Shown here: positions 1 through 64,000 of the stretch, one piece after another
Layout of the letters: every line of letters starts with the position of its first letter
Numbering within the stretch: the stretch's first letter is position 1
NCBI GenBank assembly: GCA_963664405.1
Contig: OY761158.1
Span: 704,001-768,000 of the forward strand
Length of the DNA stretch: 64,000 nt
Source: Thermoanaerobaculia bacterium
GTDB lineage: Bacteria > Acidobacteriota > Thermoanaerobaculia > Multivoradales > Multivoraceae
Reading direction: 5' to 3'
Program-made: the position numbers and the translations under genes
The notes under the pieces: model-generated
Seen by the model: only the letters and a program-made list of their open reading frames with translations
What the model was told of the DNA's origin: nothing
Databases searched by the model: none

Positions 1-348
1 GTCATGGTCCACTGCGCCGGCGGCTACACAACCAACCTGCCTCTCGAAGACTTCGCGGCGACTCGAGCTTTGCTCGTAGACCGCCACAACGACGCGCCGC
101 TGGCGGCCGAGCATGGCGGCCCCCTCCGCCTTGTCGTCCCCCACCTCTACGCCTGGAAGAGCGCGAAGTGGGTCAACGGTATCGAGCTCCTGATGGAAGA
201 TCAGCGAGGCTTCTGGGAAGAGAACGGCTACCACACCTACGGTGACCCCTGGAAAGAGGAGCGATTCAGCTCCCAGGAGACCCGCCAGGCGTACGAAGTT
301 CGCCGTAGAGCCAAGGAGCTCGGCCTGGTGCCTGGCGCAGAGAGCTAG
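1..348 (+). CDS. Sulfite oxidase-like molybdopterin oxidoreductase, 3' part (5' end outside window)
   Basis: Motifs HGGPLRLVVPHLYAWKSAKW and GFWEENGYH typical of Oxidored_molyb proteins. Confidence 0.85.
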   Translation, partial: VMVHCAGGYTTNLPLEDFAATRALLVDRHNDAPLAAEHGGPLRLVVPHLYAWKSAKWVNGIELLMEDQRGFWEENGYHTYGDPWKEERFSSQETRQAYEVRRRAKELGLVPGAES

Positions 349-435
349 CCCCAGAAAACGCGCCTTCGGCCAGTTTTCCGGCCCATCCCCGCCTGAGAAC
401 TACTCGCCTGTCCGAATTCTCTGACACGCTCCTAG
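345..435. repeat. CTAG-bounded ~90-bp module; a near-copy sits in reverse orientation inside the 2532-2788 element
   Basis: ccggcccatccccgcctgagaactactcgcctg is the reverse complement of sequence at ~2605-2637; CTAG at 345 and 432. Confidence 0.8.
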
Positions 436-459
436 CCGCCAGGTCTCGGGCTTCTTGCG

Positions 460-1032
460 TCAGGGTGTGGGTCGGCGCGAGATGACCAGACGGCCGGCGA
501 GTCCGGCCGCGACGCACACCCGGCATCGCCACTGCCGAACCGGACGTCCAGCCAGTCGGCGCTGCCGACAAACCGGACAGCGGTGCTCCCACACATAGCG
601 CTTTCTTGCCGCTCGCTGGGCGGCGCTGCCGAGCTCCTGGTCAGGAATCCGAACTCGGGGATCGAGGTCGGCCCTCTGCATCAGCTGGCGCCACTCGCGG
701 CCGTGCGATCGTACACTGCCGCCGTGAAGAAATTGGACCGCGGCATGGGCGGCTTCGTGGCAGACCACCTCTCGCAAGAGGTGAGGAGGGGCCTCGAAGA
801 GAACGTCGGCGATCCGAATCAACTGCTCGCCGGGAAAATAGCTGCCCAGCGAGGTGCGCATGCGACGGCTCACTTCGACGCGGAGGCAATCGCGAAGATC
901 GGGCACTCTCCAGATCTGGCTCCATCGCCCCGCCTCGCCCCACCACAACTCTCTCAGAGTGTCGTGGACAGAGCTACGGCGCTCAGCGACATCAAAGAGG
1001 GCGAGTTGGGCAGTGGCGGCAGGCAAGTTCAC
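460..1032 (-). CDS. SprT-like zinc metalloprotease
   Basis: HEAAH (HExxH), HGREW, C-terminal CxxC...CxxC zinc ribbon. Confidence 0.8.
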   Translation of the reverse strand: MNLPAATAQLALFDVAERRSSVHDTLRELWWGEAGRWSQIWRVPDLRDCLRVEVSRRMRTSLGSYFPGEQLIRIADVLFEAPPHLLREVVCHEAAHAAVQFLHGGSVRSHGREWRQLMQRADLDPRVRIPDQELGSAAQRAARKRYVWEHRCPVCRQRRLAGRPVRQWRCRVCVAAGLAGRLVISRRPTP

Positions 1033-1050
1033 TCCCGTATCTGAGGCGAG

Positions 1051-2370
1051 CTACGGCGCAGCGGGGTCGAGAATCGCCTCGTAGGCAAGGCGCTTGCTGA
1101 GAAACCTCGCGTTGCGCGCCGCACCGCCGCCCCTGCTCTGAATCATGCCGACGACGATCGTATCCTGGATGGGATTGATCCCGAACCAAGTGCCTGCGAC
1201 TCCGAACCACCAATACTCTCCCTTCGCCAGAGCGTGGTCGCTATTGGGATCGGGGTTGTCGACAATCGCAAAGTCGATCCCGAACACATTGCCCCGAAAC
1301 ATCGGCGCAATCTCGACGATGTCGGCGGGAAGCTGGTTGGTGTGCATCAGCTTGACGGTCTCCGGCTTCAGGATCCGCACACCATCGAGCTCGCCACCGT
1401 TGAGGAGCATCTGAGCGAAGCGCATGTAGTCCGTGGCCGTAGAGGTGAGGCCGCCACCACCGGAGAAGAAGGCCGGAGGCTTCAAGTACTGCCCGTTGGG
1501 CCGGTAGCTCTCCTTGCCGCCACGGCCACGGCGGTAGAGGATCGACAGTCGATCGGCCTTGTCTTCGGGCACATAGAAGCCGGTGTCCTTCATGCCGAGC
1601 GGAGCGAAGATCCTCTCTTGCAGGACCTGGTCGAAGGGTTTCCCGGTCAGCACCTCGACCAGGTAGCCCTGGACGTCGACAGAGACACTGTAGTGCCAGA
1701 CCGACCCCGGCTGTTGTCGCAGAGGAATCTTCGCCAGCTTGCCGATCATGTCCTTCAGGGTCGAGTCTCGGTTCATCACATCGGCTGCCTGGTAGAGGCT
1801 GTCTACCTGAGACCTGGAGAACAGGCCGTAGGTCAAACCCCCGGTATGGCTCACGAGCTCCCGAATGGTCATCCTGTGGTTGGCGTCCTCGACCTCCGGA
1901 TAACCTTCGGGCCCGTCGCTGGCTGCCACCTTCAGACCTTTGAATTCGGGGATGTAGTCCTCGACAGCATCTTCGAGCTCGAACTTTCCCTCGTCGAAGA
2001 GGGTCATCAGCGCAACACCCGCAATCGGCTTGGTCATCGAGAAGATCCGAAAGATGGTGTCCTTCTCCATCTCGACACCTTGCTCTCGGTCCTGGTGTCC
2101 GAAAGTCTCGAAGTGGACGATCTTGCCATGGCGAGCCACCATGGTGACGATGCCGGCCAGCTGCCCCTGGTCGACCATTTCCTGCATAGCGGCAGTGAGT
2201 TTCTGCAGGCCCGCCTCGTCCATCCCCACTTCCGCAGGGGCAACCATAGTCAGATCACGCGGGGAGCCCGCTGCGCTGAGAACGGTGGAAGAGAAGAAAC
2301 CAGCCAGCAAGAGGCAGGACGTCGCTAGCGTCATTCGAAAAGAAGAGTTCGGCTGCATCGGTCGATCCAT
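1051..2370 (-). CDS. Secreted serine hydrolase, beta-lactamase class C-like
   Basis: FRIFSMTK (SxxK), HTGG, WHYS; signal peptide; GGAGG 8 nt before ATG 2370. The ORF-track extension to 2697 runs into a repeat. Confidence 0.85.
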   Translation of the reverse strand: MDRPMQPNSSFRMTLATSCLLLAGFFSSTVLSAAGSPRDLTMVAPAEVGMDEAGLQKLTAAMQEMVDQGQLAGIVTMVARHGKIVHFETFGHQDREQGVEMEKDTIFRIFSMTKPIAGVALMTLFDEGKFELEDAVEDYIPEFKGLKVAASDGPEGYPEVEDANHRMTIRELVSHTGGLTYGLFSRSQVDSLYQAADVMNRDSTLKDMIGKLAKIPLRQQPGSVWHYSVSVDVQGYLVEVLTGKPFDQVLQERIFAPLGMKDTGFYVPEDKADRLSILYRRGRGGKESYRPNGQYLKPPAFFSGGGGLTSTATDYMRFAQMLLNGGELDGVRILKPETVKLMHTNQLPADIVEIAPMFRGNVFGIDFAIVDNPDPNSDHALAKGEYWWFGVAGTWFGINPIQDTIVVGMIQSRGGGAARNARFLSKRLAYEAILDPAAP

Positions 2371-2531
2371 GAGCTCGTCCTCCGTGAGCATACGAACCCT
2401 ACACCATTGCCGGGCGGGACTAGCGCCCCGTTCTCGACACCAGTTCTCCGCTGCGGCCGGCCCCGTTCGCCCGATCCTGTAACCTGGAAGGCATGTTTCC
2501 CTAAGAGTATTAGAGGAGGTGAATATCGACA

Positions 2532-2788
2532 CTAGACCAGCGTTTCCAAAGTTCGTGCTGCATAGCTCGAGGTCATTCTGTTCGCTGGCTAGGAGCCTGC
2601 GAAGCAGGCGAGTAGTTCTCAGGCGGGGATGGGCCGGAGAACGGGCCGTAGGTCCGTTTTCCGGGGCGAGGCGCGCTGACGCAGGCATATTGGGCAATAT
2701 GTCGAGGAGCGAGGGGGCGCCTAGCCAACGACGCCAGCGGGCAGAAGGGCCCGAGATATGTGCGCGAACTTTGGAAACGCTGGTCTAG
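2532..2788. repeat. MITE/REP-like hairpin element
   Basis: 24-bp perfect terminal IR ctagaccagcgtttccaaagttcg / cgaactttggaaacgctggtctag; core GCAGGCATATTGGGCAATATGTCGA at 2681-2705. Confidence 0.9.
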
Positions 2789-2808
2789 GCCCGACGCCGG
2801 CAACAGCG

Positions 2809-3981
2809 TCAGTGCGACGAATGGAGCCTGAGCCAAGCCAAGGCCGGCTCAAAAACCAGCTCGCGCGAGCGCTCGCCGACGAGCACGTCCAAATGGCCGT
2901 GATTCTCCAGCACATGGAGGGTCACGTCAGAACTGCCACTCTTGCCGGCCGAATAGATACCGTCGAGAAGCCATTCGCTTCCCATGCCGGTGGCCCCGAA
3001 ATAGAGGATCGGCAAGCTGAGCTCTCCCCATCGGTCGTCAATAGGGGTCCCGGGGTCGTCGTCGAATTCGGCGATTGATGCAGACTCGACGTTCTGGATC
3101 ATCGGATAGTAGCGATCGTAGTCGGCAAGAAGTCGAGCCAACACTTCGACCCGAGAGACTCCATCCAGAGGATTGGCGAGGCCGCCGGGGCGCCAGGCAC
3201 TATAGAGAATGGAAGCAACCTGGTCACCGACGTTGTCGAAGCCGGCACCGCGCTCGCCGACCGGTGGCCCCAGTGGCTCGGAGGCCGCCGCGCGCATGAG
3301 CTGATCACGATTCGTCCAGCCCATGCCTCCAGCAACGTCTGAAGCGAAGTGTCCAGCCTCGCGGAACCTCGCGACACTCCCTTCTCGATCAAATGCGCCC
3401 TCGGGGGCGTGACTCTTGAATCCCCCGTCGAGCGCGATCAAACCGGCAAGCGAGCCTTCTCCCTCGACGGCGACGAGTCCGTAGGCAAGCCAAACACCGC
3501 GGCTGAAACCGGCGACGAAGATAGAAGATGCCGAGCTCTGCTGTCGAACCAAAGAGAGCGCGGAGCCGGCATCGGCAACGAAGGATTCGAGTGTCCAGAC
3601 AGCCATGAAGTCGTCAGACTCGAGGGTCTCGCTCGGCACCGCATGGGTTCGATAGTCGAGGGCCCAGACCTCGATCCCGCGACGGGCCAGGAAAAGCCAG
3701 AGATTGTGGTTCTCGTCGAGGACCGCGAGCTCGCCATTCATGTTGGTACCCGGCAGATAAAGCAGCGCCGCTGTCGCTTCGCCTCCGCCACGATAGCGAT
3801 GGACCTGGATCTTGTCGTGACCGCCGCCGGGGGGACGGACGGAGACCCAGACAGTCTCCTCGACTCCTGGGACTCCGGCAATGACACCTTGCTCGACGGA
3901 AACAGACCATTCTTCAGCCTCCACACCAGCAGCCATAGCAAGGGTCATACTGAATAGGGCTGAGAGGCTGCGCCCCACCAC
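2809..3981 (-). CDS. Secreted alpha/beta hydrolase
   Basis: GFSRG nucleophile elbow, C-terminal GHLD, signal peptide. Confidence 0.8.
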   Translation of the reverse strand: MVGRSLSALFSMTLAMAAGVEAEEWSVSVEQGVIAGVPGVEETVWVSVRPPGGGHDKIQVHRYRGGGEATAALLYLPGTNMNGELAVLDENHNLWLFLARRGIEVWALDYRTHAVPSETLESDDFMAVWTLESFVADAGSALSLVRQQSSASSIFVAGFSRGVWLAYGLVAVEGEGSLAGLIALDGGFKSHAPEGAFDREGSVARFREAGHFASDVAGGMGWTNRDQLMRAAASEPLGPPVGERGAGFDNVGDQVASILYSAWRPGGLANPLDGVSRVEVLARLLADYDRYYPMIQNVESASIAEFDDDPGTPIDDRWGELSLPILYFGATGMGSEWLLDGIYSAGKSGSSDVTLHVLENHGHLDVLVGERSRELVFEPALAWLRLHSSH

Positions 3982-6362
3982 TACAAGTACCCCAGGCTTC
4001 GAAGCCGTTCGAGCTCTTCGGCACTCATGCTAGACGCGAGCTCGCTGTCGCTCTTGAGCTTGGCCGCCTCGGCGAATTCCTGCCAGCGATCGAGCTGCTC
4101 GACAAGACCCTGGACCCGATCGGGATGCTCCTCAGCTACGTTGACCAGGTTGAGTGGATCACTCCCATGGTCGAAGAGCTCGAGCTCAGGCAGGCCCGGA
4201 CGAGGATCGACATTGCGCACCAGCTTCCACCCGTCAAGCACGATGGAGGTGGAAGCAAAGCTCTGCACGCCGCGAACCGCCATCGCCGCCTTCTCGGTGA
4301 TCGCGGGCTTTCTTCGCCAGCCCGCCGCCCCGGCGGTGGCCGCATCACCGCCGGCTTCGAACCAGGGTACCAGGCTCTGACCCTGTGCCGCCGCCGGGAT
4401 CTCGAGGCCTGCGATTTCCAGCACAGTAGGCATGAAGTCGATGGTCTCCACCGTCCCAGGGACCCTGACACCAACCGGAACGCCCTGCCCCCAGAAGAAC
4501 ATCGGCACTCGATTGAGCTCGCCATAGACGCTCTGGCCGTGAAAATGCCAATCGTGCTCGAGGAACTCCGTACCGTGATCGCTGACGAAGGCAAGCAGTA
4601 CGCGCTCGCTCAGACCCAGTTCTTCGAGCTTCTCGACAATGCGCTCGACCTGGGCGTCGGTGAAGCGGATGAGGCCGTCATAGGCGTCGAGCTCGTAGCG
4701 CACGTACTCGGCGGGGTCGATCTCTGCGCTCACCAGGGCCGAGGTCGTTGCCATCCCGAACTGGCGCATCATGGGGTTCTCGATCCCCGGCCGCGCCTCA
4801 TCCTGCATCTGCACATATTTCTCGGCATCCCCTTCACCGCCCCACAGAGTGGCATAGGGAGGGGGCGCGACGTATGGGCTGTGGGGATCCTCAACATGGA
4901 GAAAGACGAAGAACGGTACGTCGCGATGATCCTCGAGCCAGGGCAGGAGTCGGTCGACATGAGGACGGGCGGCCTTCTCAGGCACTCCCCCTGTCCCCAA
5001 GTCCATGCCGGACTCCGAGAAGACCTCGTAACCTTGATGTAGGTTTGTCATCTTGCCGGTAAACGGGATCGCGGACAGCCCGAAGGTGGCGAAGCCTGCG
5101 TCACGGAAGACCTCAGCCATGGTCGTCGCCGACGCCGGCAACAGATCGGGGAGGTCTGCGACGGTGTGTGAGGTCGGATAGAGCGAGGTGAAGATCGACG
5201 GTACCGAGACTTTGGTCCAGGTTGCCTGGGCCAAGGGGTCCTCGACCAAGACGCCTTCGGCCGCCAACCTCGCCAGCAGAGGCGCAGTCTCGCGATCGTA
5301 GCCGTAGATCTCCAGATGGTCGCGACGGAGGGTGTCGATGAGAACCACGATCACCCCCTGCGGCCGCTCGGCTTGGCTCGGGGCCTTGCTACGGACCGCA
5401 GGAGCGCCCCACAATCCCAGAGCTCCCGCCCTCTCCGACTCTACGCTGAGCGAAAGAGTCACTCGGCTACCACCGTAGTCGCCCAGAGGCACCGGGAAGT
5501 CCTCCCAGCTCTGGGGCGAGGCCACGGTGTGGCTCACCGATAGGCCCTCCCCGCCTCCTGAGCTGGGCTCGACCCGCACCTCGAAAGTGGCCTCGCCGGG
5601 CTCGAGCGTTCCAACCGCCATATCCAGCACCGGATCCGCGGGGAGCTCGATCTCGAAGCTCAGAGTCTCGGGACTCCGACTGACCAGGCTCTCGCGAAAG
5701 ATGCCTGAAAGCCCCTGCCACCCTACGCCCGAAGGAAGGCTCGAAAGATGCTCGCGCTCGAAGACCACTCGCACCGACTCGACCGCGAATTCGACGCCGG
5801 CGGCGCTGGCAGGCCGCAGGAGAATGTGCCGCACGCTCTCCGCCGGGAGAGGGCGTACCGGCCGCAGAGAATAGAGACTCGCCTCCTCGCCGGCGATGAC
5901 GGGGCTCGACATCGACCAGGCGAAGGGATTGCCCGGCGCCAAGAAGGGTCCGAGCTCTAGATCCTCCCCGCCACTGGTGGCGAAGGCAATCTGTCCGCCG
6001 GAGGAGCTCTGGATTCGAACCTCGACCGAGTGGATGTGGTCATCCTGCTGGGCCGGCGGAGGACTCCACTCGAGGTGCAGCACCGGCGAGGGAGACGCGC
6101 TCTGTCCGCGCAGAGCCCCGTCGGCGTAGCGGAATTCGCGAACGCCGCCACCGACCTGCCATCGCACCTCCTCTTCCCCTTGGGAATCGGTGAATTTCCA
6201 CTCGCTGCGCGCGATTACCTCAGTGCTCGTGGACCCCTGCACCATGGCCGTGCCGAAGAGGTCGACGAGACGTATCGAGGTCGGCTCCGAGCTACTTGGC
6301 GGCCGGCTACAGCCAAGGACCAGAAGGAGAACGGAAGGGATCAGGTGCTTCAACATCTTCAT
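3981..6362 (-). CDS. Sulfatase-like (alkaline phosphatase superfamily) lipoprotein
   Basis: IDTLRRDH, DPHSPY, SDHG motifs; lipobox-like LVLGC; ATG 6362 overlaps the upstream stop. Confidence 0.85.
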   Translation of the reverse strand: MKMLKHLIPSVLLLVLGCSRPPSSSEPTSIRLVDLFGTAMVQGSTSTEVIARSEWKFTDSQGEEEVRWQVGGGVREFRYADGALRGQSASPSPVLHLEWSPPPAQQDDHIHSVEVRIQSSSGGQIAFATSGGEDLELGPFLAPGNPFAWSMSSPVIAGEEASLYSLRPVRPLPAESVRHILLRPASAAGVEFAVESVRVVFEREHLSSLPSGVGWQGLSGIFRESLVSRSPETLSFEIELPADPVLDMAVGTLEPGEATFEVRVEPSSGGGEGLSVSHTVASPQSWEDFPVPLGDYGGSRVTLSLSVESERAGALGLWGAPAVRSKAPSQAERPQGVIVVLIDTLRRDHLEIYGYDRETAPLLARLAAEGVLVEDPLAQATWTKVSVPSIFTSLYPTSHTVADLPDLLPASATTMAEVFRDAGFATFGLSAIPFTGKMTNLHQGYEVFSESGMDLGTGGVPEKAARPHVDRLLPWLEDHRDVPFFVFLHVEDPHSPYVAPPPYATLWGGEGDAEKYVQMQDEARPGIENPMMRQFGMATTSALVSAEIDPAEYVRYELDAYDGLIRFTDAQVERIVEKLEELGLSERVLLAFVSDHGTEFLEHDWHFHGQSVYGELNRVPMFFWGQGVPVGVRVPGTVETIDFMPTVLEIAGLEIPAAAQGQSLVPWFEAGGDAATAGAAGWRRKPAITEKAAMAVRGVQSFASTSIVLDGWKLVRNVDPRPGLPELELFDHGSDPLNLVNVAEEHPDRVQGLVEQLDRWQEFAEAAKLKSDSELASSMSAEELERLRSLGYL

Positions 6363-7522
6363 TTCGTCACTCCAAGCCGGGGAAGCACCTCGGTCCAAAG
6401 GCGCTCGATGGACTTCATCAGCACCGCATGGGGGGCGAGGGAGTTGTAGATCCACAGAAACAGCCGGGTTAGGGGCAGACGCTCACGGAGCTCCTCCAGC
6501 TGAGCGGTCACTGTGTCGATACTGCCGACAAGAGCAAGACCGTGGGCAAAGAGGTCGGCCTGCTCTCCACTTTCGGGGTCGATCAAACCGCGAGAGAAGC
6601 CGAAGGGGGCGAACCACGCAGCTCCGCAGAACGCACCGCTCGAGCGCCACAACTGGCGCGCTTCTTCGTCGGTGTCGGCGATGACGAGGTCCCGCAACAC
6701 ACCGATACCCTCTCCCAGGGGTCGCCCAGAGGCGTCGGCGTAGATCTCGAACAGCTCGCGCTCCAAGCGCGGATAGAGCGGAGGCAGAATCGCGGTCACA
6801 CCCTCGGCCGCGCACCATCGCACGCTTCGCACCGAAGAGGCGAAGGGCTGAAAGATCGGTGGATGCGGTTTCTGCACCGGCTTGGGCACCACACTCACCT
6901 GCCGAAGCCGGCCGTCTTCGACTCCGCCTCCCCATTGCCGGGTGGCCTCGAGCTCCCACGGCGTTTCGCCGGCGGGGACCTTCCAATAGCGCCCCTCGTA
7001 ATCCAGCCAGTCTTCGGTCCACGCCTTCTTTATGATCGTGAAGCACTCTTCAAATGCGGCTCGATTGGCCGCGTCGATGGCGTCGTGCTGGTGTGGCAAG
7101 GCGCCGTGGATGCCGTGAGTCTGTTGCGCCATCACATCGACCCAGCGGCGCTGGTAGCCACGAGCGAAACCGGCGTTGGCCCGCCCCTGCGTCATGTGAT
7201 CGAGCATCGCGATGTCCTCTGCGACGCGAATCGGGTTCTGCGCCGGAAGCACGATTCCGAGCTGCCCGACCCGAATCCTCTTCGTCTGCATGCCGACAAA
7301 GAGGTCGAGAAGCACAGGGTTGTTCGACAGCTCGAAACCCTCGACGTGAAAGTGATGCTCGGTGAAGCTGATCGAGTCATACCCCAGGTCGTCGGCAAGA
7401 CGAGCTTGCTCGGATACCTCATCGAGCATACGGCGATAGAGCTCAGGTCGAAGGCCGGCCTGCCCGGCCTCGATCTCGCTTCGACTACCCACCGAGGGAA
7501 GATAAAAGAGGGATACCTTCAC
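6359..7522 (-). CDS. LLM class flavin-dependent oxidoreductase
   Basis: EHHF, NPIRVAEDIAMLDHMTQGR, PKPVQKPHPP motifs. Confidence 0.9.
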   Translation of the reverse strand: MKVSLFYLPSVGSRSEIEAGQAGLRPELYRRMLDEVSEQARLADDLGYDSISFTEHHFHVEGFELSNNPVLLDLFVGMQTKRIRVGQLGIVLPAQNPIRVAEDIAMLDHMTQGRANAGFARGYQRRWVDVMAQQTHGIHGALPHQHDAIDAANRAAFEECFTIIKKAWTEDWLDYEGRYWKVPAGETPWELEATRQWGGGVEDGRLRQVSVVPKPVQKPHPPIFQPFASSVRSVRWCAAEGVTAILPPLYPRLERELFEIYADASGRPLGEGIGVLRDLVIADTDEEARQLWRSSGAFCGAAWFAPFGFSRGLIDPESGEQADLFAHGLALVGSIDTVTAQLEELRERLPLTRLFLWIYNSLAPHAVLMKSIERLWTEVLPRLGVTK

Positions 7523-7632
7523 CCCCTACTCGTTCCTGCATCTCGGCGCCGCATCTTTGCCCTCCTACCGGCAGTGGCCGGAAGATCGTCATTTTACTTG
7601 TCGCCGGGACGCTTGCTACTGTCACAGTCGAA

Positions 7633-7956
7633 ATGTCCAACGTAAGAGCCTCCATCGAAGCCACTCTCGCCGCGGGCCTGAGGCCTTCCCACCTCGAAGT
7701 CATTGACGAAAGCCACATGCACAACGTGCCGCCGGGCTCTGAATCCCACTTTCGGGTCAGAGTGGTGACCGAGGCCTTCGACGGCAAGCGTCTGGTCCAA
7801 CGCCACCGTGAGGTGAGCTCGCTGATCGCCGAGCTCTATCAGACTCAGATTCACGCTTTAGCGCTCGAGACCCATACGCCGGAGGAGTGGGCGGCGAAGG
7901 GCGGCGTGGTCATGGAGTCGCCTCCTTGTCTGGGAGGCGAAGGGGAGAAGAAGTAA
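7633..7956 (+). CDS. bolA: BolA family protein
   Basis: DESHMH..GSESHF..F.GKRLVQRHR..IHAL, SPPCLGG. Confidence 0.92.
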   Translation: MSNVRASIEATLAAGLRPSHLEVIDESHMHNVPPGSESHFRVRVVTEAFDGKRLVQRHREVSSLIAELYQTQIHALALETHTPEEWAAKGGVVMESPPCLGGEGEKK

Positions 7957-8106
7957 GCAGTAAGCAGTCAAGACAGGGAGGGGAAAGAGATGGTCTCGAT
8001 CAGCGACCTGGAGCTACCCTGGCTCTGCGAAGCGTGCATAGAGAGGCAACTCCATTCCCACCTCTCCTGATTTACTGCTTACTGCTTACTGCTTACTGCT
8101 TACTGC
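7952..8106. repeat. Inverted heptamer-repeat bracket 1
   Basis: (AGTAAGC)2-AGT at 7952-7968 faces (TTACTGC)5 at 8072-8106. Confidence 0.85.
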
Positions 8107-9180
8107 TTCACTCAGCCTGAGCCCACCAAAGATCCGCTCACGCGCTGACTTTTCCGACTCGAGATCGTGGCGCAAGAAGTAGACATCAGCCATCTTGAGG
8201 AGCACTCGGCTCTCGCGACCAGGTTGTGAGGCCAACAGCAGGTACAACTCTTCAGCCAGGTCGAGATCACGGGCGAGAAAGGCTTCGTCGGCGGCGCGCT
8301 CTAGGCGATCCAAGTTCTCGGCACTGTGATCGTCAAGGCTGGCTGGTGGGTTCCGGAGCAGAAGGCGCGCCTCGACCAAGACCCCCTCGCGCTCTTCGTT
8401 CGTCAACGGTTCCCAAGCGGCGGCGTAGTACTCCACAAAAAAGCGTCGCCGACCCGGGGCTACGAAGGGCTCGAGGAGGACCTCGGGATCGGTGGCGATA
8501 ACCAGATCATCAACGAAGAACTGCACCTCCTCCTGGTCTTCGAGATCACCGATGAACGAGTAATACGCCACCGACGAGCGGTCGGCATCGGCGGTATTTC
8601 GCTGCCGCCGCAGGTCGATGACAGGCGCCTCTTCACCCTCCTCGTAGAGCGCGAGATCGTAGCTCCCGGCAGTGACGTCGTACACCAAATCGACGAAGTA
8701 CCAACTAAAGGGTCGCGGCGCGACCAAAGGCTGCCACTCGCCACCGGGGCGATGCTGCAGAGTCCCTCCGTTCGTCGTCAGCCAGAAAGCATGCCCGTCT
8801 TTGCCGAAGTGCAGAAACCATCGCGGCCCCGCCAGCGCAAAGTTGAAAGTCTCATTCGGATCCGCGAAGAGGATGTAGAACTGCACATAGACGAGACCTT
8901 CCCGACGTTCCTGAAAGAAGCCGAGGAACTCCGAGAAAGAGCCGTCGCCCTGCCCCTCACGAAGACGCAGCGATTGCGTGCCGCTGCGATGAAAGGCATA
9001 GCTGAGATCAACGCCGCCACCCGGCTGCTCGAACAGACGAAAAGTGTCGGGACCACTCGGCTCAGTGGTCTCGAAATCGTAGTACACGAGGAGAGGGCTG
9101 TTCGATTGCGCCGCGGCCGCCGCGGCCGCTAGGAGAGTGGCCACTGCGAGGAGGAGGTGTGAAGCCGGCGTTCTCTTCAT
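8086..9180 (-). CDS. Secreted hypothetical protein; beta-rich domain plus short TPR-like C-terminus
   Basis: Signal peptide, 364-aa ORF; last codons (AVSSKQ) are read from the heptamer repeat. Confidence 0.7.
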   Translation of the reverse strand: MKRTPASHLLLAVATLLAAAAAAAQSNSPLLVYYDFETTEPSGPDTFRLFEQPGGGVDLSYAFHRSGTQSLRLREGQGDGSFSEFLGFFQERREGLVYVQFYILFADPNETFNFALAGPRWFLHFGKDGHAFWLTTNGGTLQHRPGGEWQPLVAPRPFSWYFVDLVYDVTAGSYDLALYEEGEEAPVIDLRRQRNTADADRSSVAYYSFIGDLEDQEEVQFFVDDLVIATDPEVLLEPFVAPGRRRFFVEYYAAAWEPLTNEEREGVLVEARLLLRNPPASLDDHSAENLDRLERAADEAFLARDLDLAEELYLLLASQPGRESRVLLKMADVYFLRHDLESEKSARERIFGGLRLSEAVSSKQ

Positions 9181-9203
9181 GTTCAGCGAAGAAAGTGATC
9201 ACT

Positions 9204-9379
9204 AAGAAGTAAACAGTAAACAGTCCGGAGGTTGGCAGTGGGTGGCTGGGCCGCGAGGTGAGTGGTCCGCGCTGCGCCAACGCAGAGAAGGCCGTGAGTC
9301 CAAGAAGGTCGATTCCCGAAGCTGACGATCTCCTCCTACGATTCCTCTCTTACTGCTTACTGCTTACTGCTTACTTCTT
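9204..9379. repeat. Inverted heptamer-repeat bracket 2
   Basis: (AGTAAAC)2-AGT at 9208-9224 faces (TTACTGC)3-TTACTTC at 9350-9377. Confidence 0.8.
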
Positions 9380-10128
9380 CAATCCGGCCCCTCATAAGCA
9401 ATAACCACAGCAGCCTCCTTCCCCGACTCGGCAACGGTAAGGTTGAGAGTGTGCTCCTCAGTGCGGCCGCTGATCGTCGTGAACGAACCTCCGCCTCCCT
9501 CATGAGTGTTACGGCTCGCCTCGAGATTCAGATCCTCCATCAGCTCTTCGTAGAAGGTCAGAACCTCGGCACCGTCGCCCTCGACCTTGAAGGTGAAAGT
9601 GCCGCTCCTGCGCTCATTCGTGACACTGGAGAAGCCCGCATGGTCGGTGACCGGTCCCGGAAACGGGGGAAGCCAGGAAGGCAGCTCGACCGCGTCACCG
9701 GTGGCACCGAAGGTCGTCTTCTTGCCATCGCGCGACGTCATCTGGACCAGAGCCTCGCTACCGTCTAAGGCGTTGGAAGCGTCGATAGAAAGGACCTCTC
9801 CGTCTTCCCCTTCGAACGAAAAGCGGCCCTCCTGTATGTCTTCGTAGTTGAAAGTGGTGACTTTCCCAGTGGACTTCTCACGCACGGTGATCGTGCCGGC
9901 TTCGCGATCGCTGTCGATCGTCTCGAGCTCAGGATTGAGCCTGACGAAAGTCTCAGCAGCGACCGCAGCCGGGTTGTCACGAACCTCTTCGATGACGTCC
10001 TTGGCCTTTCGAGCGAGGAACAAGCCGCCAACGGCCACGACTCCCATAACGAGTACAAGCAAGACTCCGCAGCCAATTCCCACCCAGGCCAGCGGATGTA
10101 GTTTCTTCTTCGTCGATGTGTCTTCCAT
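9379..10128 (-). CDS. Membrane-anchored hypothetical protein
   Basis: N-terminal TM helix (WVGIGCGVLLVL) followed by a soluble domain. Confidence 0.75.
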   Translation of the reverse strand: MEDTSTKKKLHPLAWVGIGCGVLLVLVMGVVAVGGLFLARKAKDVIEEVRDNPAAVAAETFVRLNPELETIDSDREAGTITVREKSTGKVTTFNYEDIQEGRFSFEGEDGEVLSIDASNALDGSEALVQMTSRDGKKTTFGATGDAVELPSWLPPFPGPVTDHAGFSSVTNERRSGTFTFKVEGDGAEVLTFYEELMEDLNLEASRNTHEGGGGSFTTISGRTEEHTLNLTVAESGKEAAVVIAYEGPD

Positions 10129-10157
10129 TTCGCAGCCCCCTTTGTTGTTCAGGCATC

Positions 10158-10727
10158 TTAGCGTTGCTTAGTTCCCACGACCTCCCGTGCCTTCTTCGCC
10201 ATCCGCAACAAACTCCCCTCTCCAGACACCTTCTCCAGTTCCCGCAATGCGAACCAGCGCAAGTCCTTGGACTCAGCGCTGATCCTTAGTGGCTCGCCAG
10301 AGTCGGCAGTGAAGAGATAACGAAGGTCGTGGTGAAGGTGGGCCGGCTCACCCCGGTAGGGCGGGATGAGATGAACATCGACATCGAATGGAAGTAAGTC
10401 CACCCCGCTTGGAAACGGCTCGAGAGATGACAACCCTGACTCCTCCTCGGCCTCTCGACGCGCCACCCGTGCCGGATCGGGATCACCATCGGCATGGCCA
10501 CCGAGCTGGAGCCAAGTCTCAAGTTTGCGATGATGGGTGAGTAAGACCTGGCGATAGTCCCGTGATGTGATCCAGGCCGAGGCGGTGATGTGTCCCTCGG
10601 TGCAGCTGCGCTCGAAGCACTTCGAGTGCGTCCGGACGAACTGCCGGATGTGATCTGCCCGAACACGATCCTCGGGGAACCTCTCGAGGTAGACCTCAAG
10701 AATGGCTAGAAGCGGCTCCCGATGCAC
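10158..10727 (-). CDS. NUDIX hydrolase
   Basis: GGHADG...ARREAEEESGL Nudix box. Confidence 0.9.
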   Translation of the reverse strand: MHREPLLAILEVYLERFPEDRVRADHIRQFVRTHSKCFERSCTEGHITASAWITSRDYRQVLLTHHRKLETWLQLGGHADGDPDPARVARREAEEESGLSSLEPFPSGVDLLPFDVDVHLIPPYRGEPAHLHHDLRYLFTADSGEPLRISAESKDLRWFALRELEKVSGEGSLLRMAKKAREVVGTKQR

Positions 10728-10739
10728 CAGCTCGGTCCC

Positions 10740-11594
10740 TCAGCAGTCGTAGTACTCGTCGCCGGCGGCGCGCCAGTCGATTGTCGCTAGGACCAGCACT
10801 GGAGTGAGGATGAGCAAGACTCCCGTCACCGCCAGCACTGCCGAGAGCAGGCGACGCTTGCCTCTCTCCCGCCCCGCTGCCAAGGCCACCGCACTACCTA
10901 GAGGACTGATGGCCAGCGCCAGCGCCCGGAGAGCTGTCAGCTCAGCGTAATAGGCGCCATTGAGAAGAAAAGCAGCGAGCAGGACTACCAGTACCGGCAA
11001 AGCCACAAGCCGAGGCGTCGCGTCCGCGGAGCCCGAGAAAGCGAGCAACACCAGAAGGGCGCTTACCAGAGCAAAGCTCAACTGCGCGAAAAGGGCCGTG
11101 CCGGAAAGACCCAGAACGACACCGGTCCCGGCAACCGCCGTGATCCAACCCAGCAACGACGAGCTCGAGTCCAGACGCGAGGCCACGCGGGCGCAGCCTT
11201 CCCACAACAGCAGAAGAAGTGCCCCGAGGCTGCCGAGCCAGAGCACAGCCTCCACAGGCTCCCACTGGTAGCGGACAACCGGGCGCAGCGTCAGCCAGAG
11301 AAGCAACGCGACCGAGATCGCCCGTGTCGCCATCCGCTGTGCCAAACCGGCTCCGGCCCGTAGGCCGAGGCTGCCGAGCACGATAGCGAACAAAACGACG
11401 AATACGAGCGCTTGCGTGCTGTCGACTGGAGGGAGTCGTGGCGGCCCGTGGATCCCTAGCTGTGCGGCAAGGTAGGCGCAGCCGACGGCAAAGAGGGCAG
11501 CGCCACCGCCAACTTCCCTACTCGGCGACAGCCTGCGCAGGGCAAAGACGATCGCGCCGCACACCCCCGCGGGCACCAAGACCGTCCAGACCAA
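10740..11594 (-). CDS. Integral membrane hypothetical protein
   Basis: About 9 hydrophobic segments; start codon uncertain. Confidence 0.7.
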   Translation of the reverse strand: MVWTVLVPAGVCGAIVFALRRLSPSREVGGGAALFAVGCAYLAAQLGIHGPPRLPPVDSTQALVFVVLFAIVLGSLGLRAGAGLAQRMATRAISVALLLWLTLRPVVRYQWEPVEAVLWLGSLGALLLLLWEGCARVASRLDSSSSLLGWITAVAGTGVVLGLSGTALFAQLSFALVSALLVLLAFSGSADATPRLVALPVLVVLLAAFLLNGAYYAELTALRALALAISPLGSAVALAAGRERGKRRLLSAVLAVTGVLLILTPVLVLATIDWRAAGDEYYDC

Positions 11595-11632
11595 GAGCTG
11601 TGCGAGCAGCGACCTACTCCGCGGCCCGCCCG

Positions 11633-12229
11633 CTACTGCTCGATCGCTTGGATCGCCAGGTGGATGTCGATGTCCTCGCTGAGGGGCCCCGACATGAACT
11701 TCATCCCGAAATCGCTTCGCTGAATGACGAAGGTGGTGTCGAATCCGACCATCGTTTTTCCGCTCCGCCGATCTTTGCCGGTACCCACGTGCTCGACCTC
11801 GGCGATGACCTCCTTGGTTACACCCAGGAGAGTCAGATCACCACGTACTTCGTACACATTGCCGCCCTTCCCCTTTAGGCTCGTGGTGGAGAAAGACATC
11901 ACCGGAAGCTGCTTCGCATTGAAGAAGTCCGGACTGCGCAAGTGTGTATCGCGGCGTTCGTTTCCGCTGTCGACACTTTCGGTCCGGACCTCTAACGCCA
12001 GTGACCCGGAGCTGATGTCGTCGCCCGACATCGTCAAAGTGCCGGAGAAGTCGTTGAAACGGCCGTAAACGTAGACGACCCCCATCCTCTTGGCACGAAA
12101 CATGACAAAGGAGTGGGCCTGATCCACTTTGTAGGTCTCGGCAACAGAGGCGCTGGCAAGAAGGGCCCAGCCCAAAAGCAGCGAAAGAATCACAACAACC
12201 CGGTGCATTCTCGGCGAGCTCTTCTTCAT
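11633..12229 (-). CDS. YceI family lipid/polyisoprenoid-binding protein
   Basis: YKVDQAHS, GRF, RDTHLRSPDFF, GDLTLLGVTK, RSDFG; signal peptide. Confidence 0.9.
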   Translation of the reverse strand: MKKSSPRMHRVVVILSLLLGWALLASASVAETYKVDQAHSFVMFRAKRMGVVYVYGRFNDFSGTLTMSGDDISSGSLALEVRTESVDSGNERRDTHLRSPDFFNAKQLPVMSFSTTSLKGKGGNVYEVRGDLTLLGVTKEVIAEVEHVGTGKDRRSGKTMVGFDTTFVIQRSDFGMKFMSGPLSEDIDIHLAIQAIEQ

Positions 12230-12263
12230 CTCATTGCTCCTCTCATTCAGCGATAGACGCGCA

Positions 12264-13262
12264 TTATTCCACGCGCGGTGAGAATTCATCTCGCGCCGCT
12301 CCATCTCCGCCCGGGTCGAGCGCCGCGGCATCAGCGACAGCCGGTTCAACAGGCCCTAGCGCTGAGCCCAGCCCTCGCCAGTGGCGCATCCTCGCCATGA
12401 TGAGCAGAAAGACCATCCCTGTTGCAGCTCCGGTGGCAGCCATCATCACCGGCGGCATGCCTTCCATGCGCACCAGGGCCGGAGTATTCAGCACCGATTC
12501 GGGAAAAGAGACAGCCAAGGCGCCATAGAGGTTATTGGCCGTATGAGCCCCGATCGCGATCTCGAGGCCGTCGTCAAAGAGGGTGACAGCTCCGAGAACG
12601 AGGCCGACCCATACGTAGTAGAGGATGAATGCCGGGCCGAATTGCTCGACTTCCGGGTTGGCACCGTGAACGATCCCAAAACCGACTGAGGTCAACAAGA
12701 GAGCGGCCCAGCCACGCCGCAAGCCGATCCCGAGTCCCTGCAGAAGGTAAGCGCGAAAGAAAACCTCCTCAGCAGCGCACTGTAGCGGCACCAACAAAAG
12801 GGCGACGACAAGAAGCGGAAAGAAGCTGCGGGCTTCGAAGCTCCAGCTGTAGTGCTCGGGCGCAGCGAAATAGAAAGACAGCTCGAAGACGGCGGCCAGC
12901 CCTCCCCAGAGCAGCGCGGCCACAGCGGCCCGACGCCAGCGCAGCGGACCCTCCCGCACCAGCGTAGTGATGGGTCGGCCGTGTACAACACGGACGACAG
13001 CCGCGACGGCAAGCAGAAGAACCACGGACGGGGAAAGAGCCACCGCGAGGGCGAGCGTGGGGTCAATCGAGCTGAGATCGAGAGCGCCGTCAGCCGGACA
13101 GCCGGCCAAGAGGAACAAGACGAGCCCGGCGACTCCCGAAGCGACGACGTAGGCGGAAACGATGAGAAACGTGCCGACGAGATAAGAGCGGAAACTACTC
13201 CTGCCGCGCCTCGCCGCCCGAAGAAACGAAGGTTGCTGTCCGAGCCCACCGAGTTGGGACAT
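12264..13262 (-). CDS. CPBP (Abi/CAAX) intramembrane metalloprotease
   Basis: EEVFFR, FGIVH, AHTANN motifs; multiple TMs. Confidence 0.88.
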   Translation of the reverse strand: MSQLGGLGQQPSFLRAARRGRSSFRSYLVGTFLIVSAYVVASGVAGLVLFLLAGCPADGALDLSSIDPTLALAVALSPSVVLLLAVAAVVRVVHGRPITTLVREGPLRWRRAAVAALLWGGLAAVFELSFYFAAPEHYSWSFEARSFFPLLVVALLLVPLQCAAEEVFFRAYLLQGLGIGLRRGWAALLLTSVGFGIVHGANPEVEQFGPAFILYYVWVGLVLGAVTLFDDGLEIAIGAHTANNLYGALAVSFPESVLNTPALVRMEGMPPVMMAATGAATGMVFLLIMARMRHWRGLGSALGPVEPAVADAAALDPGGDGAARDEFSPRVE

Positions 13263-13313
13263 AATCAGACCTGTCCCCCCATGCGAGTCGCCGACCGGCG
13301 CGGAGCGAGAGCG

Positions 13314-14159
13314 ATGGGATCCCCCGAAGTCTCTATCGTCATTCCCGTCTTCAACGAGGAAGAAAGTCTACCCCGTCTGGTCGAGGAGATTCAGTCGGTG
13401 ATGAGCGACGCCCCTTGGGCGTGGGAGCTTCTGTTTGTCGACGACGGCAGCACCGACGGTAGTCGCCAACGGCTGATCGAGCTCGCCGGCGCCGAAGAGC
13501 ACATCCGTATCGCCGCGCTGGCAGCGAACAAGGGGCAGTCCTGCGCCTTGGCGGCCGGATTTCGCCTCTGCCGTGGCGAGTTGGTCATCACTCTCGATGC
13601 CGACCTGCAAAACGACCCGGCGGACATTCCTTTATTGCTGGCTTCGCTCGAGAACCTCGCAGCCGTGTCCGGCGTACGGCAACGGCGCCAAGACACCTGG
13701 ATCCGGCGCTGCTCCTCCCGCATCGCCAACGGCGTGCGCCGAGCCGTCCTCCACGACGACATCACCGATGTCGGCTGCTCTCTCAAGGCCTATCGCATCG
13801 AGTACCTTCGGAAAGTCCCTGTCTTCAACGGCTTTCACCGCTTCCTCCCCGCCTTGGTGCAAATGGCGGGCGGCGAAGTGGGAGAGGTCGAAGTCGGGCA
13901 CCGTGCGCGAGTATTCGGAGCCAGCAAATACGGTGTACACAACCGACTGTGGCGAGGCATCGCCGATCTTCTCGCGGTGCATTGGATGGGACGGCGATGG
14001 ATAGAGATCGAGAACGTTCAAGAGCTTCCGCTTAGATCGGAAGAGCTCCCACGTAACGAGCCCGGGGACGGATCAGGCGAGCGCGCCCATAACATCGATG
14101 ACGTGACCGACCCAGCCGACCGTACGGCCGAGCGCAAAGAGAGTATGGAGGACAGATAG
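13314..14159 (+). CDS. GT2 polyprenol-phosphate glycosyltransferase (DPM1/ArnC-like)
   Basis: SIVIPVFNEE, VDDGSTD, DADLQNDP, HRFLP. Confidence 0.9.
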   Translation: MGSPEVSIVIPVFNEEESLPRLVEEIQSVMSDAPWAWELLFVDDGSTDGSRQRLIELAGAEEHIRIAALAANKGQSCALAAGFRLCRGELVITLDADLQNDPADIPLLLASLENLAAVSGVRQRRQDTWIRRCSSRIANGVRRAVLHDDITDVGCSLKAYRIEYLRKVPVFNGFHRFLPALVQMAGGEVGEVEVGHRARVFGASKYGVHNRLWRGIADLLAVHWMGRRWIEIENVQELPLRSEELPRNEPGDGSGERAHNIDDVTDPADRTAERKESMEDR

Positions 14160-14208
14160 CCGCTCCAGACTTGACTCATACGTGACGAATACGAGCTATT
14201 GGAAATAC

Positions 14209-14720
14209 CTAGGCATCGCCGTAGTGGAGCTCCATCCTTGTTACCCGCCAGCCGGCAAAGACAAGGACTGCGGCAGATAACAGCAGGAGTCCGAAGAGAG
14301 AAGTCCAGGCTCCCGGTAGCTCGACGAGCACGGCGAAGGGGCCCTCGCCGAGAGGGAAGGGAAGCAAGCCCTTGAGGTAGTGAATGACGCTCAATCGCTT
14401 CAGTTGGGGCGGCAAGAGAAAGTGAATGACCTCCCAGCCCATCACGGCGAAAGCCGGCAGCAGGAGAGTGAGCCAGGCCGTCAGTGCCGATACACCAGCC
14501 ACACTCGGCACGCCAAAGAGCTGGTCTCAGACCGCATCGCGGAGCGAGTCCAGACTGAGAACGTTCCCGATCTCGGTTCGGTAGAGGAGATTCAATGCCT
14601 CCCCCATCCCAGAGAGAACCAGGACCACCCCGAGGAAGAGAATCCGCGCCAGCGGCTTCCATTTGACCCAAGCCGAGAGCAGCAACGCGAGAAAGGAGAG
14701 GACCAGCATCCACGCGCCCT
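14209..14720 (-). pseudogene. Fused fragments of ABC-2 type permease gene(s)
   Basis: Two short out-of-frame hydrophobic ORFs (14527-14709 and 14209-14511) resembling internal and C-terminal permease segments; no N-terminus. Confidence 0.55.
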
Positions 14721-14781
14721 CACCGGTCTCCTCTATATACGACGTCGAGGAGCGATTGTGATTAACGCAGGCAAGAAATGG

Positions 14782-15666
14782 TCAGCGCCGGCTCTCCCAC
14801 CAGCTGCGGACCGTGGTCGCGCCGAGGACGAGCGCGCCGCCGAGGACCGCAAAGGTGCCGGGCCGCTCATGATGAATCCACCAAACGAGGAGAACACTGA
14901 GCACCGGTTCGAGAAGGATGAAGAGAGAGGCCTCGAGGGCGCGCACACGCCGGAGAGCCGCAGTGAGAAAAACGTAGCCAAGAGCGATCTGAAAGATGCC
15001 GAGAAACAACACGATCGCCCAGTCTTGCCCGGTCGAGTCCCGAACTGGAATGGCAAGCGGAAAAGCCACCCCAAAAGCCAGGAAGTTCCCGCAAACGACT
15101 GCGGCGGCAGAGGCGCCGACCGGATCGGGATCGGTGAGCTGAATGTGGCGCAAGCCCATCAGAGTGAGCGCCCAGGTGAGGCCGGAGATCGCGGCGAGAA
15201 TGTTGCCGGAGGCCGGGTCCGGGGCGGTCTCGAAGGGAGTGTCCAGTCCGACGAAGAAGGCCGCCGTGCCTGCCGCGAGGACAGCCATGAAGACCAGATC
15301 GGAGCGGTGAGGCCTCTCACGAAGAAAGCGTGGCCCCAGCAGCAGAATATAGAGAGGTGCGCTGGATTGAAGAAGGATGGCGTTGGCCGCGGTCGTCAGC
15401 TTGTTGGCATGCACGAAGAGCAGAAGCGTCGCAGCCTGGGCTGCTCCCACCGCCACCAGCTTGAGCGTCCAGGGTCGGCGCGCTCTCGGCACCATCGCCA
15501 ACAGCGCCAAAGCGCCGACCAAGGATCGCGAGCTCCCCACTTGCCAGCTCGAGAGCTCGGTCGCCTTGATCGCGGCTCCGCCGGTCGAGAAGAGCACCGC
15601 GCCGGCGATGAGGAGGAGATAAGCGGCCCCTGGAGAAGAGAGGCGACGTCTCAGCCGGTGAGGCAA
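14782..15666 (-). CDS. EamA/DMT family transporter
   Basis: About 10 TMs, ANAILLQSSAP, LLEPV motifs. Confidence 0.88.
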   Translation of the reverse strand: MPHRLRRRLSSPGAAYLLLIAGAVLFSTGGAAIKATELSSWQVGSSRSLVGALALLAMVPRARRPWTLKLVAVGAAQAATLLLFVHANKLTTAANAILLQSSAPLYILLLGPRFLRERPHRSDLVFMAVLAAGTAAFFVGLDTPFETAPDPASGNILAAISGLTWALTLMGLRHIQLTDPDPVGASAAAVVCGNFLAFGVAFPLAIPVRDSTGQDWAIVLFLGIFQIALGYVFLTAALRRVRALEASLFILLEPVLSVLLVWWIHHERPGTFAVLGGALVLGATTVRSWWESRR

Positions 15667-15760
15667 GATTCGCCGATCTTAGCCCAGGGCGAAAGGAGGC
15701 GCCTTCTGGGGGCTATAAATGGCAAAATGGGCCGGCCACATGAAGATCGAGAAGACAATC

Positions 15761-17311
15761 ATGAGAGCGAAGCTGCGCGCCCTGATCATCACCTGCCTCG
15801 TGTTGCTCGGAGTGGGACTCCCAGCCATCGCTCGAGCAGAGCTCAAGACCTCGCCTCTTCTGCCTCGTATCGTCAACGGGGTGTCGACGCCGGACTACCC
15901 TACTGCCGCGGCGATTCTCGAGGGCACCTCTAGTGTCCAGTTCTGTAGCGGCGTGCTGGTCGGCTGTCAGACCGTGCTCACTGCCGCCCACTGCGTGTGC
16001 CAACAAGGCGGAGCTGAATGCCAGCCGGGGGGGGCCGCCCTGTCGGACCCCGAAGACGTCAACGTCTTCCTCCCCCACGCAGGTTTCTTCTCAGTTGCAG
16101 ACATTCAGATTCCCGCCGGTTTCGAGTTCGGAGTGCGGGAAGATGTCGCGATGTTGAAGCTGGCCGAACCGGTGACCGGCATTACACCCTCCCGACTCAA
16201 CTCCATCGCCCCCCTGGGCATCGGCGAGAGCGCCGACATCGTCGGCTTCGGGCTCGCCACCGAAGCCCCCTTCGACAATGGGATCAAGCGGGCCGGAGCC
16301 ATCGAAACGAGCTCGTGTACGGTGGTCGGTGCCGACCAGTACATCTGCTGGGAGTTTGACGCCCCTCTCGGAGAGCCAGGCGCAGACACCAACACCTGTT
16401 TTGGTGACTCAGGCGGGCCGCTATTCGACGACTTCGGTAGCGGTGAGGTGGTCGCCGGTCTTGGATCCGGAGGGGTTCGAGCGGACTGCCAACCCGACGA
16501 TCAACCCTTCGATCTCGATATCTTTGCGAATCTCGACTGGATCCTCGCCAATGGCGGCCCCGATCTCGCCGCCGGCCAATGTGGCTCCCTTCCGCCGGTG
16601 GATGGCCCCGCAGCTCTGGCGATCAACGAAAACGGCAACCTCGATTCCGACGAGCTCGATCGGACTTTCGAAGTGCCAGCGGGCACCCACTCCCTTCGCG
16701 TCGGCCTCAACGGCGAAGAGGGCCTACTCTTTAATGACTTCGACCTGACGGTCTCCCAAGGAGCGCCTCCTCCTAGCGGACCCGCCGCGTGCACTTCGAC
16801 CAAGTTCGGGACTTTCGAGTTCTGCGAGATCGACGAACCGGCGGCCGGGACCTGGAACGCGAGGGTCACCAATCTCAACGGCGAAGGGGAATACCAGCTC
16901 ACGATCACGATGCTTCGAGCCATCGACCTGGGACCCTGCATTCCCGACCTGACGACTCTCTGTATCGACGATGAGGAGGGAGACGGGCGCTTCGAGGTAA
17001 CCATCTCCTGGGATACTTCCCAGGCCGGCGGTCAAGCAGGTCAAGGCCGAGTGATCGAGCTCGCCCCGGTCGGCATCGACTTCGGGGGTGCCTTCTGGTT
17101 CTTCGACGAGCGCAACCCGGAGGTCCTGCTCAAGGTGCTCAACGCTTGCTCGGTCAACGGCAATTACTGGGTCTTCTGGTCAGCCGGCACCAACGTCCGA
17201 CTGGTGGTTACCGTCCTCGACCGCAAGACCGGCGAGCAAAGGGTCTACTTCAACCCGGACCGCAATCCGGCCGCGCCGGTGACCGACACCAGCGCCTTCC
17301 TCTGTATCTAG
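15761..17311 (+). CDS. Secreted trypsin-like S1 protease with PPC domain and extra C-terminal domain
   Basis: RIVNG activation site, LTAAHC, DVAML, GDSGGP. Confidence 0.9.
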   Translation: MRAKLRALIITCLVLLGVGLPAIARAELKTSPLLPRIVNGVSTPDYPTAAAILEGTSSVQFCSGVLVGCQTVLTAAHCVCQQGGAECQPGGAALSDPEDVNVFLPHAGFFSVADIQIPAGFEFGVREDVAMLKLAEPVTGITPSRLNSIAPLGIGESADIVGFGLATEAPFDNGIKRAGAIETSSCTVVGADQYICWEFDAPLGEPGADTNTCFGDSGGPLFDDFGSGEVVAGLGSGGVRADCQPDDQPFDLDIFANLDWILANGGPDLAAGQCGSLPPVDGPAALAINENGNLDSDELDRTFEVPAGTHSLRVGLNGEEGLLFNDFDLTVSQGAPPPSGPAACTSTKFGTFEFCEIDEPAAGTWNARVTNLNGEGEYQLTITMLRAIDLGPCIPDLTTLCIDDEEGDGRFEVTISWDTSQAGGQAGQGRVIELAPVGIDFGGAFWFFDERNPEVLLKVLNACSVNGNYWVFWSAGTNVRLVVTVLDRKTGEQRVYFNPDRNPAAPVTDTSAFLCI

Positions 17312-17472
17312 TGCCGTGTCTCCGACATGGCTTACAAGATCTCGGCCCCTTTTGCCCGCTGCCGTCGTCACGACTCGTCGACATATTCCCAATATGCCTG
17401 CCTCGTCGCTCCTTGACAGCGAACAAAATGACCTCGAGCTCTTGGCAAGCCATGTCGGAGACACGACACTAG
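17308..17472. repeat. MITE/REP-like hairpin element; inverted near-copy of 24778-24943
   Basis: Terminal IR ctagtgccgtgtctccgacatggctt / aagccatgtcggagacacgacactag; the left CTAG contains the protease stop codon. Confidence 0.92.
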
Positions 17473-17491
17473 CGCCGTCGGTCCGACCCGT

Positions 17492-18091
17492 TCACCGAGT
17501 CCTGCGGGACCGTTGTCTGTCCGAGACGGCTACCTCGCTGAAGTGAACCCGTGGATCCTCGTCGCCGACGACATCCGCGTAGAAGGTTCGAACGTTGACG
17601 CCGTCGAGCGAGAAATGGATCGTACGTGCCGCCTTGATCAGATGATCGCGTTGGATCTCTTGTAGCGAGCTCCCCGCGAGTCGACGGGTTACTCGACCGA
17701 CGAGCTCCACCTTACCGGCCCTGTATCCGCCACAATCCTCATGCGCGATGCAGAGCACATCACGCACCCCGGTGAGCTCGACCGCCTTGGCGACCAGACG
17801 CCCCGCGGCCTTGGAAAGAAAACCGATCGCCGCGACCATGGAGTGCATGATCGCGACCCCGCCAGGTAGCGAAAGGACGTGCGGCTGCTCGTATCCGAGA
17901 CTGTGAACGAACTCTAGAGCCTGCCGCCGGAAGCGATGATCGGAGCACATCACCACCAGGCAGTCGGCCTCACCGCTCTCCATCGGGATGGTGCTGGTGA
18001 AGCCTGCCTCCGCTGAGAGTGCCCCGACCGCGGAATCGAGTGGCGCAGCGGCGGCCGGTGGCGTTGGAACCGCATCCATCGAATCACTCAT
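17492..18091 (-). CDS. Beta-carbonic anhydrase-like protein
   Basis: CSDHR (CxDxR) and HEDCG (HxxC) zinc-ligand motifs; start overlaps the flotillin stop. Confidence 0.7.
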   Translation of the reverse strand: MSDSMDAVPTPPAAAAPLDSAVGALSAEAGFTSTIPMESGEADCLVVMCSDHRFRRQALEFVHSLGYEQPHVLSLPGGVAIMHSMVAAIGFLSKAAGRLVAKAVELTGVRDVLCIAHEDCGGYRAGKVELVGRVTRRLAGSSLQEIQRDHLIKAARTIHFSLDGVNVRTFYADVVGDEDPRVHFSEVAVSDRQRSRRTR

Positions 18092-19766
18092 AGGTCTCTT
18101 CCGCGCCGGTCGCCTGGACCACCTCATCGTCCCGCTCCGTTAGCGCCCCGCCGACAAGACCGCTGAGATCGATTCCCGCCTTCTCGAGCAATTCGTCGAC
18201 ATCGATGCCCAAAGCGCCCAATTTTTGCAAGAAGCCGAAGGCGACTTCGGGCATCGAGCCGGCGAAGCGAGCGATCGGCGTCGAGGAGTCATTTCCGTTG
18301 CCACCCAGATCCACGATCCGTACCTCGTCGATCTTGGAGAGCCCCATACCAAGGTTCTCGAACACGGCTGCTGCGATCTTTTCGCCGGCCTCACCCGCGT
18401 GCTCGATAATGCCAGGCAGCAGCTCCAGGGTGATAACAGCTCTGGCACCGGCCGAGAGTGAAGCGAGTGCCGCATTCTTCTCCTCGAGGCCTTTAGCCTC
18501 TGCGTGGAGTAGAGCGAGCTTGGCGGCTCCCTCCGCCTCACCCTGGGCCTTGGTGCCCTCGGCCTGCGCCAGCAGCATTGCTCGCTGACCTTCAGCTTCA
18601 GCCTGCTTTTCACGCTCGAGCGCCGCGGCAGCCGCCTTGCGCCCCTCCGCCTCGGCCGTCAGCTTGGCCTGCTCACCCTGCCCTGCCTTCTCCGCAAGGA
18701 TCCGTCGGGCCTCTCCTTCCAACTGGGCCGCCTCCTGCTCCGCGTTGGCGCGAATGATCCGCGCTTCCTTTTCTCGCTCCGCGCTGACGATGACCGACGC
18801 TCTAAGCTCGGCATCTTTGCGCTCCCTCTCTTTCTCCTGGAGCCGGGTCCGCGCTTCGACCTCAGCCTCTTCCGCTGCGACTTCGGCCACCTTGTAGGCC
18901 TTGCTCTCCTGGGCGCGGGCCGTCTCTGCACGGACCTCGATGCGTGCCTGCTCCGCCTGCACACTGGCGTCGTTCTCGGCAATTCGCACGTCCCGCGCGC
19001 GATTCGCGTCGGAGATCGCCTGCTGCGCCACCGCCTGGGCCGTTTCTCCCTCTCGACGAGCATCCGCCGACCGAACTGAAGCATCGCGGTGAGCTTCTGC
19101 TTCGGCGATCTCGGCGTCCCGCTTCACCTCGGCGGTACGCTTCTTTCCGAGCGCATCGATATACCCCTCGTTGTCGGTGATCCTCTGCACCACGAAGTTG
19201 TCGAGCTGGAAACCGAGCTTGTTGAGCTCACCGCGGGCGACGTCGAGCACCTGCTGCGAGATCTTCTCCCGATCGGTCACGATGTCCTCAACCGTCAAGG
19301 TACCAACGATCTGGCGTAGCTGACCCTCGAGAGTGGTCTCACAGATCTGGTGCACCTGGTCCGTGCCCATCTCCAGTAAGCGCTCGACGGCAGCGGAGAG
19401 AAGCTCCGGGTCGCTGGACACCTTCATGTTCGCCAGGGCGTCGACCGTGACCAGAACACCGTCGACGTTGGGAGTCTCGGAGACACTGAACGGTACTTGG
19501 AATGTGTTCAGCACGATCCTCTGCACCCGTTCGAGAACGGGCATCACAAAGGTCGCGCCACCGATGATCAGGCGATAACCGCGCTCGATGCGCGACTTGT
19601 CCCCTGTCGTCGGGTCGATGATCTCGATCATGCGCTTGCGACCGTAGACGACAAGCACCTCGTTTGGAGCACACCTCTTGTAACGCCTCGAGAAGAGAGC
19701 CACCAAACTCACTACGGCAAGCGCCAATCCGACGATCACGACAGGAATCAATAATCCAGAAAACAT
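18084..19766 (-). CDS. Flotillin/SPFH domain protein
   Basis: N-terminal TM, SPFH (LEGQLRQIVGTLTVE), YIDALG, long EA-rich coiled coil. Confidence 0.92.
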   Translation of the reverse strand: MFSGLLIPVVIVGLALAVVSLVALFSRRYKRCAPNEVLVVYGRKRMIEIIDPTTGDKSRIERGYRLIIGGATFVMPVLERVQRIVLNTFQVPFSVSETPNVDGVLVTVDALANMKVSSDPELLSAAVERLLEMGTDQVHQICETTLEGQLRQIVGTLTVEDIVTDREKISQQVLDVARGELNKLGFQLDNFVVQRITDNEGYIDALGKKRTAEVKRDAEIAEAEAHRDASVRSADARREGETAQAVAQQAISDANRARDVRIAENDASVQAEQARIEVRAETARAQESKAYKVAEVAAEEAEVEARTRLQEKERERKDAELRASVIVSAEREKEARIIRANAEQEAAQLEGEARRILAEKAGQGEQAKLTAEAEGRKAAAAALEREKQAEAEGQRAMLLAQAEGTKAQGEAEGAAKLALLHAEAKGLEEKNAALASLSAGARAVITLELLPGIIEHAGEAGEKIAAAVFENLGMGLSKIDEVRIVDLGGNGNDSSTPIARFAGSMPEVAFGFLQKLGALGIDVDELLEKAGIDLSGLVGGALTERDDEVVQATGAEETYE

Positions 19767-19806
19767 GCTTCCTCCTCTCTCTACCCGTCGATCGCCGCGC
19801 TTCTCG

Positions 19807-20400
19807 CTAGACCTTCGAAACGACGACCCTGCCGCCGATGTATAGGTCTACCTTGACGCGTGCTCCGCTGGGTATGGCTTCATCGAGCTCCGATGTCGCC
19901 ATCTTGTTCATCTGAGTGCCGGAAACGCTCAACATGACTTCTCCCAGTCTTCCCGGCAGGATTGAAGTCGTTACGACACCCGAAGCACCGACGATCTCCG
20001 CCGGCGTCACCATCGAGCTGGCCTGCTGCTTCAAGAAGATACGGAACATCGCCAAACAGGCAAAGGCGAAGATCCCACCAGACATCGCACCGGCGACCGA
20101 CGAGAATAGAACTTTCCCGTAGAGATGCTGCACGATATAGGCCACACCACCGAAGCCGACCATCATCAGCGAGGCCCCACGGATCGAGAGCATTCCCGGA
20201 CCGTGAGCGTCTCCCGCTCCGTGGGCTCCGCCATGATCAGCGTCATAATCGAAGTCACCCTCGTCGGCATCGAAATCACTGTCCGCATCTCCCCCGAAAA
20301 TCAGGGAGAAGAGCGTGAAGACCATGCCGGCGAGAAAAATGGAGAAGAAGGTAATCTGAGCGAGAGATCCTTCAAACAAGGACAACACGAACTTGGCCAT
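19807..20400 (-). CDS. NfeD-like membrane protein
   Basis: Three TMs with an Asp/His-rich loop and C-terminal OB-fold (GEV..G..IPSGARVKV); upstream of flotillin. Confidence 0.82.
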   Translation of the reverse strand: MAKFVLSLFEGSLAQITFFSIFLAGMVFTLFSLIFGGDADSDFDADEGDFDYDADHGGAHGAGDAHGPGMLSIRGASLMMVGFGGVAYIVQHLYGKVLFSSVAGAMSGGIFAFACLAMFRIFLKQQASSMVTPAEIVGASGVVTTSILPGRLGEVMLSVSGTQMNKMATSELDEAIPSGARVKVDLYIGGRVVVSKV

Positions 20401-20403
20401 CCC

Positions 20404-21081
20404 TTAGTTCCTTTCCATTCTTGTATTCCTCAGCGTTCTCTCTTCGCTCTCGAAGCGGTGAAACTCTACTCGACTGCCCAGCTTCTCGGCGTAGTAGAGC
20501 TCGACCTCGGTAGTGGGGAACCACTCGAGGAGAGCGTTCCGAGCCGCAAAGATCTGATCTTCTTGCAGCACCCTGATCCGCTCGGGATTATCCATCCAAG
20601 CGCCGACGGTGTCGTAGATCAGGCATTCCGAGTGCCCGACTAGTACTACGCGCGACGGCGAAAATTGTTCGAGTGCCCTTCTAAGAGCTCGTTGCGGAGC
20701 CTGCAGCACCGTAGGCAGCTCGACGTCGGCCAGGGCGAGCACCATCGGGCCCCCGGGAACGGGCAACGGCTCGGTCGAGATATCGAGCTCTTTCGCAAAC
20801 TTCTGAAACGCCTCCTGGAAGAGCTCCTCGTTGCAGTAGACGATCAAGTCCGCGCCTTCGCGCTCCCTGATCTCCACGGCAAACACGCCTTCGCTCCCCC
20901 CATCGTCGACAACGACAGTTCGCACTTCCTTGGTAGTTTCCTCCAAGTACCAGACGGCGTAGAGAATGAGTCCACAGACGACCGCAACGACCAAGAAGGT
21001 AAGGGGAACTCGAAGCCTCTGTGGAATCGTCAGCGCAAGAACTCCATTCGCGGCGCCGGCCTGAAACTCATCGAAGGCCAC
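20404..21081 (-). CDS. Membrane-anchored, degenerate beta-carbonic anhydrase-like protein
   Basis: N-terminal TM; IVYCNEE...VPGG...VLVGHSEC parallels VVMCSDH...LPGG...CIAHEDC of 17492-18091. Confidence 0.6.
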   Translation of the reverse strand: MAFDEFQAGAANGVLALTIPQRLRVPLTFLVVAVVCGLILYAVWYLEETTKEVRTVVVDDGGSEGVFAVEIREREGADLIVYCNEELFQEAFQKFAKELDISTEPLPVPGGPMVLALADVELPTVLQAPQRALRRALEQFSPSRVVLVGHSECLIYDTVGAWMDNPERIRVLQEDQIFAARNALLEWFPTTEVELYYAEKLGSRVEFHRFESEERTLRNTRMERN

Positions 21082-21159
21082 AGGATTGTACTCCTTCGAG
21101 ATCTACAGACCCTGGGGTCGGCCAGGTTGACAGGCACCGGCGTGCTAGCGTCCGCTACG

Positions 21160-23046
21160 ATGATTCCGTACCGCTGGGTTGGCCTGGTTGCGCTCGTCGG
21201 CTGCTCTGGGCCGGGCACAAGCGAACGCGGGCCCGTCCGGGAAATGGGTTCCGCAGCGCCGGTGAATCAGGGACCCGTCTCGGCCGCCGCCGAGGCACTA
21301 GAGGTAACGGTGCCGAAATACCCGCTCGGCAATGCCTACTTTGGCGACCTACATGTCCACACCGCCTACTCGCTGGACAGCTATATCTTCGGCAATCGCC
21401 TCCTGCCGCGGGACGCCTACAGATTCGCCCGAGGCGAAGCCCTGGTACTGCGCGGCGGTGTGCGGCAGCAGCTCCGGGCCCCCCTCGACTTCGCCGCGGT
21501 CACCGACCATGCAGAGCTTTTCGGGGTCTACGCGGTCTGCGACGACAAAGGGCATCCGGCGTACTCGCATCCGATGTGCACGGGCATTCGCGACGGCGAC
21601 ATGGCCGTCTTCCGAGAGGGCTTCCACAACCTGAGTCAGCGACCGCCGCTGCCCTTCCGAGTCTGCGAAGACGGCGTCGACTGCCGCTCCGAAGCCGTCG
21701 GTCCCTGGCGAGAGCTGCAGCGGATCGCCCAGGAGTTCAACCAGCCTGGCACCTTCACGAGCCTCATCGGCTACGAGTACACGCCGAGCCTCGCTGACGG
21801 GGGAATGCTTCATCGCAACGTGATCTTCCGTGGCACGGCGGTCACCCAGGAGGCGCTCTCGTATTACGACCTCGCTACCAAGGCCGATCTCTGGCGGTGG
21901 TTGGAGGAAGCCTGCACCGGAGAGTGCGAGGTGCTCGCCATTCCCCACAACACCAACTACACCTGGGGCCTCGGCTTTGCCGAGACCAACGTCGACGGAC
22001 AGCCCTACAGCCAGGAAGACTGGCGGCGTCGAGCACAGACAGAGCCTCTGGTCGAGCTCATCCAGCACAAGGGCAGCTCCGAGTGCGCGCTGAGCCTGGG
22101 GTCCAGTGACGAGGAGTGCGCCTTCGAGCAGATGTTCCCTGCCTGCGACGAGGGTCAAGAGACGCGCTGTGCCCGCCACGGCTCGTTCGTCCGCGACGCA
22201 CTGAAGAGAGGCCTCGAGCTGGAAGTCGAGCTCGGCCTGAACCCGTTCAAGCTCGGCTTCATCGGCTCTACCGACACCCACAACGCCATTGCCGGTTCCA
22301 CCGATGAAGCGCGATTCGAAGGTCATAGCGCCGACAACGACAACACTCCATCGAGGCGACGAGGCAGCAGCATCGCAAGTCCGCGCTACCGCTTCAATCC
22401 GGGAGGGTTGGCGGGGGTCTGGGCGGAGTCGAACACGCGAGAAGCCATCTTCGACGCGCTGCGGCGGAGAGAGACCTTCGCCACAAGTGGCCCTCGAATC
22501 GCGGTCCGCTTCTTCGGCGGCACCGAGCTCGAGGCAGACCTCGCGGATCGCCGTGACTCGATCGAGCAAGCCCATGCAGTCGGCGTCCCGATGGGAGGTG
22601 ACATCCGCTCGGCGACGACTGGCAGTGCACTACGCTTCCTGGTCTGGGCGGTCAAGGACCCCGCGGGAGCTCGCCTGCAACGAGTTCAGGTGGTAAAGGG
22701 CTGGGTGGCCAACGGAGAGATGCAGGAGGCCGTGATCGACGTCGCCTGTTCTGACGGGCTCCAGCCCGACCCCACCACCCGACGCTGTCCGGACAATGGG
22801 GCCGACGTCGATCTGAGTGACTGCAGCCTATCGACCACTGGCGGTGACAGCGAGCTCAGCGTAGTGTGGACCGATCCGGACTTCGACCCTTCGCAGCGGG
22901 CCTTCTATTACGCCCGAGTGCTCGAGAACCCCTCCTGCCGTTGGACTACCTGGGAGTCCTTGAGCACGGGAGTCGATCCTCCTGGCGATGTCGCTGCGAT
23001 CATTCAGGAACGGGCCTGGTCCTCCCCGATCTGGTACACGCCTTGA
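21160..23046 (+). CDS. DUF3604 domain lipoprotein (PHP-like metallohydrolase)
   Basis: YFGDLHVHT, VTDHAE, GSTDTH, QERAWSSPIW; lipobox LVGC. Confidence 0.88.
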   Translation: MIPYRWVGLVALVGCSGPGTSERGPVREMGSAAPVNQGPVSAAAEALEVTVPKYPLGNAYFGDLHVHTAYSLDSYIFGNRLLPRDAYRFARGEALVLRGGVRQQLRAPLDFAAVTDHAELFGVYAVCDDKGHPAYSHPMCTGIRDGDMAVFREGFHNLSQRPPLPFRVCEDGVDCRSEAVGPWRELQRIAQEFNQPGTFTSLIGYEYTPSLADGGMLHRNVIFRGTAVTQEALSYYDLATKADLWRWLEEACTGECEVLAIPHNTNYTWGLGFAETNVDGQPYSQEDWRRRAQTEPLVELIQHKGSSECALSLGSSDEECAFEQMFPACDEGQETRCARHGSFVRDALKRGLELEVELGLNPFKLGFIGSTDTHNAIAGSTDEARFEGHSADNDNTPSRRRGSSIASPRYRFNPGGLAGVWAESNTREAIFDALRRRETFATSGPRIAVRFFGGTELEADLADRRDSIEQAHAVGVPMGGDIRSATTGSALRFLVWAVKDPAGARLQRVQVVKGWVANGEMQEAVIDVACSDGLQPDPTTRRCPDNGADVDLSDCSLSTTGGDSELSVVWTDPDFDPSQRAFYYARVLENPSCRWTTWESLSTGVDPPGDVAAIIQERAWSSPIWYTP

Positions 23047-23094
23047 TCTCCGGCCCTCGCTGACAATGGCTCAGTCAAGAGGAGAATCGAGCCA

Positions 23095-24750
23095 ATGAGA
23101 ACATCAACAGCTATCTGCCGACTCGGACTCGCCTTCGGCGCCCTGCTGGCACCGGCACCCCAAACTCTGGCGAGTGAGCCAATCTTCCCTTTCGAGGTCC
23201 GCGAGGTCTCGATCCCGATGGCCGACGGCGAACGGCTGTTTGGGAATCTCTACCTTTCGGGAGAGGGGCAACATCCGGCGATCGTCACCATCACTCAGTC
23301 TGCGGCAAAGAGCTGGTATAGATCCCATCTTCCCCGAGCTTCCTTCGCCCGCTCCGGCGATTACGCGGTCCTCTTCGTCAACACCCGCGGCAGGGGGGCC
23401 TCCAGAAACCTCAAGCGCAGAGGAGGCCGAAACCCCTTCGGCCAAGACGGCTACGACGTCATCGAATGGGTGGCGAGCCAGCCCTGGAACAACGGCAAGG
23501 TCGGTATGTGGGGAGGATCCAACGAGGGCAAGAATCAGTACGCGACAGCTCAGGCCCAGCCGCCCCACCTGGTCTGCATCATGCCGGCCATGACGACAAC
23601 CAACACCAAAGAGAAAGGCGACCTCTCCCGAAGCTACGAGCAGCTCTATCGGGGAGGAGTGCTACGTCACGAGCTCATCGATCGCCTTCCCTCTGAGAGC
23701 CCAGAGGTTCAGCAGGTTCTGGCCCACCCCCTCTATGACCCCTCGTTCTGGGAGCGAAGAGAGCCTGACGCCCCGACGGTCGCCGACATCGAGGTTCCGG
23801 TGATGGCCATCGGCGGGTGGTTCGACAACGACGTAAACCGTGCCAGCCTCAGAACATTCGAGTCTCTCTTGAGTGCGGCGAGCAATGAGCTGCGCCCTCA
23901 GCATCGATTGCTGATCGGCCCCTGGACACACACCGGCATGTACATTGACGGCCTCCACGGCCAGCTCTCCTACGACAACACCGCAGAGCTGTACCAGCAG
24001 CGCGAGAAGCAGTTCTTCGATCATTGGCTCCGCTCGATCGACAACGGCGAGCCCGAGACCCCCGCCATCACCTACTACGAGATGGGCGCCAACCGCTGGC
24101 AGACCACCCAGGACTGGCCACCCGGCGGCATGCGCGAAGTCTCGTTCTTCCTACACCCGGATCGATCGCTATCGGCCGCGCCAACCGCCGCCGATGCCGC
24201 CCCGCTGGCCTTTACCAGTGATCCTGACAACCCAGTTCCCACCGTGGGAGGCCAGAACAAGACAAGAGTCGCAGAGAAGGGGTCTTGGGACCAGCGAGAA
24301 AAGGTAGAGGGTCATCCCGATGTCCTCACCTTCTCCACCGCCCCCCTCGAGCGCGATCTGGCGATCGCCGGCGACCTCACCCTCCGTATCCATCTCTCTT
24401 CCGATGCGGAAGACACCGACATCGCCTTTCGACTCACCGATGTCCATCCCGATGGTCGCTCCATGCTTCTCCGCGATGGCATTCTCCGCCTCAGCCTGCG
24501 AAATTCCTTCGAGCGCTACGAGTTTCTGACCCCGGGCGAGATCTATAAGGCAACTGTAGAGACTATTCCCGTCGCCCACACTTTCAAGTCGGGACACAGG
24601 GTGCGCCTGGTCCTCTCGGGAAGCAACTATCCTCGCTGGGAAGTGAGCGGAAATACCCGAGACAAGAACGCCGCCCCAAAGGTAGCCACCAACACCCTCC
24701 ATCTCACTCCCGAGCACCCGACGCACCTGATACTGCCGGTAGTGGAGTGA
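23095..24750 (+). CDS. CocE/NonD family hydrolase
   Basis: DGYDVIEWVASQPWNNGKVG.WGGS, GGWFD, GPWTH, C-terminal jelly-roll. Confidence 0.9.
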   Translation: MRTSTAICRLGLAFGALLAPAPQTLASEPIFPFEVREVSIPMADGERLFGNLYLSGEGQHPAIVTITQSAAKSWYRSHLPRASFARSGDYAVLFVNTRGRGASRNLKRRGGRNPFGQDGYDVIEWVASQPWNNGKVGMWGGSNEGKNQYATAQAQPPHLVCIMPAMTTTNTKEKGDLSRSYEQLYRGGVLRHELIDRLPSESPEVQQVLAHPLYDPSFWERREPDAPTVADIEVPVMAIGGWFDNDVNRASLRTFESLLSAASNELRPQHRLLIGPWTHTGMYIDGLHGQLSYDNTAELYQQREKQFFDHWLRSIDNGEPETPAITYYEMGANRWQTTQDWPPGGMREVSFFLHPDRSLSAAPTAADAAPLAFTSDPDNPVPTVGGQNKTRVAEKGSWDQREKVEGHPDVLTFSTAPLERDLAIAGDLTLRIHLSSDAEDTDIAFRLTDVHPDGRSMLLRDGILRLSLRNSFERYEFLTPGEIYKATVETIPVAHTFKSGHRVRLVLSGSNYPRWEVSGNTRDKNAAPKVATNTLHLTPEHPTHLILPVVE

Positions 24751-24777
24751 TGGAACAAAGTCGAGACAAAAGCCGTA

Positions 24778-24943
24778 CTAGTGTTGTGTCTCCGACATGG
24801 CTTGCCAAGAGCTCGAGGTCATTTTGTTCGCTGTCAAGGAGCGACGAGGCAGGCATATTGGGAATATGTCGACGAGTCGTGACGACGGCAGCGGGCAAAA
24901 GGGGCCGAGATATTGGTAAGCCATGTCGGAGACACGGCACTAG
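24778..24943. repeat. MITE/REP-like hairpin element
   Basis: CTAG at both ends; near-identical to the reverse complement of 17308-17472. Confidence 0.92.
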
Positions 24944-24999
24944 GTATCTCCAATAGCTCACATTCGTGACGTATGAATCAAGTTTTTCTCGAAGCGAAC

Positions 25000-25134
25000 T
25001 CGTGCCGGCCGTTCAGGGTGCCCCAGATCGCCGCAGCGCAGGAGCGAGGCGACGTAGGCGTACTTTGGCGTACGTCGGAGGAGCCGAGCGACGAGCACGC
25101 GGTGAGGTGGGGTGCCCTGGACGGCCGGCGCTAG
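25000..25134. repeat. Related long hairpin element with GTAG core
   Basis: IR gccggccgttcagggtgcccca / tggggtgccctggacggccggc; core GTAGGCGTACtttggcGTACGTCG at 25054. Confidence 0.75.
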
Positions 25135-25215
25135 GAGGCAGTCCGCCGGGTAATAGCCGGGGCAGAGGGCCCGGATCGGGCAAACAGACTCAGAAGGGCG
25201 AGAGGGGACGCTTCG

Positions 25216-26112
25216 ATGGAACTGCGTATCGAAAACTTGTCGAAGACCTATCCAAACGGGGCCCAGGCTCTTCGCGACGTGAGTCTGTCGATCCCCACCG
25301 GGATGTTTGGACTCCTCGGCCCCAACGGAGCCGGGAAGTCCACTCTGATGCGCATCCTCGCCACCTTGCAAGACCCCGACACCGGCAGCGTCCACTTCGG
25401 AAACACCGACGTGCTGCGAGACAAGAAAGCCCTCCGCCGCACCCTCGGCTACCTTCCTCAGGAGTTCGGCCTCTACCCGAAGGTGTCCGCACTCCGATTG
25501 CTCGACCACTTTGCGGTGCTCGAGGGCATGCTCGATCGCAGGGAGCGCAAGGCAGTCGTCGATGCGCTGCTCCAGCAGACCAACCTCTGGCAAGCGCGAA
25601 AGGTAAAGGTCGGCGAGTACTCGGGCGGCATGCGACAACGCTTTGGCATTGCCGTGGCGCTGCTCGGCGACCCCAAGCTGATCATCGTCGACGAACCGAC
25701 CGCCGGCCTCGACCCCGAAGAGCGAGTGCGCTTCTTGAATCTCTTGGCCGAGATCGGTCGCGATAGCGTCGTCATTCTCTCGACTCACATCGTCGACGAC
25801 GTTGCCGAGCTCTGCAGCCGAATGGCCATCATCGACCAGGGTCGAATCATGCTCGAAACAGAACCGCTGGCCGCCGTCGCCAACCTCCGAGGCAAGGTCT
25901 GGCGACGGCTGATCGAGAGCGACCAGATGGAGAGCTACCGCGAGAAGTTTCATGTTCTCTCGAATCGACTGAGCCTGGGACGTAATGCGGTCCGCGTGCT
26001 CCACGAAGGCCTACCTGGCGAGGGCTTCGAGGAAGTAGAGCCCGATCTCGAGGACGTGTATTTCGCCACTCTGCGGCCGGTTATGCCCGCGACGGAGCCA
26101 GCGCAGGCGTGA
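25216..26112 (+). CDS. ABC transporter ATP-binding protein
   Basis: GPNGAGKS, YSGGMRQR, IVDEPTAGLD. Confidence 0.95.
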   Translation: MELRIENLSKTYPNGAQALRDVSLSIPTGMFGLLGPNGAGKSTLMRILATLQDPDTGSVHFGNTDVLRDKKALRRTLGYLPQEFGLYPKVSALRLLDHFAVLEGMLDRRERKAVVDALLQQTNLWQARKVKVGEYSGGMRQRFGIAVALLGDPKLIIVDEPTAGLDPEERVRFLNLLAEIGRDSVVILSTHIVDDVAELCSRMAIIDQGRIMLETEPLAAVANLRGKVWRRLIESDQMESYREKFHVLSNRLSLGRNAVRVLHEGLPGEGFEEVEPDLEDVYFATLRPVMPATEPAQA

Positions 26113-29100
26113 GTCGAACTCTGCAACTGCTCCTCTTCGAGCTCCGACTCTACTTACGGAGGTTCTCGACCTGGGTCTACTTCGTCATCCTGGCGGCGAT
26201 CGGATTCTTGTTCATGAACATCTTCGGCGGTGCCATCCCCAGCGTTAGCGCTTCGATCCAAGGCTCTGACGGCACAGTGATGATCAACTCGCCTTTCATC
26301 CTGATGCAGCTCACCTCGTTACTCGGACTGTTCGGCACACTGGTCGTGGCCGCCGTCGCCGGGAACGCCGGCTACCGCGATTTCGGCGAGAACATGCACC
26401 CGCTGATCTTCACCACCACAACCTCGAAGATCGAGTACGTGATCAGTCGCTACAGCGGAGCACTGATCGTGAGCTCCCTCGTACTGCTCGGTGTTGGTGT
26501 CGGACTCTGGCTCGGCTCGATCTCGCCATGGGTCGTCGAGAACCGATTCGGAGCCAACACTTTCGCCGCCTATTCCCGCCCCTATCTGCTGATTGTCGGA
26601 CCCAATGTGCTCTTCACTTCGGCCATCTTCTATTCGATGGCTCTGATGACGCGCAAGCGACTGCCCCACTACCTGGGGGGGGTGGCCCTGCTGCTCGGCT
26701 ACATGGTTGCAGGGGCAATGGCAGGCGACCTCGACACCAAGTGGATCGGCGCCCTTGCCGATCCCTTCGGCCTCAGCGCGGCGCAGTTGGTCACCGAATA
26801 TTGGACTCCCAGCGAGAAGAACACAGAGCTTCTCGGGCTCGAGGGGTGGGTGCTGATCAATCGTCTGTTGTGGGTCAGTATTGCGATCGCGATCGTCGCG
26901 CTCGCTGTTTGGCGCACCCGCTTCAGCCAGTTCACCGGTGGGGGGAAAAGCGCGAGCAAACCGACTCTCAAGCCCGCCGAAGCACCGATCGCGATGCGGA
27001 CGCGGATCGAATTGCCCCCGGCCCGCCGTTCTTTTGGCTTCGCCGCGGATCTCGCGCAATTGCGAGCCCTGACCACCAGGGCATTTAGAGAAGTCATCGT
27101 CAGCCCTGCCTTCGCCGGCATCCTCCTCGCCGGCGTGCTCTTCCTGGTCATGAGTGCGATGCAGCTCGAGACTCTCTTCGGCACCAGAACCTGGCCGATG
27201 GCGTGGAAGGTGATCGAGGTCTTAGGCGGTAGCTTCAGTCTCTTCGTCTGGATCCTGCTGACGCTCTACAGCGGTGAGCTGGTCTGGCGTGAGCGGGACC
27301 TCAAACTCGACCAGGTGATCGACGCGACTCCGACGCGATCCTGGGTCGTGCTCTTCTCGAAGCTGATCGCCCTCTCTGCGATCGTCCTGGCGCTCCTCGG
27401 AGTCGTCACAGTCTCCGGCATGGCCACCCAGCTCGTGCTCGGATTCTCCCGTCTCGAGCCCGGGCTCTATCTCGGCAAGCTCTTCGGCATGCAGCTCGTC
27501 GACTACCTTCTACTCGCCGTGCTGGCGCTGGCCGTCCACACTCTGGTCAACCACAAATACACCGGACACTTCTTGCTGATCTTGTTTTTTGTCGCCACCG
27601 ATCTCATGTCTCTGCTCGGTATCGAGCACTCGCTGTGGGGCTACGGGTCCGATCTGGGTCAGCCCTACTCAGACATGAACCGTCACGGCTGGTACCTCGG
27701 ACCTTTCGTCTGGTTCAAGCTCTACTGGGCCGGCTTCGCGATCCTGCTTGCGGTGCTTTCGAACCTGGTGTGGCCGCGAGGTGTAGACGGGCGCTTCAAG
27801 AACCGTCTCAGAGCCGCACGCTCGCGCGCCGGGAGGACAACTCTGGCGGCGAGCGCCGTCGGCCTGATGCTGGCACTGGGAGTAGGGGGCTATGTTTTCT
27901 ACAACACGAATGTCCGCAACGAATACAGGAGCTCCAATGAGCTGGAACGTCTGCGGGCAGGCTACGAGCAGAAGTACAAGCAACATCAGGGCCTTCCCCA
28001 GCCAAGAATCACCGCCGTCAAGCTGGAGGTAGATCTTTACCCGCAACGCGGTGACGTTGCCGCCCAAGGCACCTACGAGCTCACCAACCGAACCGATTCT
28101 CCGATCGACAGCTTTCACCTGTTGATAGACCCCGAAGTCGAAGTTCACCAGCTCAGTCTCGCAACACCGGCCAAGCTCAGCCACGAGGACAAGGACTTCG
28201 GTTACCGCATCTACGAGCTCGATCAACCTCTCGCACCCGGCGAGAGCTCCTCTCTGGACTTCGATCTGCTGCTGTCGAAGGACGGCTTCGCCCACGCTAT
28301 CCAGAACCAGGTGGTCGAGAACGGTAGCTTCGTGAGTAGCTCCATCTTGCCGAGCTTCGGCTACGACCCCGGCCCCGAGCTGAGCTTGGACCGTGTACGC
28401 GAGAAGTACGATCTCGAGCCCAAGGAGCGCCTGCCCGATCTCGACGACTCCAAGGCGCGGATGGACAACTACATCTCACGAGACGCCGACTGGGTCGACT
28501 TCGAAGTGGTTCTGAGCACCTCTTCAGATCAGATAGCTCTGGCGCCCGGGTACCTGCAGCGAGAGTGGCAGGACGGTGATCGGCGCTACTACCACTACAA
28601 GATGGATGCGCCGATCTTGAACTTTTTCTCGTTTCTCTCCGCTCGCTACGAAGTCGTCCGCGACCAGTGGAAGGACGTGGCGATCGAGGTGTACTACCAC
28701 CCGGGACATGAGTTCAACGTGCAGCGAATGGTCGAAAGCACAAAGAAGTCGCTCGAGTACTTCTCGGCAGAGTTCTCGCCCTATCAACATCGACAGCTGC
28801 GGATCCTCGAGTTTCCCCGCTACGCGTCCTTTGCGCAATCCTTTCCGAACACCGTCCCCTACTCGGAAAGCATCGGCTTCATCGCCAGGGTCAAAGAAGA
28901 AGACATCGACTACCCCTTCTACGTCACCGCCCACGAGGTAGCGCATCAGTGGTGGGCCCATCAGATTATCGGCGGCTACGTGCAAGGCTCGACAGTGCTC
29001 TCGGAAACATTGGCTCAGTACTCGGCGCTGATGGTGATGGAGCACGAATTCGGATCCGACAAGATCCGCCGCTTTCTCGAGTACGAGCTCGACCGCTACC

Positions 29101-29711
29101 TCTCCGGGCGCAGCGCCGAGCTCAAGAAGGAAGTTCCGCTGCTGCGGGTCGAGAATCAGCCCTACATTCACTACAGCAAAGGCTCGCTGATCATGTACGC
29201 GGTACGAGACGCGATCGGCGAGGAAGCAGTAAACCGAGCACTCGCCAGGCTACTCTCCGAGTGGGCTTTTCGCGGCCCGCCGTACCCCACAGCTCGGGAG
29301 CTACTTACCGAGCTGCGCGCGGAGACGCCTGAAGATCTCCAGGCCTGGCTCACGGATATGTTCGAGCACATCACCCTCTACGAGAATCGGGCCACAGAGG
29401 CAGTAGCGAAGCCCACGGGAAACGGGAGTTACGAGGTCAAGCTCGCTTTCGAGTCGCGCAAACTTCGCGCCGGCGAGCAGGGCGAGGAGACCGAAGTCGC
29501 CCTCGACGATCCGATCGACATCGGTGTCTTCGACGCCGACGGTGAGCCGCTCTACCTCGAAAAGCACCGGATCGACGGCTCGACCCGCGAGATCACGGTT
29601 GTGGTCGATGCTATGCCTGCAACGGCGGGGATCGACCCCTACAACAAGCTGATCGACCGCCACCCCGACGACAACGAGGTCCGGGTCGAGATCGAGGATT
29701 CTGAAGAGTGA
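26109..29711 (+). CDS. ABC-2 permease fused to M1 aminopeptidase
   Basis: Multi-TM N-terminal half; FAQSFP and HEVAHQWW...SE gluzincin motif. Confidence 0.9.
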   Translation: MSRTLQLLLFELRLYLRRFSTWVYFVILAAIGFLFMNIFGGAIPSVSASIQGSDGTVMINSPFILMQLTSLLGLFGTLVVAAVAGNAGYRDFGENMHPLIFTTTTSKIEYVISRYSGALIVSSLVLLGVGVGLWLGSISPWVVENRFGANTFAAYSRPYLLIVGPNVLFTSAIFYSMALMTRKRLPHYLGGVALLLGYMVAGAMAGDLDTKWIGALADPFGLSAAQLVTEYWTPSEKNTELLGLEGWVLINRLLWVSIAIAIVALAVWRTRFSQFTGGGKSASKPTLKPAEAPIAMRTRIELPPARRSFGFAADLAQLRALTTRAFREVIVSPAFAGILLAGVLFLVMSAMQLETLFGTRTWPMAWKVIEVLGGSFSLFVWILLTLYSGELVWRERDLKLDQVIDATPTRSWVVLFSKLIALSAIVLALLGVVTVSGMATQLVLGFSRLEPGLYLGKLFGMQLVDYLLLAVLALAVHTLVNHKYTGHFLLILFFVATDLMSLLGIEHSLWGYGSDLGQPYSDMNRHGWYLGPFVWFKLYWAGFAILLAVLSNLVWPRGVDGRFKNRLRAARSRAGRTTLAASAVGLMLALGVGGYVFYNTNVRNEYRSSNELERLRAGYEQKYKQHQGLPQPRITAVKLEVDLYPQRGDVAAQGTYELTNRTDSPIDSFHLLIDPEVEVHQLSLATPAKLSHEDKDFGYRIYELDQPLAPGESSSLDFDLLLSKDGFAHAIQNQVVENGSFVSSSILPSFGYDPGPELSLDRVREKYDLEPKERLPDLDDSKARMDNYISRDADWVDFEVVLSTSSDQIALAPGYLQREWQDGDRRYYHYKMDAPILNFFSFLSARYEVVRDQWKDVAIEVYYHPGHEFNVQRMVESTKKSLEYFSAEFSPYQHRQLRILEFPRYASFAQSFPNTVPYSESIGFIARVKEEDIDYPFYVTAHEVAHQWWAHQIIGGYVQGSTVLSETLAQYSALMVMEHEFGSDKIRRFLEYELDRYLSGRSAELKKEVPLLRVENQPYIHYSKGSLIMYAVRDAIGEEAVNRALARLLSEWAFRGPPYPTARELLTELRAETPEDLQAWLTDMFEHITLYENRATEAVAKPTGNGSYEVKLAFESRKLRAGEQGEETEVALDDPIDIGVFDADGEPLYLEKHRIDGSTREITVVVDAMPATAGIDPYNKLIDRHPDDNEVRVEIEDSEE

Positions 29712-29730
29712 GATCTCATCAGCCCATCAA

Positions 29731-31242
29731 TCATGCGCTGAACTGATCTCGGAGCTCCCGTTTCAGAATCTTCCCGACCGCGCTCTTCGGCAGCTCTTCG
29801 AGATAAACAAAGCGACTCGGCAGCTTGAATTTGGTGACGTAGCGGGCCGCGTGCGTGCGCAGCTCGTCTTCCTCCACTTCTCGGTCGGGCTTCAGTACAA
29901 CTGCGGCCCAGATGTCATCGCCGTAGACCGGGTGAGGCACCGGAACGACGGCAACCTCGGAGATCGCCGGATGCTCGTAGAGCGCCTCCTCGATCTCGCG
30001 CGGCGAGATGTTCTCGCCGCCCTTGATGATGAGATCTTTCTTGCGGTCGGTGATGTGCAGAAAGCCGTCCTCGTCCAGATAGCCGATGTCGCCGGTGAGC
30101 AGCCACTCACCTCTGCGGGCCGCGGCAGTGGCTTCTTCGTTGCGCCAGTAACCCCGCATCAGGTTTGGGCCCTTGAGGCACACCTCGCCCCACTCACCCG
30201 CACCCAGGCTGACGCCATCGTCATCCATGACCGCGACCTCGACACCGGGCACCGGCCGACCGCAGGACCCCGGATGGAAGACATCGGTATCCGAGTAGGC
30301 GGTACCCATACTGGTCGACTCGGTCAGGCCGTAGCCGTCCTTGACCACGCAGTCGAAGGTTCGCTCGAACTCGACCCGGACCTCGTTGGCCAACGCCGCA
30401 CCACCCGACCAAACCCAGGAGAGATGGGAGAGGTCGTAGCGATCGCGATCCGGGTAGTCCAGCATGTAAGTCAACATCGTCGGCACCACCGAGAGTCGCT
30501 GGATCTTGAAGTGCTCGAGGTTCCTGAACACCTCTTCGGTGTTCCACTGAACCATCAGGGTGGCAACCATGCCCTTGACGAAACCCGCGCACATCATGAT
30601 CACGCCATAGGAGTGCGCCATCGGTAGAAAGTGAAGAATGCGAGTTTGAGGAGGTATTTCGACCATCGTCGTCAACGAGCTTGCCGTGAACAGAAGATTG
30701 GCATGGGTGTTCATCACACCTTTCGGCCGTCCTGTGGTTCCCGAGGTGTAGAGCAGCAGAGCCAGGTCGTCGTCGGCGCGGTCGACCAGGCCCTCGAGCT
30801 CCGTCGCCGACTCGACGCCCTCGGTGATGTCGACAGCAGCCCGTACCGAGCTCTCGCCAAGCACGAGAAGGCGCTTCAAGCTCTCTACTCCTGCTGCCGC
30901 CTCGGCCACCACCGCAGTCACTTCAGGAGCCGTCAAAGCCACCTTCGCCTCCGAGTTCTCTAGCAGATAGCGCACCTCGACCGGGCCGAGCTGCGGCATG
31001 GCGGGCAGAATCACCGCTCCAATCTTCCACACCGCCTGGAACGCCGCGAAGATCGCCGGGCGATTCGGCATCATCACCAATACCCGATCTCCAGGGCCGA
31101 CGCCCTGCTCGTCGAGTACCGAAGCAATTCGTCCGGCGAGCTTCGCCTGATCGAGATTGGTGTAAGTCTCGCCGGCAAAGTGGATCGCCGGGTACTCGCC
31201 GAAGTGCTCGAGGCTGTCGAGAGCCAGCTGAGCCGCGTTCAT
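29731..31242 (-). CDS. Long-chain acyl-CoA synthetase / AMP-binding protein
   Basis: YTSGTTGRPKG, GYGLTE, TGD, GKILK. Confidence 0.92.
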   Translation of the reverse strand: MNAAQLALDSLEHFGEYPAIHFAGETYTNLDQAKLAGRIASVLDEQGVGPGDRVLVMMPNRPAIFAAFQAVWKIGAVILPAMPQLGPVEVRYLLENSEAKVALTAPEVTAVVAEAAAGVESLKRLLVLGESSVRAAVDITEGVESATELEGLVDRADDDLALLLYTSGTTGRPKGVMNTHANLLFTASSLTTMVEIPPQTRILHFLPMAHSYGVIMMCAGFVKGMVATLMVQWNTEEVFRNLEHFKIQRLSVVPTMLTYMLDYPDRDRYDLSHLSWVWSGGAALANEVRVEFERTFDCVVKDGYGLTESTSMGTAYSDTDVFHPGSCGRPVPGVEVAVMDDDGVSLGAGEWGEVCLKGPNLMRGYWRNEEATAAARRGEWLLTGDIGYLDEDGFLHITDRKKDLIIKGGENISPREIEEALYEHPAISEVAVVPVPHPVYGDDIWAAVVLKPDREVEEDELRTHAARYVTKFKLPSRFVYLEELPKSAVGKILKRELRDQFSA

Positions 31243-32801
31243 CGACTGTCCTCCTTGATGTGGCGGCGCAAGAACGCCATCGAGGGCTCGAGGCCTGCTC
31301 CCAGGATCATGTGCCCGCCGCCGGGGATCTCGTGGTACTCATGTACCATCCCGTGCTCTTTCATAGCCGCTACCATGCGGCGAGAGCGCTCGACCGGCAC
31401 CGTGACGTCGGCGTCGCCATGGGTGACGATGACGGGAATGTGGCGCATGCCCTCGAAGTCGACCTCGGCCGGCATGATGCCGGGGCACATAGGGGCTATG
31501 GCCGCCCAGATGTCGGGATGACGCGAAGCGATCCGCCAGGTACCCGCGCCGCCCATCGATCCGCCGAGGAGATAGATGCGTCGCTCGTCGATGTTGTACT
31601 CACGGCGGACGAGCCGAACCACGTTCATCACGTCGAGCTCGCTCAAGCGAGTGAGGTGGCGGCGCTGAGGACTGTAGGGGCGCCCCGCATTTCCTTCTGC
31701 CCCGTAGCCTCCAGTGGGGCGATACCCGAGCGGCGACACCGCGATATAGCCATCGGCGCCGGCCGCCTTCTTCAACACGCCGCCTAGGGCGGTCATCATG
31801 GTGTCCTCGGTGCCGCCGTTGCCGTGCAACGCTACAAGGAGAGGGGTGGGTCGTCCGGGGTCGTAGTCCTCAGGTACGTCGAGGCGATAGGGCATGATCT
31901 CACCCGCCTCTTCGAAGAAGTAGTGGCGTTTTCGAGTGCCCTTGGCACCGCTCAACGGGTCCTCTCCCCGCTCCAGCTGATCCAGGAGCGCGACCGAAGC
32001 GGCGATCTCTCTGGCGAAATCGAAGCCTCGAGGCGGGCGGCGGCCGAGATTGACCTGACGGGCGAAGTCGAAGGGGTAAAGCACGGTCGCGCGGCTTGAA
32101 TCGAAACCGCCAAGCTTCCCCAGGCGCTGCTCCACCTCTTCGCGAGCGGACTCGAGGCCCTCGACGATCCTGATCTCGAGGCTCACGCTATGAAGCGTTT
32201 CGCTTCCTTCGCTGAGCTCCGCGACAATGCGGTAGGCACCGGACTCGAGGCCCCTCAGATCGACCGAAAAGGGGAAGGGCGCCGCCAGGAGGTCCCCGGG
32301 CAAGGGCCCGAAAGTCCCCAGCTGTCGCTCTTCTCTTTCACCCTCGAGCAACTTTGCCGTCATCCTCAGCGGACTCGTCGGCTGGTAGTCGGTGGGGTAC
32401 AACTGAGCGAGCCAAACGGTCGCATCGCCTCTGGCGTCCGCAATCCGTGATTCGGAGCGCAGGTGGAGCGAGCGCCAGAGCTCGTCGCGCTCGCTCCAGG
32501 GCCGCCCTAACGCTCTCGCAAGCGCGCCGTATAGCAACCGGTAGGCTTCGCCCGAGCGATCTGCGCTGTAGTGGTCGAAGGCCTCATCGACCCGCTCCTC
32601 CAATGCCCCGAGCTCGGTTCCGCTCAGGTCGCGAGCCGCGGCCGCGCGGATAATCGTGCCGGGAAGCTGCTCAATCAGGACCAGGGGCCCTTCGAGTCGC
32701 CCGAGCGCCCGCCGCACCTCTCCGGCTCGGCCCTGGCCAACGGCCAGATGGCAGAGCACGAAGAAGGCGATGGCGAGAGTGATGGCGATGCGTGGTCTCA
32801 T
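31239..32801 (-). CDS. Secreted esterase/peptidase (alpha/beta hydrolase)
   Basis: ALHG, GGSMG, HGDAD, GGH; signal peptide. Confidence 0.82.
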   Translation of the reverse strand: MRPRIAITLAIAFFVLCHLAVGQGRAGEVRRALGRLEGPLVLIEQLPGTIIRAAAARDLSGTELGALEERVDEAFDHYSADRSGEAYRLLYGALARALGRPWSERDELWRSLHLRSESRIADARGDATVWLAQLYPTDYQPTSPLRMTAKLLEGEREERQLGTFGPLPGDLLAAPFPFSVDLRGLESGAYRIVAELSEGSETLHSVSLEIRIVEGLESAREEVEQRLGKLGGFDSSRATVLYPFDFARQVNLGRRPPRGFDFAREIAASVALLDQLERGEDPLSGAKGTRKRHYFFEEAGEIMPYRLDVPEDYDPGRPTPLLVALHGNGGTEDTMMTALGGVLKKAAGADGYIAVSPLGYRPTGGYGAEGNAGRPYSPQRRHLTRLSELDVMNVVRLVRREYNIDERRIYLLGGSMGGAGTWRIASRHPDIWAAIAPMCPGIMPAEVDFEGMRHIPVIVTHGDADVTVPVERSRRMVAAMKEHGMVHEYHEIPGGGHMILGAGLEPSMAFLRRHIKEDSR

Positions 32802-32898
32802 TGCGAAGCCTCCTGGGTCTAAAGCTCACTACCTCGAATCTAGAAAAGTAGATAGACTGGTCCACTTTAACAAGCAAGCCTGGTCTTGGGAGGAGCAA

Positions 32899-33912
32899 AT
32901 GCGCGAGAGAGTCCCGAAAGTACACACACTCTTCCTTCTATTGCTGATCTGCGTGACTTCGATGGCAGCCGCCCAGAAAACGCAGCGGGGCCGGCTGATC
33001 CACGCAGAGGTCGAAACCGATCTCGTCCCAAGTCCGGCGAAGTTCGACGTTCTTCTACCGCCAGGCTACGAGTCGATCAGCGAGCCGTTGCCTCTCCTGG
33101 TCTGGTTGCACGGCGGCGCAAGCGGGGTCAACCATATCGAGCGCCGCATCGGCGAGCACATCGAGAGCGCCTGGGCGCAGGGCGTTCTCTCCCCCACCGT
33201 GATCGTTGCCCCGATAACGGGGGCCTCTTATTACATCGATTGGAAGGACGGCTCCCAGGACTGGGAGCGCTTCATCGTCGGAGAGCTGCTCGAGCACGTG
33301 CGAAAGAACTACAACGTTAGAGGCGACCGGGAAGGTACTGTCCTCGCCGGGGCATCTGCCGGAGGCCAGGGCACTCTGCGCCTCGCATTGCGAAATCCCA
33401 CCACGTTCATCGCCGCTGCCGCGATGGAGCCTGGCTTCGAGCCTGTTCTCTCCTTCGACAAGCTCGATCCGGGTCGTCTGGACTCGCCGGGGGCGAGGCA
33501 GTTCCTCGCAGAGCGCTTCGGCGACCCGATCGACAAGGACTACTGGGCGGAACGACATCCGCCGACGATCGTCATTCGCCATGCCGACGCCATTCGAGAG
33601 TCGGGGCTGCAACTGCGAGTCGAAGCCGGCGACGAAGACGCCAACCTCACTTGGCTCAGCGCGGAGCTCGTCCATCGTTTGCTCTTCGACGCCGCGATCC
33701 CTCACGAGTACTACATCGAGCGCGGCGCCGCGCACACCGGCTTTTCGATGCCACGACGTCTCCATCAGAGCTTCGCCTTCCTCGATCGCGCCGTCCATCC
33801 CGAGGGTCCTGACGCACAAGCCATGCGGCATTTCGAGGGCGCCAAACAAAACGGTCGCTATCGGCCGCGGGTCCCGAATCAGCTACCCTACGAAGCGCCA
33901 GACTTTCGCTAG
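32899..33912 (+). CDS. Secreted esterase (alpha/beta hydrolase)
   Basis: GGAGGAG RBS before ATG 32899; WLHGG, GASAG, GAAH. Confidence 0.82.
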   Translation: MRERVPKVHTLFLLLLICVTSMAAAQKTQRGRLIHAEVETDLVPSPAKFDVLLPPGYESISEPLPLLVWLHGGASGVNHIERRIGEHIESAWAQGVLSPTVIVAPITGASYYIDWKDGSQDWERFIVGELLEHVRKNYNVRGDREGTVLAGASAGGQGTLRLALRNPTTFIAAAAMEPGFEPVLSFDKLDPGRLDSPGARQFLAERFGDPIDKDYWAERHPPTIVIRHADAIRESGLQLRVEAGDEDANLTWLSAELVHRLLFDAAIPHEYYIERGAAHTGFSMPRRLHQSFAFLDRAVHPEGPDAQAMRHFEGAKQNGRYRPRVPNQLPYEAPDFR

Positions 33913-33943
33913 AGCAGCCGCTCAGCTCAGAAGAGGAACACTC

Positions 33944-35236
33944 ATGTCCTGGAGCTTCGAGACCGATCCTGAAGACCAGCAAGAGCTCGACTGGGTCGAG
34001 AGCTTCGTCCGCGAAGAGGTAGAGCCCCTCGACCTCGTCTTGGGCGACCCCTACGACATCGAGGACCCGGCCTTCGTCGAGCTGGTGCGGCCGCTGCAGA
34101 AGGTGGTGCAAGCCCGCAAGCTGTGGGCCTGCCACCTCGGCACAGAGCTCGGCGGAGAGGGCTACGGCCAACTCAAGCTGGCGCTCATGAACGAGATCTT
34201 GGGGCGCTCTTACTTCGCTCCCATCGTCTTCGGCTGCCAGGCACCCGACTCCGGTAATGGCGAGATCCTCGCCCACTACGGCAGCGAGGAGCACAAGCGA
34301 CGCTACCTCGAGCCGCTATTGCGAAATGAGATCGTGTCGTGCTTCTCGATGACCGAGCCTCAGGCCGGTGCTGATCCCAAGATGTTCACCTGCCGAGCCC
34401 AGCGGGACGGCGATGAGTGGGTACTGAATGGTGAGAAGTGGTTCTCCTCCAATGCCAAATTCGCCTCCTTTCTCATCGTCATGTGTGTCACCAACCCCGA
34501 GGCCGAGGTCTACAGTCGGATGTCGATGTTCATCGTGCCGAAGGAGACTCCGGGCATCGAGATCGTGCGCAATATCGAGATCGGCCTCGAGGGCGCTGGC
34601 ACGCACGCCTACATTCGATACAAGAACGTTCGTGTGCCTCTGGAGAACATGCTCGGTGGCGAGGGCCAAGCCTTCGTCGTCGCCCAGACGCGCCTGGGCG
34701 GGGGCCGCATCCATCATGCGATGAGAACTCTGGGGCAGATCAAAAAGGCTTTTGACGCGATGTGCCAGCGCGCCCTTTCGCGGCAAACCCAGGGCGAGCT
34801 TCTCGCCCAGAAACAGATGGTCCAGGAGAAGATCGCCGACTCATGGATGGAAATGGAGCAGTTCAGGCTGCTGGTCCTGCGAACTGCGTGGCGCATCGAC
34901 CGCTATCAAGACTACCGACGGGTACGCAAAGACATCGCCGCGGTAAAGGCCATGATGCCGAAGGTCTACCACGACGTCGTTGCGCGCGCCCTGCAGATTC
35001 ACGGCGCTCTCGGCCTGTCGAACGAGATGCCCTTCGTGGGGCAGTTGGTGGGTGCTTTCGGAATGGGTCTCGCGGACGGGCCGACGGAGGTGCACAAGAT
35101 CACCGTGGCGCGCCAGGTGCTGCAGGAGTACGAGGCCTACGAAGGCGTCTTCCCGCCCGGCCATCTACCCGCTTTGCGGGAGAACGCAGTCAAGAAATTC
35201 GCGGATCGGATCGAGTTCGAAGTGGCGTCTCTGTAG
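33944..35236 (+). CDS. Acyl-CoA dehydrogenase
   Basis: APDSGN, FSMTEP, NGEKWF, RLGGGRIHH, DGPTEVH. Confidence 0.92.
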   Translation: MSWSFETDPEDQQELDWVESFVREEVEPLDLVLGDPYDIEDPAFVELVRPLQKVVQARKLWACHLGTELGGEGYGQLKLALMNEILGRSYFAPIVFGCQAPDSGNGEILAHYGSEEHKRRYLEPLLRNEIVSCFSMTEPQAGADPKMFTCRAQRDGDEWVLNGEKWFSSNAKFASFLIVMCVTNPEAEVYSRMSMFIVPKETPGIEIVRNIEIGLEGAGTHAYIRYKNVRVPLENMLGGEGQAFVVAQTRLGGGRIHHAMRTLGQIKKAFDAMCQRALSRQTQGELLAQKQMVQEKIADSWMEMEQFRLLVLRTAWRIDRYQDYRRVRKDIAAVKAMMPKVYHDVVARALQIHGALGLSNEMPFVGQLVGAFGMGLADGPTEVHKITVARQVLQEYEAYEGVFPPGHLPALRENAVKKFADRIEFEVASL

Positions 35237-35250
35237 CGACACCCATCACG

Positions 35251-37506
35251 CTACTCTTTGCGAATGAGCTTACCCAGAGCGACTCGGTCAGAGGCCAGGA
35301 GGGCCTCGACACGCTCCTCATCAACGTTGGCAACGATGATGTGGCCAACTTCGTCGTGCACTTCTTTGAACAACCCGTGCGTCTTCATCTTCTGGGTCTG
35401 ATACTGGTTGTCCTCGGTGGGACTGACGTAATGAACCTGCGCGGCCCGATAGCGATGGATCAGCCAAAGATGTATGAGTGACATCAGTCGCTTCTGCCGC
35501 AACGCCGGGTCGAAAGTGTTCTGATCGCGAACCGACAGAATCCGCTTGCCCTGGCGATCCTCCATCGGGGCGAAAATGACGTTGGCTACCCCCTCGTTCT
35601 CCGGACCAATGACGGTCAACTCCAGGAGCTCGGCTCCGGCCGTGTGAGGGCGCAGGGCAATCTTGAGATCTGACGGCAGATCGTAGTGCCCGGTCCAGAG
35701 ACCGAGCCAACCTTCCAGAAGACTTCTCGGCACTTCCGTCTGCATCACGTGCTGGAACTGCGTCGAGCCCTTCCCCATCGCCTTGGTCGTCGAGGTGCGA
35801 CCCGACGATGCCATCAGAGCGGCATCCAAACGCGGCCCCCCCACCAGAGTCTGGGGAGTGCGATAGGGAGAGTCCACCAGACGAAATTTTCGCTGCAATC
35901 GGGCCAAGGCCAGCATCCCGTCTTCGAGAAGGGCTGTCGCAAACTCCTCACTGGCGAGGCCATCGATCTGATGGCCACCGTAAGTGATGAAGTTGAAAAC
36001 AAAGCCCAACTTGCCGAGCTCCTCCGGAAACTGCCGCATTTCCTCGTCGCTCATCCCGGTGGTATCCCAGCTGAAAGACGGTGAAAGATTGTAGGCGAGC
36101 ATCTTGTCGGGAAACTCCGCATGAATCGCCTCCGCGAACACTCTCGCGTCTTCGAGGTCGGCGGTCTTCGTCTCCATCCACAGCAGATCTGAGAACGGAG
36201 CCGCCGCCAGCGACTTCGCGGTGGCCCACTCGATACCACTCCTGACCTGGTAGTAACCCTCGGGGGTTTTCGCCAGGTCACTGCTCCATTCGGTGTCGAC
36301 GCCCATCGACCCTGCCCGTTCCCCCGCCTCATACCAAGATGCGCGGCTCGCGAACTCGGTCCAGGCATCCACGCTCATCTCGAAGTCCTCACCATCGGCA
36401 GCGCGAGCCGCCATCGCATCGGCAACGGCTTGGGCATAGGTGGTCAGCCCGGCGTCCACCTCCCACCGATCGACGAATGCGGTCAGGACACGATCGAGCA
36501 TCGCGTCGACGCCCATATCGGCGTCTTGTCGGTAGGCTTCCGCGCTCTCCTCTGCCAGGCTCGAAAGCCCGGTCTTGCTCAGCCAAGCAAAAGCTTGTTC
36601 GTATTCGGCATCTGAGATGTCGTAGAGCAGGTGGCCGCGAATCTCTTCCAGGCCAAGCTCCGCGAGCTTCTTCTGAATTGCGATCGTTACCACGCGATAT
36701 GCAGGAACGCTTCGGTTGGTCGCTCCGAGGATGAAGGGTTGGTCACGCTCGTCCGAGCAACCTTCCAAGAGCGTCGCCGCCTCGGCATCGGTACGGGCCA
36801 CGATAATGCCAGGAACTCCCATGATGTCGAGCTGGAGGCGGGCCGCGTTGAGCCGCTTGATCTGCTCGTCGCAGGCAACCAGGACCTTGCCCCCCTGGTG
36901 CCCGCATTTCTTTACACCGGGCTTCTGATCTTCGATGTGGTACCCGGGTACGCCGGCTTCCACAAATCGGCGAATCAAGTTTCTGACATGCGCGTCACCC
37001 CCGTGCCCGGTGTCGGCGTCGGCGATAATGAACGGGCGGAAGTCGACTTCGGGCGTGCGTCGGCGCTCTTCTTCACTCATGCGCGAGCGTGCGAAGTACT
37101 GGTTACGGTCGGCGCTCAACAACGCTCGCACCAGCGGCGCCGCCTCGTCGGGGACCTGACCCAGTGGGTAGCTTGCTAAATCGGCGCCGGGGTCTTCGCC
37201 TTTGGAGCCCTTGGCGGAGGTAGCCCAGCCTCCTAGATAGATGCCCTCGATCCCGAGTCTTTTCATCGCGACGCCCTGACCCGGCGAGTACGGGCCAAAG
37301 GTCGTAATCGACTTCTTCGCCGCGAAGAGCTCGCGCAGGCGGGCATAAAAGGCCTCGGCTGCGTCTCTGGCGACGACATACTCACTGGGCACTGTGCCCT
37401 GCTGCTCCGCGACCTGGCGCGGCGAATACAAGCGCTCGATGCCTTGAAAACGATCGCGCGCGATCCACTCCCTGGCGGCGTCGAGCTGTTCATCCCATGC
37501 GCTCAT
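35251..37506 (-). CDS. aceA: Isocitrate lyase, long ICL2 type
   Basis: [14 protein letters not shown] catalytic loop, AYNLSPSF; C-terminal extension ([14 protein letters not shown]) like mycobacterial ICL2. Confidence 0.92.
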
Positions 37507-37639
37507 CGTCTCTTCTCCTCCAACGGTCATAGGCTGTCTTAATGAAGATACAAAGCGGAGACGCCCTCCATATCAGGCCTCTAGAAAGGGCGACAGCTGC
37601 AGATGCGGCAGACCGTACCAAAAAAGGGGTCGGGAGTCC

Positions 37640-39085
37640 TCAGAAATCCGGCGGCCGCCGAAATCCCCCCATCATCTCTGTCAGATGCCGGGCAAACTCT
37701 AGGGTCGTGCGGTCCTCGAGATAGGGCCCGACCAGCTGCATGCCGACGGGCAGGCCAGCCCCGGTGAGGCCGACGGGAACCACGGTCGACGGCAGGTAGG
37801 CCACCCCTACCAGGCCCATCCACTTCATCTGTTCGCCATAAGGTCGTGACTCTCCGTCAACGACGATCGTGCGCAAGCTCATCGCCTCGGTGTGATCGTG
37901 GGGGATGGCCGGCACCGGAGAGACCGGCATCAAGACGACATCCCAATCGGCAAAGAAGTCGAACCATTTGCGACGTAGCTGCAGACGGCGCTCGTTGGCC
38001 GACAGCCAACCCCGATGCCTCAGGGTCGCGCCCTCGACAAAAGCCTCGCCGCCGCCCTGGGCCACTTCAGCGGCCATCTTCTCGATCTGGTCGTGACTGA
38101 ACCCTCCGCACTGAGCCGCACCGAGTAACTGGGCGAAGACCCGGCCCGAATAAGAAAACTCGAAGTCCGGACGCGCTTCCCAGGACACTCTCGCTCCCGC
38201 CTCCTCGACCGCCCTCGCCGCGCCGTGGAGCAGATCGCGCGACTCGACCGAGAGGGGGCAAAAGGAGTCATCGACCCACACCGCGACCCGAAAGTCCTCG
38301 ATACGTTTTTGGCGCGGCTCCGGCAAAGCCAGCTGCCAGCCGACGCTCTCCCACGCATCGGGACCGGCGAGGAGATTCAGGCCAAGCTCCAGATCCTCCA
38401 CGGTGCGAGCCAGAGGTCCGGCAACCGCGATATCCGCCTGAGTGAGAGTTCCTGGTGGGCCGGGAATCTGCCCCTGCGCTGGCACGATCCGGTATGAAGG
38501 CTTGTGCCCCATCACGCCGCAGGAGTGCGCCGGATTTCGGATCGATCCTCCGATATCACTGCCGAGCTCGAGTGGCGTAAAACCGGCGGCCAGAGCCCCA
38601 GCAGAGCCTCCCGAAGAACCGCCCACAGTACGGCTCGCGTCCCAGGGGTTGTTCGACTGTCCGAAGACTTCGTTGTAACTCTGCACATCGCCGGCGTAGA
38701 GAGGCAGGTTGGTCTTGCCGAAAACAACCGCGCCCGCCGCGCGCAATCGAGCCACTGGCACCGCGTCGACCTCCGGAACATAGCTCGCGAGCTCGGGAGC
38801 GCCCGAGGTGGTGCGCATGCCGGCAGTGCTGAAAGAGTCCTTGATGGTCATTGGAACGCCGTGCAATGGGCCTAGCACCGCGCCGCTCGCTACGGCCTCG
38901 TCCGCGGCCCGAGCCTGCTCACGAGCGCGCTCGGCGTCGACTGTCACCACCAGGTTCAGTGGCTCGTTTCGATTCTTCACCCGCCCGAGGAAGGCCTCGA
39001 GAAGCTCCAGGCTGGAAACCTCCCGATCGCGGATGGCCGCGGCGAGACGAGTCGCAGATAGATAGAAAGGGTCGCTCAACGACAT
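37640..39085 (-). CDS. Amidase (amidase signature family)
   Basis: HGVPMTIKD, GGSSGGS, GSDIGGSIRNPA. Confidence 0.93.
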   Translation of the reverse strand: MSLSDPFYLSATRLAAAIRDREVSSLELLEAFLGRVKNRNEPLNLVVTVDAERAREQARAADEAVASGAVLGPLHGVPMTIKDSFSTAGMRTTSGAPELASYVPEVDAVPVARLRAAGAVVFGKTNLPLYAGDVQSYNEVFGQSNNPWDASRTVGGSSGGSAGALAAGFTPLELGSDIGGSIRNPAHSCGVMGHKPSYRIVPAQGQIPGPPGTLTQADIAVAGPLARTVEDLELGLNLLAGPDAWESVGWQLALPEPRQKRIEDFRVAVWVDDSFCPLSVESRDLLHGAARAVEEAGARVSWEARPDFEFSYSGRVFAQLLGAAQCGGFSHDQIEKMAAEVAQGGGEAFVEGATLRHRGWLSANERRLQLRRKWFDFFADWDVVLMPVSPVPAIPHDHTEAMSLRTIVVDGESRPYGEQMKWMGLVGVAYLPSTVVPVGLTGAGLPVGMQLVGPYLEDRTTLEFARHLTEMMGGFRRPPDF

Positions 39086-39114
39086 AGTCTGTCCTCCGAG
39101 TGATGGCAGGAGAC

Positions 39115-39600
39115 CTACTCCTCCGGCTCTTCGAAATTCTCCACCATGTATTCGTAATATGGACCCTTCAGGAATCCATGGAAGACCTCGTGGACCAGCG
39201 ACACACCCTTCTTGACCGCATACTCCCAATCATCTCTGAGAACCCGGAGTGAAACCGACACGCTACCCCTCCGGCTCGAGCACAGAAGCTCCACTCGCCC
39301 GGGGTCGATTCGCCGATGCTCGGGCAAATCCTCACTGCTGCGCTGGCTGAAAAAGTCCCTGAGGGCACGATCCATCACCGAGCGGTAGGGAATATTAGGA
39401 AGCAGGTCCTGAAACACCAGGGTCTTACGCACCGGATCGACGCGAAGCCTAAAAGTCGCTTCATGCAGCCATCGGAAGCGAAACTCTTCCGTGCCCCGTG
39501 ATGACGGGCGCCGCACGAAACCGCGGAACACACCCCGATCGGCATAACTCTGCAAGGTCTCGGCGACTTTGTCTGCGCTCCGCGTTGAGGTCCTGTTCAA
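39115..39600 (-). CDS. Hypothetical protein
   Basis: 161-aa ORF with protein-like composition, co-oriented with the amidase. Confidence 0.6.
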   Translation of the reverse strand: MNRTSTRSADKVAETLQSYADRGVFRGFVRRPSSRGTEEFRFRWLHEATFRLRVDPVRKTLVFQDLLPNIPYRSVMDRALRDFFSQRSSEDLPEHRRIDPGRVELLCSSRRGSVSVSLRVLRDDWEYAVKKGVSLVHEVFHGFLKGPYYEYMVENFEEPEE

Positions 39601-39843
39601 TCGGCGACTCCGGCCAGTCCGGTAACTCTAGTGGGCCGTAGTAGGACACTAGACTATCGCTGCGGCTACTCTTTGAGAAGAATCAGTCCCACTTCAGTGT
39701 CGCGACCGTCATCGAAGCGGACAGTCTCGAGCTCGAGACCTCGGTTGGCGATGTCTAGAAGAGCCAGCTCGAAGCAATGACGACGGCCGTTGCGACAGCG
39801 ACGCGAGCACGGGCATTCAACTCGTGAGCGACCCTCGGTCCGC

Positions 39844-40026
39844 CTAGCCTGGACTATTCATGAGGTCCGTAGCGAGGTGCCGCAGATGCCCGAAGATACA
39901 AGGCGTCGCGACCGAGAGCACCGCAGGCGTATTGGGCAATACGTCGAGGGGCGCGACAGAGCGCAACGCAGTAGATTCGGGCAGCTGCGGCACCGTAGTA
40001 GGAGCTTCATGAATAATCCAGGCTAG
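39844..40026. repeat. MITE/REP-like hairpin element
   Basis: Terminal IR ctagcctggactattcatga / tcatgaataatccaggctag; core GCAGGCGTATTGGGCAATACGTCGA at 39923; right CTAG is the ArnT-like gene stop. Confidence 0.88.
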
Positions 40027-41678
40027 GCCCCCACCCGGTAAAGCAGAAAGAGCCTCCAGGGATCATGAACTCGATGGATCAGCTCGAGGCGGCGCGCCTC
40101 GGCGGGAGAGGCCTCTTCGATACTCCGTAGCTCTCGGGCGGAGAGCACGACAAAGGATCCAACAGCCGGTAGCGGCCCTCCTGGATGAAAGGTCCTCACC
40201 GGGCGATCGAGATAGAAGTAGAGCGAAGAGCTCTTGCCTACGACATCCGCTACGCCAAACGCCCAAACCGTTGCGCCCTCGGGTAGGTGGGCGTCCAGCG
40301 ACTTCGCCGCCGACTCCAAGACACGGAATCGGGCCCGATGTGGGCGAAATGCCCAGTTCTCGGCCGTCCACGAGCACAGTGCACCGACGAGCAAGACATA
40401 GGCGATCCGATAGCGCGGCCGATCGCGATGAAGCCACTCGACGACAGCGAATGAGGTGATCCCGACAACCAACAGCAAGACTCGGGAGGGGGCAGAGAAT
40501 GTAGGCCCTAGAGCCAGAGTCATCACTAGGATCGCGAATACGAGGCCCAAGCCGTGAAAGAAGCGCGAAGCACGCTTCGTCGGCTGGGCCAGTCGCTCCA
40601 AAGCGTGGGCGCTGACAATCCCTGCCGCAACACTCAACGGCAAGTAGTAGCGACTCTCGTCAGTGGGCACCGCCATGAAGACGAGAGTGCCGCCGACAAG
40701 AAACGCCCAGGCGGCCCGCTGCAGGCGTTCCTCGGGTCCCGCGGGGGCCACCCTCCAACTCGAGCCAGGAGAGCTCCAGAACCAGCAGAGGCTCCAAGGA
40801 ACGAACGCGGCAAGAATGACCAGGGGCTTGGTGAAAGTCCGGCTGACGGTCTCGAGGGTCCATTCGAGGCCCCGCTTACGAGCCTCGTCCAGAGGCTGAT
40901 CAAAGGCCGCCGACCCGACCGAGCTCCAGAGCAGCGCGAGATAAGCTCCGATGAGAACCGCAAACAGGGCGACGCCGGCAAGGTGTCCGCGACGGGTGAG
41001 CTGGCGAGTTTGGCGAGAGAAGATCGCAGCGCCCAAGAGTCCTGGCCCGAAGGCCATGAGCGCCAACATGCCCTTGGCAAGAAATGCCGCAGCGAGGGCG
41101 AGATAGGCGAGGAGCCAAATCCAGGTGGAGGGCTTTGCTCGCTCGGCCGCCAGGTTGTAGCAGGCAGCCGCAACCGCGATACCCACCAGAGAGGCCAGCA
41201 CGGTGTCGAACTCACCGAGGTTCACTTTCTGGTTCCACAGCAGCCCGGTAGTGGCGGCGAGGGCGGCGAAAAGGCCCAGTCGAGGTTTAGTCACGCGACC
41301 GATGAGCACCAGCACTACCAAGCCCATGACTACAGTCGAGACAGCACCTGGAAGACGCACCGCCAACTCGGTCGGCCCGAAGAGCCCAATCGACAACGCA
41401 GCCAGCCAGTAAACCAACGGAGGTTTGTAGGTGTAGAGCTCGCCATAGAGCTCAGGGAGGAGGAGATCGCCGTTCTCGAGCATGTTCTCGGCTGCGTACG
41501 CGACCATGCCCTCCATGCTCACCAGACCGGTGGAGCCCAGCCCGGAGAGAGTCACCAACAGTGCGATGGTCAAATAGAAAGCGGCGGCGCCCGGCCACGA
41601 GTCCAGCGAGCTGAGAGAAGAACGATCCATTGCAGAGCTGTCCCGGCCTTCGAGCCCCCCCTCCCCGCTAACCGACAT
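40023..41678 (-). CDS. ArnT/PMT-like integral membrane glycosyltransferase (GT-C)
   Basis: YTYKPPLVYW, ELAVRLP, AFLAKG; many TMs; TGATG overlap with the upstream gene. Confidence 0.85.
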   Translation of the reverse strand: MSVSGEGGLEGRDSSAMDRSSLSSLDSWPGAAAFYLTIALLVTLSGLGSTGLVSMEGMVAYAAENMLENGDLLLPELYGELYTYKPPLVYWLAALSIGLFGPTELAVRLPGAVSTVVMGLVVLVLIGRVTKPRLGLFAALAATTGLLWNQKVNLGEFDTVLASLVGIAVAAACYNLAAERAKPSTWIWLLAYLALAAAFLAKGMLALMAFGPGLLGAAIFSRQTRQLTRRGHLAGVALFAVLIGAYLALLWSSVGSAAFDQPLDEARKRGLEWTLETVSRTFTKPLVILAAFVPWSLCWFWSSPGSSWRVAPAGPEERLQRAAWAFLVGGTLVFMAVPTDESRYYLPLSVAAGIVSAHALERLAQPTKRASRFFHGLGLVFAILVMTLALGPTFSAPSRVLLLVVGITSFAVVEWLHRDRPRYRIAYVLLVGALCSWTAENWAFRPHRARFRVLESAAKSLDAHLPEGATVWAFGVADVVGKSSSLYFYLDRPVRTFHPGGPLPAVGSFVVLSARELRSIEEASPAEARRLELIHRVHDPWRLFLLYRVGA

Positions 41679-42580
41679 CAGCCTGCCCGGTGGCTCTGAG
41701 GCGGAGAGATCTGGATGAAGTTCGCGAGAACAGCTTTCGAAACTTGTCCCTCCCGATCCCTCAGCCAATAAGCTTCCAGAATCGTGGGAGTTACTCGTAC
41801 CTCCCGCGGTACCTGAGCCAATACCGCCGGAGGCACCGGCTCGTCGTCCGCAAGCTCGAGAAGTAGTGTCAAGCCGCTCTCGAGAATCTTGACTTCTTGC
41901 TCACCGTGGCGGCTCCGCCACCGAACCGCGTGGACGGTGCTTCCGAGCTCTTGCTCCTGGCGCACGCGTGTTGGCGGAGTCCCACCCAGATAAGGGCGGA
42001 GTGTCTGGGTTACCTGGCCCGCCAAATCCGAGAGCTCCTCCACTCCATCGCCATCCTGAGCCTCCGCCAGATCCTCGAAATGGAAGAGCGCATTGCCCCG
42101 CGCATCGAGAAATCGCACGATCTCAGCGCCATCCGACGCTGCGCCACTCACTCTGTAGGCCAAGATCCGGACTCGCTCGACACGCGGTTCCGGAGCCGAA
42201 GAGTCGGAGAGAAGGGACTCTCGAAGGCTCTCGGGCAAGACACTCACCCGCGCGGGCGACGAGAGCCAGAGAAGTGTTCCCTCCGCGGTCACCTCGCCGC
42301 GGTAAGTCTGCCCGGGTCTCGACGCCTCGAAACGGTGGATCCCATCCGTGGAGGTCGGATCGACGTCCAGCACCACGGCGTCTGAGGGGAGGAACCTGGC
42401 GAGAGTGTCGTAAGCGGCCGGCACCGGCCTGGCCTGGTCTCTCTCGACACGGTGGGCTAGCAGGGCAACCGCCGGGGGGACGAGCAACACCGTGGCGAGT
42501 CGCCGCAGAAAGCCCGCTCGCCGCCTTTTCTGCGCTTCCTGGAGCGCCTCACTGGTCATCAAATTCGCTTGCATCTCCAA
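41678..42580 (-). CDS. Membrane-anchored hypothetical protein (possible PepSY-like repeats)
   Basis: Single N-terminal TM, 300 aa. Confidence 0.6.
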   Translation of the reverse strand: MEMQANLMTSEALQEAQKRRRAGFLRRLATVLLVPPAVALLAHRVERDQARPVPAAYDTLARFLPSDAVVLDVDPTSTDGIHRFEASRPGQTYRGEVTAEGTLLWLSSPARVSVLPESLRESLLSDSSAPEPRVERVRILAYRVSGAASDGAEIVRFLDARGNALFHFEDLAEAQDGDGVEELSDLAGQVTQTLRPYLGGTPPTRVRQEQELGSTVHAVRWRSRHGEQEVKILESGLTLLLELADDEPVPPAVLAQVPREVRVTPTILEAYWLRDREGQVSKAVLANFIQISPPQSHRAG

Positions 42581-42882
42581 CCGGGCTGCAGAGCCATCGA
42601 CAGGGACCGTGCGCGGAAGACGGTCGATCCCTTCGCTCTCTTACACTATCGTCTCCAGTTCAGGAACGGCGCCCTGTGTGCGAGCGAACGGAGGAGGCGA
42701 TTTCGGAGGAGCTTCCGAGAATGACGGCATACGAGTCGCCGCGGAGAAACCCGATCGCTGACGCTGCGGTGAAGGTCGGGCGACGCACCACGACGGCCAG
42801 ACAGCCCTCGCCCCCTCGACCGCGCGATACGATCGGACGCGCCGAATAGAGAAACGTGATCCCGATCCGATGACGCGGTCTG

Positions 42883-43217
42883 ATGACGGTCGAACAAGTC
42901 CTGGACAGCTATCTCGAAGGCAAGGGTCTCAGTCGGTCAGACAAGTGGGTGTGCTTCCTGATCGGCGGCCTGCGCATTCCCTACTTCCCCAGATATCCGC
43001 TCCGCCACTTTCTGACGATTCACGATGTTCACCACGTCATCACCGGCTCCTGATCAGTCCGGTCGGTGTCCGAACTGCGCTCTCAACCGGAGCCAGGCAG
43101 CACAATCTGTACTCCTTCGAGGTGAATGAAGTACTGGAGATGGACTACGAAGCTGCGTTTGCCTATGTGACCCGAGGTGAGAAGTGGACGAAGCCGGAGC
43201 ACAACACGAATAGCTAA
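42883..43217 (+). pseudogene. Internally deleted Coq4-like (HDxxH) gene
   Basis: MTVEQVLDSY...IHDVHHVITGS* (42883-43053); a plausible C-terminus (LLISP..RQHNLY) follows in another frame. Confidence 0.55.
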
Positions 43218-43277
43218 TCGGACTCGATCGAGGGCGAGCTACCCCTCAGTGGTAGTACGCCATGCAGCGCCATGGAG

Positions 43278-43515
43278 TAAGTGACTTTATATCAACCATT
43301 TGCGAATCCTCATCTCAATTGTGTCAGCACTATGTCAGCACAACTCCCCGCTTCGACGCGACTGACTGATTACAAGTCCCTCTTAGGGGCTGACTCAGCA
43401 GTACTCCTAGACACTAAAATACTCAATCTAAAAGGGTTTATTGGATTTCTTGGTTTCTCGAGATAGGCCGAGATCGGGACAGTTTTGCGGAGTTGGTGAA
43501 CAAACGGTGAACAAG
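43278..43515. mobile_element. att-like scar of a tyrosine-integrase element
   Basis: IHF consensus TATCAACCATTTG at 43290-43302; tandem 11-mers at 43320-43341 and 11-bp-spaced GGTGAACAA at 43495-43514; tRNA-Thr(TGT) anticodon-arm fragment on the minus strand at 43365-43378; AT-rich. Confidence 0.5.
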
Positions 43516-43539
43516 CTCTCATCAAGGGGCTGTCTGGCT

Positions 43540-43884
43540 GAGTTGGTGAGCAGGAGGTGAGTAGCTCGTCGGGTAGGGGATCAGCGAACGGCTTCAGATC
43601 GGTGCCATCCAGGGGCGGGCTCCCGCAGAGGTCGAAACGACGCCGGTGCTGAGAGGTCAGGTGTCGCACCCACGCACATATCGCGACAAACTGTCGCCTT
43701 TCACCCGCGGGCCACCACGACTGACCTGCTCCCCATTCTGGTACCACAGATCATGACAATTCATCGGCCACCGGCACAGCAGCGCCCGTAAGTTCCAGCC
43801 ACTCCACATCGAAGGGGCAGCCAACACGGTGGCGTCATCGTCTATGAACAGCAGATGCCCCGTAGGGCTGTACAGCTTGTGCAA
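43540..43884 (-). pseudogene. Degraded fragment of a kinase-associated TolB-like beta-propeller
   Basis: LYSPTGHLLF...VLAAP/(frameshift)FDVEWLELTGAAVPV matches RYVPTGHLVY...VLAVQFDAEHLEVTGPSVPV of the 49062 kinase. Confidence 0.65.
43662..43688 (-). repeat. Single TGTCG-N17-CGACA site
   Basis: tgtcgcacccacgcacatatcgcgaca; AT-rich side suggests reverse orientation. Confidence 0.6.
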
Positions 43885-43895
43885 TCAGGGGTGTG

Positions 43896-45851
43896 TTACG
43901 GAAACTCCATCTTCACGATGATCTCTTGCCCCCGGGGATCTTCACGCAGCGGGGCAAATTCGGGCCAAAGCCTGGCCACAATGGTTAGAAACGGCTCCCT
44001 TTGCTCGTAGGCACGGCTAAAGAGTGCGACGCCTTCGTCGAGAAGCCCGGCACTGAGGGCGGCAACTGCCAACATTGACGGTTGAATGTACTCGCGCCCG
44101 GTTCGGGCTTTCAACTCTTCATATATAGCGCTCGCCTTTTCCGGTTTCCCCCAGTTGCCGTAGGTAGCCGCCAAAATCGCCATTGCCCACGGGTGTCGCC
44201 CCGAAATCGCCAGCGCCTCTTCGCCGGCTTGCTCGGCTTCCTGGTATCGTGACGCCCAACCGTACACCACCTGGAGAATCCAACGCGTATGGTATGCATC
44301 CGGATCAAGTTCGGTGGCTTTGACCGCCTGCTCGATTGCTTCTTCGTGGTAACCGGCGAGCCCAAGGCCCACACCCAGCACCGCGGCGTTGTAGCCGCAC
44401 AGAGGATCGATTTCAACGCACCGCCGAAGCTCGGCCAGGCCTTCTTCGAACCGACCCGCAACGAATTGTAGATAGAACAAACCGTACCAGGATCTCGCCT
44501 GGACGTATTGCGGGTTTAATTCCAACGCTCGACGGAACGCTCGCTCGGCAGTCTGCCAATCTCGGTCATGGAGAAGACTCACGATGGCAAAGGCATTGTG
44601 CGCCTCCGCAAGATCCGGTGCCAGTTCCAAGGCTTGGGTCGCCGCCTTCTTAGCCTGCGGCATTGTTTCTTTGCCGGGGGCAAACCCGTAGTAGCCAAGC
44701 ATTGTGTTGCCATCCGCGAGCCCGGCGTGGGCGAGTGCGTAATCAGGATCGAGGGCAAGCGCCTGATTGAAGCATTCCAATCCCCGGGGAATCACCAGGC
44801 CGCGTTTGTACAGAATGGAGCGCCCTTTGAGGTATAACTGATACGCCTCGAGATTCTCCGTGTGCGGTTTTACGAGTGGCGTGTCGGCTCCATCTTCGAG
44901 GGATACCTTCAACCTGTCCGCGATAGTTCGTGCGATCTCGTCCTGAATCGCAAAGATGTCTTCTATTTCTCGGTCGAACCGTTCGGACCAGAGATGCTCG
45001 TCTTTGGCGACGTCGATGAGCTGGGCCGTAATCCGAACGCGGGTTCCGGCTCTGCGTACACTCCCCTCCAACAGTGTTGTCACTCGCAGCCGCTCCGCGA
45101 TCTCGCGCATCTCCAGTGTCTTGCCCTTGAAGTAGAACGAAGACGTGCGGGACGCTACGTGAAGAGCATCCACTTGCACGAGTGCGTTGATGATTTCCTC
45201 GGTGATTCCATCGCTGAAGAACTCGTTCTCGGGATCCGTGCTCATATTTGCGAAGGGCAGCACCGCGATCGACGGTTTGTCCGGGAGGGCCGACGGAGCC
45301 TGGGAGACGGTTGCCGCTCGCGGTCGGTCGGAGTCGACTAGGCGGAACGCGCGGATCCGCTCAGCGATGTTCTTGAGAACCTGCTCTCCCATGTCCTCGT
45401 AGAGGAGATCGAGACTCGTCTTCACGGCGGAGCGCACAGCCTCGGAGACACAGATACCCCCAGGGTGGGCGAGACTCTCGAGGCGTGCCGCGATGTTCAC
45501 TCCGTCGCCATAGATGTCGCCACGGTCCTCGATCACGTCACCGAGGTGTACGCCGATGCGTAACCGCACTTCGCGCTCATCCGGTAGACCCTCGTTCAAT
45601 GCCGCGAGCTGCGTCTGGATGTCAGTTGCGCTGGAAACCGCATCGACTACCGCCTGGAACCTGGCCAGCACGGCATCCCCTGCGTAGTGCATCACTTCAC
45701 CGCGATGGGAATCGACGGTGGTGGTGATCAGGTCGAGGTATTCGCCGAGCGTACGGTGAGTGGAATCCTCATCTTCACCCGTCAGCCGGCTGTAATCGGC
45801 GACATCCGCGTATAGGATCGCGGCGAGCTTACGTGGCAGGCGCTCTGACAC
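43896..45851 (-). CDS. Class III adenylate/guanylate cyclase with TolB-N-like and TPR domains
   Basis: AAILYADVADYS, RIGVHLGDV, GDGVNIAARLE; SIAVLPFANMS; TPRs. Confidence 0.9.
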   Translation of the reverse strand: MSERLPRKLAAILYADVADYSRLTGEDEDSTHRTLGEYLDLITTTVDSHRGEVMHYAGDAVLARFQAVVDAVSSATDIQTQLAALNEGLPDEREVRLRIGVHLGDVIEDRGDIYGDGVNIAARLESLAHPGGICVSEAVRSAVKTSLDLLYEDMGEQVLKNIAERIRAFRLVDSDRPRAATVSQAPSALPDKPSIAVLPFANMSTDPENEFFSDGITEEIINALVQVDALHVASRTSSFYFKGKTLEMREIAERLRVTTLLEGSVRRAGTRVRITAQLIDVAKDEHLWSERFDREIEDIFAIQDEIARTIADRLKVSLEDGADTPLVKPHTENLEAYQLYLKGRSILYKRGLVIPRGLECFNQALALDPDYALAHAGLADGNTMLGYYGFAPGKETMPQAKKAATQALELAPDLAEAHNAFAIVSLLHDRDWQTAERAFRRALELNPQYVQARSWYGLFYLQFVAGRFEEGLAELRRCVEIDPLCGYNAAVLGVGLGLAGYHEEAIEQAVKATELDPDAYHTRWILQVVYGWASRYQEAEQAGEEALAISGRHPWAMAILAATYGNWGKPEKASAIYEELKARTGREYIQPSMLAVAALSAGLLDEGVALFSRAYEQREPFLTIVARLWPEFAPLREDPRGQEIIVKMEFP

Positions 45852-46089
45852 TAGCGGGACGCGGCAGGTTTGATGGGAGGCATGCCCGATCTTATCCGAG
45901 GATGCTAGTGGTGGCGAGCCTGCGGCGCGACTCGCCTCACTTCAGCCCTTACGTTGGAGGCTGTTCATGACTGGCCCGGGCCGCGACGTAGCGTACACTG
46001 GCCTGCGGCAGTGGCGCCAGCGTTTCCACGAAGCGTCGCTGTGATCAACTGAGGCTCGGACCAGAGCCCGAAGGAAGGTTCGCCGCACC

Positions 46090-47661
46090 ATGGCCAAAGT
46101 CGCTGACCTCCCCGTGCCGGAGCTTGGGATCGGCCCGAGTGAGGCCGCCGAGCGCTTCGAGCGACTTCAAGCGAAGTTGGCACGCATGTGGCAGTCCATG
46201 CGCGAGATGACCGACGCCGAACGCACCATAGTCGTCGTGCCCTCGCAATCGACCGAGTTCGATGTCAAGGGCGCGGAAATGCAGGCGTACGAAGAGCGGT
46301 TTCTCTTCCTGCTCCTCTTGCTGCGGCAGCCTCGCGTACGCCTCATCTACGTCACGTCGCAGACGATCCTGCCGAGCACGATCGACTACTATCTGGGCCT
46401 GCTACCGGGTGTGATCCCACGTCACGCGAGGGCCCGGCTATTCCTCGTGGCACCGGAGGACAGGAGCCCACGTCCGCTCTCGCTCAAGTTGCTCGAGCGG
46501 CCAGCGCTCCTGGAGCAAATTCGCTCGTTGATCCCTGACTCCGAGAACGCTCACATCGTGCCGTACAACACCACGGCGCTCGAGCGCGACCTTGCGCTCC
46601 GGCTGGGGATTCCGATCTACGCTGCCGACCCCAAGTTCTATGATTACGGGACCAAATCCGGCTGTCGGCGCCTGTTCTCCGAGGAAGGCGTGAAACACCC
46701 CTTCGGAATCGAGGATCTTCACTCCGTCCAAGACATCGCCGATGCCATTCAGCGCATGAGGAGTGAGAGGCCCGGACTCGTGGAAGTCTTCGTGAAGCTG
46801 AATGAGGGCATCTCTGGAGAGGGGAACGCGGCGGTCGACATCAGTGGGCTCCCGACGCCGGGCAGTCCCGCTGAGCTGGATGAGATCGGCGAGCGCGTTC
46901 GCAACCTGCGCCTGGAGTATGCCGGCACGACCTTCGAAGCGTACGTGGACAAGCTGGTCGCACGGGGAGGGGTCGTAGAGGAGCGCATTTCGGGTGTCGA
47001 GTTTCGTAGTCCGAGTGTGCAGTTGAGAACGACGCCGTTAGGCGATCTGGAGATCCTCTCGACACATGACCAGATCCTTGGAGGCGCGACTGGAGGGCTC
47101 TATGAGGGTTGCAAGTTTCCCGCCGACCCCGCCTATGCTGCAAGCATCGCGGAAGAGGCTGAAAAAATTGGAAAGCGGCTTACCCTGGAAGGCGTGCTTG
47201 GGCGCTTCGCGGTGGACTTCGTCGCCGCAAGAGGGAGCGAGGGCGAGTGGGACGTCTACGCGATCGAGGTGAATCTACGAAAAGGCGGGACCACGCATCC
47301 GTTCTTAACGCTACAATTCCTGACGGATGGCAGCTATGACCCCGAAGCAGGCGCATTCGTTGCTCCCAGTGGGAAGGAGAAATTTTTCGTCGCTAGCGAT
47401 CACCTGGAGTCGCCCAGCTATCGGGTGTTCTCACCGGACGATCTGTTCGACATCTTGGTGAGGCACCGGCTTCACTTCGACCAGACGCGCCAGACCGGTG
47501 TCGTACTTCACATGTTGGCCACGCTAGCCGAAAACGGCAGGGTCGGCGTCACAGCCGTGGGTGACTCCGAGCAGGACGCGGACGATCTCTTCGAACGGAC
47601 CAAGGCTGTGCTCGACGACGAGGCCGCCGCCGCCCTAGCTCCGGCAGAGCTGCCGACCTGA
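46090..47661 (+). CDS. PGM1-related ATP-grasp peptide ligase
   Basis: YEERFLFLLLLL, GTKSG, KLNEGISGEGN, SPSVQ, EVNLRKGGTTHP. Confidence 0.8.
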   Translation: MAKVADLPVPELGIGPSEAAERFERLQAKLARMWQSMREMTDAERTIVVVPSQSTEFDVKGAEMQAYEERFLFLLLLLRQPRVRLIYVTSQTILPSTIDYYLGLLPGVIPRHARARLFLVAPEDRSPRPLSLKLLERPALLEQIRSLIPDSENAHIVPYNTTALERDLALRLGIPIYAADPKFYDYGTKSGCRRLFSEEGVKHPFGIEDLHSVQDIADAIQRMRSERPGLVEVFVKLNEGISGEGNAAVDISGLPTPGSPAELDEIGERVRNLRLEYAGTTFEAYVDKLVARGGVVEERISGVEFRSPSVQLRTTPLGDLEILSTHDQILGGATGGLYEGCKFPADPAYAASIAEEAEKIGKRLTLEGVLGRFAVDFVAARGSEGEWDVYAIEVNLRKGGTTHPFLTLQFLTDGSYDPEAGAFVAPSGKEKFFVASDHLESPSYRVFSPDDLFDILVRHRLHFDQTRQTGVVLHMLATLAENGRVGVTAVGDSEQDADDLFERTKAVLDDEAAAALAPAELPT

Positions 47662-47742
47662 GAACCGAACTCCAGCACACGGTGCGCCACCGCGGGGTCT
47701 CGTGTGCGGTACTGAAAGATGTAGACCTTGCAACCGAAACCA

Positions 47743-47834
47743 GTGACACCGGTCTGGCGCGAGGCGACACGAATAGCTGAGACCGAATAAGCCCCGCAAC
47801 AGCGTAGATGTCTATCTGGCGGATAGGATCCGCC
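47743..47834 (+). repeat. Partial leader module (degenerate site 1, ATAGC/ATAAG box, -10 hairpin)
   Basis: gtgacaccggtctGGCGcgaggCGACAcgaATAGCtgagaccgaATAAGccc; ggcggaTAGGATccgcc. Confidence 0.65.
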
Positions 47835-47847
47835 ACCTGGGAGAGAA

Positions 47848-48849
47848 ATGATGCCGATGCTTGTCCTCAGCCAAACCGAGGTCCGTGAGCTCCTGCCCAT
47901 GGATCGTTGTATCGACCTGATGGCGGAGGCCCTGACCGGCCTCTCGGCGGGTGAGGCGGTCAACCCGCTGCGTCACGGCATCTTCCTGCCTGACCGGTCC
48001 GGCCTTCTGGGCCTGATGCCGGGGTATACCGCCGAGCCGGCGGCACTCGGGGTCAAGGTCATCGCCGTCTTCCCGGACAATCACGGCAGCGAGCTTGACT
48101 CCCACCAGGGCATCGTGGCCCTCTTCGACGCACAGAACGGACGCCCCCTGGCCATTCTCGAGGCCAGTGAGATCACGGCGATCCGCACGGCGGCGGCCAG
48201 CGGTCTCGCCACCCGGCTGCTGGCGCAGGAAGACGCGTCCGAGCTAGCGATCCTGGGCTCCGGCACACAGGCCCGCACCCACCTAGAAGCGATGGCGGCA
48301 GTCCGACCTCTCAACGAGGTTCGAGTCTTCAGTCCCCATCGCGAGCACCGCGAAGGGTTCGCAGCCGAGGCTCGCCGGCGTTCGAGCTTGCTGGTCAGAG
48401 CTGTCGACTCCGCCGAGGAGGCGGTGCGGGGCGCCGATATCATCTGCACCACGACGACTTCGGCTGATCCAATAGTTGATGATAGCTGGATCCATCCTGG
48501 AGCCCATATCAACGCGGCCGGCTCCAGCGTGGCCAGCGATCGTGAGCTCGACACCGCGTCGGTGCTTCGCGCTCGACTCTTTGTCGACTGCAGGGAGTCG
48601 ACAGTCAACGAGGCAGGAGACTTTCTGATTCCGAAGAAGGAAGGCGCGATCACCGACGAACACATTCAGGGCGAACTCGGTGAGATTCTGCTGGGCAGCA
48701 TCCAAGGCCGCCAAAGTGCCGACGAAGTCACGCTCTTCAAGTCGCTGGGGGTAGCGGTCGAAGATCTGGCCGCAGCGACCTACGTCTATACAGAGGCTAA
48801 GGCTCGGGGAGTCGGGACCGAGGTCGAGCTCGGAGGCATGCGTTCCTAG
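47848..48849 (+). CDS. Ornithine cyclodeaminase/mu-crystallin family protein
   Basis: MPGY, TAIRTAAAS, GSGTQA, FKSLGVAVEDLAAA. Confidence 0.92.
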   Translation: MMPMLVLSQTEVRELLPMDRCIDLMAEALTGLSAGEAVNPLRHGIFLPDRSGLLGLMPGYTAEPAALGVKVIAVFPDNHGSELDSHQGIVALFDAQNGRPLAILEASEITAIRTAAASGLATRLLAQEDASELAILGSGTQARTHLEAMAAVRPLNEVRVFSPHREHREGFAAEARRRSSLLVRAVDSAEEAVRGADIICTTTTSADPIVDDSWIHPGAHINAAGSSVASDRELDTASVLRARLFVDCRESTVNEAGDFLIPKKEGAITDEHIQGELGEILLGSIQGRQSADEVTLFKSLGVAVEDLAAATYVYTEAKARGVGTEVELGGMRS

Positions 48850-48917
48850 AGGAGGTTCAGCGGTATGGATACTGGCGCCGGAGTATTGTTCCATTCACAT
48901 CGTTCGCTTTCCGGAGC

Positions 48918-49061
48918 TGTCGCGAAATCCGGCGGACCACGACAAGAATAGCTCGAAGCGAATAAGCCCCCCGCTGTCGCACTTTTGGGTGCTTCGAGAC
49001 ACGTTAGATCGAGCCCTGAGCCGCTGATCCCCCGGGCGACGGGTAAGATGTTGCCAAGTCA
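48918..49061 (+). repeat. Kinase leader module B
   Basis: Sites at 48918-48944 and 48975-49001 (right arm AGACA); TAAGAT hairpin before the ATG. Confidence 0.9.
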
Positions 49062-51740
49062 ATGACCCTTGAAGCTGGCACTCGCCTCGGCCACTACGAA
49101 GTGGTCTCTTCCCTCGGCGTGGGAGGAATGGGAGAGGTCTATCGCGCCAAGGACACGAAGCTCGGTCGCGAGGTAGCGGTCAAACTCCTGCTCGACGAGG
49201 TCTCCTCTGACCCGGAGCGCCTAGCTCGCTTCGAGCGCGAGGCTCACATCCTCGCCTCGTTGAACCACAAAAACATCGCCAGCCTCCACGCCTTCGAGCG
49301 GGAAGGCGATACCAACTTCCTCGTGATGGAGTTGGTCGAGGGCGAGACCTTGGCTGACCGCATCAAGAGAGGTGCGGTACCAGTCGATGAAGCACTGCCC
49401 GTCTTCTTGCAAATCGCGGAGGGCCTGGAGGCAGCTCACGAGAAAGGCGTCATCCACCGGGATCTGAAGCCTGCGAACATCAAGGTAACCGACGACGGCC
49501 AGGTGAAGATCCTCGATTTCGGGCTGGCCAAGGCGATGGCTGTGGAAGCTAGTGCCACCGGAGACGGCGTCTTGTCCGAATCTCCGACCCTCACTCTTGC
49601 CGCGACTCAGCGGGGCCAGATTCTCGGTACGGCGGCCTACATGGCTCCCGAGCAGGCGCGAGGAAAGACCGTCGACAAGCGCGCCGATGTGTGGGCCTTC
49701 GGGGTCTGTCTGTTCGAGGCGCTGAGCGGCAAGCGAGTCTTTGCGGCCGAAGATACTTCTCAGATTCTGGCCAAGGTTCTGGAGCGTGAACCTCAGTGGG
49801 ATGATCTCCCAAGGAGTGTGCCGGCCCCGATTCGCCAACTGCTTGATCGCTCACTGACGAAAGACATCCGGAGTCGTCTCCAGGCAATCGGAGAGGCAAG
49901 AATCACCGTCGAAAAGTACTTGACCAATCCTTCGGCCTACGATGCAGAGGCCACATCCATTCAACAGCTGATTGACAGACGGCAGATGATGCCCTGGACT
50001 GCTGCTGGGCTGTTGGTTGTAGCACTTCTGATTTTGCTGGTGGTCCTGTGGCCTGCTACTAGCTCGGTAGGGCCTCCGTCCGTCGGTCGATTTGCAGTTA
50101 CAGCACCAGGAGTTCTGAGAGGCGGCCACACGCCGAACCTGGCCTTGTCACCGGATGGCACGCGTGTGGTGTTTGCCGCGTTGCGTGGAGGCATCCCTCT
50201 GCTTTTCGAGCGACCCCTAGATCGCCTGGAGGCAACGCCGATGCCAGGCACCGAGGACGCAAGGGATCCGTTTTTCTCCCCCGATGGCCAATGGGTGGGC
50301 TTTTTTGCCGATAGCAAACTGAAAAAGGTGTCACTTCTCGGTGGCCGTCCGCAAGTCCTCTGCGAGGTCCCGAGCGGCCACGGTGGGACTTGGGGCCCGG
50401 ATGACACCATTTACTTCTCTCCATCGCACTCATCTGCACTATCCAAAGTTTCGGCCAGCGGAGGCACGCCCGAGGCTTTGACGAACCTCGACCCTGGCCA
50501 GGGCGAGACGGCACACTACTGGCCGCAAGTTCTTCCGGGGGGGCGACAAATACTTTTCACCATCTCGAAGAGGGACCTCCGGGATGTCAGTATCGCGGTG
50601 GAGTCTGTGGAGACCGGTGAACGGCACATTCTCTTGGAAGGCCTTTACGCTAGGTATGTGCCGACGGGACACCTGGTCTATGCGCACGGGGAGTCAGTCC
50701 TGGCGGTACAGTTCGATGCCGAACATCTAGAGGTGACCGGCCCTTCAGTGCCGGTGCTGGACGGTGTGCGGTTCTCAGCGTTAGGAGCCGCAGATTTTGC
50801 CGTTTCTGAAGCCGGATTGCTAGCCTATAGACCTGCCGGTACGGACGCAGACAGCGGTGAACTGGTTTGGGTGGACCGAGAGGGATCCGCTCAAGTCATT
50901 TCGGAATTCTCGCGCTCCTATTGGGCAGCTCCCCGCCTCTCGCCCGATGGCGAACGTGTGGCCGTAACTATTGGAAGAGAAGACCGCGACATCTGGATCT
51001 ATGAGCTGGTGCGTGACACCTTAACTCGGCTAACTTTTGACGGAAGCAATCAGCTTTCAGTCTGGACGCCCGACGGTCAAAGAGTGGTGTTCGCCTCAAG
51101 TCGCCACGGAGGGCAGCCCAATCTGTATTGGAAAAGGGCGGATGGCACCGGGCAGGCAGAGCGTCTGACAACAAGCGAAAACTCTCAGTTTCCCATGGCT
51201 TTTTCACCTGAGGGTGAGGTCTTGATCTTTATTGAATATGATCCCCGGTCCTTGTTTGACATCTGGAAGCTTCCGCTCGATGGCGAACCGAAGTTGTTTC
51301 TCCAAACTCCCTTTCAGAATTTTGCGGCAGTTGTTTCCCCCGATGGTCGATGGATGGCTTACCATTCCACGGAATCGGGACAGAACGAGGTTTACGTGCA
51401 GGCCTATCCTGAGCCTGGGGGTAAGTCGAAGATTTCAACCGATGGAGGTACTAACGCGGTATGGGCTCAAGACGGTCGAGAGCTATTCTATCGCAACCAA
51501 AATAAGATGATGGCTGTTGCAATGGAGAGTGTGGGAGAGTTCAGGCCTGCCAAGCCAAGACTCCTTTTCGAACGACCATACCGGGCTGGCGAGCTGCCTC
51601 GCGAGTATGACATCTCACAAGACGGCCAGCGTTTTCTGATGATAAAACAGGCGGAGACGACCGAGGAAGGCCTGGGGAATCAGGTGATTCTGGTGCAGAA
51701 CTGGTTCGAGGAGCTGAAGCGTCTCGCCCCCACCGACTGA
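49062..51740 (+). CDS. Ser/Thr protein kinase with TM and TolB/PD40 beta-propeller
   Basis: [27 protein letters not shown]; SPDG repeats. Confidence 0.95.
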   Translation: MTLEAGTRLGHYEVVSSLGVGGMGEVYRAKDTKLGREVAVKLLLDEVSSDPERLARFEREAHILASLNHKNIASLHAFEREGDTNFLVMELVEGETLADRIKRGAVPVDEALPVFLQIAEGLEAAHEKGVIHRDLKPANIKVTDDGQVKILDFGLAKAMAVEASATGDGVLSESPTLTLAATQRGQILGTAAYMAPEQARGKTVDKRADVWAFGVCLFEALSGKRVFAAEDTSQILAKVLEREPQWDDLPRSVPAPIRQLLDRSLTKDIRSRLQAIGEARITVEKYLTNPSAYDAEATSIQQLIDRRQMMPWTAAGLLVVALLILLVVLWPATSSVGPPSVGRFAVTAPGVLRGGHTPNLALSPDGTRVVFAALRGGIPLLFERPLDRLEATPMPGTEDARDPFFSPDGQWVGFFADSKLKKVSLLGGRPQVLCEVPSGHGGTWGPDDTIYFSPSHSSALSKVSASGGTPEALTNLDPGQGETAHYWPQVLPGGRQILFTISKRDLRDVSIAVESVETGERHILLEGLYARYVPTGHLVYAHGESVLAVQFDAEHLEVTGPSVPVLDGVRFSALGAADFAVSEAGLLAYRPAGTDADSGELVWVDREGSAQVISEFSRSYWAAPRLSPDGERVAVTIGREDRDIWIYELVRDTLTRLTFDGSNQLSVWTPDGQRVVFASSRHGGQPNLYWKRADGTGQAERLTTSENSQFPMAFSPEGEVLIFIEYDPRSLFDIWKLPLDGEPKLFLQTPFQNFAAVVSPDGRWMAYHSTESGQNEVYVQAYPEPGGKSKISTDGGTNAVWAQDGRELFYRNQNKMMAVAMESVGEFRPAKPRLLFERPYRAGELPREYDISQDGQRFLMIKQAETTEEGLGNQVILVQNWFEELKRLAPTD

Positions 51741-51748
51741 GCGAAGCG

Positions 51749-51899
51749 TGTCGTGAAATGTGGCGCACTGCGACAGGTATAGCCGAAAGGCGATAGACCC
51801 CGAAATGAAGGCGCTGTCGCAGTTCAGGGTGAGGTCCGACAGCACAGATCGAGCTCTGAGCCGCTGATCCCACGGGCGACTGTAAGATGTCGCCAAGTC
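51749..51899 (+). repeat. Kinase leader module C
   Basis: Sites at 51749-51775 and 51815-51841; GGCGACtgTAAGATGTCGCC. Confidence 0.92.
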
Positions 51900-54800
51900 A
51901 TGGCGCTAGAAGCTGGCACTCGCCTCGGCCACTACGAAGTGGTCTCCTCGCTCGGTGCGGGGGGCATGGGAGAGGTGTACCGCGCTCGCGATGCCAACCT
52001 GGGTCGAGAAGTCGCCATCAAGGTTCTGCCCGAGGCGATGGTCCGTAATCCTGATCGGCTGGCCCGTTTCGAGCGCGAGGCCAGAGTGCTGGCTTCGCTC
52101 AACCATCCCCACATCGTCACGATCCATGCGGTCGAGGGCGAAGGCGAGCTGCGCTTTTTTGTGATGGAGCTGATCGAGGGACGGACTCTGGAGGCTGCTC
52201 TGCGTCGAGGTCCTTTCGATGCCGACGCTTTCGTCGAGACTGCCGTTCCGATCGTCGAGGCGCTTGCCGCGGCACATCAGCAGGGCGTCACCCACCGCGA
52301 CCTCAAACCGGCCAACGTCATGATCAATGAGTCTGGATGGGTCAAAGTGCTCGATTTCGGTCTTGCCAAGGAGGTCGCACCGAGCTCTCACTCGGCGAGC
52401 ACGGAGGCGACGACCGCCGGCATGACCGAGGTCGGCAAAGTCATGGGCACCGTGCCCTACATGTCCCCCGAGCAGCTACGAGGCCTGCAGGTGCAAGCCA
52501 CTTCGGACGTTTTCTCCCTGGGCGTCCTGCTCTACGAGATGGCGACAGGACGGCACCCCTTCCGGGGCGACAGCGACATCGACTTGGCGTCGGCGATCCT
52601 TCGCGACACTCCGCGAGCGGCGAGCGCTGTCGGGACACTGCTACCGGTAGAGCTCGACCCAATTCTGGCTCGCTGTCTCGAGAAGGACCCGAGGAAGCGC
52701 TTCCCGTCGGCAAGCGATCTTCTGGAGGCTTTGATGGAGCTTCGCGACGGCTCACCGGCAGGGGGCGTCGAGTTGGCGCGGATTCCCACGTCGGTATCCG
52801 CGGCGACGGTGTACCGCACACCGATGGTGGGCCGGCAGTCCGAAGCGGAGCAGCTACGCCAGGCACTGGAGCGGGCCTCGAACGGTCAGGGGGCGCTCGT
52901 GACCCTGGCTGGGGAGCCGGGCGTCGGGAAGACGCGGCTCGCGAGGGAGACGATCTCGCAGGCCCGCGAGCGGGGCTTCCTGGCTCTGGTGGGAAACTGC
53001 TACGAGGGCGAAGGAGTGCGGCCTTTCAGCCCCTGGGTCGAGATCCTCGACGCAACGGCGAGGGTGGCTCCCAAGGAAACACTACGCAGTCTTCTTGGAG
53101 ACGAAGCCTCCGAGATCGCCAAGATCTATCCGGGACTCAGACGCCTCTACCCCGACCTGCCGCCGCCGTTGGAGCTACCGCCGGAAGCCGAGCGCGGCTA
53201 CCTCTTCGACTGTTTTCGCGACTTCATCGAGCGCTCGAGTGAGCTTCAACCGCTGCTCCTGGTGCTCGAAGATCTGCACTGGGCGGACGAGCCGACACTC
53301 CTCTTGCTGCAGCATCTGGCTCAACGAGTCGCGCAGTTTCCGCTCCTGATCGTCGCCACGTATCGCGATGTCGAGCTCGATGTCGCGCGTCCTCTTGCAA
53401 GTAGCCTACGAGAGCTGGTGCGCGAGCGTCTGGTGGAGCGCATCTCGCTCGGGCGCCTATCCTTCTCTGCGGTGTCCGAGATGCTCGCGGCACTCAGCTC
53501 CCGAGAGCCGCCGGCTGACCTGGTCGCTGCCATTCACGGTGAGACGGAGGGCAACCCTTTCTTCGTAGAAGAGGTGTACGAGCACCTCGACGAGGAGGGT
53601 CGACTGTTCGACGACCAGGGTCAATGGCGAGACGGCCTGACGCTCGAGGATCTCGAGGTCCCCGAGGGAGTCCGACTGGTCGTCGGTCGCCGTCTGGAGC
53701 GACTCCCCGAGGACGGTCGCCGGATCCTGGCGACGGCTGCGGTGATCGGACGCAGTTTCTCCTACAGCCTCGTGAGTGCCGCTTGTGAGGCGGAGCCCGA
53801 CCTTCTGTTGGAGGACATCGAGGCCGCCGAGGCGCTGCATCTGATCGAGCGCACGAAGAGTGCCTCGCCGCGGGAAGCCCGCTACCAGTTTGGGCACGAG
53901 CTGATCCGACAGACTCTTCTCCAGGGGCTGTCAATGCCTCGCCGCCAGCAGATCCACCATCAGGTCGCAGAAGCGATGGAGGCTCTCTACGCCGGAGCTC
54001 TCGACGAGCATGCCGCAGCGATGGCTCACCACCTCTATCAGGCGGGCGCGATGATCGAAGAGGATCGGGCCCTTCACTTCTTCACTCTCGCGGCCGACCA
54101 GGCCCTGGCGGCCGGCGGTTTCGAGCAGGCTGTGGAGCAGTTAGACCTTGCCCTGTCGTTGCGAGCTGCCGAACGTGCACAGCAGATCGACCTGCTCTGG
54201 AAGCGCGGTCGGGCGAGAAAAAGCCTCGGCTTGTTTGCGGAGGCTCTGGCGGATTGGAAACAGGCTCTGACATTGTGCGAGCAGGGCGCGGATCCGGCGA
54301 CCGTCGCACGCATCTCCTGGGATCTCTCACTTCAACTCGGCTGGCAAGCCGAGCCGGCCGAGATGGTGGAGGAGTCTCAGCGCGGCCTGAGACTGATGGG
54401 CGAAGCGCAGGGGCCGGAGCGCTGCCGCCTCCTGGCCATGGCGGGGATGGCGTTGGCGTTCGATCGGCAGTTCGAAGAAGGGGATGCGCTGATTGCCGAG
54501 GCGATCCCGATGGCTGAGAGTCTGGGAGATCCTGCTCTGCTCGGCCACGCCAGGCTGATGAGTTCATACATTTATTGGCACTCGATGCGCATGCCCCAAT
54601 TGGTGTCGAACAGCGAGCAAGCGATCGAGATTCTGAAAGGCACCAACGATCCTAGGAGCCTGATTGACGCCCGTGCCTACCTCGCGTTCGGCAAACTCGC
54701 CATGGGCTGCTCGAACGTGGACACGTCAGAGTTCGAAGAGGCAGCGCTGCGACTCGGAAGTCACGGGGACCACTACATATTCCTGATGGTTCGAGCTCAG

Positions 54801-55526
54801 TCGGCGTGGATGCAGAGCGCCGATATCGATCGCTTCGACGGGCTTATCGAGGAAGCATTCGGTCTCCCTGACATGCCTTGGCATCTGTTCGCGCGAGGGT
54901 GGCGTGGTTTGGCTGCGTTCTGGAGAGGCGACTGGGAGACTGCGTACGAGCTTCTGGCTGAAGCCGTGATAGGAGAGCCGGTCGGGGCGCTCTACGGCGT
55001 CACCACGTCCTCGTTGCTCCTCGTCTCCGGCTATCTCGGTCGACGAAGCGAGGTGCTCGCCCTCTATGACTCGGAAGACGCCCTTCCTCGAGGCTCCGGC
55101 CCGAACGCCAACGGCGCCTGGTGCGTGCTACTGGGCGCTACAGAGGCGCTCGCCATCCTGGGAGAGCGAGACCGGGCCGCTGAGCTCTACTCGATGCTCG
55201 AGAGAGCCATCGATACCGGCACGCTCATCCCGCCTTACGTTCCGCGGCTCCTGCAGACGACTGCCGGCATCGGGGCCTCCTGCCTGCGCGATTGGGACCG
55301 CGCTGAAGGGCACTTCCGGAAGGCTCTCGAACAAGCCGAGAGAATCCCTTTCAAGAGTGAGCAGGCGGACGCCCGTCGTTGGTACGCGGATATGCTCCTC
55401 GAACGCGGCGCCCCCGACGACACGGCTCGGGCGCATCGGCTCCTGGAAGAGGCGCGCACCATTTACGAGCAGATCGGGATGCCCAGACACGTCGGCCTCA
55501 CGGAAGATCTGCTTGCCAGGGTCTGA
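51900..55526 (+). CDS. Ser/Thr protein kinase with STAND-type AAA ATPase and TPR domains
   Basis: [11 protein letters not shown]; [21 protein letters not shown]; helical repeats. Confidence 0.95.
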
Positions 55527-55556
55527 AGAGCCGGCGCGGCGCAAGTCGGACGAGAC

Positions 55557-55707
55557 TGTCGCATTTGGTGGCGCACTGCGACAGCCATAGCTCGATCCGC
55601 ATAAGCCCTCGCTGAGCGCTTTTGTCGTCTTTCTGGGTGAGGTGCGACAGCACAGATCGAGCTCTGAGCCGCTGATCCACCGGGCGACTGTAAGATGTCG
55701 CCAAGTC
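55557..55707 (+). repeat. Kinase leader module D
   Basis: Sites at 55557-55583 and 55623-55649; GGCGACtgTAAGATGTCGCC. Confidence 0.92.
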
Positions 55708-58368
55708 ATGGCTCTAGAACCAGGCTCCCGCCTCGGTCCCTACGAGATCGTCGAGCTGCGCGGCAAGGGCGGCATGGGTGAGGTGTACCTGGGCCGCGAC
55801 ACACGCCTGGAGCGGGATGTCGCCATCAAGGTGCTACCTGAGGATCTCGGGCAGGACACGCTCTACCGCCAGCGGCTGGAGCGTGAAGCGAAGAGCCTCT
55901 CGCAGCTGAGCCATCCCCATATCTGCACGCTTCACGACATTGGCAGCGAAGACGGTGTCGATTACCTGGTCATGGAGTACCTGGAGGGCGAGACTCTCGA
56001 GGATCGGCTCCGACGCGGCGCTATGCCCCTGGATGAGGTCGCGACGATCGGATCGCAGATCGCCGAGGCCATCGATGCCGCCCATCGTCACGGAGTAGTC
56101 CACCGGGACCTCAAACCTGGCAATGTCATGCTGACCCGAGACGGAGCCAAGGTTCTGGACTTCGGCCTCGCCAAGGGCGTGGTTCACGCCGGACTGGCCG
56201 TGGGGGATACACAGACCCCGACCGTCACGCAGCCCCTGACCGGCGAAGGCTCGATCCTGGGGACGCTCCAGTACATGGCCCCGGAGCAGCTCGAAGGCAA
56301 GGAGGCCGACGAGCGCTCGGACATCTGGGGGCTGGGTGCTGTCCTCTACGAGATGGTGACGGGAGCGCGACCCTTTGCCGGGGAATCCCAGGTGAGGCTC
56401 ATGGCCGCCATCATGACCAGCGAGCCGGAGCCGTTACGGGAGCGGCGGCCAGTGGCTCCCGATCGCCTCGACTGGCTGGTGAGCCGCTGTCTCGAGAAGG
56501 CCCCAGAGCGTCGCTGGCATTCCGCCCACGACCTTGCCCTCGAGCTCGAGGCCCTTACCGATAAGCCCGAGACCGAGACGGAGCCTGCCAAGCGTCAGGT
56601 ATCGGCGGTCCTCGCCGGTGCCCTCGGCCTCCTCGCCCTCGTCCTGATCCTCGTTCTCGTCCTCGGCTACGTCCTGCCCCGGGGCGGAGGCGATGCGACC
56701 AGCGACGCTGCCTCGGGCGACACCTGGACGGTCACGGCTCTCGACCTCGAGGCAGCTCCGGATCAGCCCTTCGTGCTCTCTCCGGACGGTCGGATGGTGG
56801 TCTTCAGTCGTCGCGAGGGAGCCGAGACCAGCCTCTACCGGCGCGCTCTCGACTCCCTGGTCGCCGAGCGCATCTCCGGCAGTGACGGTGCCCTCAGCCC
56901 GATCTTCTCGCCCGACGGCAAACAGCTTGCCTTCGTGGACGCCGGGGGCAGTCTGAAGACGCTTCCCGTGGGGGGCGGAGGCGCCAGCACTCTGGTGGAC
57001 GGGATCTTCACAGCCGGTGTCTGGGGGCGCGATGGCTTCCTCTACTACACGCTTGGCTTCGGCAGCTCCACGTCTCTTGAGCTATGGCGGATTCCGGCGG
57101 GTGGGGGCGTCCCCGAGCAGGTGGGGCATGGCTTCGGCACCGCGCTTCTGCCTGGTGAGAGGGTCGCCTTGACTTTCATGAGATCCGAGCGTCCGGACCT
57201 CTTCTGGAGCGATGTTCGGGCGGTGGACCTTGAGACCGGCCAGGAACGGGTTCTGGTCCCTGGGGCGCAGCCGTTCTATCTCGATCCCGGGGTTTTGGTC
57301 TTCTATCGCGAGGGCGGACTGTGGGCAGCGCCGATCGATCCCGAGACCGGCGACCTCCTCGGCCCGGCGCGTCAGGTCGAGAACGAGGTGGCCCCGGTCC
57401 TCGTCGGTGGCACCGATCTCGGCCGCTTCTGGCTCGCAGATTCGGGCGACCTGCTCTACGTTCTCGGGAGTCGGAGTGTGGCCCGCCTGGTTTGGGTGAG
57501 TCGGGACGGCCGGGATATCGAGGAGGTGGCGCCGGAGAGTAAGCCTTTCGGGTTGCCGCGACATTCCCTGGACTGGCGCCGGATCTCGGTGGGCGCCCTT
57601 GACGCCAAGGGGTATTACGAGCAGTGGATGCTCGACCTCGAGACCGGCTCCTGGACCCGCCCGACCCAGGAGGGGAATCGCAACCTTGGCGCGATGTGGG
57701 TGCCCACCGACGGCCAGGAGATCGTCTTCATGTCGGATCGCTTCGAGGGGCGCTTTCAGCTCTACATCCAGCCCGCCGATCGCGGGGCCCCGGCGGAGCG
57801 TCTCGTACCGTCGGAGCACAACCAAGCCCCGCTCGACTTCTCCCCTGACGGGCGCTACATGCTCTACACGGGCCTCCTCGATGTCAACGGGCTCTGGGTC
57901 TTCGACCGGGAGAGCGGGGAATCCGAGACCCTCCTCGAGGGGAACGTGCTCGGCGCCGCCCGCTTCCACCCCACCGGACGTTGGATCGCTTACTCGATGG
58001 GGGTTCAGAGCGAGCAGAACGTCTGGATCCGGCCCTTCCCCGGTCCCGGCGAGCCGCGCCAGCTCACCTTCGACGGCGGCCAGGAGGCGAGCTTCTCCCC
58101 CGAAGGCAGCGAGATCCTCTACCGCAGCCCGACCCACATGATGACGCTCCCGATCGAGATCTCCGGCGAGCGCTTCGTCACCCGCCGTCCCGAGCCACTC
58201 TTCGTGGATGATTACCTGCGCATACCCATGAGCTACCAGAACTACACCGTCCACCCCGACGGTCGCTTCCTCATGATCCAGGCGGCAGAGGCCGAGGAGG
58301 AGCGTCTAGTCTTCATCCAGAACTGGCGGGCCAAGGTGCTCGAGATGTTCTCCGAGGGGAGCTCGTGA
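55708..58368 (+). CDS. Ser/Thr protein kinase with TM and TolB/PD40 beta-propeller
   Basis: Start MALEPGSRLGPYEI at 55708; HRDLKPGN, DFG, APE; SPDG repeats. Confidence 0.95.
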   Translation: MALEPGSRLGPYEIVELRGKGGMGEVYLGRDTRLERDVAIKVLPEDLGQDTLYRQRLEREAKSLSQLSHPHICTLHDIGSEDGVDYLVMEYLEGETLEDRLRRGAMPLDEVATIGSQIAEAIDAAHRHGVVHRDLKPGNVMLTRDGAKVLDFGLAKGVVHAGLAVGDTQTPTVTQPLTGEGSILGTLQYMAPEQLEGKEADERSDIWGLGAVLYEMVTGARPFAGESQVRLMAAIMTSEPEPLRERRPVAPDRLDWLVSRCLEKAPERRWHSAHDLALELEALTDKPETETEPAKRQVSAVLAGALGLLALVLILVLVLGYVLPRGGGDATSDAASGDTWTVTALDLEAAPDQPFVLSPDGRMVVFSRREGAETSLYRRALDSLVAERISGSDGALSPIFSPDGKQLAFVDAGGSLKTLPVGGGGASTLVDGIFTAGVWGRDGFLYYTLGFGSSTSLELWRIPAGGGVPEQVGHGFGTALLPGERVALTFMRSERPDLFWSDVRAVDLETGQERVLVPGAQPFYLDPGVLVFYREGGLWAAPIDPETGDLLGPARQVENEVAPVLVGGTDLGRFWLADSGDLLYVLGSRSVARLVWVSRDGRDIEEVAPESKPFGLPRHSLDWRRISVGALDAKGYYEQWMLDLETGSWTRPTQEGNRNLGAMWVPTDGQEIVFMSDRFEGRFQLYIQPADRGAPAERLVPSEHNQAPLDFSPDGRYMLYTGLLDVNGLWVFDRESGESETLLEGNVLGAARFHPTGRWIAYSMGVQSEQNVWIRPFPGPGEPRQLTFDGGQEASFSPEGSEILYRSPTHMMTLPIEISGERFVTRRPEPLFVDDYLRIPMSYQNYTVHPDGRFLMIQAAEAEEERLVFIQNWRAKVLEMFSEGSS

Positions 58369-58377
58369 GCGAGAGTC

Positions 58378-58531
58378 TGTCGCTTTTGGTGGCGGACTAC
58401 GACACGAATAGCCAAGTGTCGATAGCCTCCAGAGAAAGGCCGTCTGTCGTACTTCTCGGTGCTTTGCGACACCCACAAAGCGATCGGCGAGCAGCTGATC
58501 CCACCGGCGACGGGTAAGATGTCGCCAAGTC
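58378..58531 (+). repeat. Kinase leader module E
   Basis: Sites at 58378-58404 and 58445-58471; GGCGACgggTAAGATGTCGCC. Confidence 0.92.
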
Positions 58532-58585
58532 ATGGCTCTAGAAGGTGGCACTCGGCTCGGCGACTACGAAGTGGTCGCTCGCTGA
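58532..58585 (+). pseudogene. Kinase N-terminal stub
   Basis: MALEGGTRLGDYEVVAR*. Confidence 0.85.
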
Positions 58586-58636
58586 GGCAGTCATAAATGC
58601 CATTATGAAGGGCCGCAACGCCGAAAGGAGGTCCCG

Positions 58637-59278
58637 ATGGCGGACGAGTGGGAATTCAAGACTGAGACCTACGATAATTGCAATTGCGCCGTGAACTGTG
58701 GGTGCCAATTCAACTTGCCCACTACCCATGGCTATTGTCAGACGGCCTATTTCGGCACCGTGGTTGAAGGGCATTTCAATGGGACGCCGCTCGCGGGCCT
58801 CAGGTGGGCGGGGCTCTGGAAATGGCCGGGGGAAGTCGCGGCGGGCAACGGCACGCGCCTCATCGTCATCGATGAGCGGGCGGATGACGCGCAACGGGTG
58901 GCGCTCGAAACGATTGTCGCAGGCGAGGCCTGCGCCCCCCTGAGCAACGTTTTCTCCGTGTACGGCTCTTGTTGCACCGAATTTTTGGACACCGCGTTCC
59001 TACCCATCGAGTTCGAGGCGGACTTCGAGCACCGTACCGCCAAGGCCCACATCCCGGGCATCCTGACCAGCCAGGGAAGACCGATGATCAATGAATTCAG
59101 TGGCGAACCGTTTCACGTGGCGCTGGCCCGCCCAAGTGGGGGCGTCGAGTTTACGTACGCGGAACTCGGCCTGGGAACGACCACAGTGGGCGGGGGCCTG
59201 GACATGGCGTACGCCGATTCCTTTGCCATGTTTTGCGTGCTCCACTTCAATCAGGATGGCCTGATCCGGCCGACATGA
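58637..59278 (+). CDS. DUF1326 domain protein, copy 1
   Basis: NCNCAVNCGC motif, GNGT..IDERAD; AAGGAGG RBS. Confidence 0.85.
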   Translation: MADEWEFKTETYDNCNCAVNCGCQFNLPTTHGYCQTAYFGTVVEGHFNGTPLAGLRWAGLWKWPGEVAAGNGTRLIVIDERADDAQRVALETIVAGEACAPLSNVFSVYGSCCTEFLDTAFLPIEFEADFEHRTAKAHIPGILTSQGRPMINEFSGEPFHVALARPSGGVEFTYAELGLGTTTVGGGLDMAYADSFAMFCVLHFNQDGLIRPT

Positions 59279-59484
59279 GGGTGGGCCGCCGGGTGGCCGT
59301 CGACGAGACACTCGAGCGATGGGTCGAGAACGGACGAGCGCCCGATCAGATCCTCGCTTCCCACGCCCTCGGCACGATCGGGATGCGCTCACGGCCGCTG
59401 TGCCCGTACCCGGAACTGGCCATCTACAACGGATCGGGTAGCACCGACGACGCTCGAAACTTCGAATGCCGACTAAACCCCTGA
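59275..59484 (+). pseudogene. Chimera of a DUF2182 5' end and a tannase/feruloyl esterase 3' end
   Basis: First 14 codons match 62966 onward; then LERWVENGRAPD...RPLCPYP...GSGSTDDARNFEC. Confidence 0.75.
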
Positions 59485-59493
59485 GCTAATCGG

Positions 59494-59543
59494 TGTCGCG
59501 ATTCGTGGCGAGAGGCGACAGGAATAGCTTGAGCCGCATAAGC
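59494..59543 (+). repeat. Half leader module F
   Basis: tgtcgcgattcgtGGCGagaggcgaca followed by ggaATAGCttgagccgcATAAGc. Confidence 0.85.
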
Positions 59544-59559
59544 TTGTTGCGTCCCAAGA

Positions 59560-61797
59560 TCAGCGAAACACGTCGAAGAGACGGCTGTACTTGAGGACCA
59601 GGGAGCGGTCTGGCTTCGGCTGGGCCAAATGACCGAACCCCGCGACCTCGTTGTAGACCACGAACAGTCCCGTATTGGCAGCGCCGAGCCAGCTGAAACG
59701 CAGATTGGTGGAGACGTCGTCCGTGACGTCGTTGTACTGAATCAGCGCCTGCAGCAATACTCTGGTGCTGAAGGCGAAGGTCACACGAAGCCGGCCGAGG
59801 TTGGTCTTGAACGCCCCTGTCTCGAGATCGACGTCGTTGTGGGACCAGCCGAGCTCGGAGCTCAGGTAGTCGCTGAGACGAAAGTTGACGGTGGGGTTCA
59901 GCGACAGTTGGTTGCCGTTGAAGAAGCCGCCGCCCTGGATGAACCCGCCGAGACTGATGGCGCGGCCTCGGTTGGTGCTGAACAAGATGAAGAAGGTGTC
60001 GTTGGCGTAGCTGCCGGACGGGACCACTACCCCGTCAAAGATCTCGAAGGGTTCCTGCAGCCGCTCGAGCTGCTGACCCACGAAGAGATTGATGCGCGCG
60101 CCGCTGCGAAGCTCCATCTCACCACCGAACGAATACCTCTCGCTTTCGTGAAAGCCGGTGAACTTCCAGTAGCTGTCGTAGAAGAACGAGGGTCCGAGCT
60201 CCTTGATCCGTCCCTGCCCGCTGGGACGAAAGCGACGCTGGAGCCGACTGTTGAGCCGCCGATAGTCCGACCGGTTCACAAAGCCCACCTCCGGGTTGAA
60301 CTCGGCTCCGACCTCCGAGTAGCCGGCTCTCAGGCGCCACGACGGCGAGTTGAAGTTCGAGTCGAGACCGAAGGCGCGGTCGCGGCCTTCGAGTCCCGGG
60401 GTCTCGGTCTTGGCCGCCCAGCCCGACAGATCGGTGTACTGACCGATACCGAGCTGACCGTCGACCCCGAACGTGCGGTTGTGATCGCCGTCGGGCGCCA
60501 GCGAGCCCGTCCCCTGTCGGTTGACCACCATGACTCCCGCCCGGCCACGGTTGCGAAACTCGCGACTGAGGCGGCCGACGGTAAAGTTGTTGGCGTGGAG
60601 GTCCTGATGGTCTTCGGTCTGCATACTGAGGAAGCCCACGTTCAGTCCGGCGGCCTTTCCTGAAAGCCGTACCCCGCCGACGATGGGCACCCGCTCCCCA
60701 TCGTCGAGGCCGATCCGACGGCTGAAGAAGAGGTCGACATTGCCCGATCCTGGACCTCCCCCGCGGGGCGTACCGATCTTGAACAGGCCGGCGTTCTCGA
60801 GGAAGAACGGCCTCTTTTCCGGGAAGAGCAGGCTGAAGCGGTCGAGGTTAATCTGTTGGTCGTCCACCTCGACCTGGGCGAAGTCGGTGTTGACCGTCAC
60901 GTCGAGGGTGAGGCTCGGGGTGATGCCGTACTTGAGGTCCAAGCCGCCCTCGGTCGAGCTGTTGCGCTCCGTGAGGCCGTCGTCGCGGACCTCGGTCAGT
61001 GCGTACGGAATGACCTGCAGATTGCGCTGCTTGGGCGTCTCGATTCCGACCAGTGTGCCGGCCGCCGATATCCGGAAGAGATCGAACTCCCGGCCCAGCG
61101 GGGCCCAGAACACGGTCTCGGTCTTGCGCCGGATGTTGCGCTCGAAATTGATGCCCCAGGTCGAACCGCCCGAGCCGTAACGCAGGCTTCGAAACGGGAT
61201 GGCCAGCTCGGCACTCCAGCCTACGTCGCCCGTCTTCGAGCGAACGGTCCAGGAGGTGTCCCAGTCGAGGTTGGCGGAGCCGCCTTGCCGCCGACCCGAG
61301 CCACGGCGGCGACTGCCGCCTCCGGTACGCCCCTCGTTGGTCACCTGGCCGTCGTACTGGATGCCCGCCAGGTTCGTACCGAAGACGAAGCCGTTCTGGC
61401 GGTCATGAAAGGTGTCGAGGACGACCCGGAAGCTGTCTTCCTCCTCCAAGTTCGCATCTCGCCGGCTGTCGGAGACGGCCAGCGAGCCGGCCTCGGAGTC
61501 GTAGCAGACGACAGCGATGTACAGCATCTGGTCGTCGAAGGCGACCCGCACCTCGGTCCTCTCACTCGCGGGTTGACCCTCGAAGGGCTGTACCTGCACG
61601 AATCCGGTCGCCACCTCCACTTCTTCCCAGATGGCCTCGGAGAGGACTTCCCCGTCCACCTGGGGCGCGGTCGCCAGTCGATACGCCTGGAGCTGGGGTC
61701 TCCCGCGCTCCTGCGCTTCGACAGACCCGAGCGGCGTCACGAGTACTTGTATGCCGACCAGAACGACGTAGGGCCTGATGAGCCTTGTGTGTCGCAT
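59560..61797 (-). CDS. DUF5916 outer-membrane protein with CBM9-like N-terminal domain
   Basis: TVNTDFAQVEVD..INLDRF..FPEKRPFFLE; beta-barrel-like C-terminus. Confidence 0.85.
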   Translation of the reverse strand: MRHTRLIRPYVVLVGIQVLVTPLGSVEAQERGRPQLQAYRLATAPQVDGEVLSEAIWEEVEVATGFVQVQPFEGQPASERTEVRVAFDDQMLYIAVVCYDSEAGSLAVSDSRRDANLEEEDSFRVVLDTFHDRQNGFVFGTNLAGIQYDGQVTNEGRTGGGSRRRGSGRRQGGSANLDWDTSWTVRSKTGDVGWSAELAIPFRSLRYGSGGSTWGINFERNIRRKTETVFWAPLGREFDLFRISAAGTLVGIETPKQRNLQVIPYALTEVRDDGLTERNSSTEGGLDLKYGITPSLTLDVTVNTDFAQVEVDDQQINLDRFSLLFPEKRPFFLENAGLFKIGTPRGGGPGSGNVDLFFSRRIGLDDGERVPIVGGVRLSGKAAGLNVGFLSMQTEDHQDLHANNFTVGRLSREFRNRGRAGVMVVNRQGTGSLAPDGDHNRTFGVDGQLGIGQYTDLSGWAAKTETPGLEGRDRAFGLDSNFNSPSWRLRAGYSEVGAEFNPEVGFVNRSDYRRLNSRLQRRFRPSGQGRIKELGPSFFYDSYWKFTGFHESERYSFGGEMELRSGARINLFVGQQLERLQEPFEIFDGVVVPSGSYANDTFFILFSTNRGRAISLGGFIQGGGFFNGNQLSLNPTVNFRLSDYLSSELGWSHNDVDLETGAFKTNLGRLRVTFAFSTRVLLQALIQYNDVTDDVSTNLRFSWLGAANTGLFVVYNEVAGFGHLAQPKPDRSLVLKYSRLFDVFR

Positions 61798-61985
61798 GGG
61801 CTCTAAACTGCCTCGGAGGCTAGTCAGCTCCCCCGTAGCCAATACGGCAAGGACTGATCGAACCGGCGTTCTGGAAATCGCGGGCGAGAATCATAGTTGT
61901 CAGCCAGCAGAACCACCAACCAAAGGCGTACCTCTCAGGTCCTCGACCCTTGCGGAGCGGCCTCCCTGCTATCGACTGAGTGTCG

Positions 61986-62128
61986 TGTCGCAGAATACAG
62001 CGCACTACGACAGCTATAGCTGAAGTTCGATAAGAGCCGAGAAACGCGCTCGTGTCGCGATTCTGGGTGGACTGCGACACCGCGAACCGATGATCACCAT
62101 GGGCGAGGAGTAGAATCCTCTCTACCTC
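61986..62128 (+). repeat. Kinase leader module G
   Basis: Sites at 61986-62012 and 62053-62079; GAGGAgTAGAATCCTC hairpin. Confidence 0.88.
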
Positions 62129-62218
62129 ATGGCGCTAGAAGCAGGCACCCGTCTGGGCCACTACGAGGTGGTCTCTTCCCTCGGTGCAGGGGGCATTGAT
62201 CGCCTCGCCAAGCGCTAG
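62129..62218 (+). pseudogene. Kinase N-terminal stub
   Basis: [29 protein letters not shown]. Confidence 0.88.
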
Positions 62219-62327
62219 GCACCACTTCAGCCCCCAGAACTTCGACGTAACGTGGGAAGCCACCGGGAGGACCCGCCGCTTCTCAAAATGCCACTAAGAT
62301 GGGCCGTAGCGCCGAAAGGAGGTCCCG

Positions 62328-62969
62328 ATGGTGGACGAGTGGGAGTTCAAGACTGAGACCTACGATAATTGCAATTGCGCCGTGAACTGTGGGTGCCAAT
62401 TCAACTTGCCCAGCACCCATGGCTATTGTCAGACGGCTTATGTCGGCACCGTAGTTGAAGGCCATTTCAACGGGACGCCGCTCGCGGGCCTCAGGTGGGC
62501 GGGGCTGTGGAAATGGCCGGGGGAAATCGCGGCGGGCAACGGTACGCGCCTCATCGTCATCGATGAGCAGGCGGATGACGCGCAGCGGGGGTCGCTCGAG
62601 ACGATTATCTCGGGCGAGGCCTGCGTCCCCCTGAGTAATGTCTTCTCCGTGTACGGCTCTTGTTGCACCGAATTCTTGGACACCGTGTTCCTACCCATCG
62701 AGCTCGAGGCGGACTTCGAGCGCCGTACCGCCACAGCCCACATCCCGGGCATCCTGACCAGCCAGGGCCGACCGCTGATCAATGAGTTCAGTGGCGAACC
62801 GTTTCACGTTGCGCTCGCCCGCCCAAGTGGGAGCGTCGAGTTTACGTACGCGGAACTCGGCCTGGGCACGAGCACGGTGGGCGGGGGTATGGACATGGCG
62901 TACGCCGATTCCTTTGCCATGTTTTGCGTGCTCCACTTCAATCAAGAAGGCCTGATCCGGCCGACATGA
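62328..62969 (+). CDS. DUF1326 domain protein, copy 2
   Basis: Same 213-aa length and nearly the same sequence as 58637-59278. Confidence 0.85.
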   Translation: MVDEWEFKTETYDNCNCAVNCGCQFNLPSTHGYCQTAYVGTVVEGHFNGTPLAGLRWAGLWKWPGEIAAGNGTRLIVIDEQADDAQRGSLETIISGEACVPLSNVFSVYGSCCTEFLDTVFLPIELEADFERRTATAHIPGILTSQGRPLINEFSGEPFHVALARPSGSVEFTYAELGLGTSTVGGGMDMAYADSFAMFCVLHFNQEGLIRPT

Positions 62970-63604
62970 GGATGGGCCGCCGGGTGGCCGTCGGCGAGAC
63001 ATTCGAGGTGATCGTCAGGCGTGATCGCCTGGTCGTCGTGACCGCACTGACGGCGGTGATCGCGCTGGCATGGGTGTATCTGCTGGCCGGCGCCGGGATG
63101 GGCATGTCCGCGGTTGAGATGACCCGCCTGTCGCAGAGCGGGATGGCGGGAGGCATGGCGACGATGACGCCCGCGGTCTGGACGCCCGGCTATGCAGTCG
63201 TGATGTTCTTCATGTGGTGGCGATGATGCTGCCCAGCGCGGCGCCGATGATCCTGCTGTTCTCCGCCGTGAATCGCCGCCAGCGCGAGCGCGGCGACCCG
63301 TTTGTGCCGACTGGCGCCTTCGCCGTCGGCTACCTCGCCGCCTGGGCCGGCTTTTCTTTTTTCGCTGCCGCTGGGCTGCACTGGGCGTTCGAGCAGGCCG
63401 GCCTATTGTCTGGGGTGCTGCTGGTTCCTAATGGCGTTGTTGTTCTATGGCGAAGTTATGAACCTCTATTGGATCGGCGGGCTAGCGCTATACGTGCTGT
63501 TGGAGAAGACCATCCCATTCGGCCACTGGCTAGGCTCGACCACTGGTGTTGCTCTGCTGCTTGGCGGTGTCGTGATGTTGTTCGGCGTTATCGTTCCGCT
63601 TTAA
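62966..63604 (+). pseudogene. DUF2182 metal-binding membrane protein, frameshifted and internally deleted
   Basis: Family motifs MFFMWW, AMMLPSAAP and CLGCCWFLMALLF are split over three separate ORFs. Confidence 0.8.
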
Positions 63605-63632
63605 TCAAGCGGAGGGGGAGAATCCTATGGCA

Positions 63633-63753
63633 TGGCGAGTGTCAAGGTGGATCGCGACACGACGAACTCGGCTGATTGTCATGAGGGTGATCGAGTCAGG
63701 TGCGACTCCGGCAGCACGGACTGAAGTGTCGTCTTTTCTGGCGAACCACGACA
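63633..63753 (+). repeat. Two further 27-bp sites
   Basis: tggcgagtgtcaaGGTGgatcgcgaca (63633-63659) and tgtcgtcttttctGGCGaaccacgaca (63727-63753). Confidence 0.75.
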
Positions 63754-63772
63754 CCTTCCCCGCCGAGGCAAG

Positions 63773-64000
63773 CTAGTCCCCTGTCTTCTCCTTCGACCCC
63801 CGACGCTTCCGCGTCCGCCGGCCGACGAGCGCACCGAGGGCCGAACCGGGAAGAAAGAGTAGGCTGCCGATGCCGGTCGTGATGGCCCCAAGAAGCAGCC
63901 ATCCCCTGTCAAGACCCGGCAGGACCGCCAGTCCTATCACCTGGCCTGACCAGGCTCCGGGGAAGACGAGCAGCCAATGGCGGGGGAAGGCGTAGCCCAC
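63773..64000 (-). CDS. Membrane protein, 3' part (truncated by window edge)
   Basis: Hydrophobic ORF running off the window end. Confidence 0.45.
   Translation of the reverse strand: MGYAFPRHWLLVFPGAWSGQVIGLAVLPGLDRGWLLLGAITTGIGSLLFLPGSALGALVGRRTRKRRGSKEKTGD

Follow-up and report, generated by a model that had tools for sequence, protein, structure and literature searches.

Oriented 27-bp sites in a Thermoanaerobaculia genome look like the joints of an undescribed, integron-like gene-shuffling system

To our knowledge, integrons are the sole well-studied system in which exchangeable one-gene cassettes are assembled into long arrays on the chromosome. Their attC sites are imperfect inverted repeats of 57–141 nt that fold and carry paired R and L boxes, the IntI-type integrase is a tyrosine recombinase with an extra IntI segment, and the cassettes are mostly promoterless, expressed from one common promoter. 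Two other kinds of site are also relevant. In the dif modules of Acinetobacter plasmids, 28-bp Xer-type sites flank gene modules in alternating orientation. The sites of small serine recombinases (res subsites, hix/gix) are 26–28 bp long, with TGT...ACA arms and an asymmetric central dinucleotide; a replicon has just one or a few of them, adjacent to their recombinase.

The window, a 64,000-nucleotide stretch of a Thermoanaerobaculia genome, holds an array of genes punctuated by an oriented 27-mer, TGTCGY-N7-GGYG-N5-CGACA. Two classes of site alternate ("first" sites with the core GGCG, "second" sites with GGTG), separated by a conserved 39-nt linker. First sites begin 1–13 nt past a stop codon, and a junction runs in the order stop, first site, linker, second site, -10-like box, ATG. 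A sequence-only reading of the window had picked out such sites at 15 positions among Ser/Thr kinase genes and proposed that they delimit reorderable signaling cassettes, with tandem operators of a single regulator as the alternative. The array is laid out as follows (gene assignments from Pfam).

43662..43688, minus strand: array-head variant 27-mer, same arms with another center, reversed relative to the array
47743..47769, plus strand: degenerate first-type site, right arm and ATAGC-N9-ATAAG kept, left arm lost
47848..48849, plus strand: ornithine cyclodeaminase/mu-crystallin gene (PF02423, 1.2e-82)
48918..48944, plus strand: first-type site (GGCG), followed by a 30-nt linker (48945-48974)
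48975..49001, plus strand: second-type site (GGTG), right arm with one mismatch; -10-like TAAGAT at 49044-49049, ATG at 49062
49062..51740, plus strand: Ser/Thr kinase gene with PD40 repeats
51749..51775, plus strand: first-type site, 8 nt past the kinase stop; upstream edge of the 3.8-kb shared segment
51760..55573, plus strand: shared segment of 3814 nt, 99.79% identical to genome 28171-31984 in another array
51815..51841, plus strand: second-type site, preceded by the 39-nt linker (51776-51814); -10-like box at 51883-51888, ATG at 51900
51900..55526, plus strand: Ser/Thr kinase gene with AAA_16 and TPR
55557..55583, plus strand: first-type site; downstream edge of the 3.8-kb shared segment
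55623..55649, plus strand: second-type site; -10-like box at 55691-55696, ATG at 55708
55708..58368, plus strand: Ser/Thr kinase gene with PD40 repeats, starting at the ATG after the -10-like box
58378..58404, plus strand: first-type site, 9 nt past the kinase stop
58445..58471, plus strand: second-type site, then a kinase-type promoter, the remnant of a kinase 5' end and a DUF1326 gene
58637..59278, plus strand: DUF1326 gene
59494..59520, plus strand: first-type site with ATAGC-N9-ATAAG; neither a second site nor a co-oriented gene next
59560..61842, minus strand: DUF5916/CBM9 gene, next after site 59494 and reversed between two array-oriented sites
61986..62012, plus strand: first-type site with core AGCG (motif and weight-matrix scans)
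62053..62079, plus strand: second-type site (motif scan)
62328..62969, plus strand: DUF1326 gene
63633..63659, plus strand: second-type-like site, left arm TGGCG
63727..63753, plus strand: first-type site; upstream edge of a 0.83-kb cassette extending beyond the window end

Most of what that reading had described at the level of letters stands. The motif is present at all 15 positions, with exact TGTCG-N17-CGACA at 11 and one mismatch each at 48975 and 63633; the degenerate left arm at 47743 and the reversed setting of 43662 were both called correctly, as were the pair spacings (57, 66, 66, 67 and 67), the division of cores between first and second sites (AGCG at 61986 included) and the sequence nnnATAGC-N9-ATA(A/G) after every first site except 63727. 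Its statement that the first 43 kb are free of sites holds for sites with a GGYG core and fails for looser matches: there are four with one mismatch (3350, 6673, 7303 and 12973), which we put at chance level since they are without that core. Nor are all 14 array sites intergenic, as 63633 overlaps the 3' end of an open frame (63214-63675), and the cassettes are not kinase cassettes only, given the ornithine cyclodeaminase gene, the two DUF1326 genes and the reversed DUF5916 gene. DUF1326 itself proved useless as a marker, for we found 80 DUF1326 loci from other genomes without a site.

The motif extends beyond this kinase locus, with further arrays elsewhere in the genome. A genome scan with a weight matrix, which the sequence-only reading had called for, returned 106 strong sites scoring above 20 and none in a reversed-sequence control, and exact arms occur 118 times where about 8 would be expected, with GGYG in 88 cases. 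Within the window, 20 matches with at most one mismatch compare with 3.1 expected (100 shuffles, largest 10); a two-mismatch search of two other genomes, G007 and G008, was too noisy to use. The sites are not scattered across the genome regardless of kinase genes, the outcome named beforehand as counting against a cassette system: 97 of the 106 sit within eight arrays, and most close kinase paralogs (15 of 18) have a site just upstream. Site orientation is uniform within the seven large arrays but for one site (13/13, 10/10, 23/23, 11/11, 14/14, 11/11 and 11/12) and stays array-wise even around reversed genes. By a count of longest frames 10 of 52 cassettes are reversed, one of these calls being wrong because the recombinase cassette concerned is co-oriented; the DUF5916 case was verified by Pfam. 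A 27-mer identical to that at 43662 stands at three further array heads (genome 41336, 617787 and 6523212), and at 41336 and 6523212 a half-site follows it after 3 nt, with the first GGTG site 93 nt on, start to start.

The case for a cassette system comes from what happens at the sites when paralogous junctions are aligned: homology ends within the site, at positions 12–17. The 3814-nt segment, which comprises linker, second site, promoter and the kinase-AAA_16-TPR gene, ends at site positions 12 and 17, with outer flanks only 29–31% identical. At 51749 the identity between the two copies rises from 0.29 on the left of the center to 0.99 on the right; at 55557 it falls from 1.00 to 0.31. The cassette of about 830 nt whose upstream edge is site 63727 is 99% identical to genome 4989807-4990640, and in both duplicated segments the copies lie in different arrays, with site centers at both ends and identity outside them of 0.29–0.34. 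The halves of a site also change partners. The left flank and left half of 55557 are paired with three different right halves (genome 759557, 28161 and 614402), and the right half and linker of 48918 recur at 614402 and 602260, where the left halves differ. Throughout the table of 106 sites the same left flank brings the same left half, yet right halves and right flanks of several unrelated kinds (three right partners for one left flank, at least seven for another), and right modules are likewise paired with many different left halves. As we read this table, position 16 agrees in every right-flank cluster and disagrees in two left-flank clusters, and this locates the switch in the interval 13–16.

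Independent junctions, more than 20 of them, coincide to within a few bases. Among strict high-identity alignments ending within 100 nt of a site center, 10 of 28 end at positions 11–21, where about 1.5 would be expected were the ends spread evenly. These comparisons show each site to be a joint, in which positions 1–13 and everything upstream come from one cassette and positions 16–27 and everything downstream from the next. The asymmetric center to which the sequence-only reading had pointed is where the cassette boundaries fall. In four whole-junction duplicates the site interior differs at 8 of 52 positions and the flanks at 4 of 256, an excess beyond what one crossover at the center would produce, and a point against the cassette reading.

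The same behavior is seen in an independent data set, metagenome contigs, where the order of genes between sites differs among related organisms, as a reorderable array would have it. Two cassettes there, of 615 nt (100% identical) and 515 nt (97.7%), stand beside different neighbors, and identity drops at the site center from 1.00 or 0.99 to 0.30–0.42. On this evidence the sites appear to mark the exact points at which cassettes, kinase and other, have been swapped between arrays, both here and in uncultured relatives, and the proposal of reorderable cassettes gains support from within the genome and from the contigs. Other genomes of the phylum carry 1–3 sites each, too few for an active array; five genomes besides this one are site-bearing (G008, G201, G121, G168 and G411), and in related genomes lone sites or lone pairs adjoin kinase genes. 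All or part of the stretch is contained in 17 of 23 listed sequencing runs, 7 of which include at least half its words; no RNA run is listed. The contigs of four runs are short and end in repeats, with joints inside kinase-domain paralogs at 90% likeness, and in these short contigs, from the organism's own data, we saw no excision, circles or order variants.

We favor, at a probability of roughly 0.55, the reading of the 27-mers as recombination sites of a cassette array, integron-like and without attC or IntI. A recombinase would bind the palindromic arms, TGTCGY and RCGACA, and would cut and exchange strands at the asymmetric center, probably at or beside G14-G15, giving the site its direction. 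The unit from center to center (usually a GGCG right half, the 39-nt linker, a GGTG site, a promoter of its own, a gene and the next GGCG left half) could then be excised, inserted or swapped between arrays. The enzyme would act in trans, and the promoter-adjacent site probably also aids transcription of the cassette gene.

The likeness to integrons is considerable: co-oriented and very diverse cassettes, a site just past the stop codon, a cassette boundary inside the site, differing cassette orders and a group II intron that targets the sites. The differences are equally plain. The sites are 27 bp with 5-bp arms, form no imperfect hairpin and have no GTTRRRY-type box in their consensus; the cassettes bring -10-like promoters of their own instead of sharing one; and there are two alternating site classes with a conserved linker. 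The genome gives 29 matches to the integron integrase model TIGR02249, none above the cut-off (the best scores 122 bits against 265), and they skip model positions ~181–235. "Integron-like but not attC", as the sequence-only reading put it, is thus apt, there being neither an integron integrase nor an attC-like fold.

With the Acinetobacter dif modules the array shares short two-arm duplex sites with a center, flanking discrete modules in varied contexts, and the want of an adjacent dedicated recombinase, a host enzyme being presumed to act in trans. The sequences are unrelated, however, and the sites here are uniformly oriented in the seven large arrays apart from the one exception. Small serine recombinase sites are matched in length, palindromic outer arms, an A/T-rich stretch in the arm and an asymmetric center, here with an invariant G14-G15 and the homology switch at 12–17, and two subsites about 66 bp apart would make a composite of about 93 bp. 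Against that likeness, there are more than 100 sites here, and small serine recombinases lie nearby at two kinase loci only.

Mobile elements favor the cassette reading too: both a group II intron and an IS91-type element occupy constant positions within the sites or next to them. The pattern resembles that of group II introns whose insertion targets are the attC sites of integrons (PMC3001079). There is also a second site family, with arms TGGCA/TGCCA and the center unchanged, and hybrids of the two families: two with a left half of the main family and a right half of the second, and six of the converse kind, at least two of which look genuine (control, none).

Our search for the recombinase linked no such enzyme to the sites. 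One array has at its tail a 179-aa tyrosine recombinase that we rejected as the dedicated enzyme; it belongs to a widespread 175-aa family, and among 40 relatives it has a close orthologue in G008 only, with none in the site-bearing G201, G121, G168 and G411. A small serine recombinase has two paralogues, closely similar by eye, beside the tail of array 8 and a lone kinase locus. Its matches in four of the five other site-bearing genomes are only 33–36% identical, and G008 has none. Co-occurrence of the sites with a recombinase family, a check that the sequence-only reading had proposed, was not apparent for either enzyme in these genomes. The site-bearing metagenome contigs (93 loci, 213 kb of short contigs) held no recombinase gene. 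Two Xer-like genes are present in the genome, and a dif-type motif, perhaps not that of this lineage, has no match at five or fewer substitutions. Candidate enzymes in the genome are the two Xer-like proteins, tyrosine recombinases of 308, 286 and 179 aa and a serine recombinase of 229 aa.

The strongest rival takes the 27-mers as operators or upstream activating sites through which a single transcription factor would control a regulon of kinases and other signaling genes; the tandem pair would serve cooperative binding or looping, and the junctions would follow incidentally from breakage or template switching where protein is bound, or from microhomology at the invariant blocks. We retain this alternative, less likely as we think it, since the spacing between the promoter-proximal site and the -10-like box is fixed. 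The box lies 11–12 nt before the ATG in 26 cassette genes, and all 26 promoter-proximal sites end either 41–43 nt (23 sites) or 29–30 nt (three) before it, two classes separated by roughly a turn of the helix. Transcripts are proposed to start leaderless after these TAAGAT/TAGAAT boxes. By inspection the same classes recur in metagenome contigs with unrelated intervening sequence. Pure recombination sites have no need of such spacing, although many of the promoters are paralogs of one another. Among 18 kinase paralogs (at least 60% identity), 15 have a co-oriented site within 250 nt upstream, relatives have those lone sites and pairs beside kinase genes, and no dedicated recombinase has come to light. 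Across 106 sites here and 142 from other organisms, the arms and core do not change, whereas interior and flanks are free to vary, as in a pattern of protein contacts; this implies selection, or regeneration by some mechanism. Tandem operators would also share the paired arrangement and invariant blocks about a turn apart. What they would not share is the rest. The array, not the gene, sets the orientation of a site, and first-type sites follow stop codons also at promoterless 3' ends (59494 and 63727 are followed by neither promoter nor co-oriented gene), so the fixed promoter position is there and the expected dependence on a following gene is not. No candidate regulator gene is consistently present at array heads. 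The many junctions at the same few bases tell against an operator as well, and cassettes bounded by site centers at both ends imply two precise events per cassette, hard to obtain from untargeted breakage.

Two further readings fare worse. That the elements act in RNA, as terminators, processing sites or stabilizing structures between the genes of a long transcript, seems improbable. It would suit the closeness of first-type sites to stop codons, and the linker (by inspection) holds a small G+C-rich hairpin that varies in sequence by family yet pairs, followed by the T-rich left half of the second site. Watson-Crick pairing beyond the 5-bp arms is at expectation, however (positions 6–13 against 22–15), which also disposes of a hairpin or selenocysteine-type element; the folds of five junctions gain no stability over shuffled sequence (z -1.39 to +0.80), none of nine terminator-like matches in 47000-64000 is at a site, 41000-64000 contains no Rfam family and no tRNA, and the break of homology at the site center is left unexplained. 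A coding reading (GGC/GGT as glycine codons, with an in-frame TAG) was dropped because the 27-mer does not keep one frame with respect to the stop before it, and an ECF-type, sigma-54-type or canonical sigma-70 promoter because the spacing does not fit and the scan found 0 sigma-70-like sites. More improbable still are passive repeats, be they leftovers of duplicated intergenic DNA or a selfish element of the REP/MITE kind that does nothing for the cell. Many copies in one genome and few in its relatives, in a genome full of insertion sequences, are what such repeats would give. The invariant arms and core and the fixed position relative to stop codons and promoters are not, and the sites lack hairpins, terminal repeats and target duplications, and so differ from REP/BIME elements, which are hairpin-forming imperfect palindromes, often in inverted pairs.

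A full-text search of the literature, judged from abstracts, returned no description of these sites or of kinase cassette arrays, and what we have looks like an undescribed integron-like system of gene shuffling. More tentatively, at rather less than even odds, we picture a previously undescribed platform that works on short duplex sites and is analogous to the integron, with two site classes and a linker, a second arm family that forms hybrids and a site-specific group II intron. It would be widespread in an uncultured marine lineage, and its recombinase would be a host enzyme or belong to a family not yet recognized as such. The genes that it may reshuffle are self-expressed sensor genes (Ser/Thr kinases with beta-propeller or STAND-type modules, a sigma-factor paralogue, transporters), which would make a recombining repertoire of signaling receptors. 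If the cassette reading is true, this is a second cassette system, with other sites and no IntI, and cassette platforms arose more than once; the 27-bp sites, readily recognized in sequence, would be a new short directional recombination site which, with its enzyme, might yield tools. It would also account for the expansion and diversification of large bacterial Ser/Thr kinase families within one genome.

All the 27-mer positions listed by the sequence-only reading are present in the window, where TGTCG-N17-CGACA with at most one mismatch has 20 matches against 3.1 expected. The core at positions 14-17 is, as that reading held, GGCG in first sites and GGTG in second sites, the two members of a pair start 57-67 nt apart, and nnnATAGC-N9-ATA(A/G) lies directly 3' of every first site with the sole exception of 63727. 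In the first 43 kb there are only four matches, all coreless and at chance level. The whole genome, in which the window spans G000:C1:704001-768000, is a single contig of 6.78 Mb (62.6% G+C) with 118 exact-arm matches, against about 8 expected, and GGYG in 88 of them. From the genome-wide exact-arm/GGYG matches we built a weight matrix, which at a score above 20 finds 106 sites (consensus TGTCGY-N7-GGYG-N5-CGACA; 60 with GGCG cores, 42 with GGTG) and none in the reversed-sequence control. Eight arrays hold 97 of the 106. Sites in seven large arrays keep one orientation (13/13, 10/10, 23/23, 11/11, 14/14, 11/11 and 11/12), the lone misoriented one being a head-type site. Successive sites are separated by linkers of 57-67 nt in 28 of 87 intervals and by more than 300 nt in the other 59, with nothing at 71-300 nt.

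Array heads have a common layout: a reversed 27-mer whose centre differs, then 3 nt and a lone half-site, and after about 45 nt more the first GGTG site. The head structures are:
Window 43500-43780, array head
Genome 41243-41362, array head
Genome 3944777-3944896, array head
Genome 6523119-6523238, array head
Outward of three heads about 120 nt are conserved, in which we found no open frame, tRNA or Rfam match.

The window's cassettes encode three Ser/Thr kinases (two with PD40 repeats, one with AAA_16 and TPR), an ornithine cyclodeaminase, two DUF1326 proteins and, reversed, a DUF5916 protein. Upstream of both DUF1326 genes lie a kinase-type promoter and the first kinase codons (window 58472-58636 and 62080-62327); these cassettes seem to derive from kinase cassettes by internal deletion or fusion. 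A gene for an ATP-grasp protein with a PGM1-type C-terminal domain (window 46090-47661) adjoins the ornithine cyclodeaminase gene and immediately precedes the first degenerate site. Farther along, the array carries a Na+/H+ exchanger and, in a cassette between two sites just beyond the window end, one of the three sigma genes with region 1.2 in G000, the genome holding the window:
G000:C1:771143-772837 (locus L093 3143-4837), RpoD-like sigma factor, full length (regions 1.1 to 4)

Sequence comparison indicates that the 27-mers are real, functional and conserved sites, and that they are the places where cassettes were joined. When the 36-nt left and 36-nt right flanks of all 106 sites were clustered, each half of a site followed its own flank. 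At genome 759557, 28161 and 614402 the left flank and left half are identical yet continue into right halves unrelated to one another, and another such left module has at least seven right partners. As we read the table of clusters, position 16 is uniform in every right-flank cluster and not uniform in two left-flank clusters, which confines the switch to the interval from position 13 to position 16. Two recent events, each a near-identical segment, show the whole cassette unit. The larger, 3814 nt long (window 51760-55573), shares 99.79% identity with genome 28171-31984 in a different array; across the site centre, identity goes from 0.29 on the left to 0.99 on the right at its upstream boundary, and from 1.00 to 0.31 at its downstream one. 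The other, of about 830 nt, begins in site 63727, matches the cassette at genome 4989807-4990640 with 99% identity and is likewise bounded at site centres. Among the 28 strict-alignment ends that lie no farther than 100 nt from a site centre, 10 fall at site positions 11-21 and six more at +45 to +51, the insertion points of an IS element. A point against this picture is that at four duplicated junctions the site interior diverges faster than the flanks (8 of 52 positions differing against 4 of 256).

Such sites are sparse in sequenced relatives. No genome among 40 from the same family and order has more than four matches, and only G008 (three sites, each adjoining a -10-like box) and G007 (one) have convincing ones; across 400 genomes of the phylum the count never exceeds three matches, with true-looking sites in G201 (a GGCG/GGTG pair 66 nt apart), G121, G168 and G411. 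The unpublished genome G088 has one site-like match, from which we conclude nothing. Metagenome contigs scanned with the first-type pattern yielded 93 stretches, 36 of them with kinase genes; the 80 examined for strong sites hold 142, spread over 77 loci of which nearly all come from organisms distinct from G000, with arms, core, linker and spacing classes all conserved. The read data for our organism are short contigs that break at repeats. Gene order between sites, the comparison that the sequence-only reading had called for, differs among the metagenome contigs, an outcome that favours reordering. A 615-nt cassette is 100% identical in loci L130 and L124 with different upstream neighbours, a 515-nt cassette is 97.7% identical in L123 and L130 with different neighbours on both sides, and one gene end continues into a different right module in L123 than in L175; each of these switches falls at the site centre. 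G201, which is placed in another family of the phylum, and G000 have in common a 3.4-kb and a 1.6-kb insertion sequence (99.6-100% identity; L104 and L105 against many G000 copies) as well as the 3' end of a kinase gene together with its site; the two explanations are a recent transfer between these genomes and a mixed bin. At abstract level, we found no published description of such sites.

Further support for reordering at the sites comes from a second 27-mer family, which combines TGGCA/TGCCA arms with the main family's centre, and from a group II intron and an IS91-type element inserted in or beside sites:
G000:C1:2755903, TGGCA/TGCCA site
G000:C1:3326004, TGGCA/TGCCA site
G000:C1:4411921, TGGCA/TGCCA site
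G000:C1:5455907, TGGCA/TGCCA site (there are others)
G000:C1:2679570-2682024 (L207 7570-10024), minus strand, complete group II intron that splits a first-type 27-mer between its positions 25 and 26
G000:C1:34950-37055 and four further copies, and L105 (G201), IS91-type element with two genes
The second-family sites often precede a main-family site by 17 nt or adjoin a serine recombinase (2755041-2755679), and hybrids between the families occur in both polarities (775761, 5456004, 1037011, 4412953). The intron (RF02005, Rfam 143 bits; domain V/VI; a 435-aa reverse transcriptase-maturase) has its junction again in three metagenome contigs (L116, L119, L121); since their sites have different left halves, it appears to home to 27-mers. 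The IS91-type element encodes a 286-aa tyrosine recombinase and a 408-aa Y2_Tnp with an IS91 zinc domain. In both G000 and G201 it sits directly past the linker's ATAAG/ATAG 3' of first-type sites (genome 37410, 599467, 1012223 and G201), and also at the array head at 41336.

Among the recombinases examined (a 179-aa tyrosine, small serine, integron integrase), none was identified as the enzyme for the 27-mers. The tyrosine recombinase lies in a cassette at an array tail:
G000:C1:5456062-5456601 (L091 2062-2601), minus strand, 179-aa tyrosine recombinase, catalytic domain only
A 40-residue remnant of it stands at the tail of the window's array (783022-783141). Its only close orthologue among the 40 relatives, in G008, is frameshifted and 310 nt from a site, and four other site-bearing genomes lack it. 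Its family, of about 175 aa, is widespread (59-92% identity in the best 120 clusters of 1629 matches) and includes, among the matches listed, records from candidate-phyla bacteria. Two small serine recombinase paralogues, close when judged by eye, lie beside an array tail and beside a lone kinase locus, with no close orthologue in five other site-bearing genomes. G000 has no integron integrase.

Might the 27-mer instead be bound by a transcription factor, with rearrangements ending there by coincidence? First sites start 1-13 nt past the stop codon of most upstream genes, and there follow the linker (ATAGC-N9-ATAAG/ATAGG and a small G+C-rich hairpin), the second site, a -10-like hexamer (TAAGAT, TAGAAT, TATGAT or TAGACT) and the ATG. 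From the end of the promoter-proximal site to the hexamer is 41-43 nt in 23 cases and 29-30 nt in three, a constancy that argues for a role in transcription; the hexamer lies 11-12 nt upstream of the ATG, so transcripts are predicted to be nearly leaderless. In window 47000-64000 we found no canonical sigma-70 promoter, and none of nine terminator-like matches is at a site. Only arms and core are fixed within the 27-mer, with A/T at positions 9-10; mutual information is between neighbouring positions, positions 6-13 pair with 22-15 no more than by chance, and the RNA folds of five junctions do not exceed those of shuffled sequences in stability. First-type sites 59494 and 63727 have nothing to regulate 3' of them, and sites flanking reversed genes still keep the array's orientation, as verified for the DUF5916 gene. 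We regard this main rival as rather unlikely. The most likely reading, at a probability of roughly 55%, is that the 27-mers are the recombination sites of an integron-like array, used by a putative recombinase in trans, and that the promoter-proximal site may have a second role as well.
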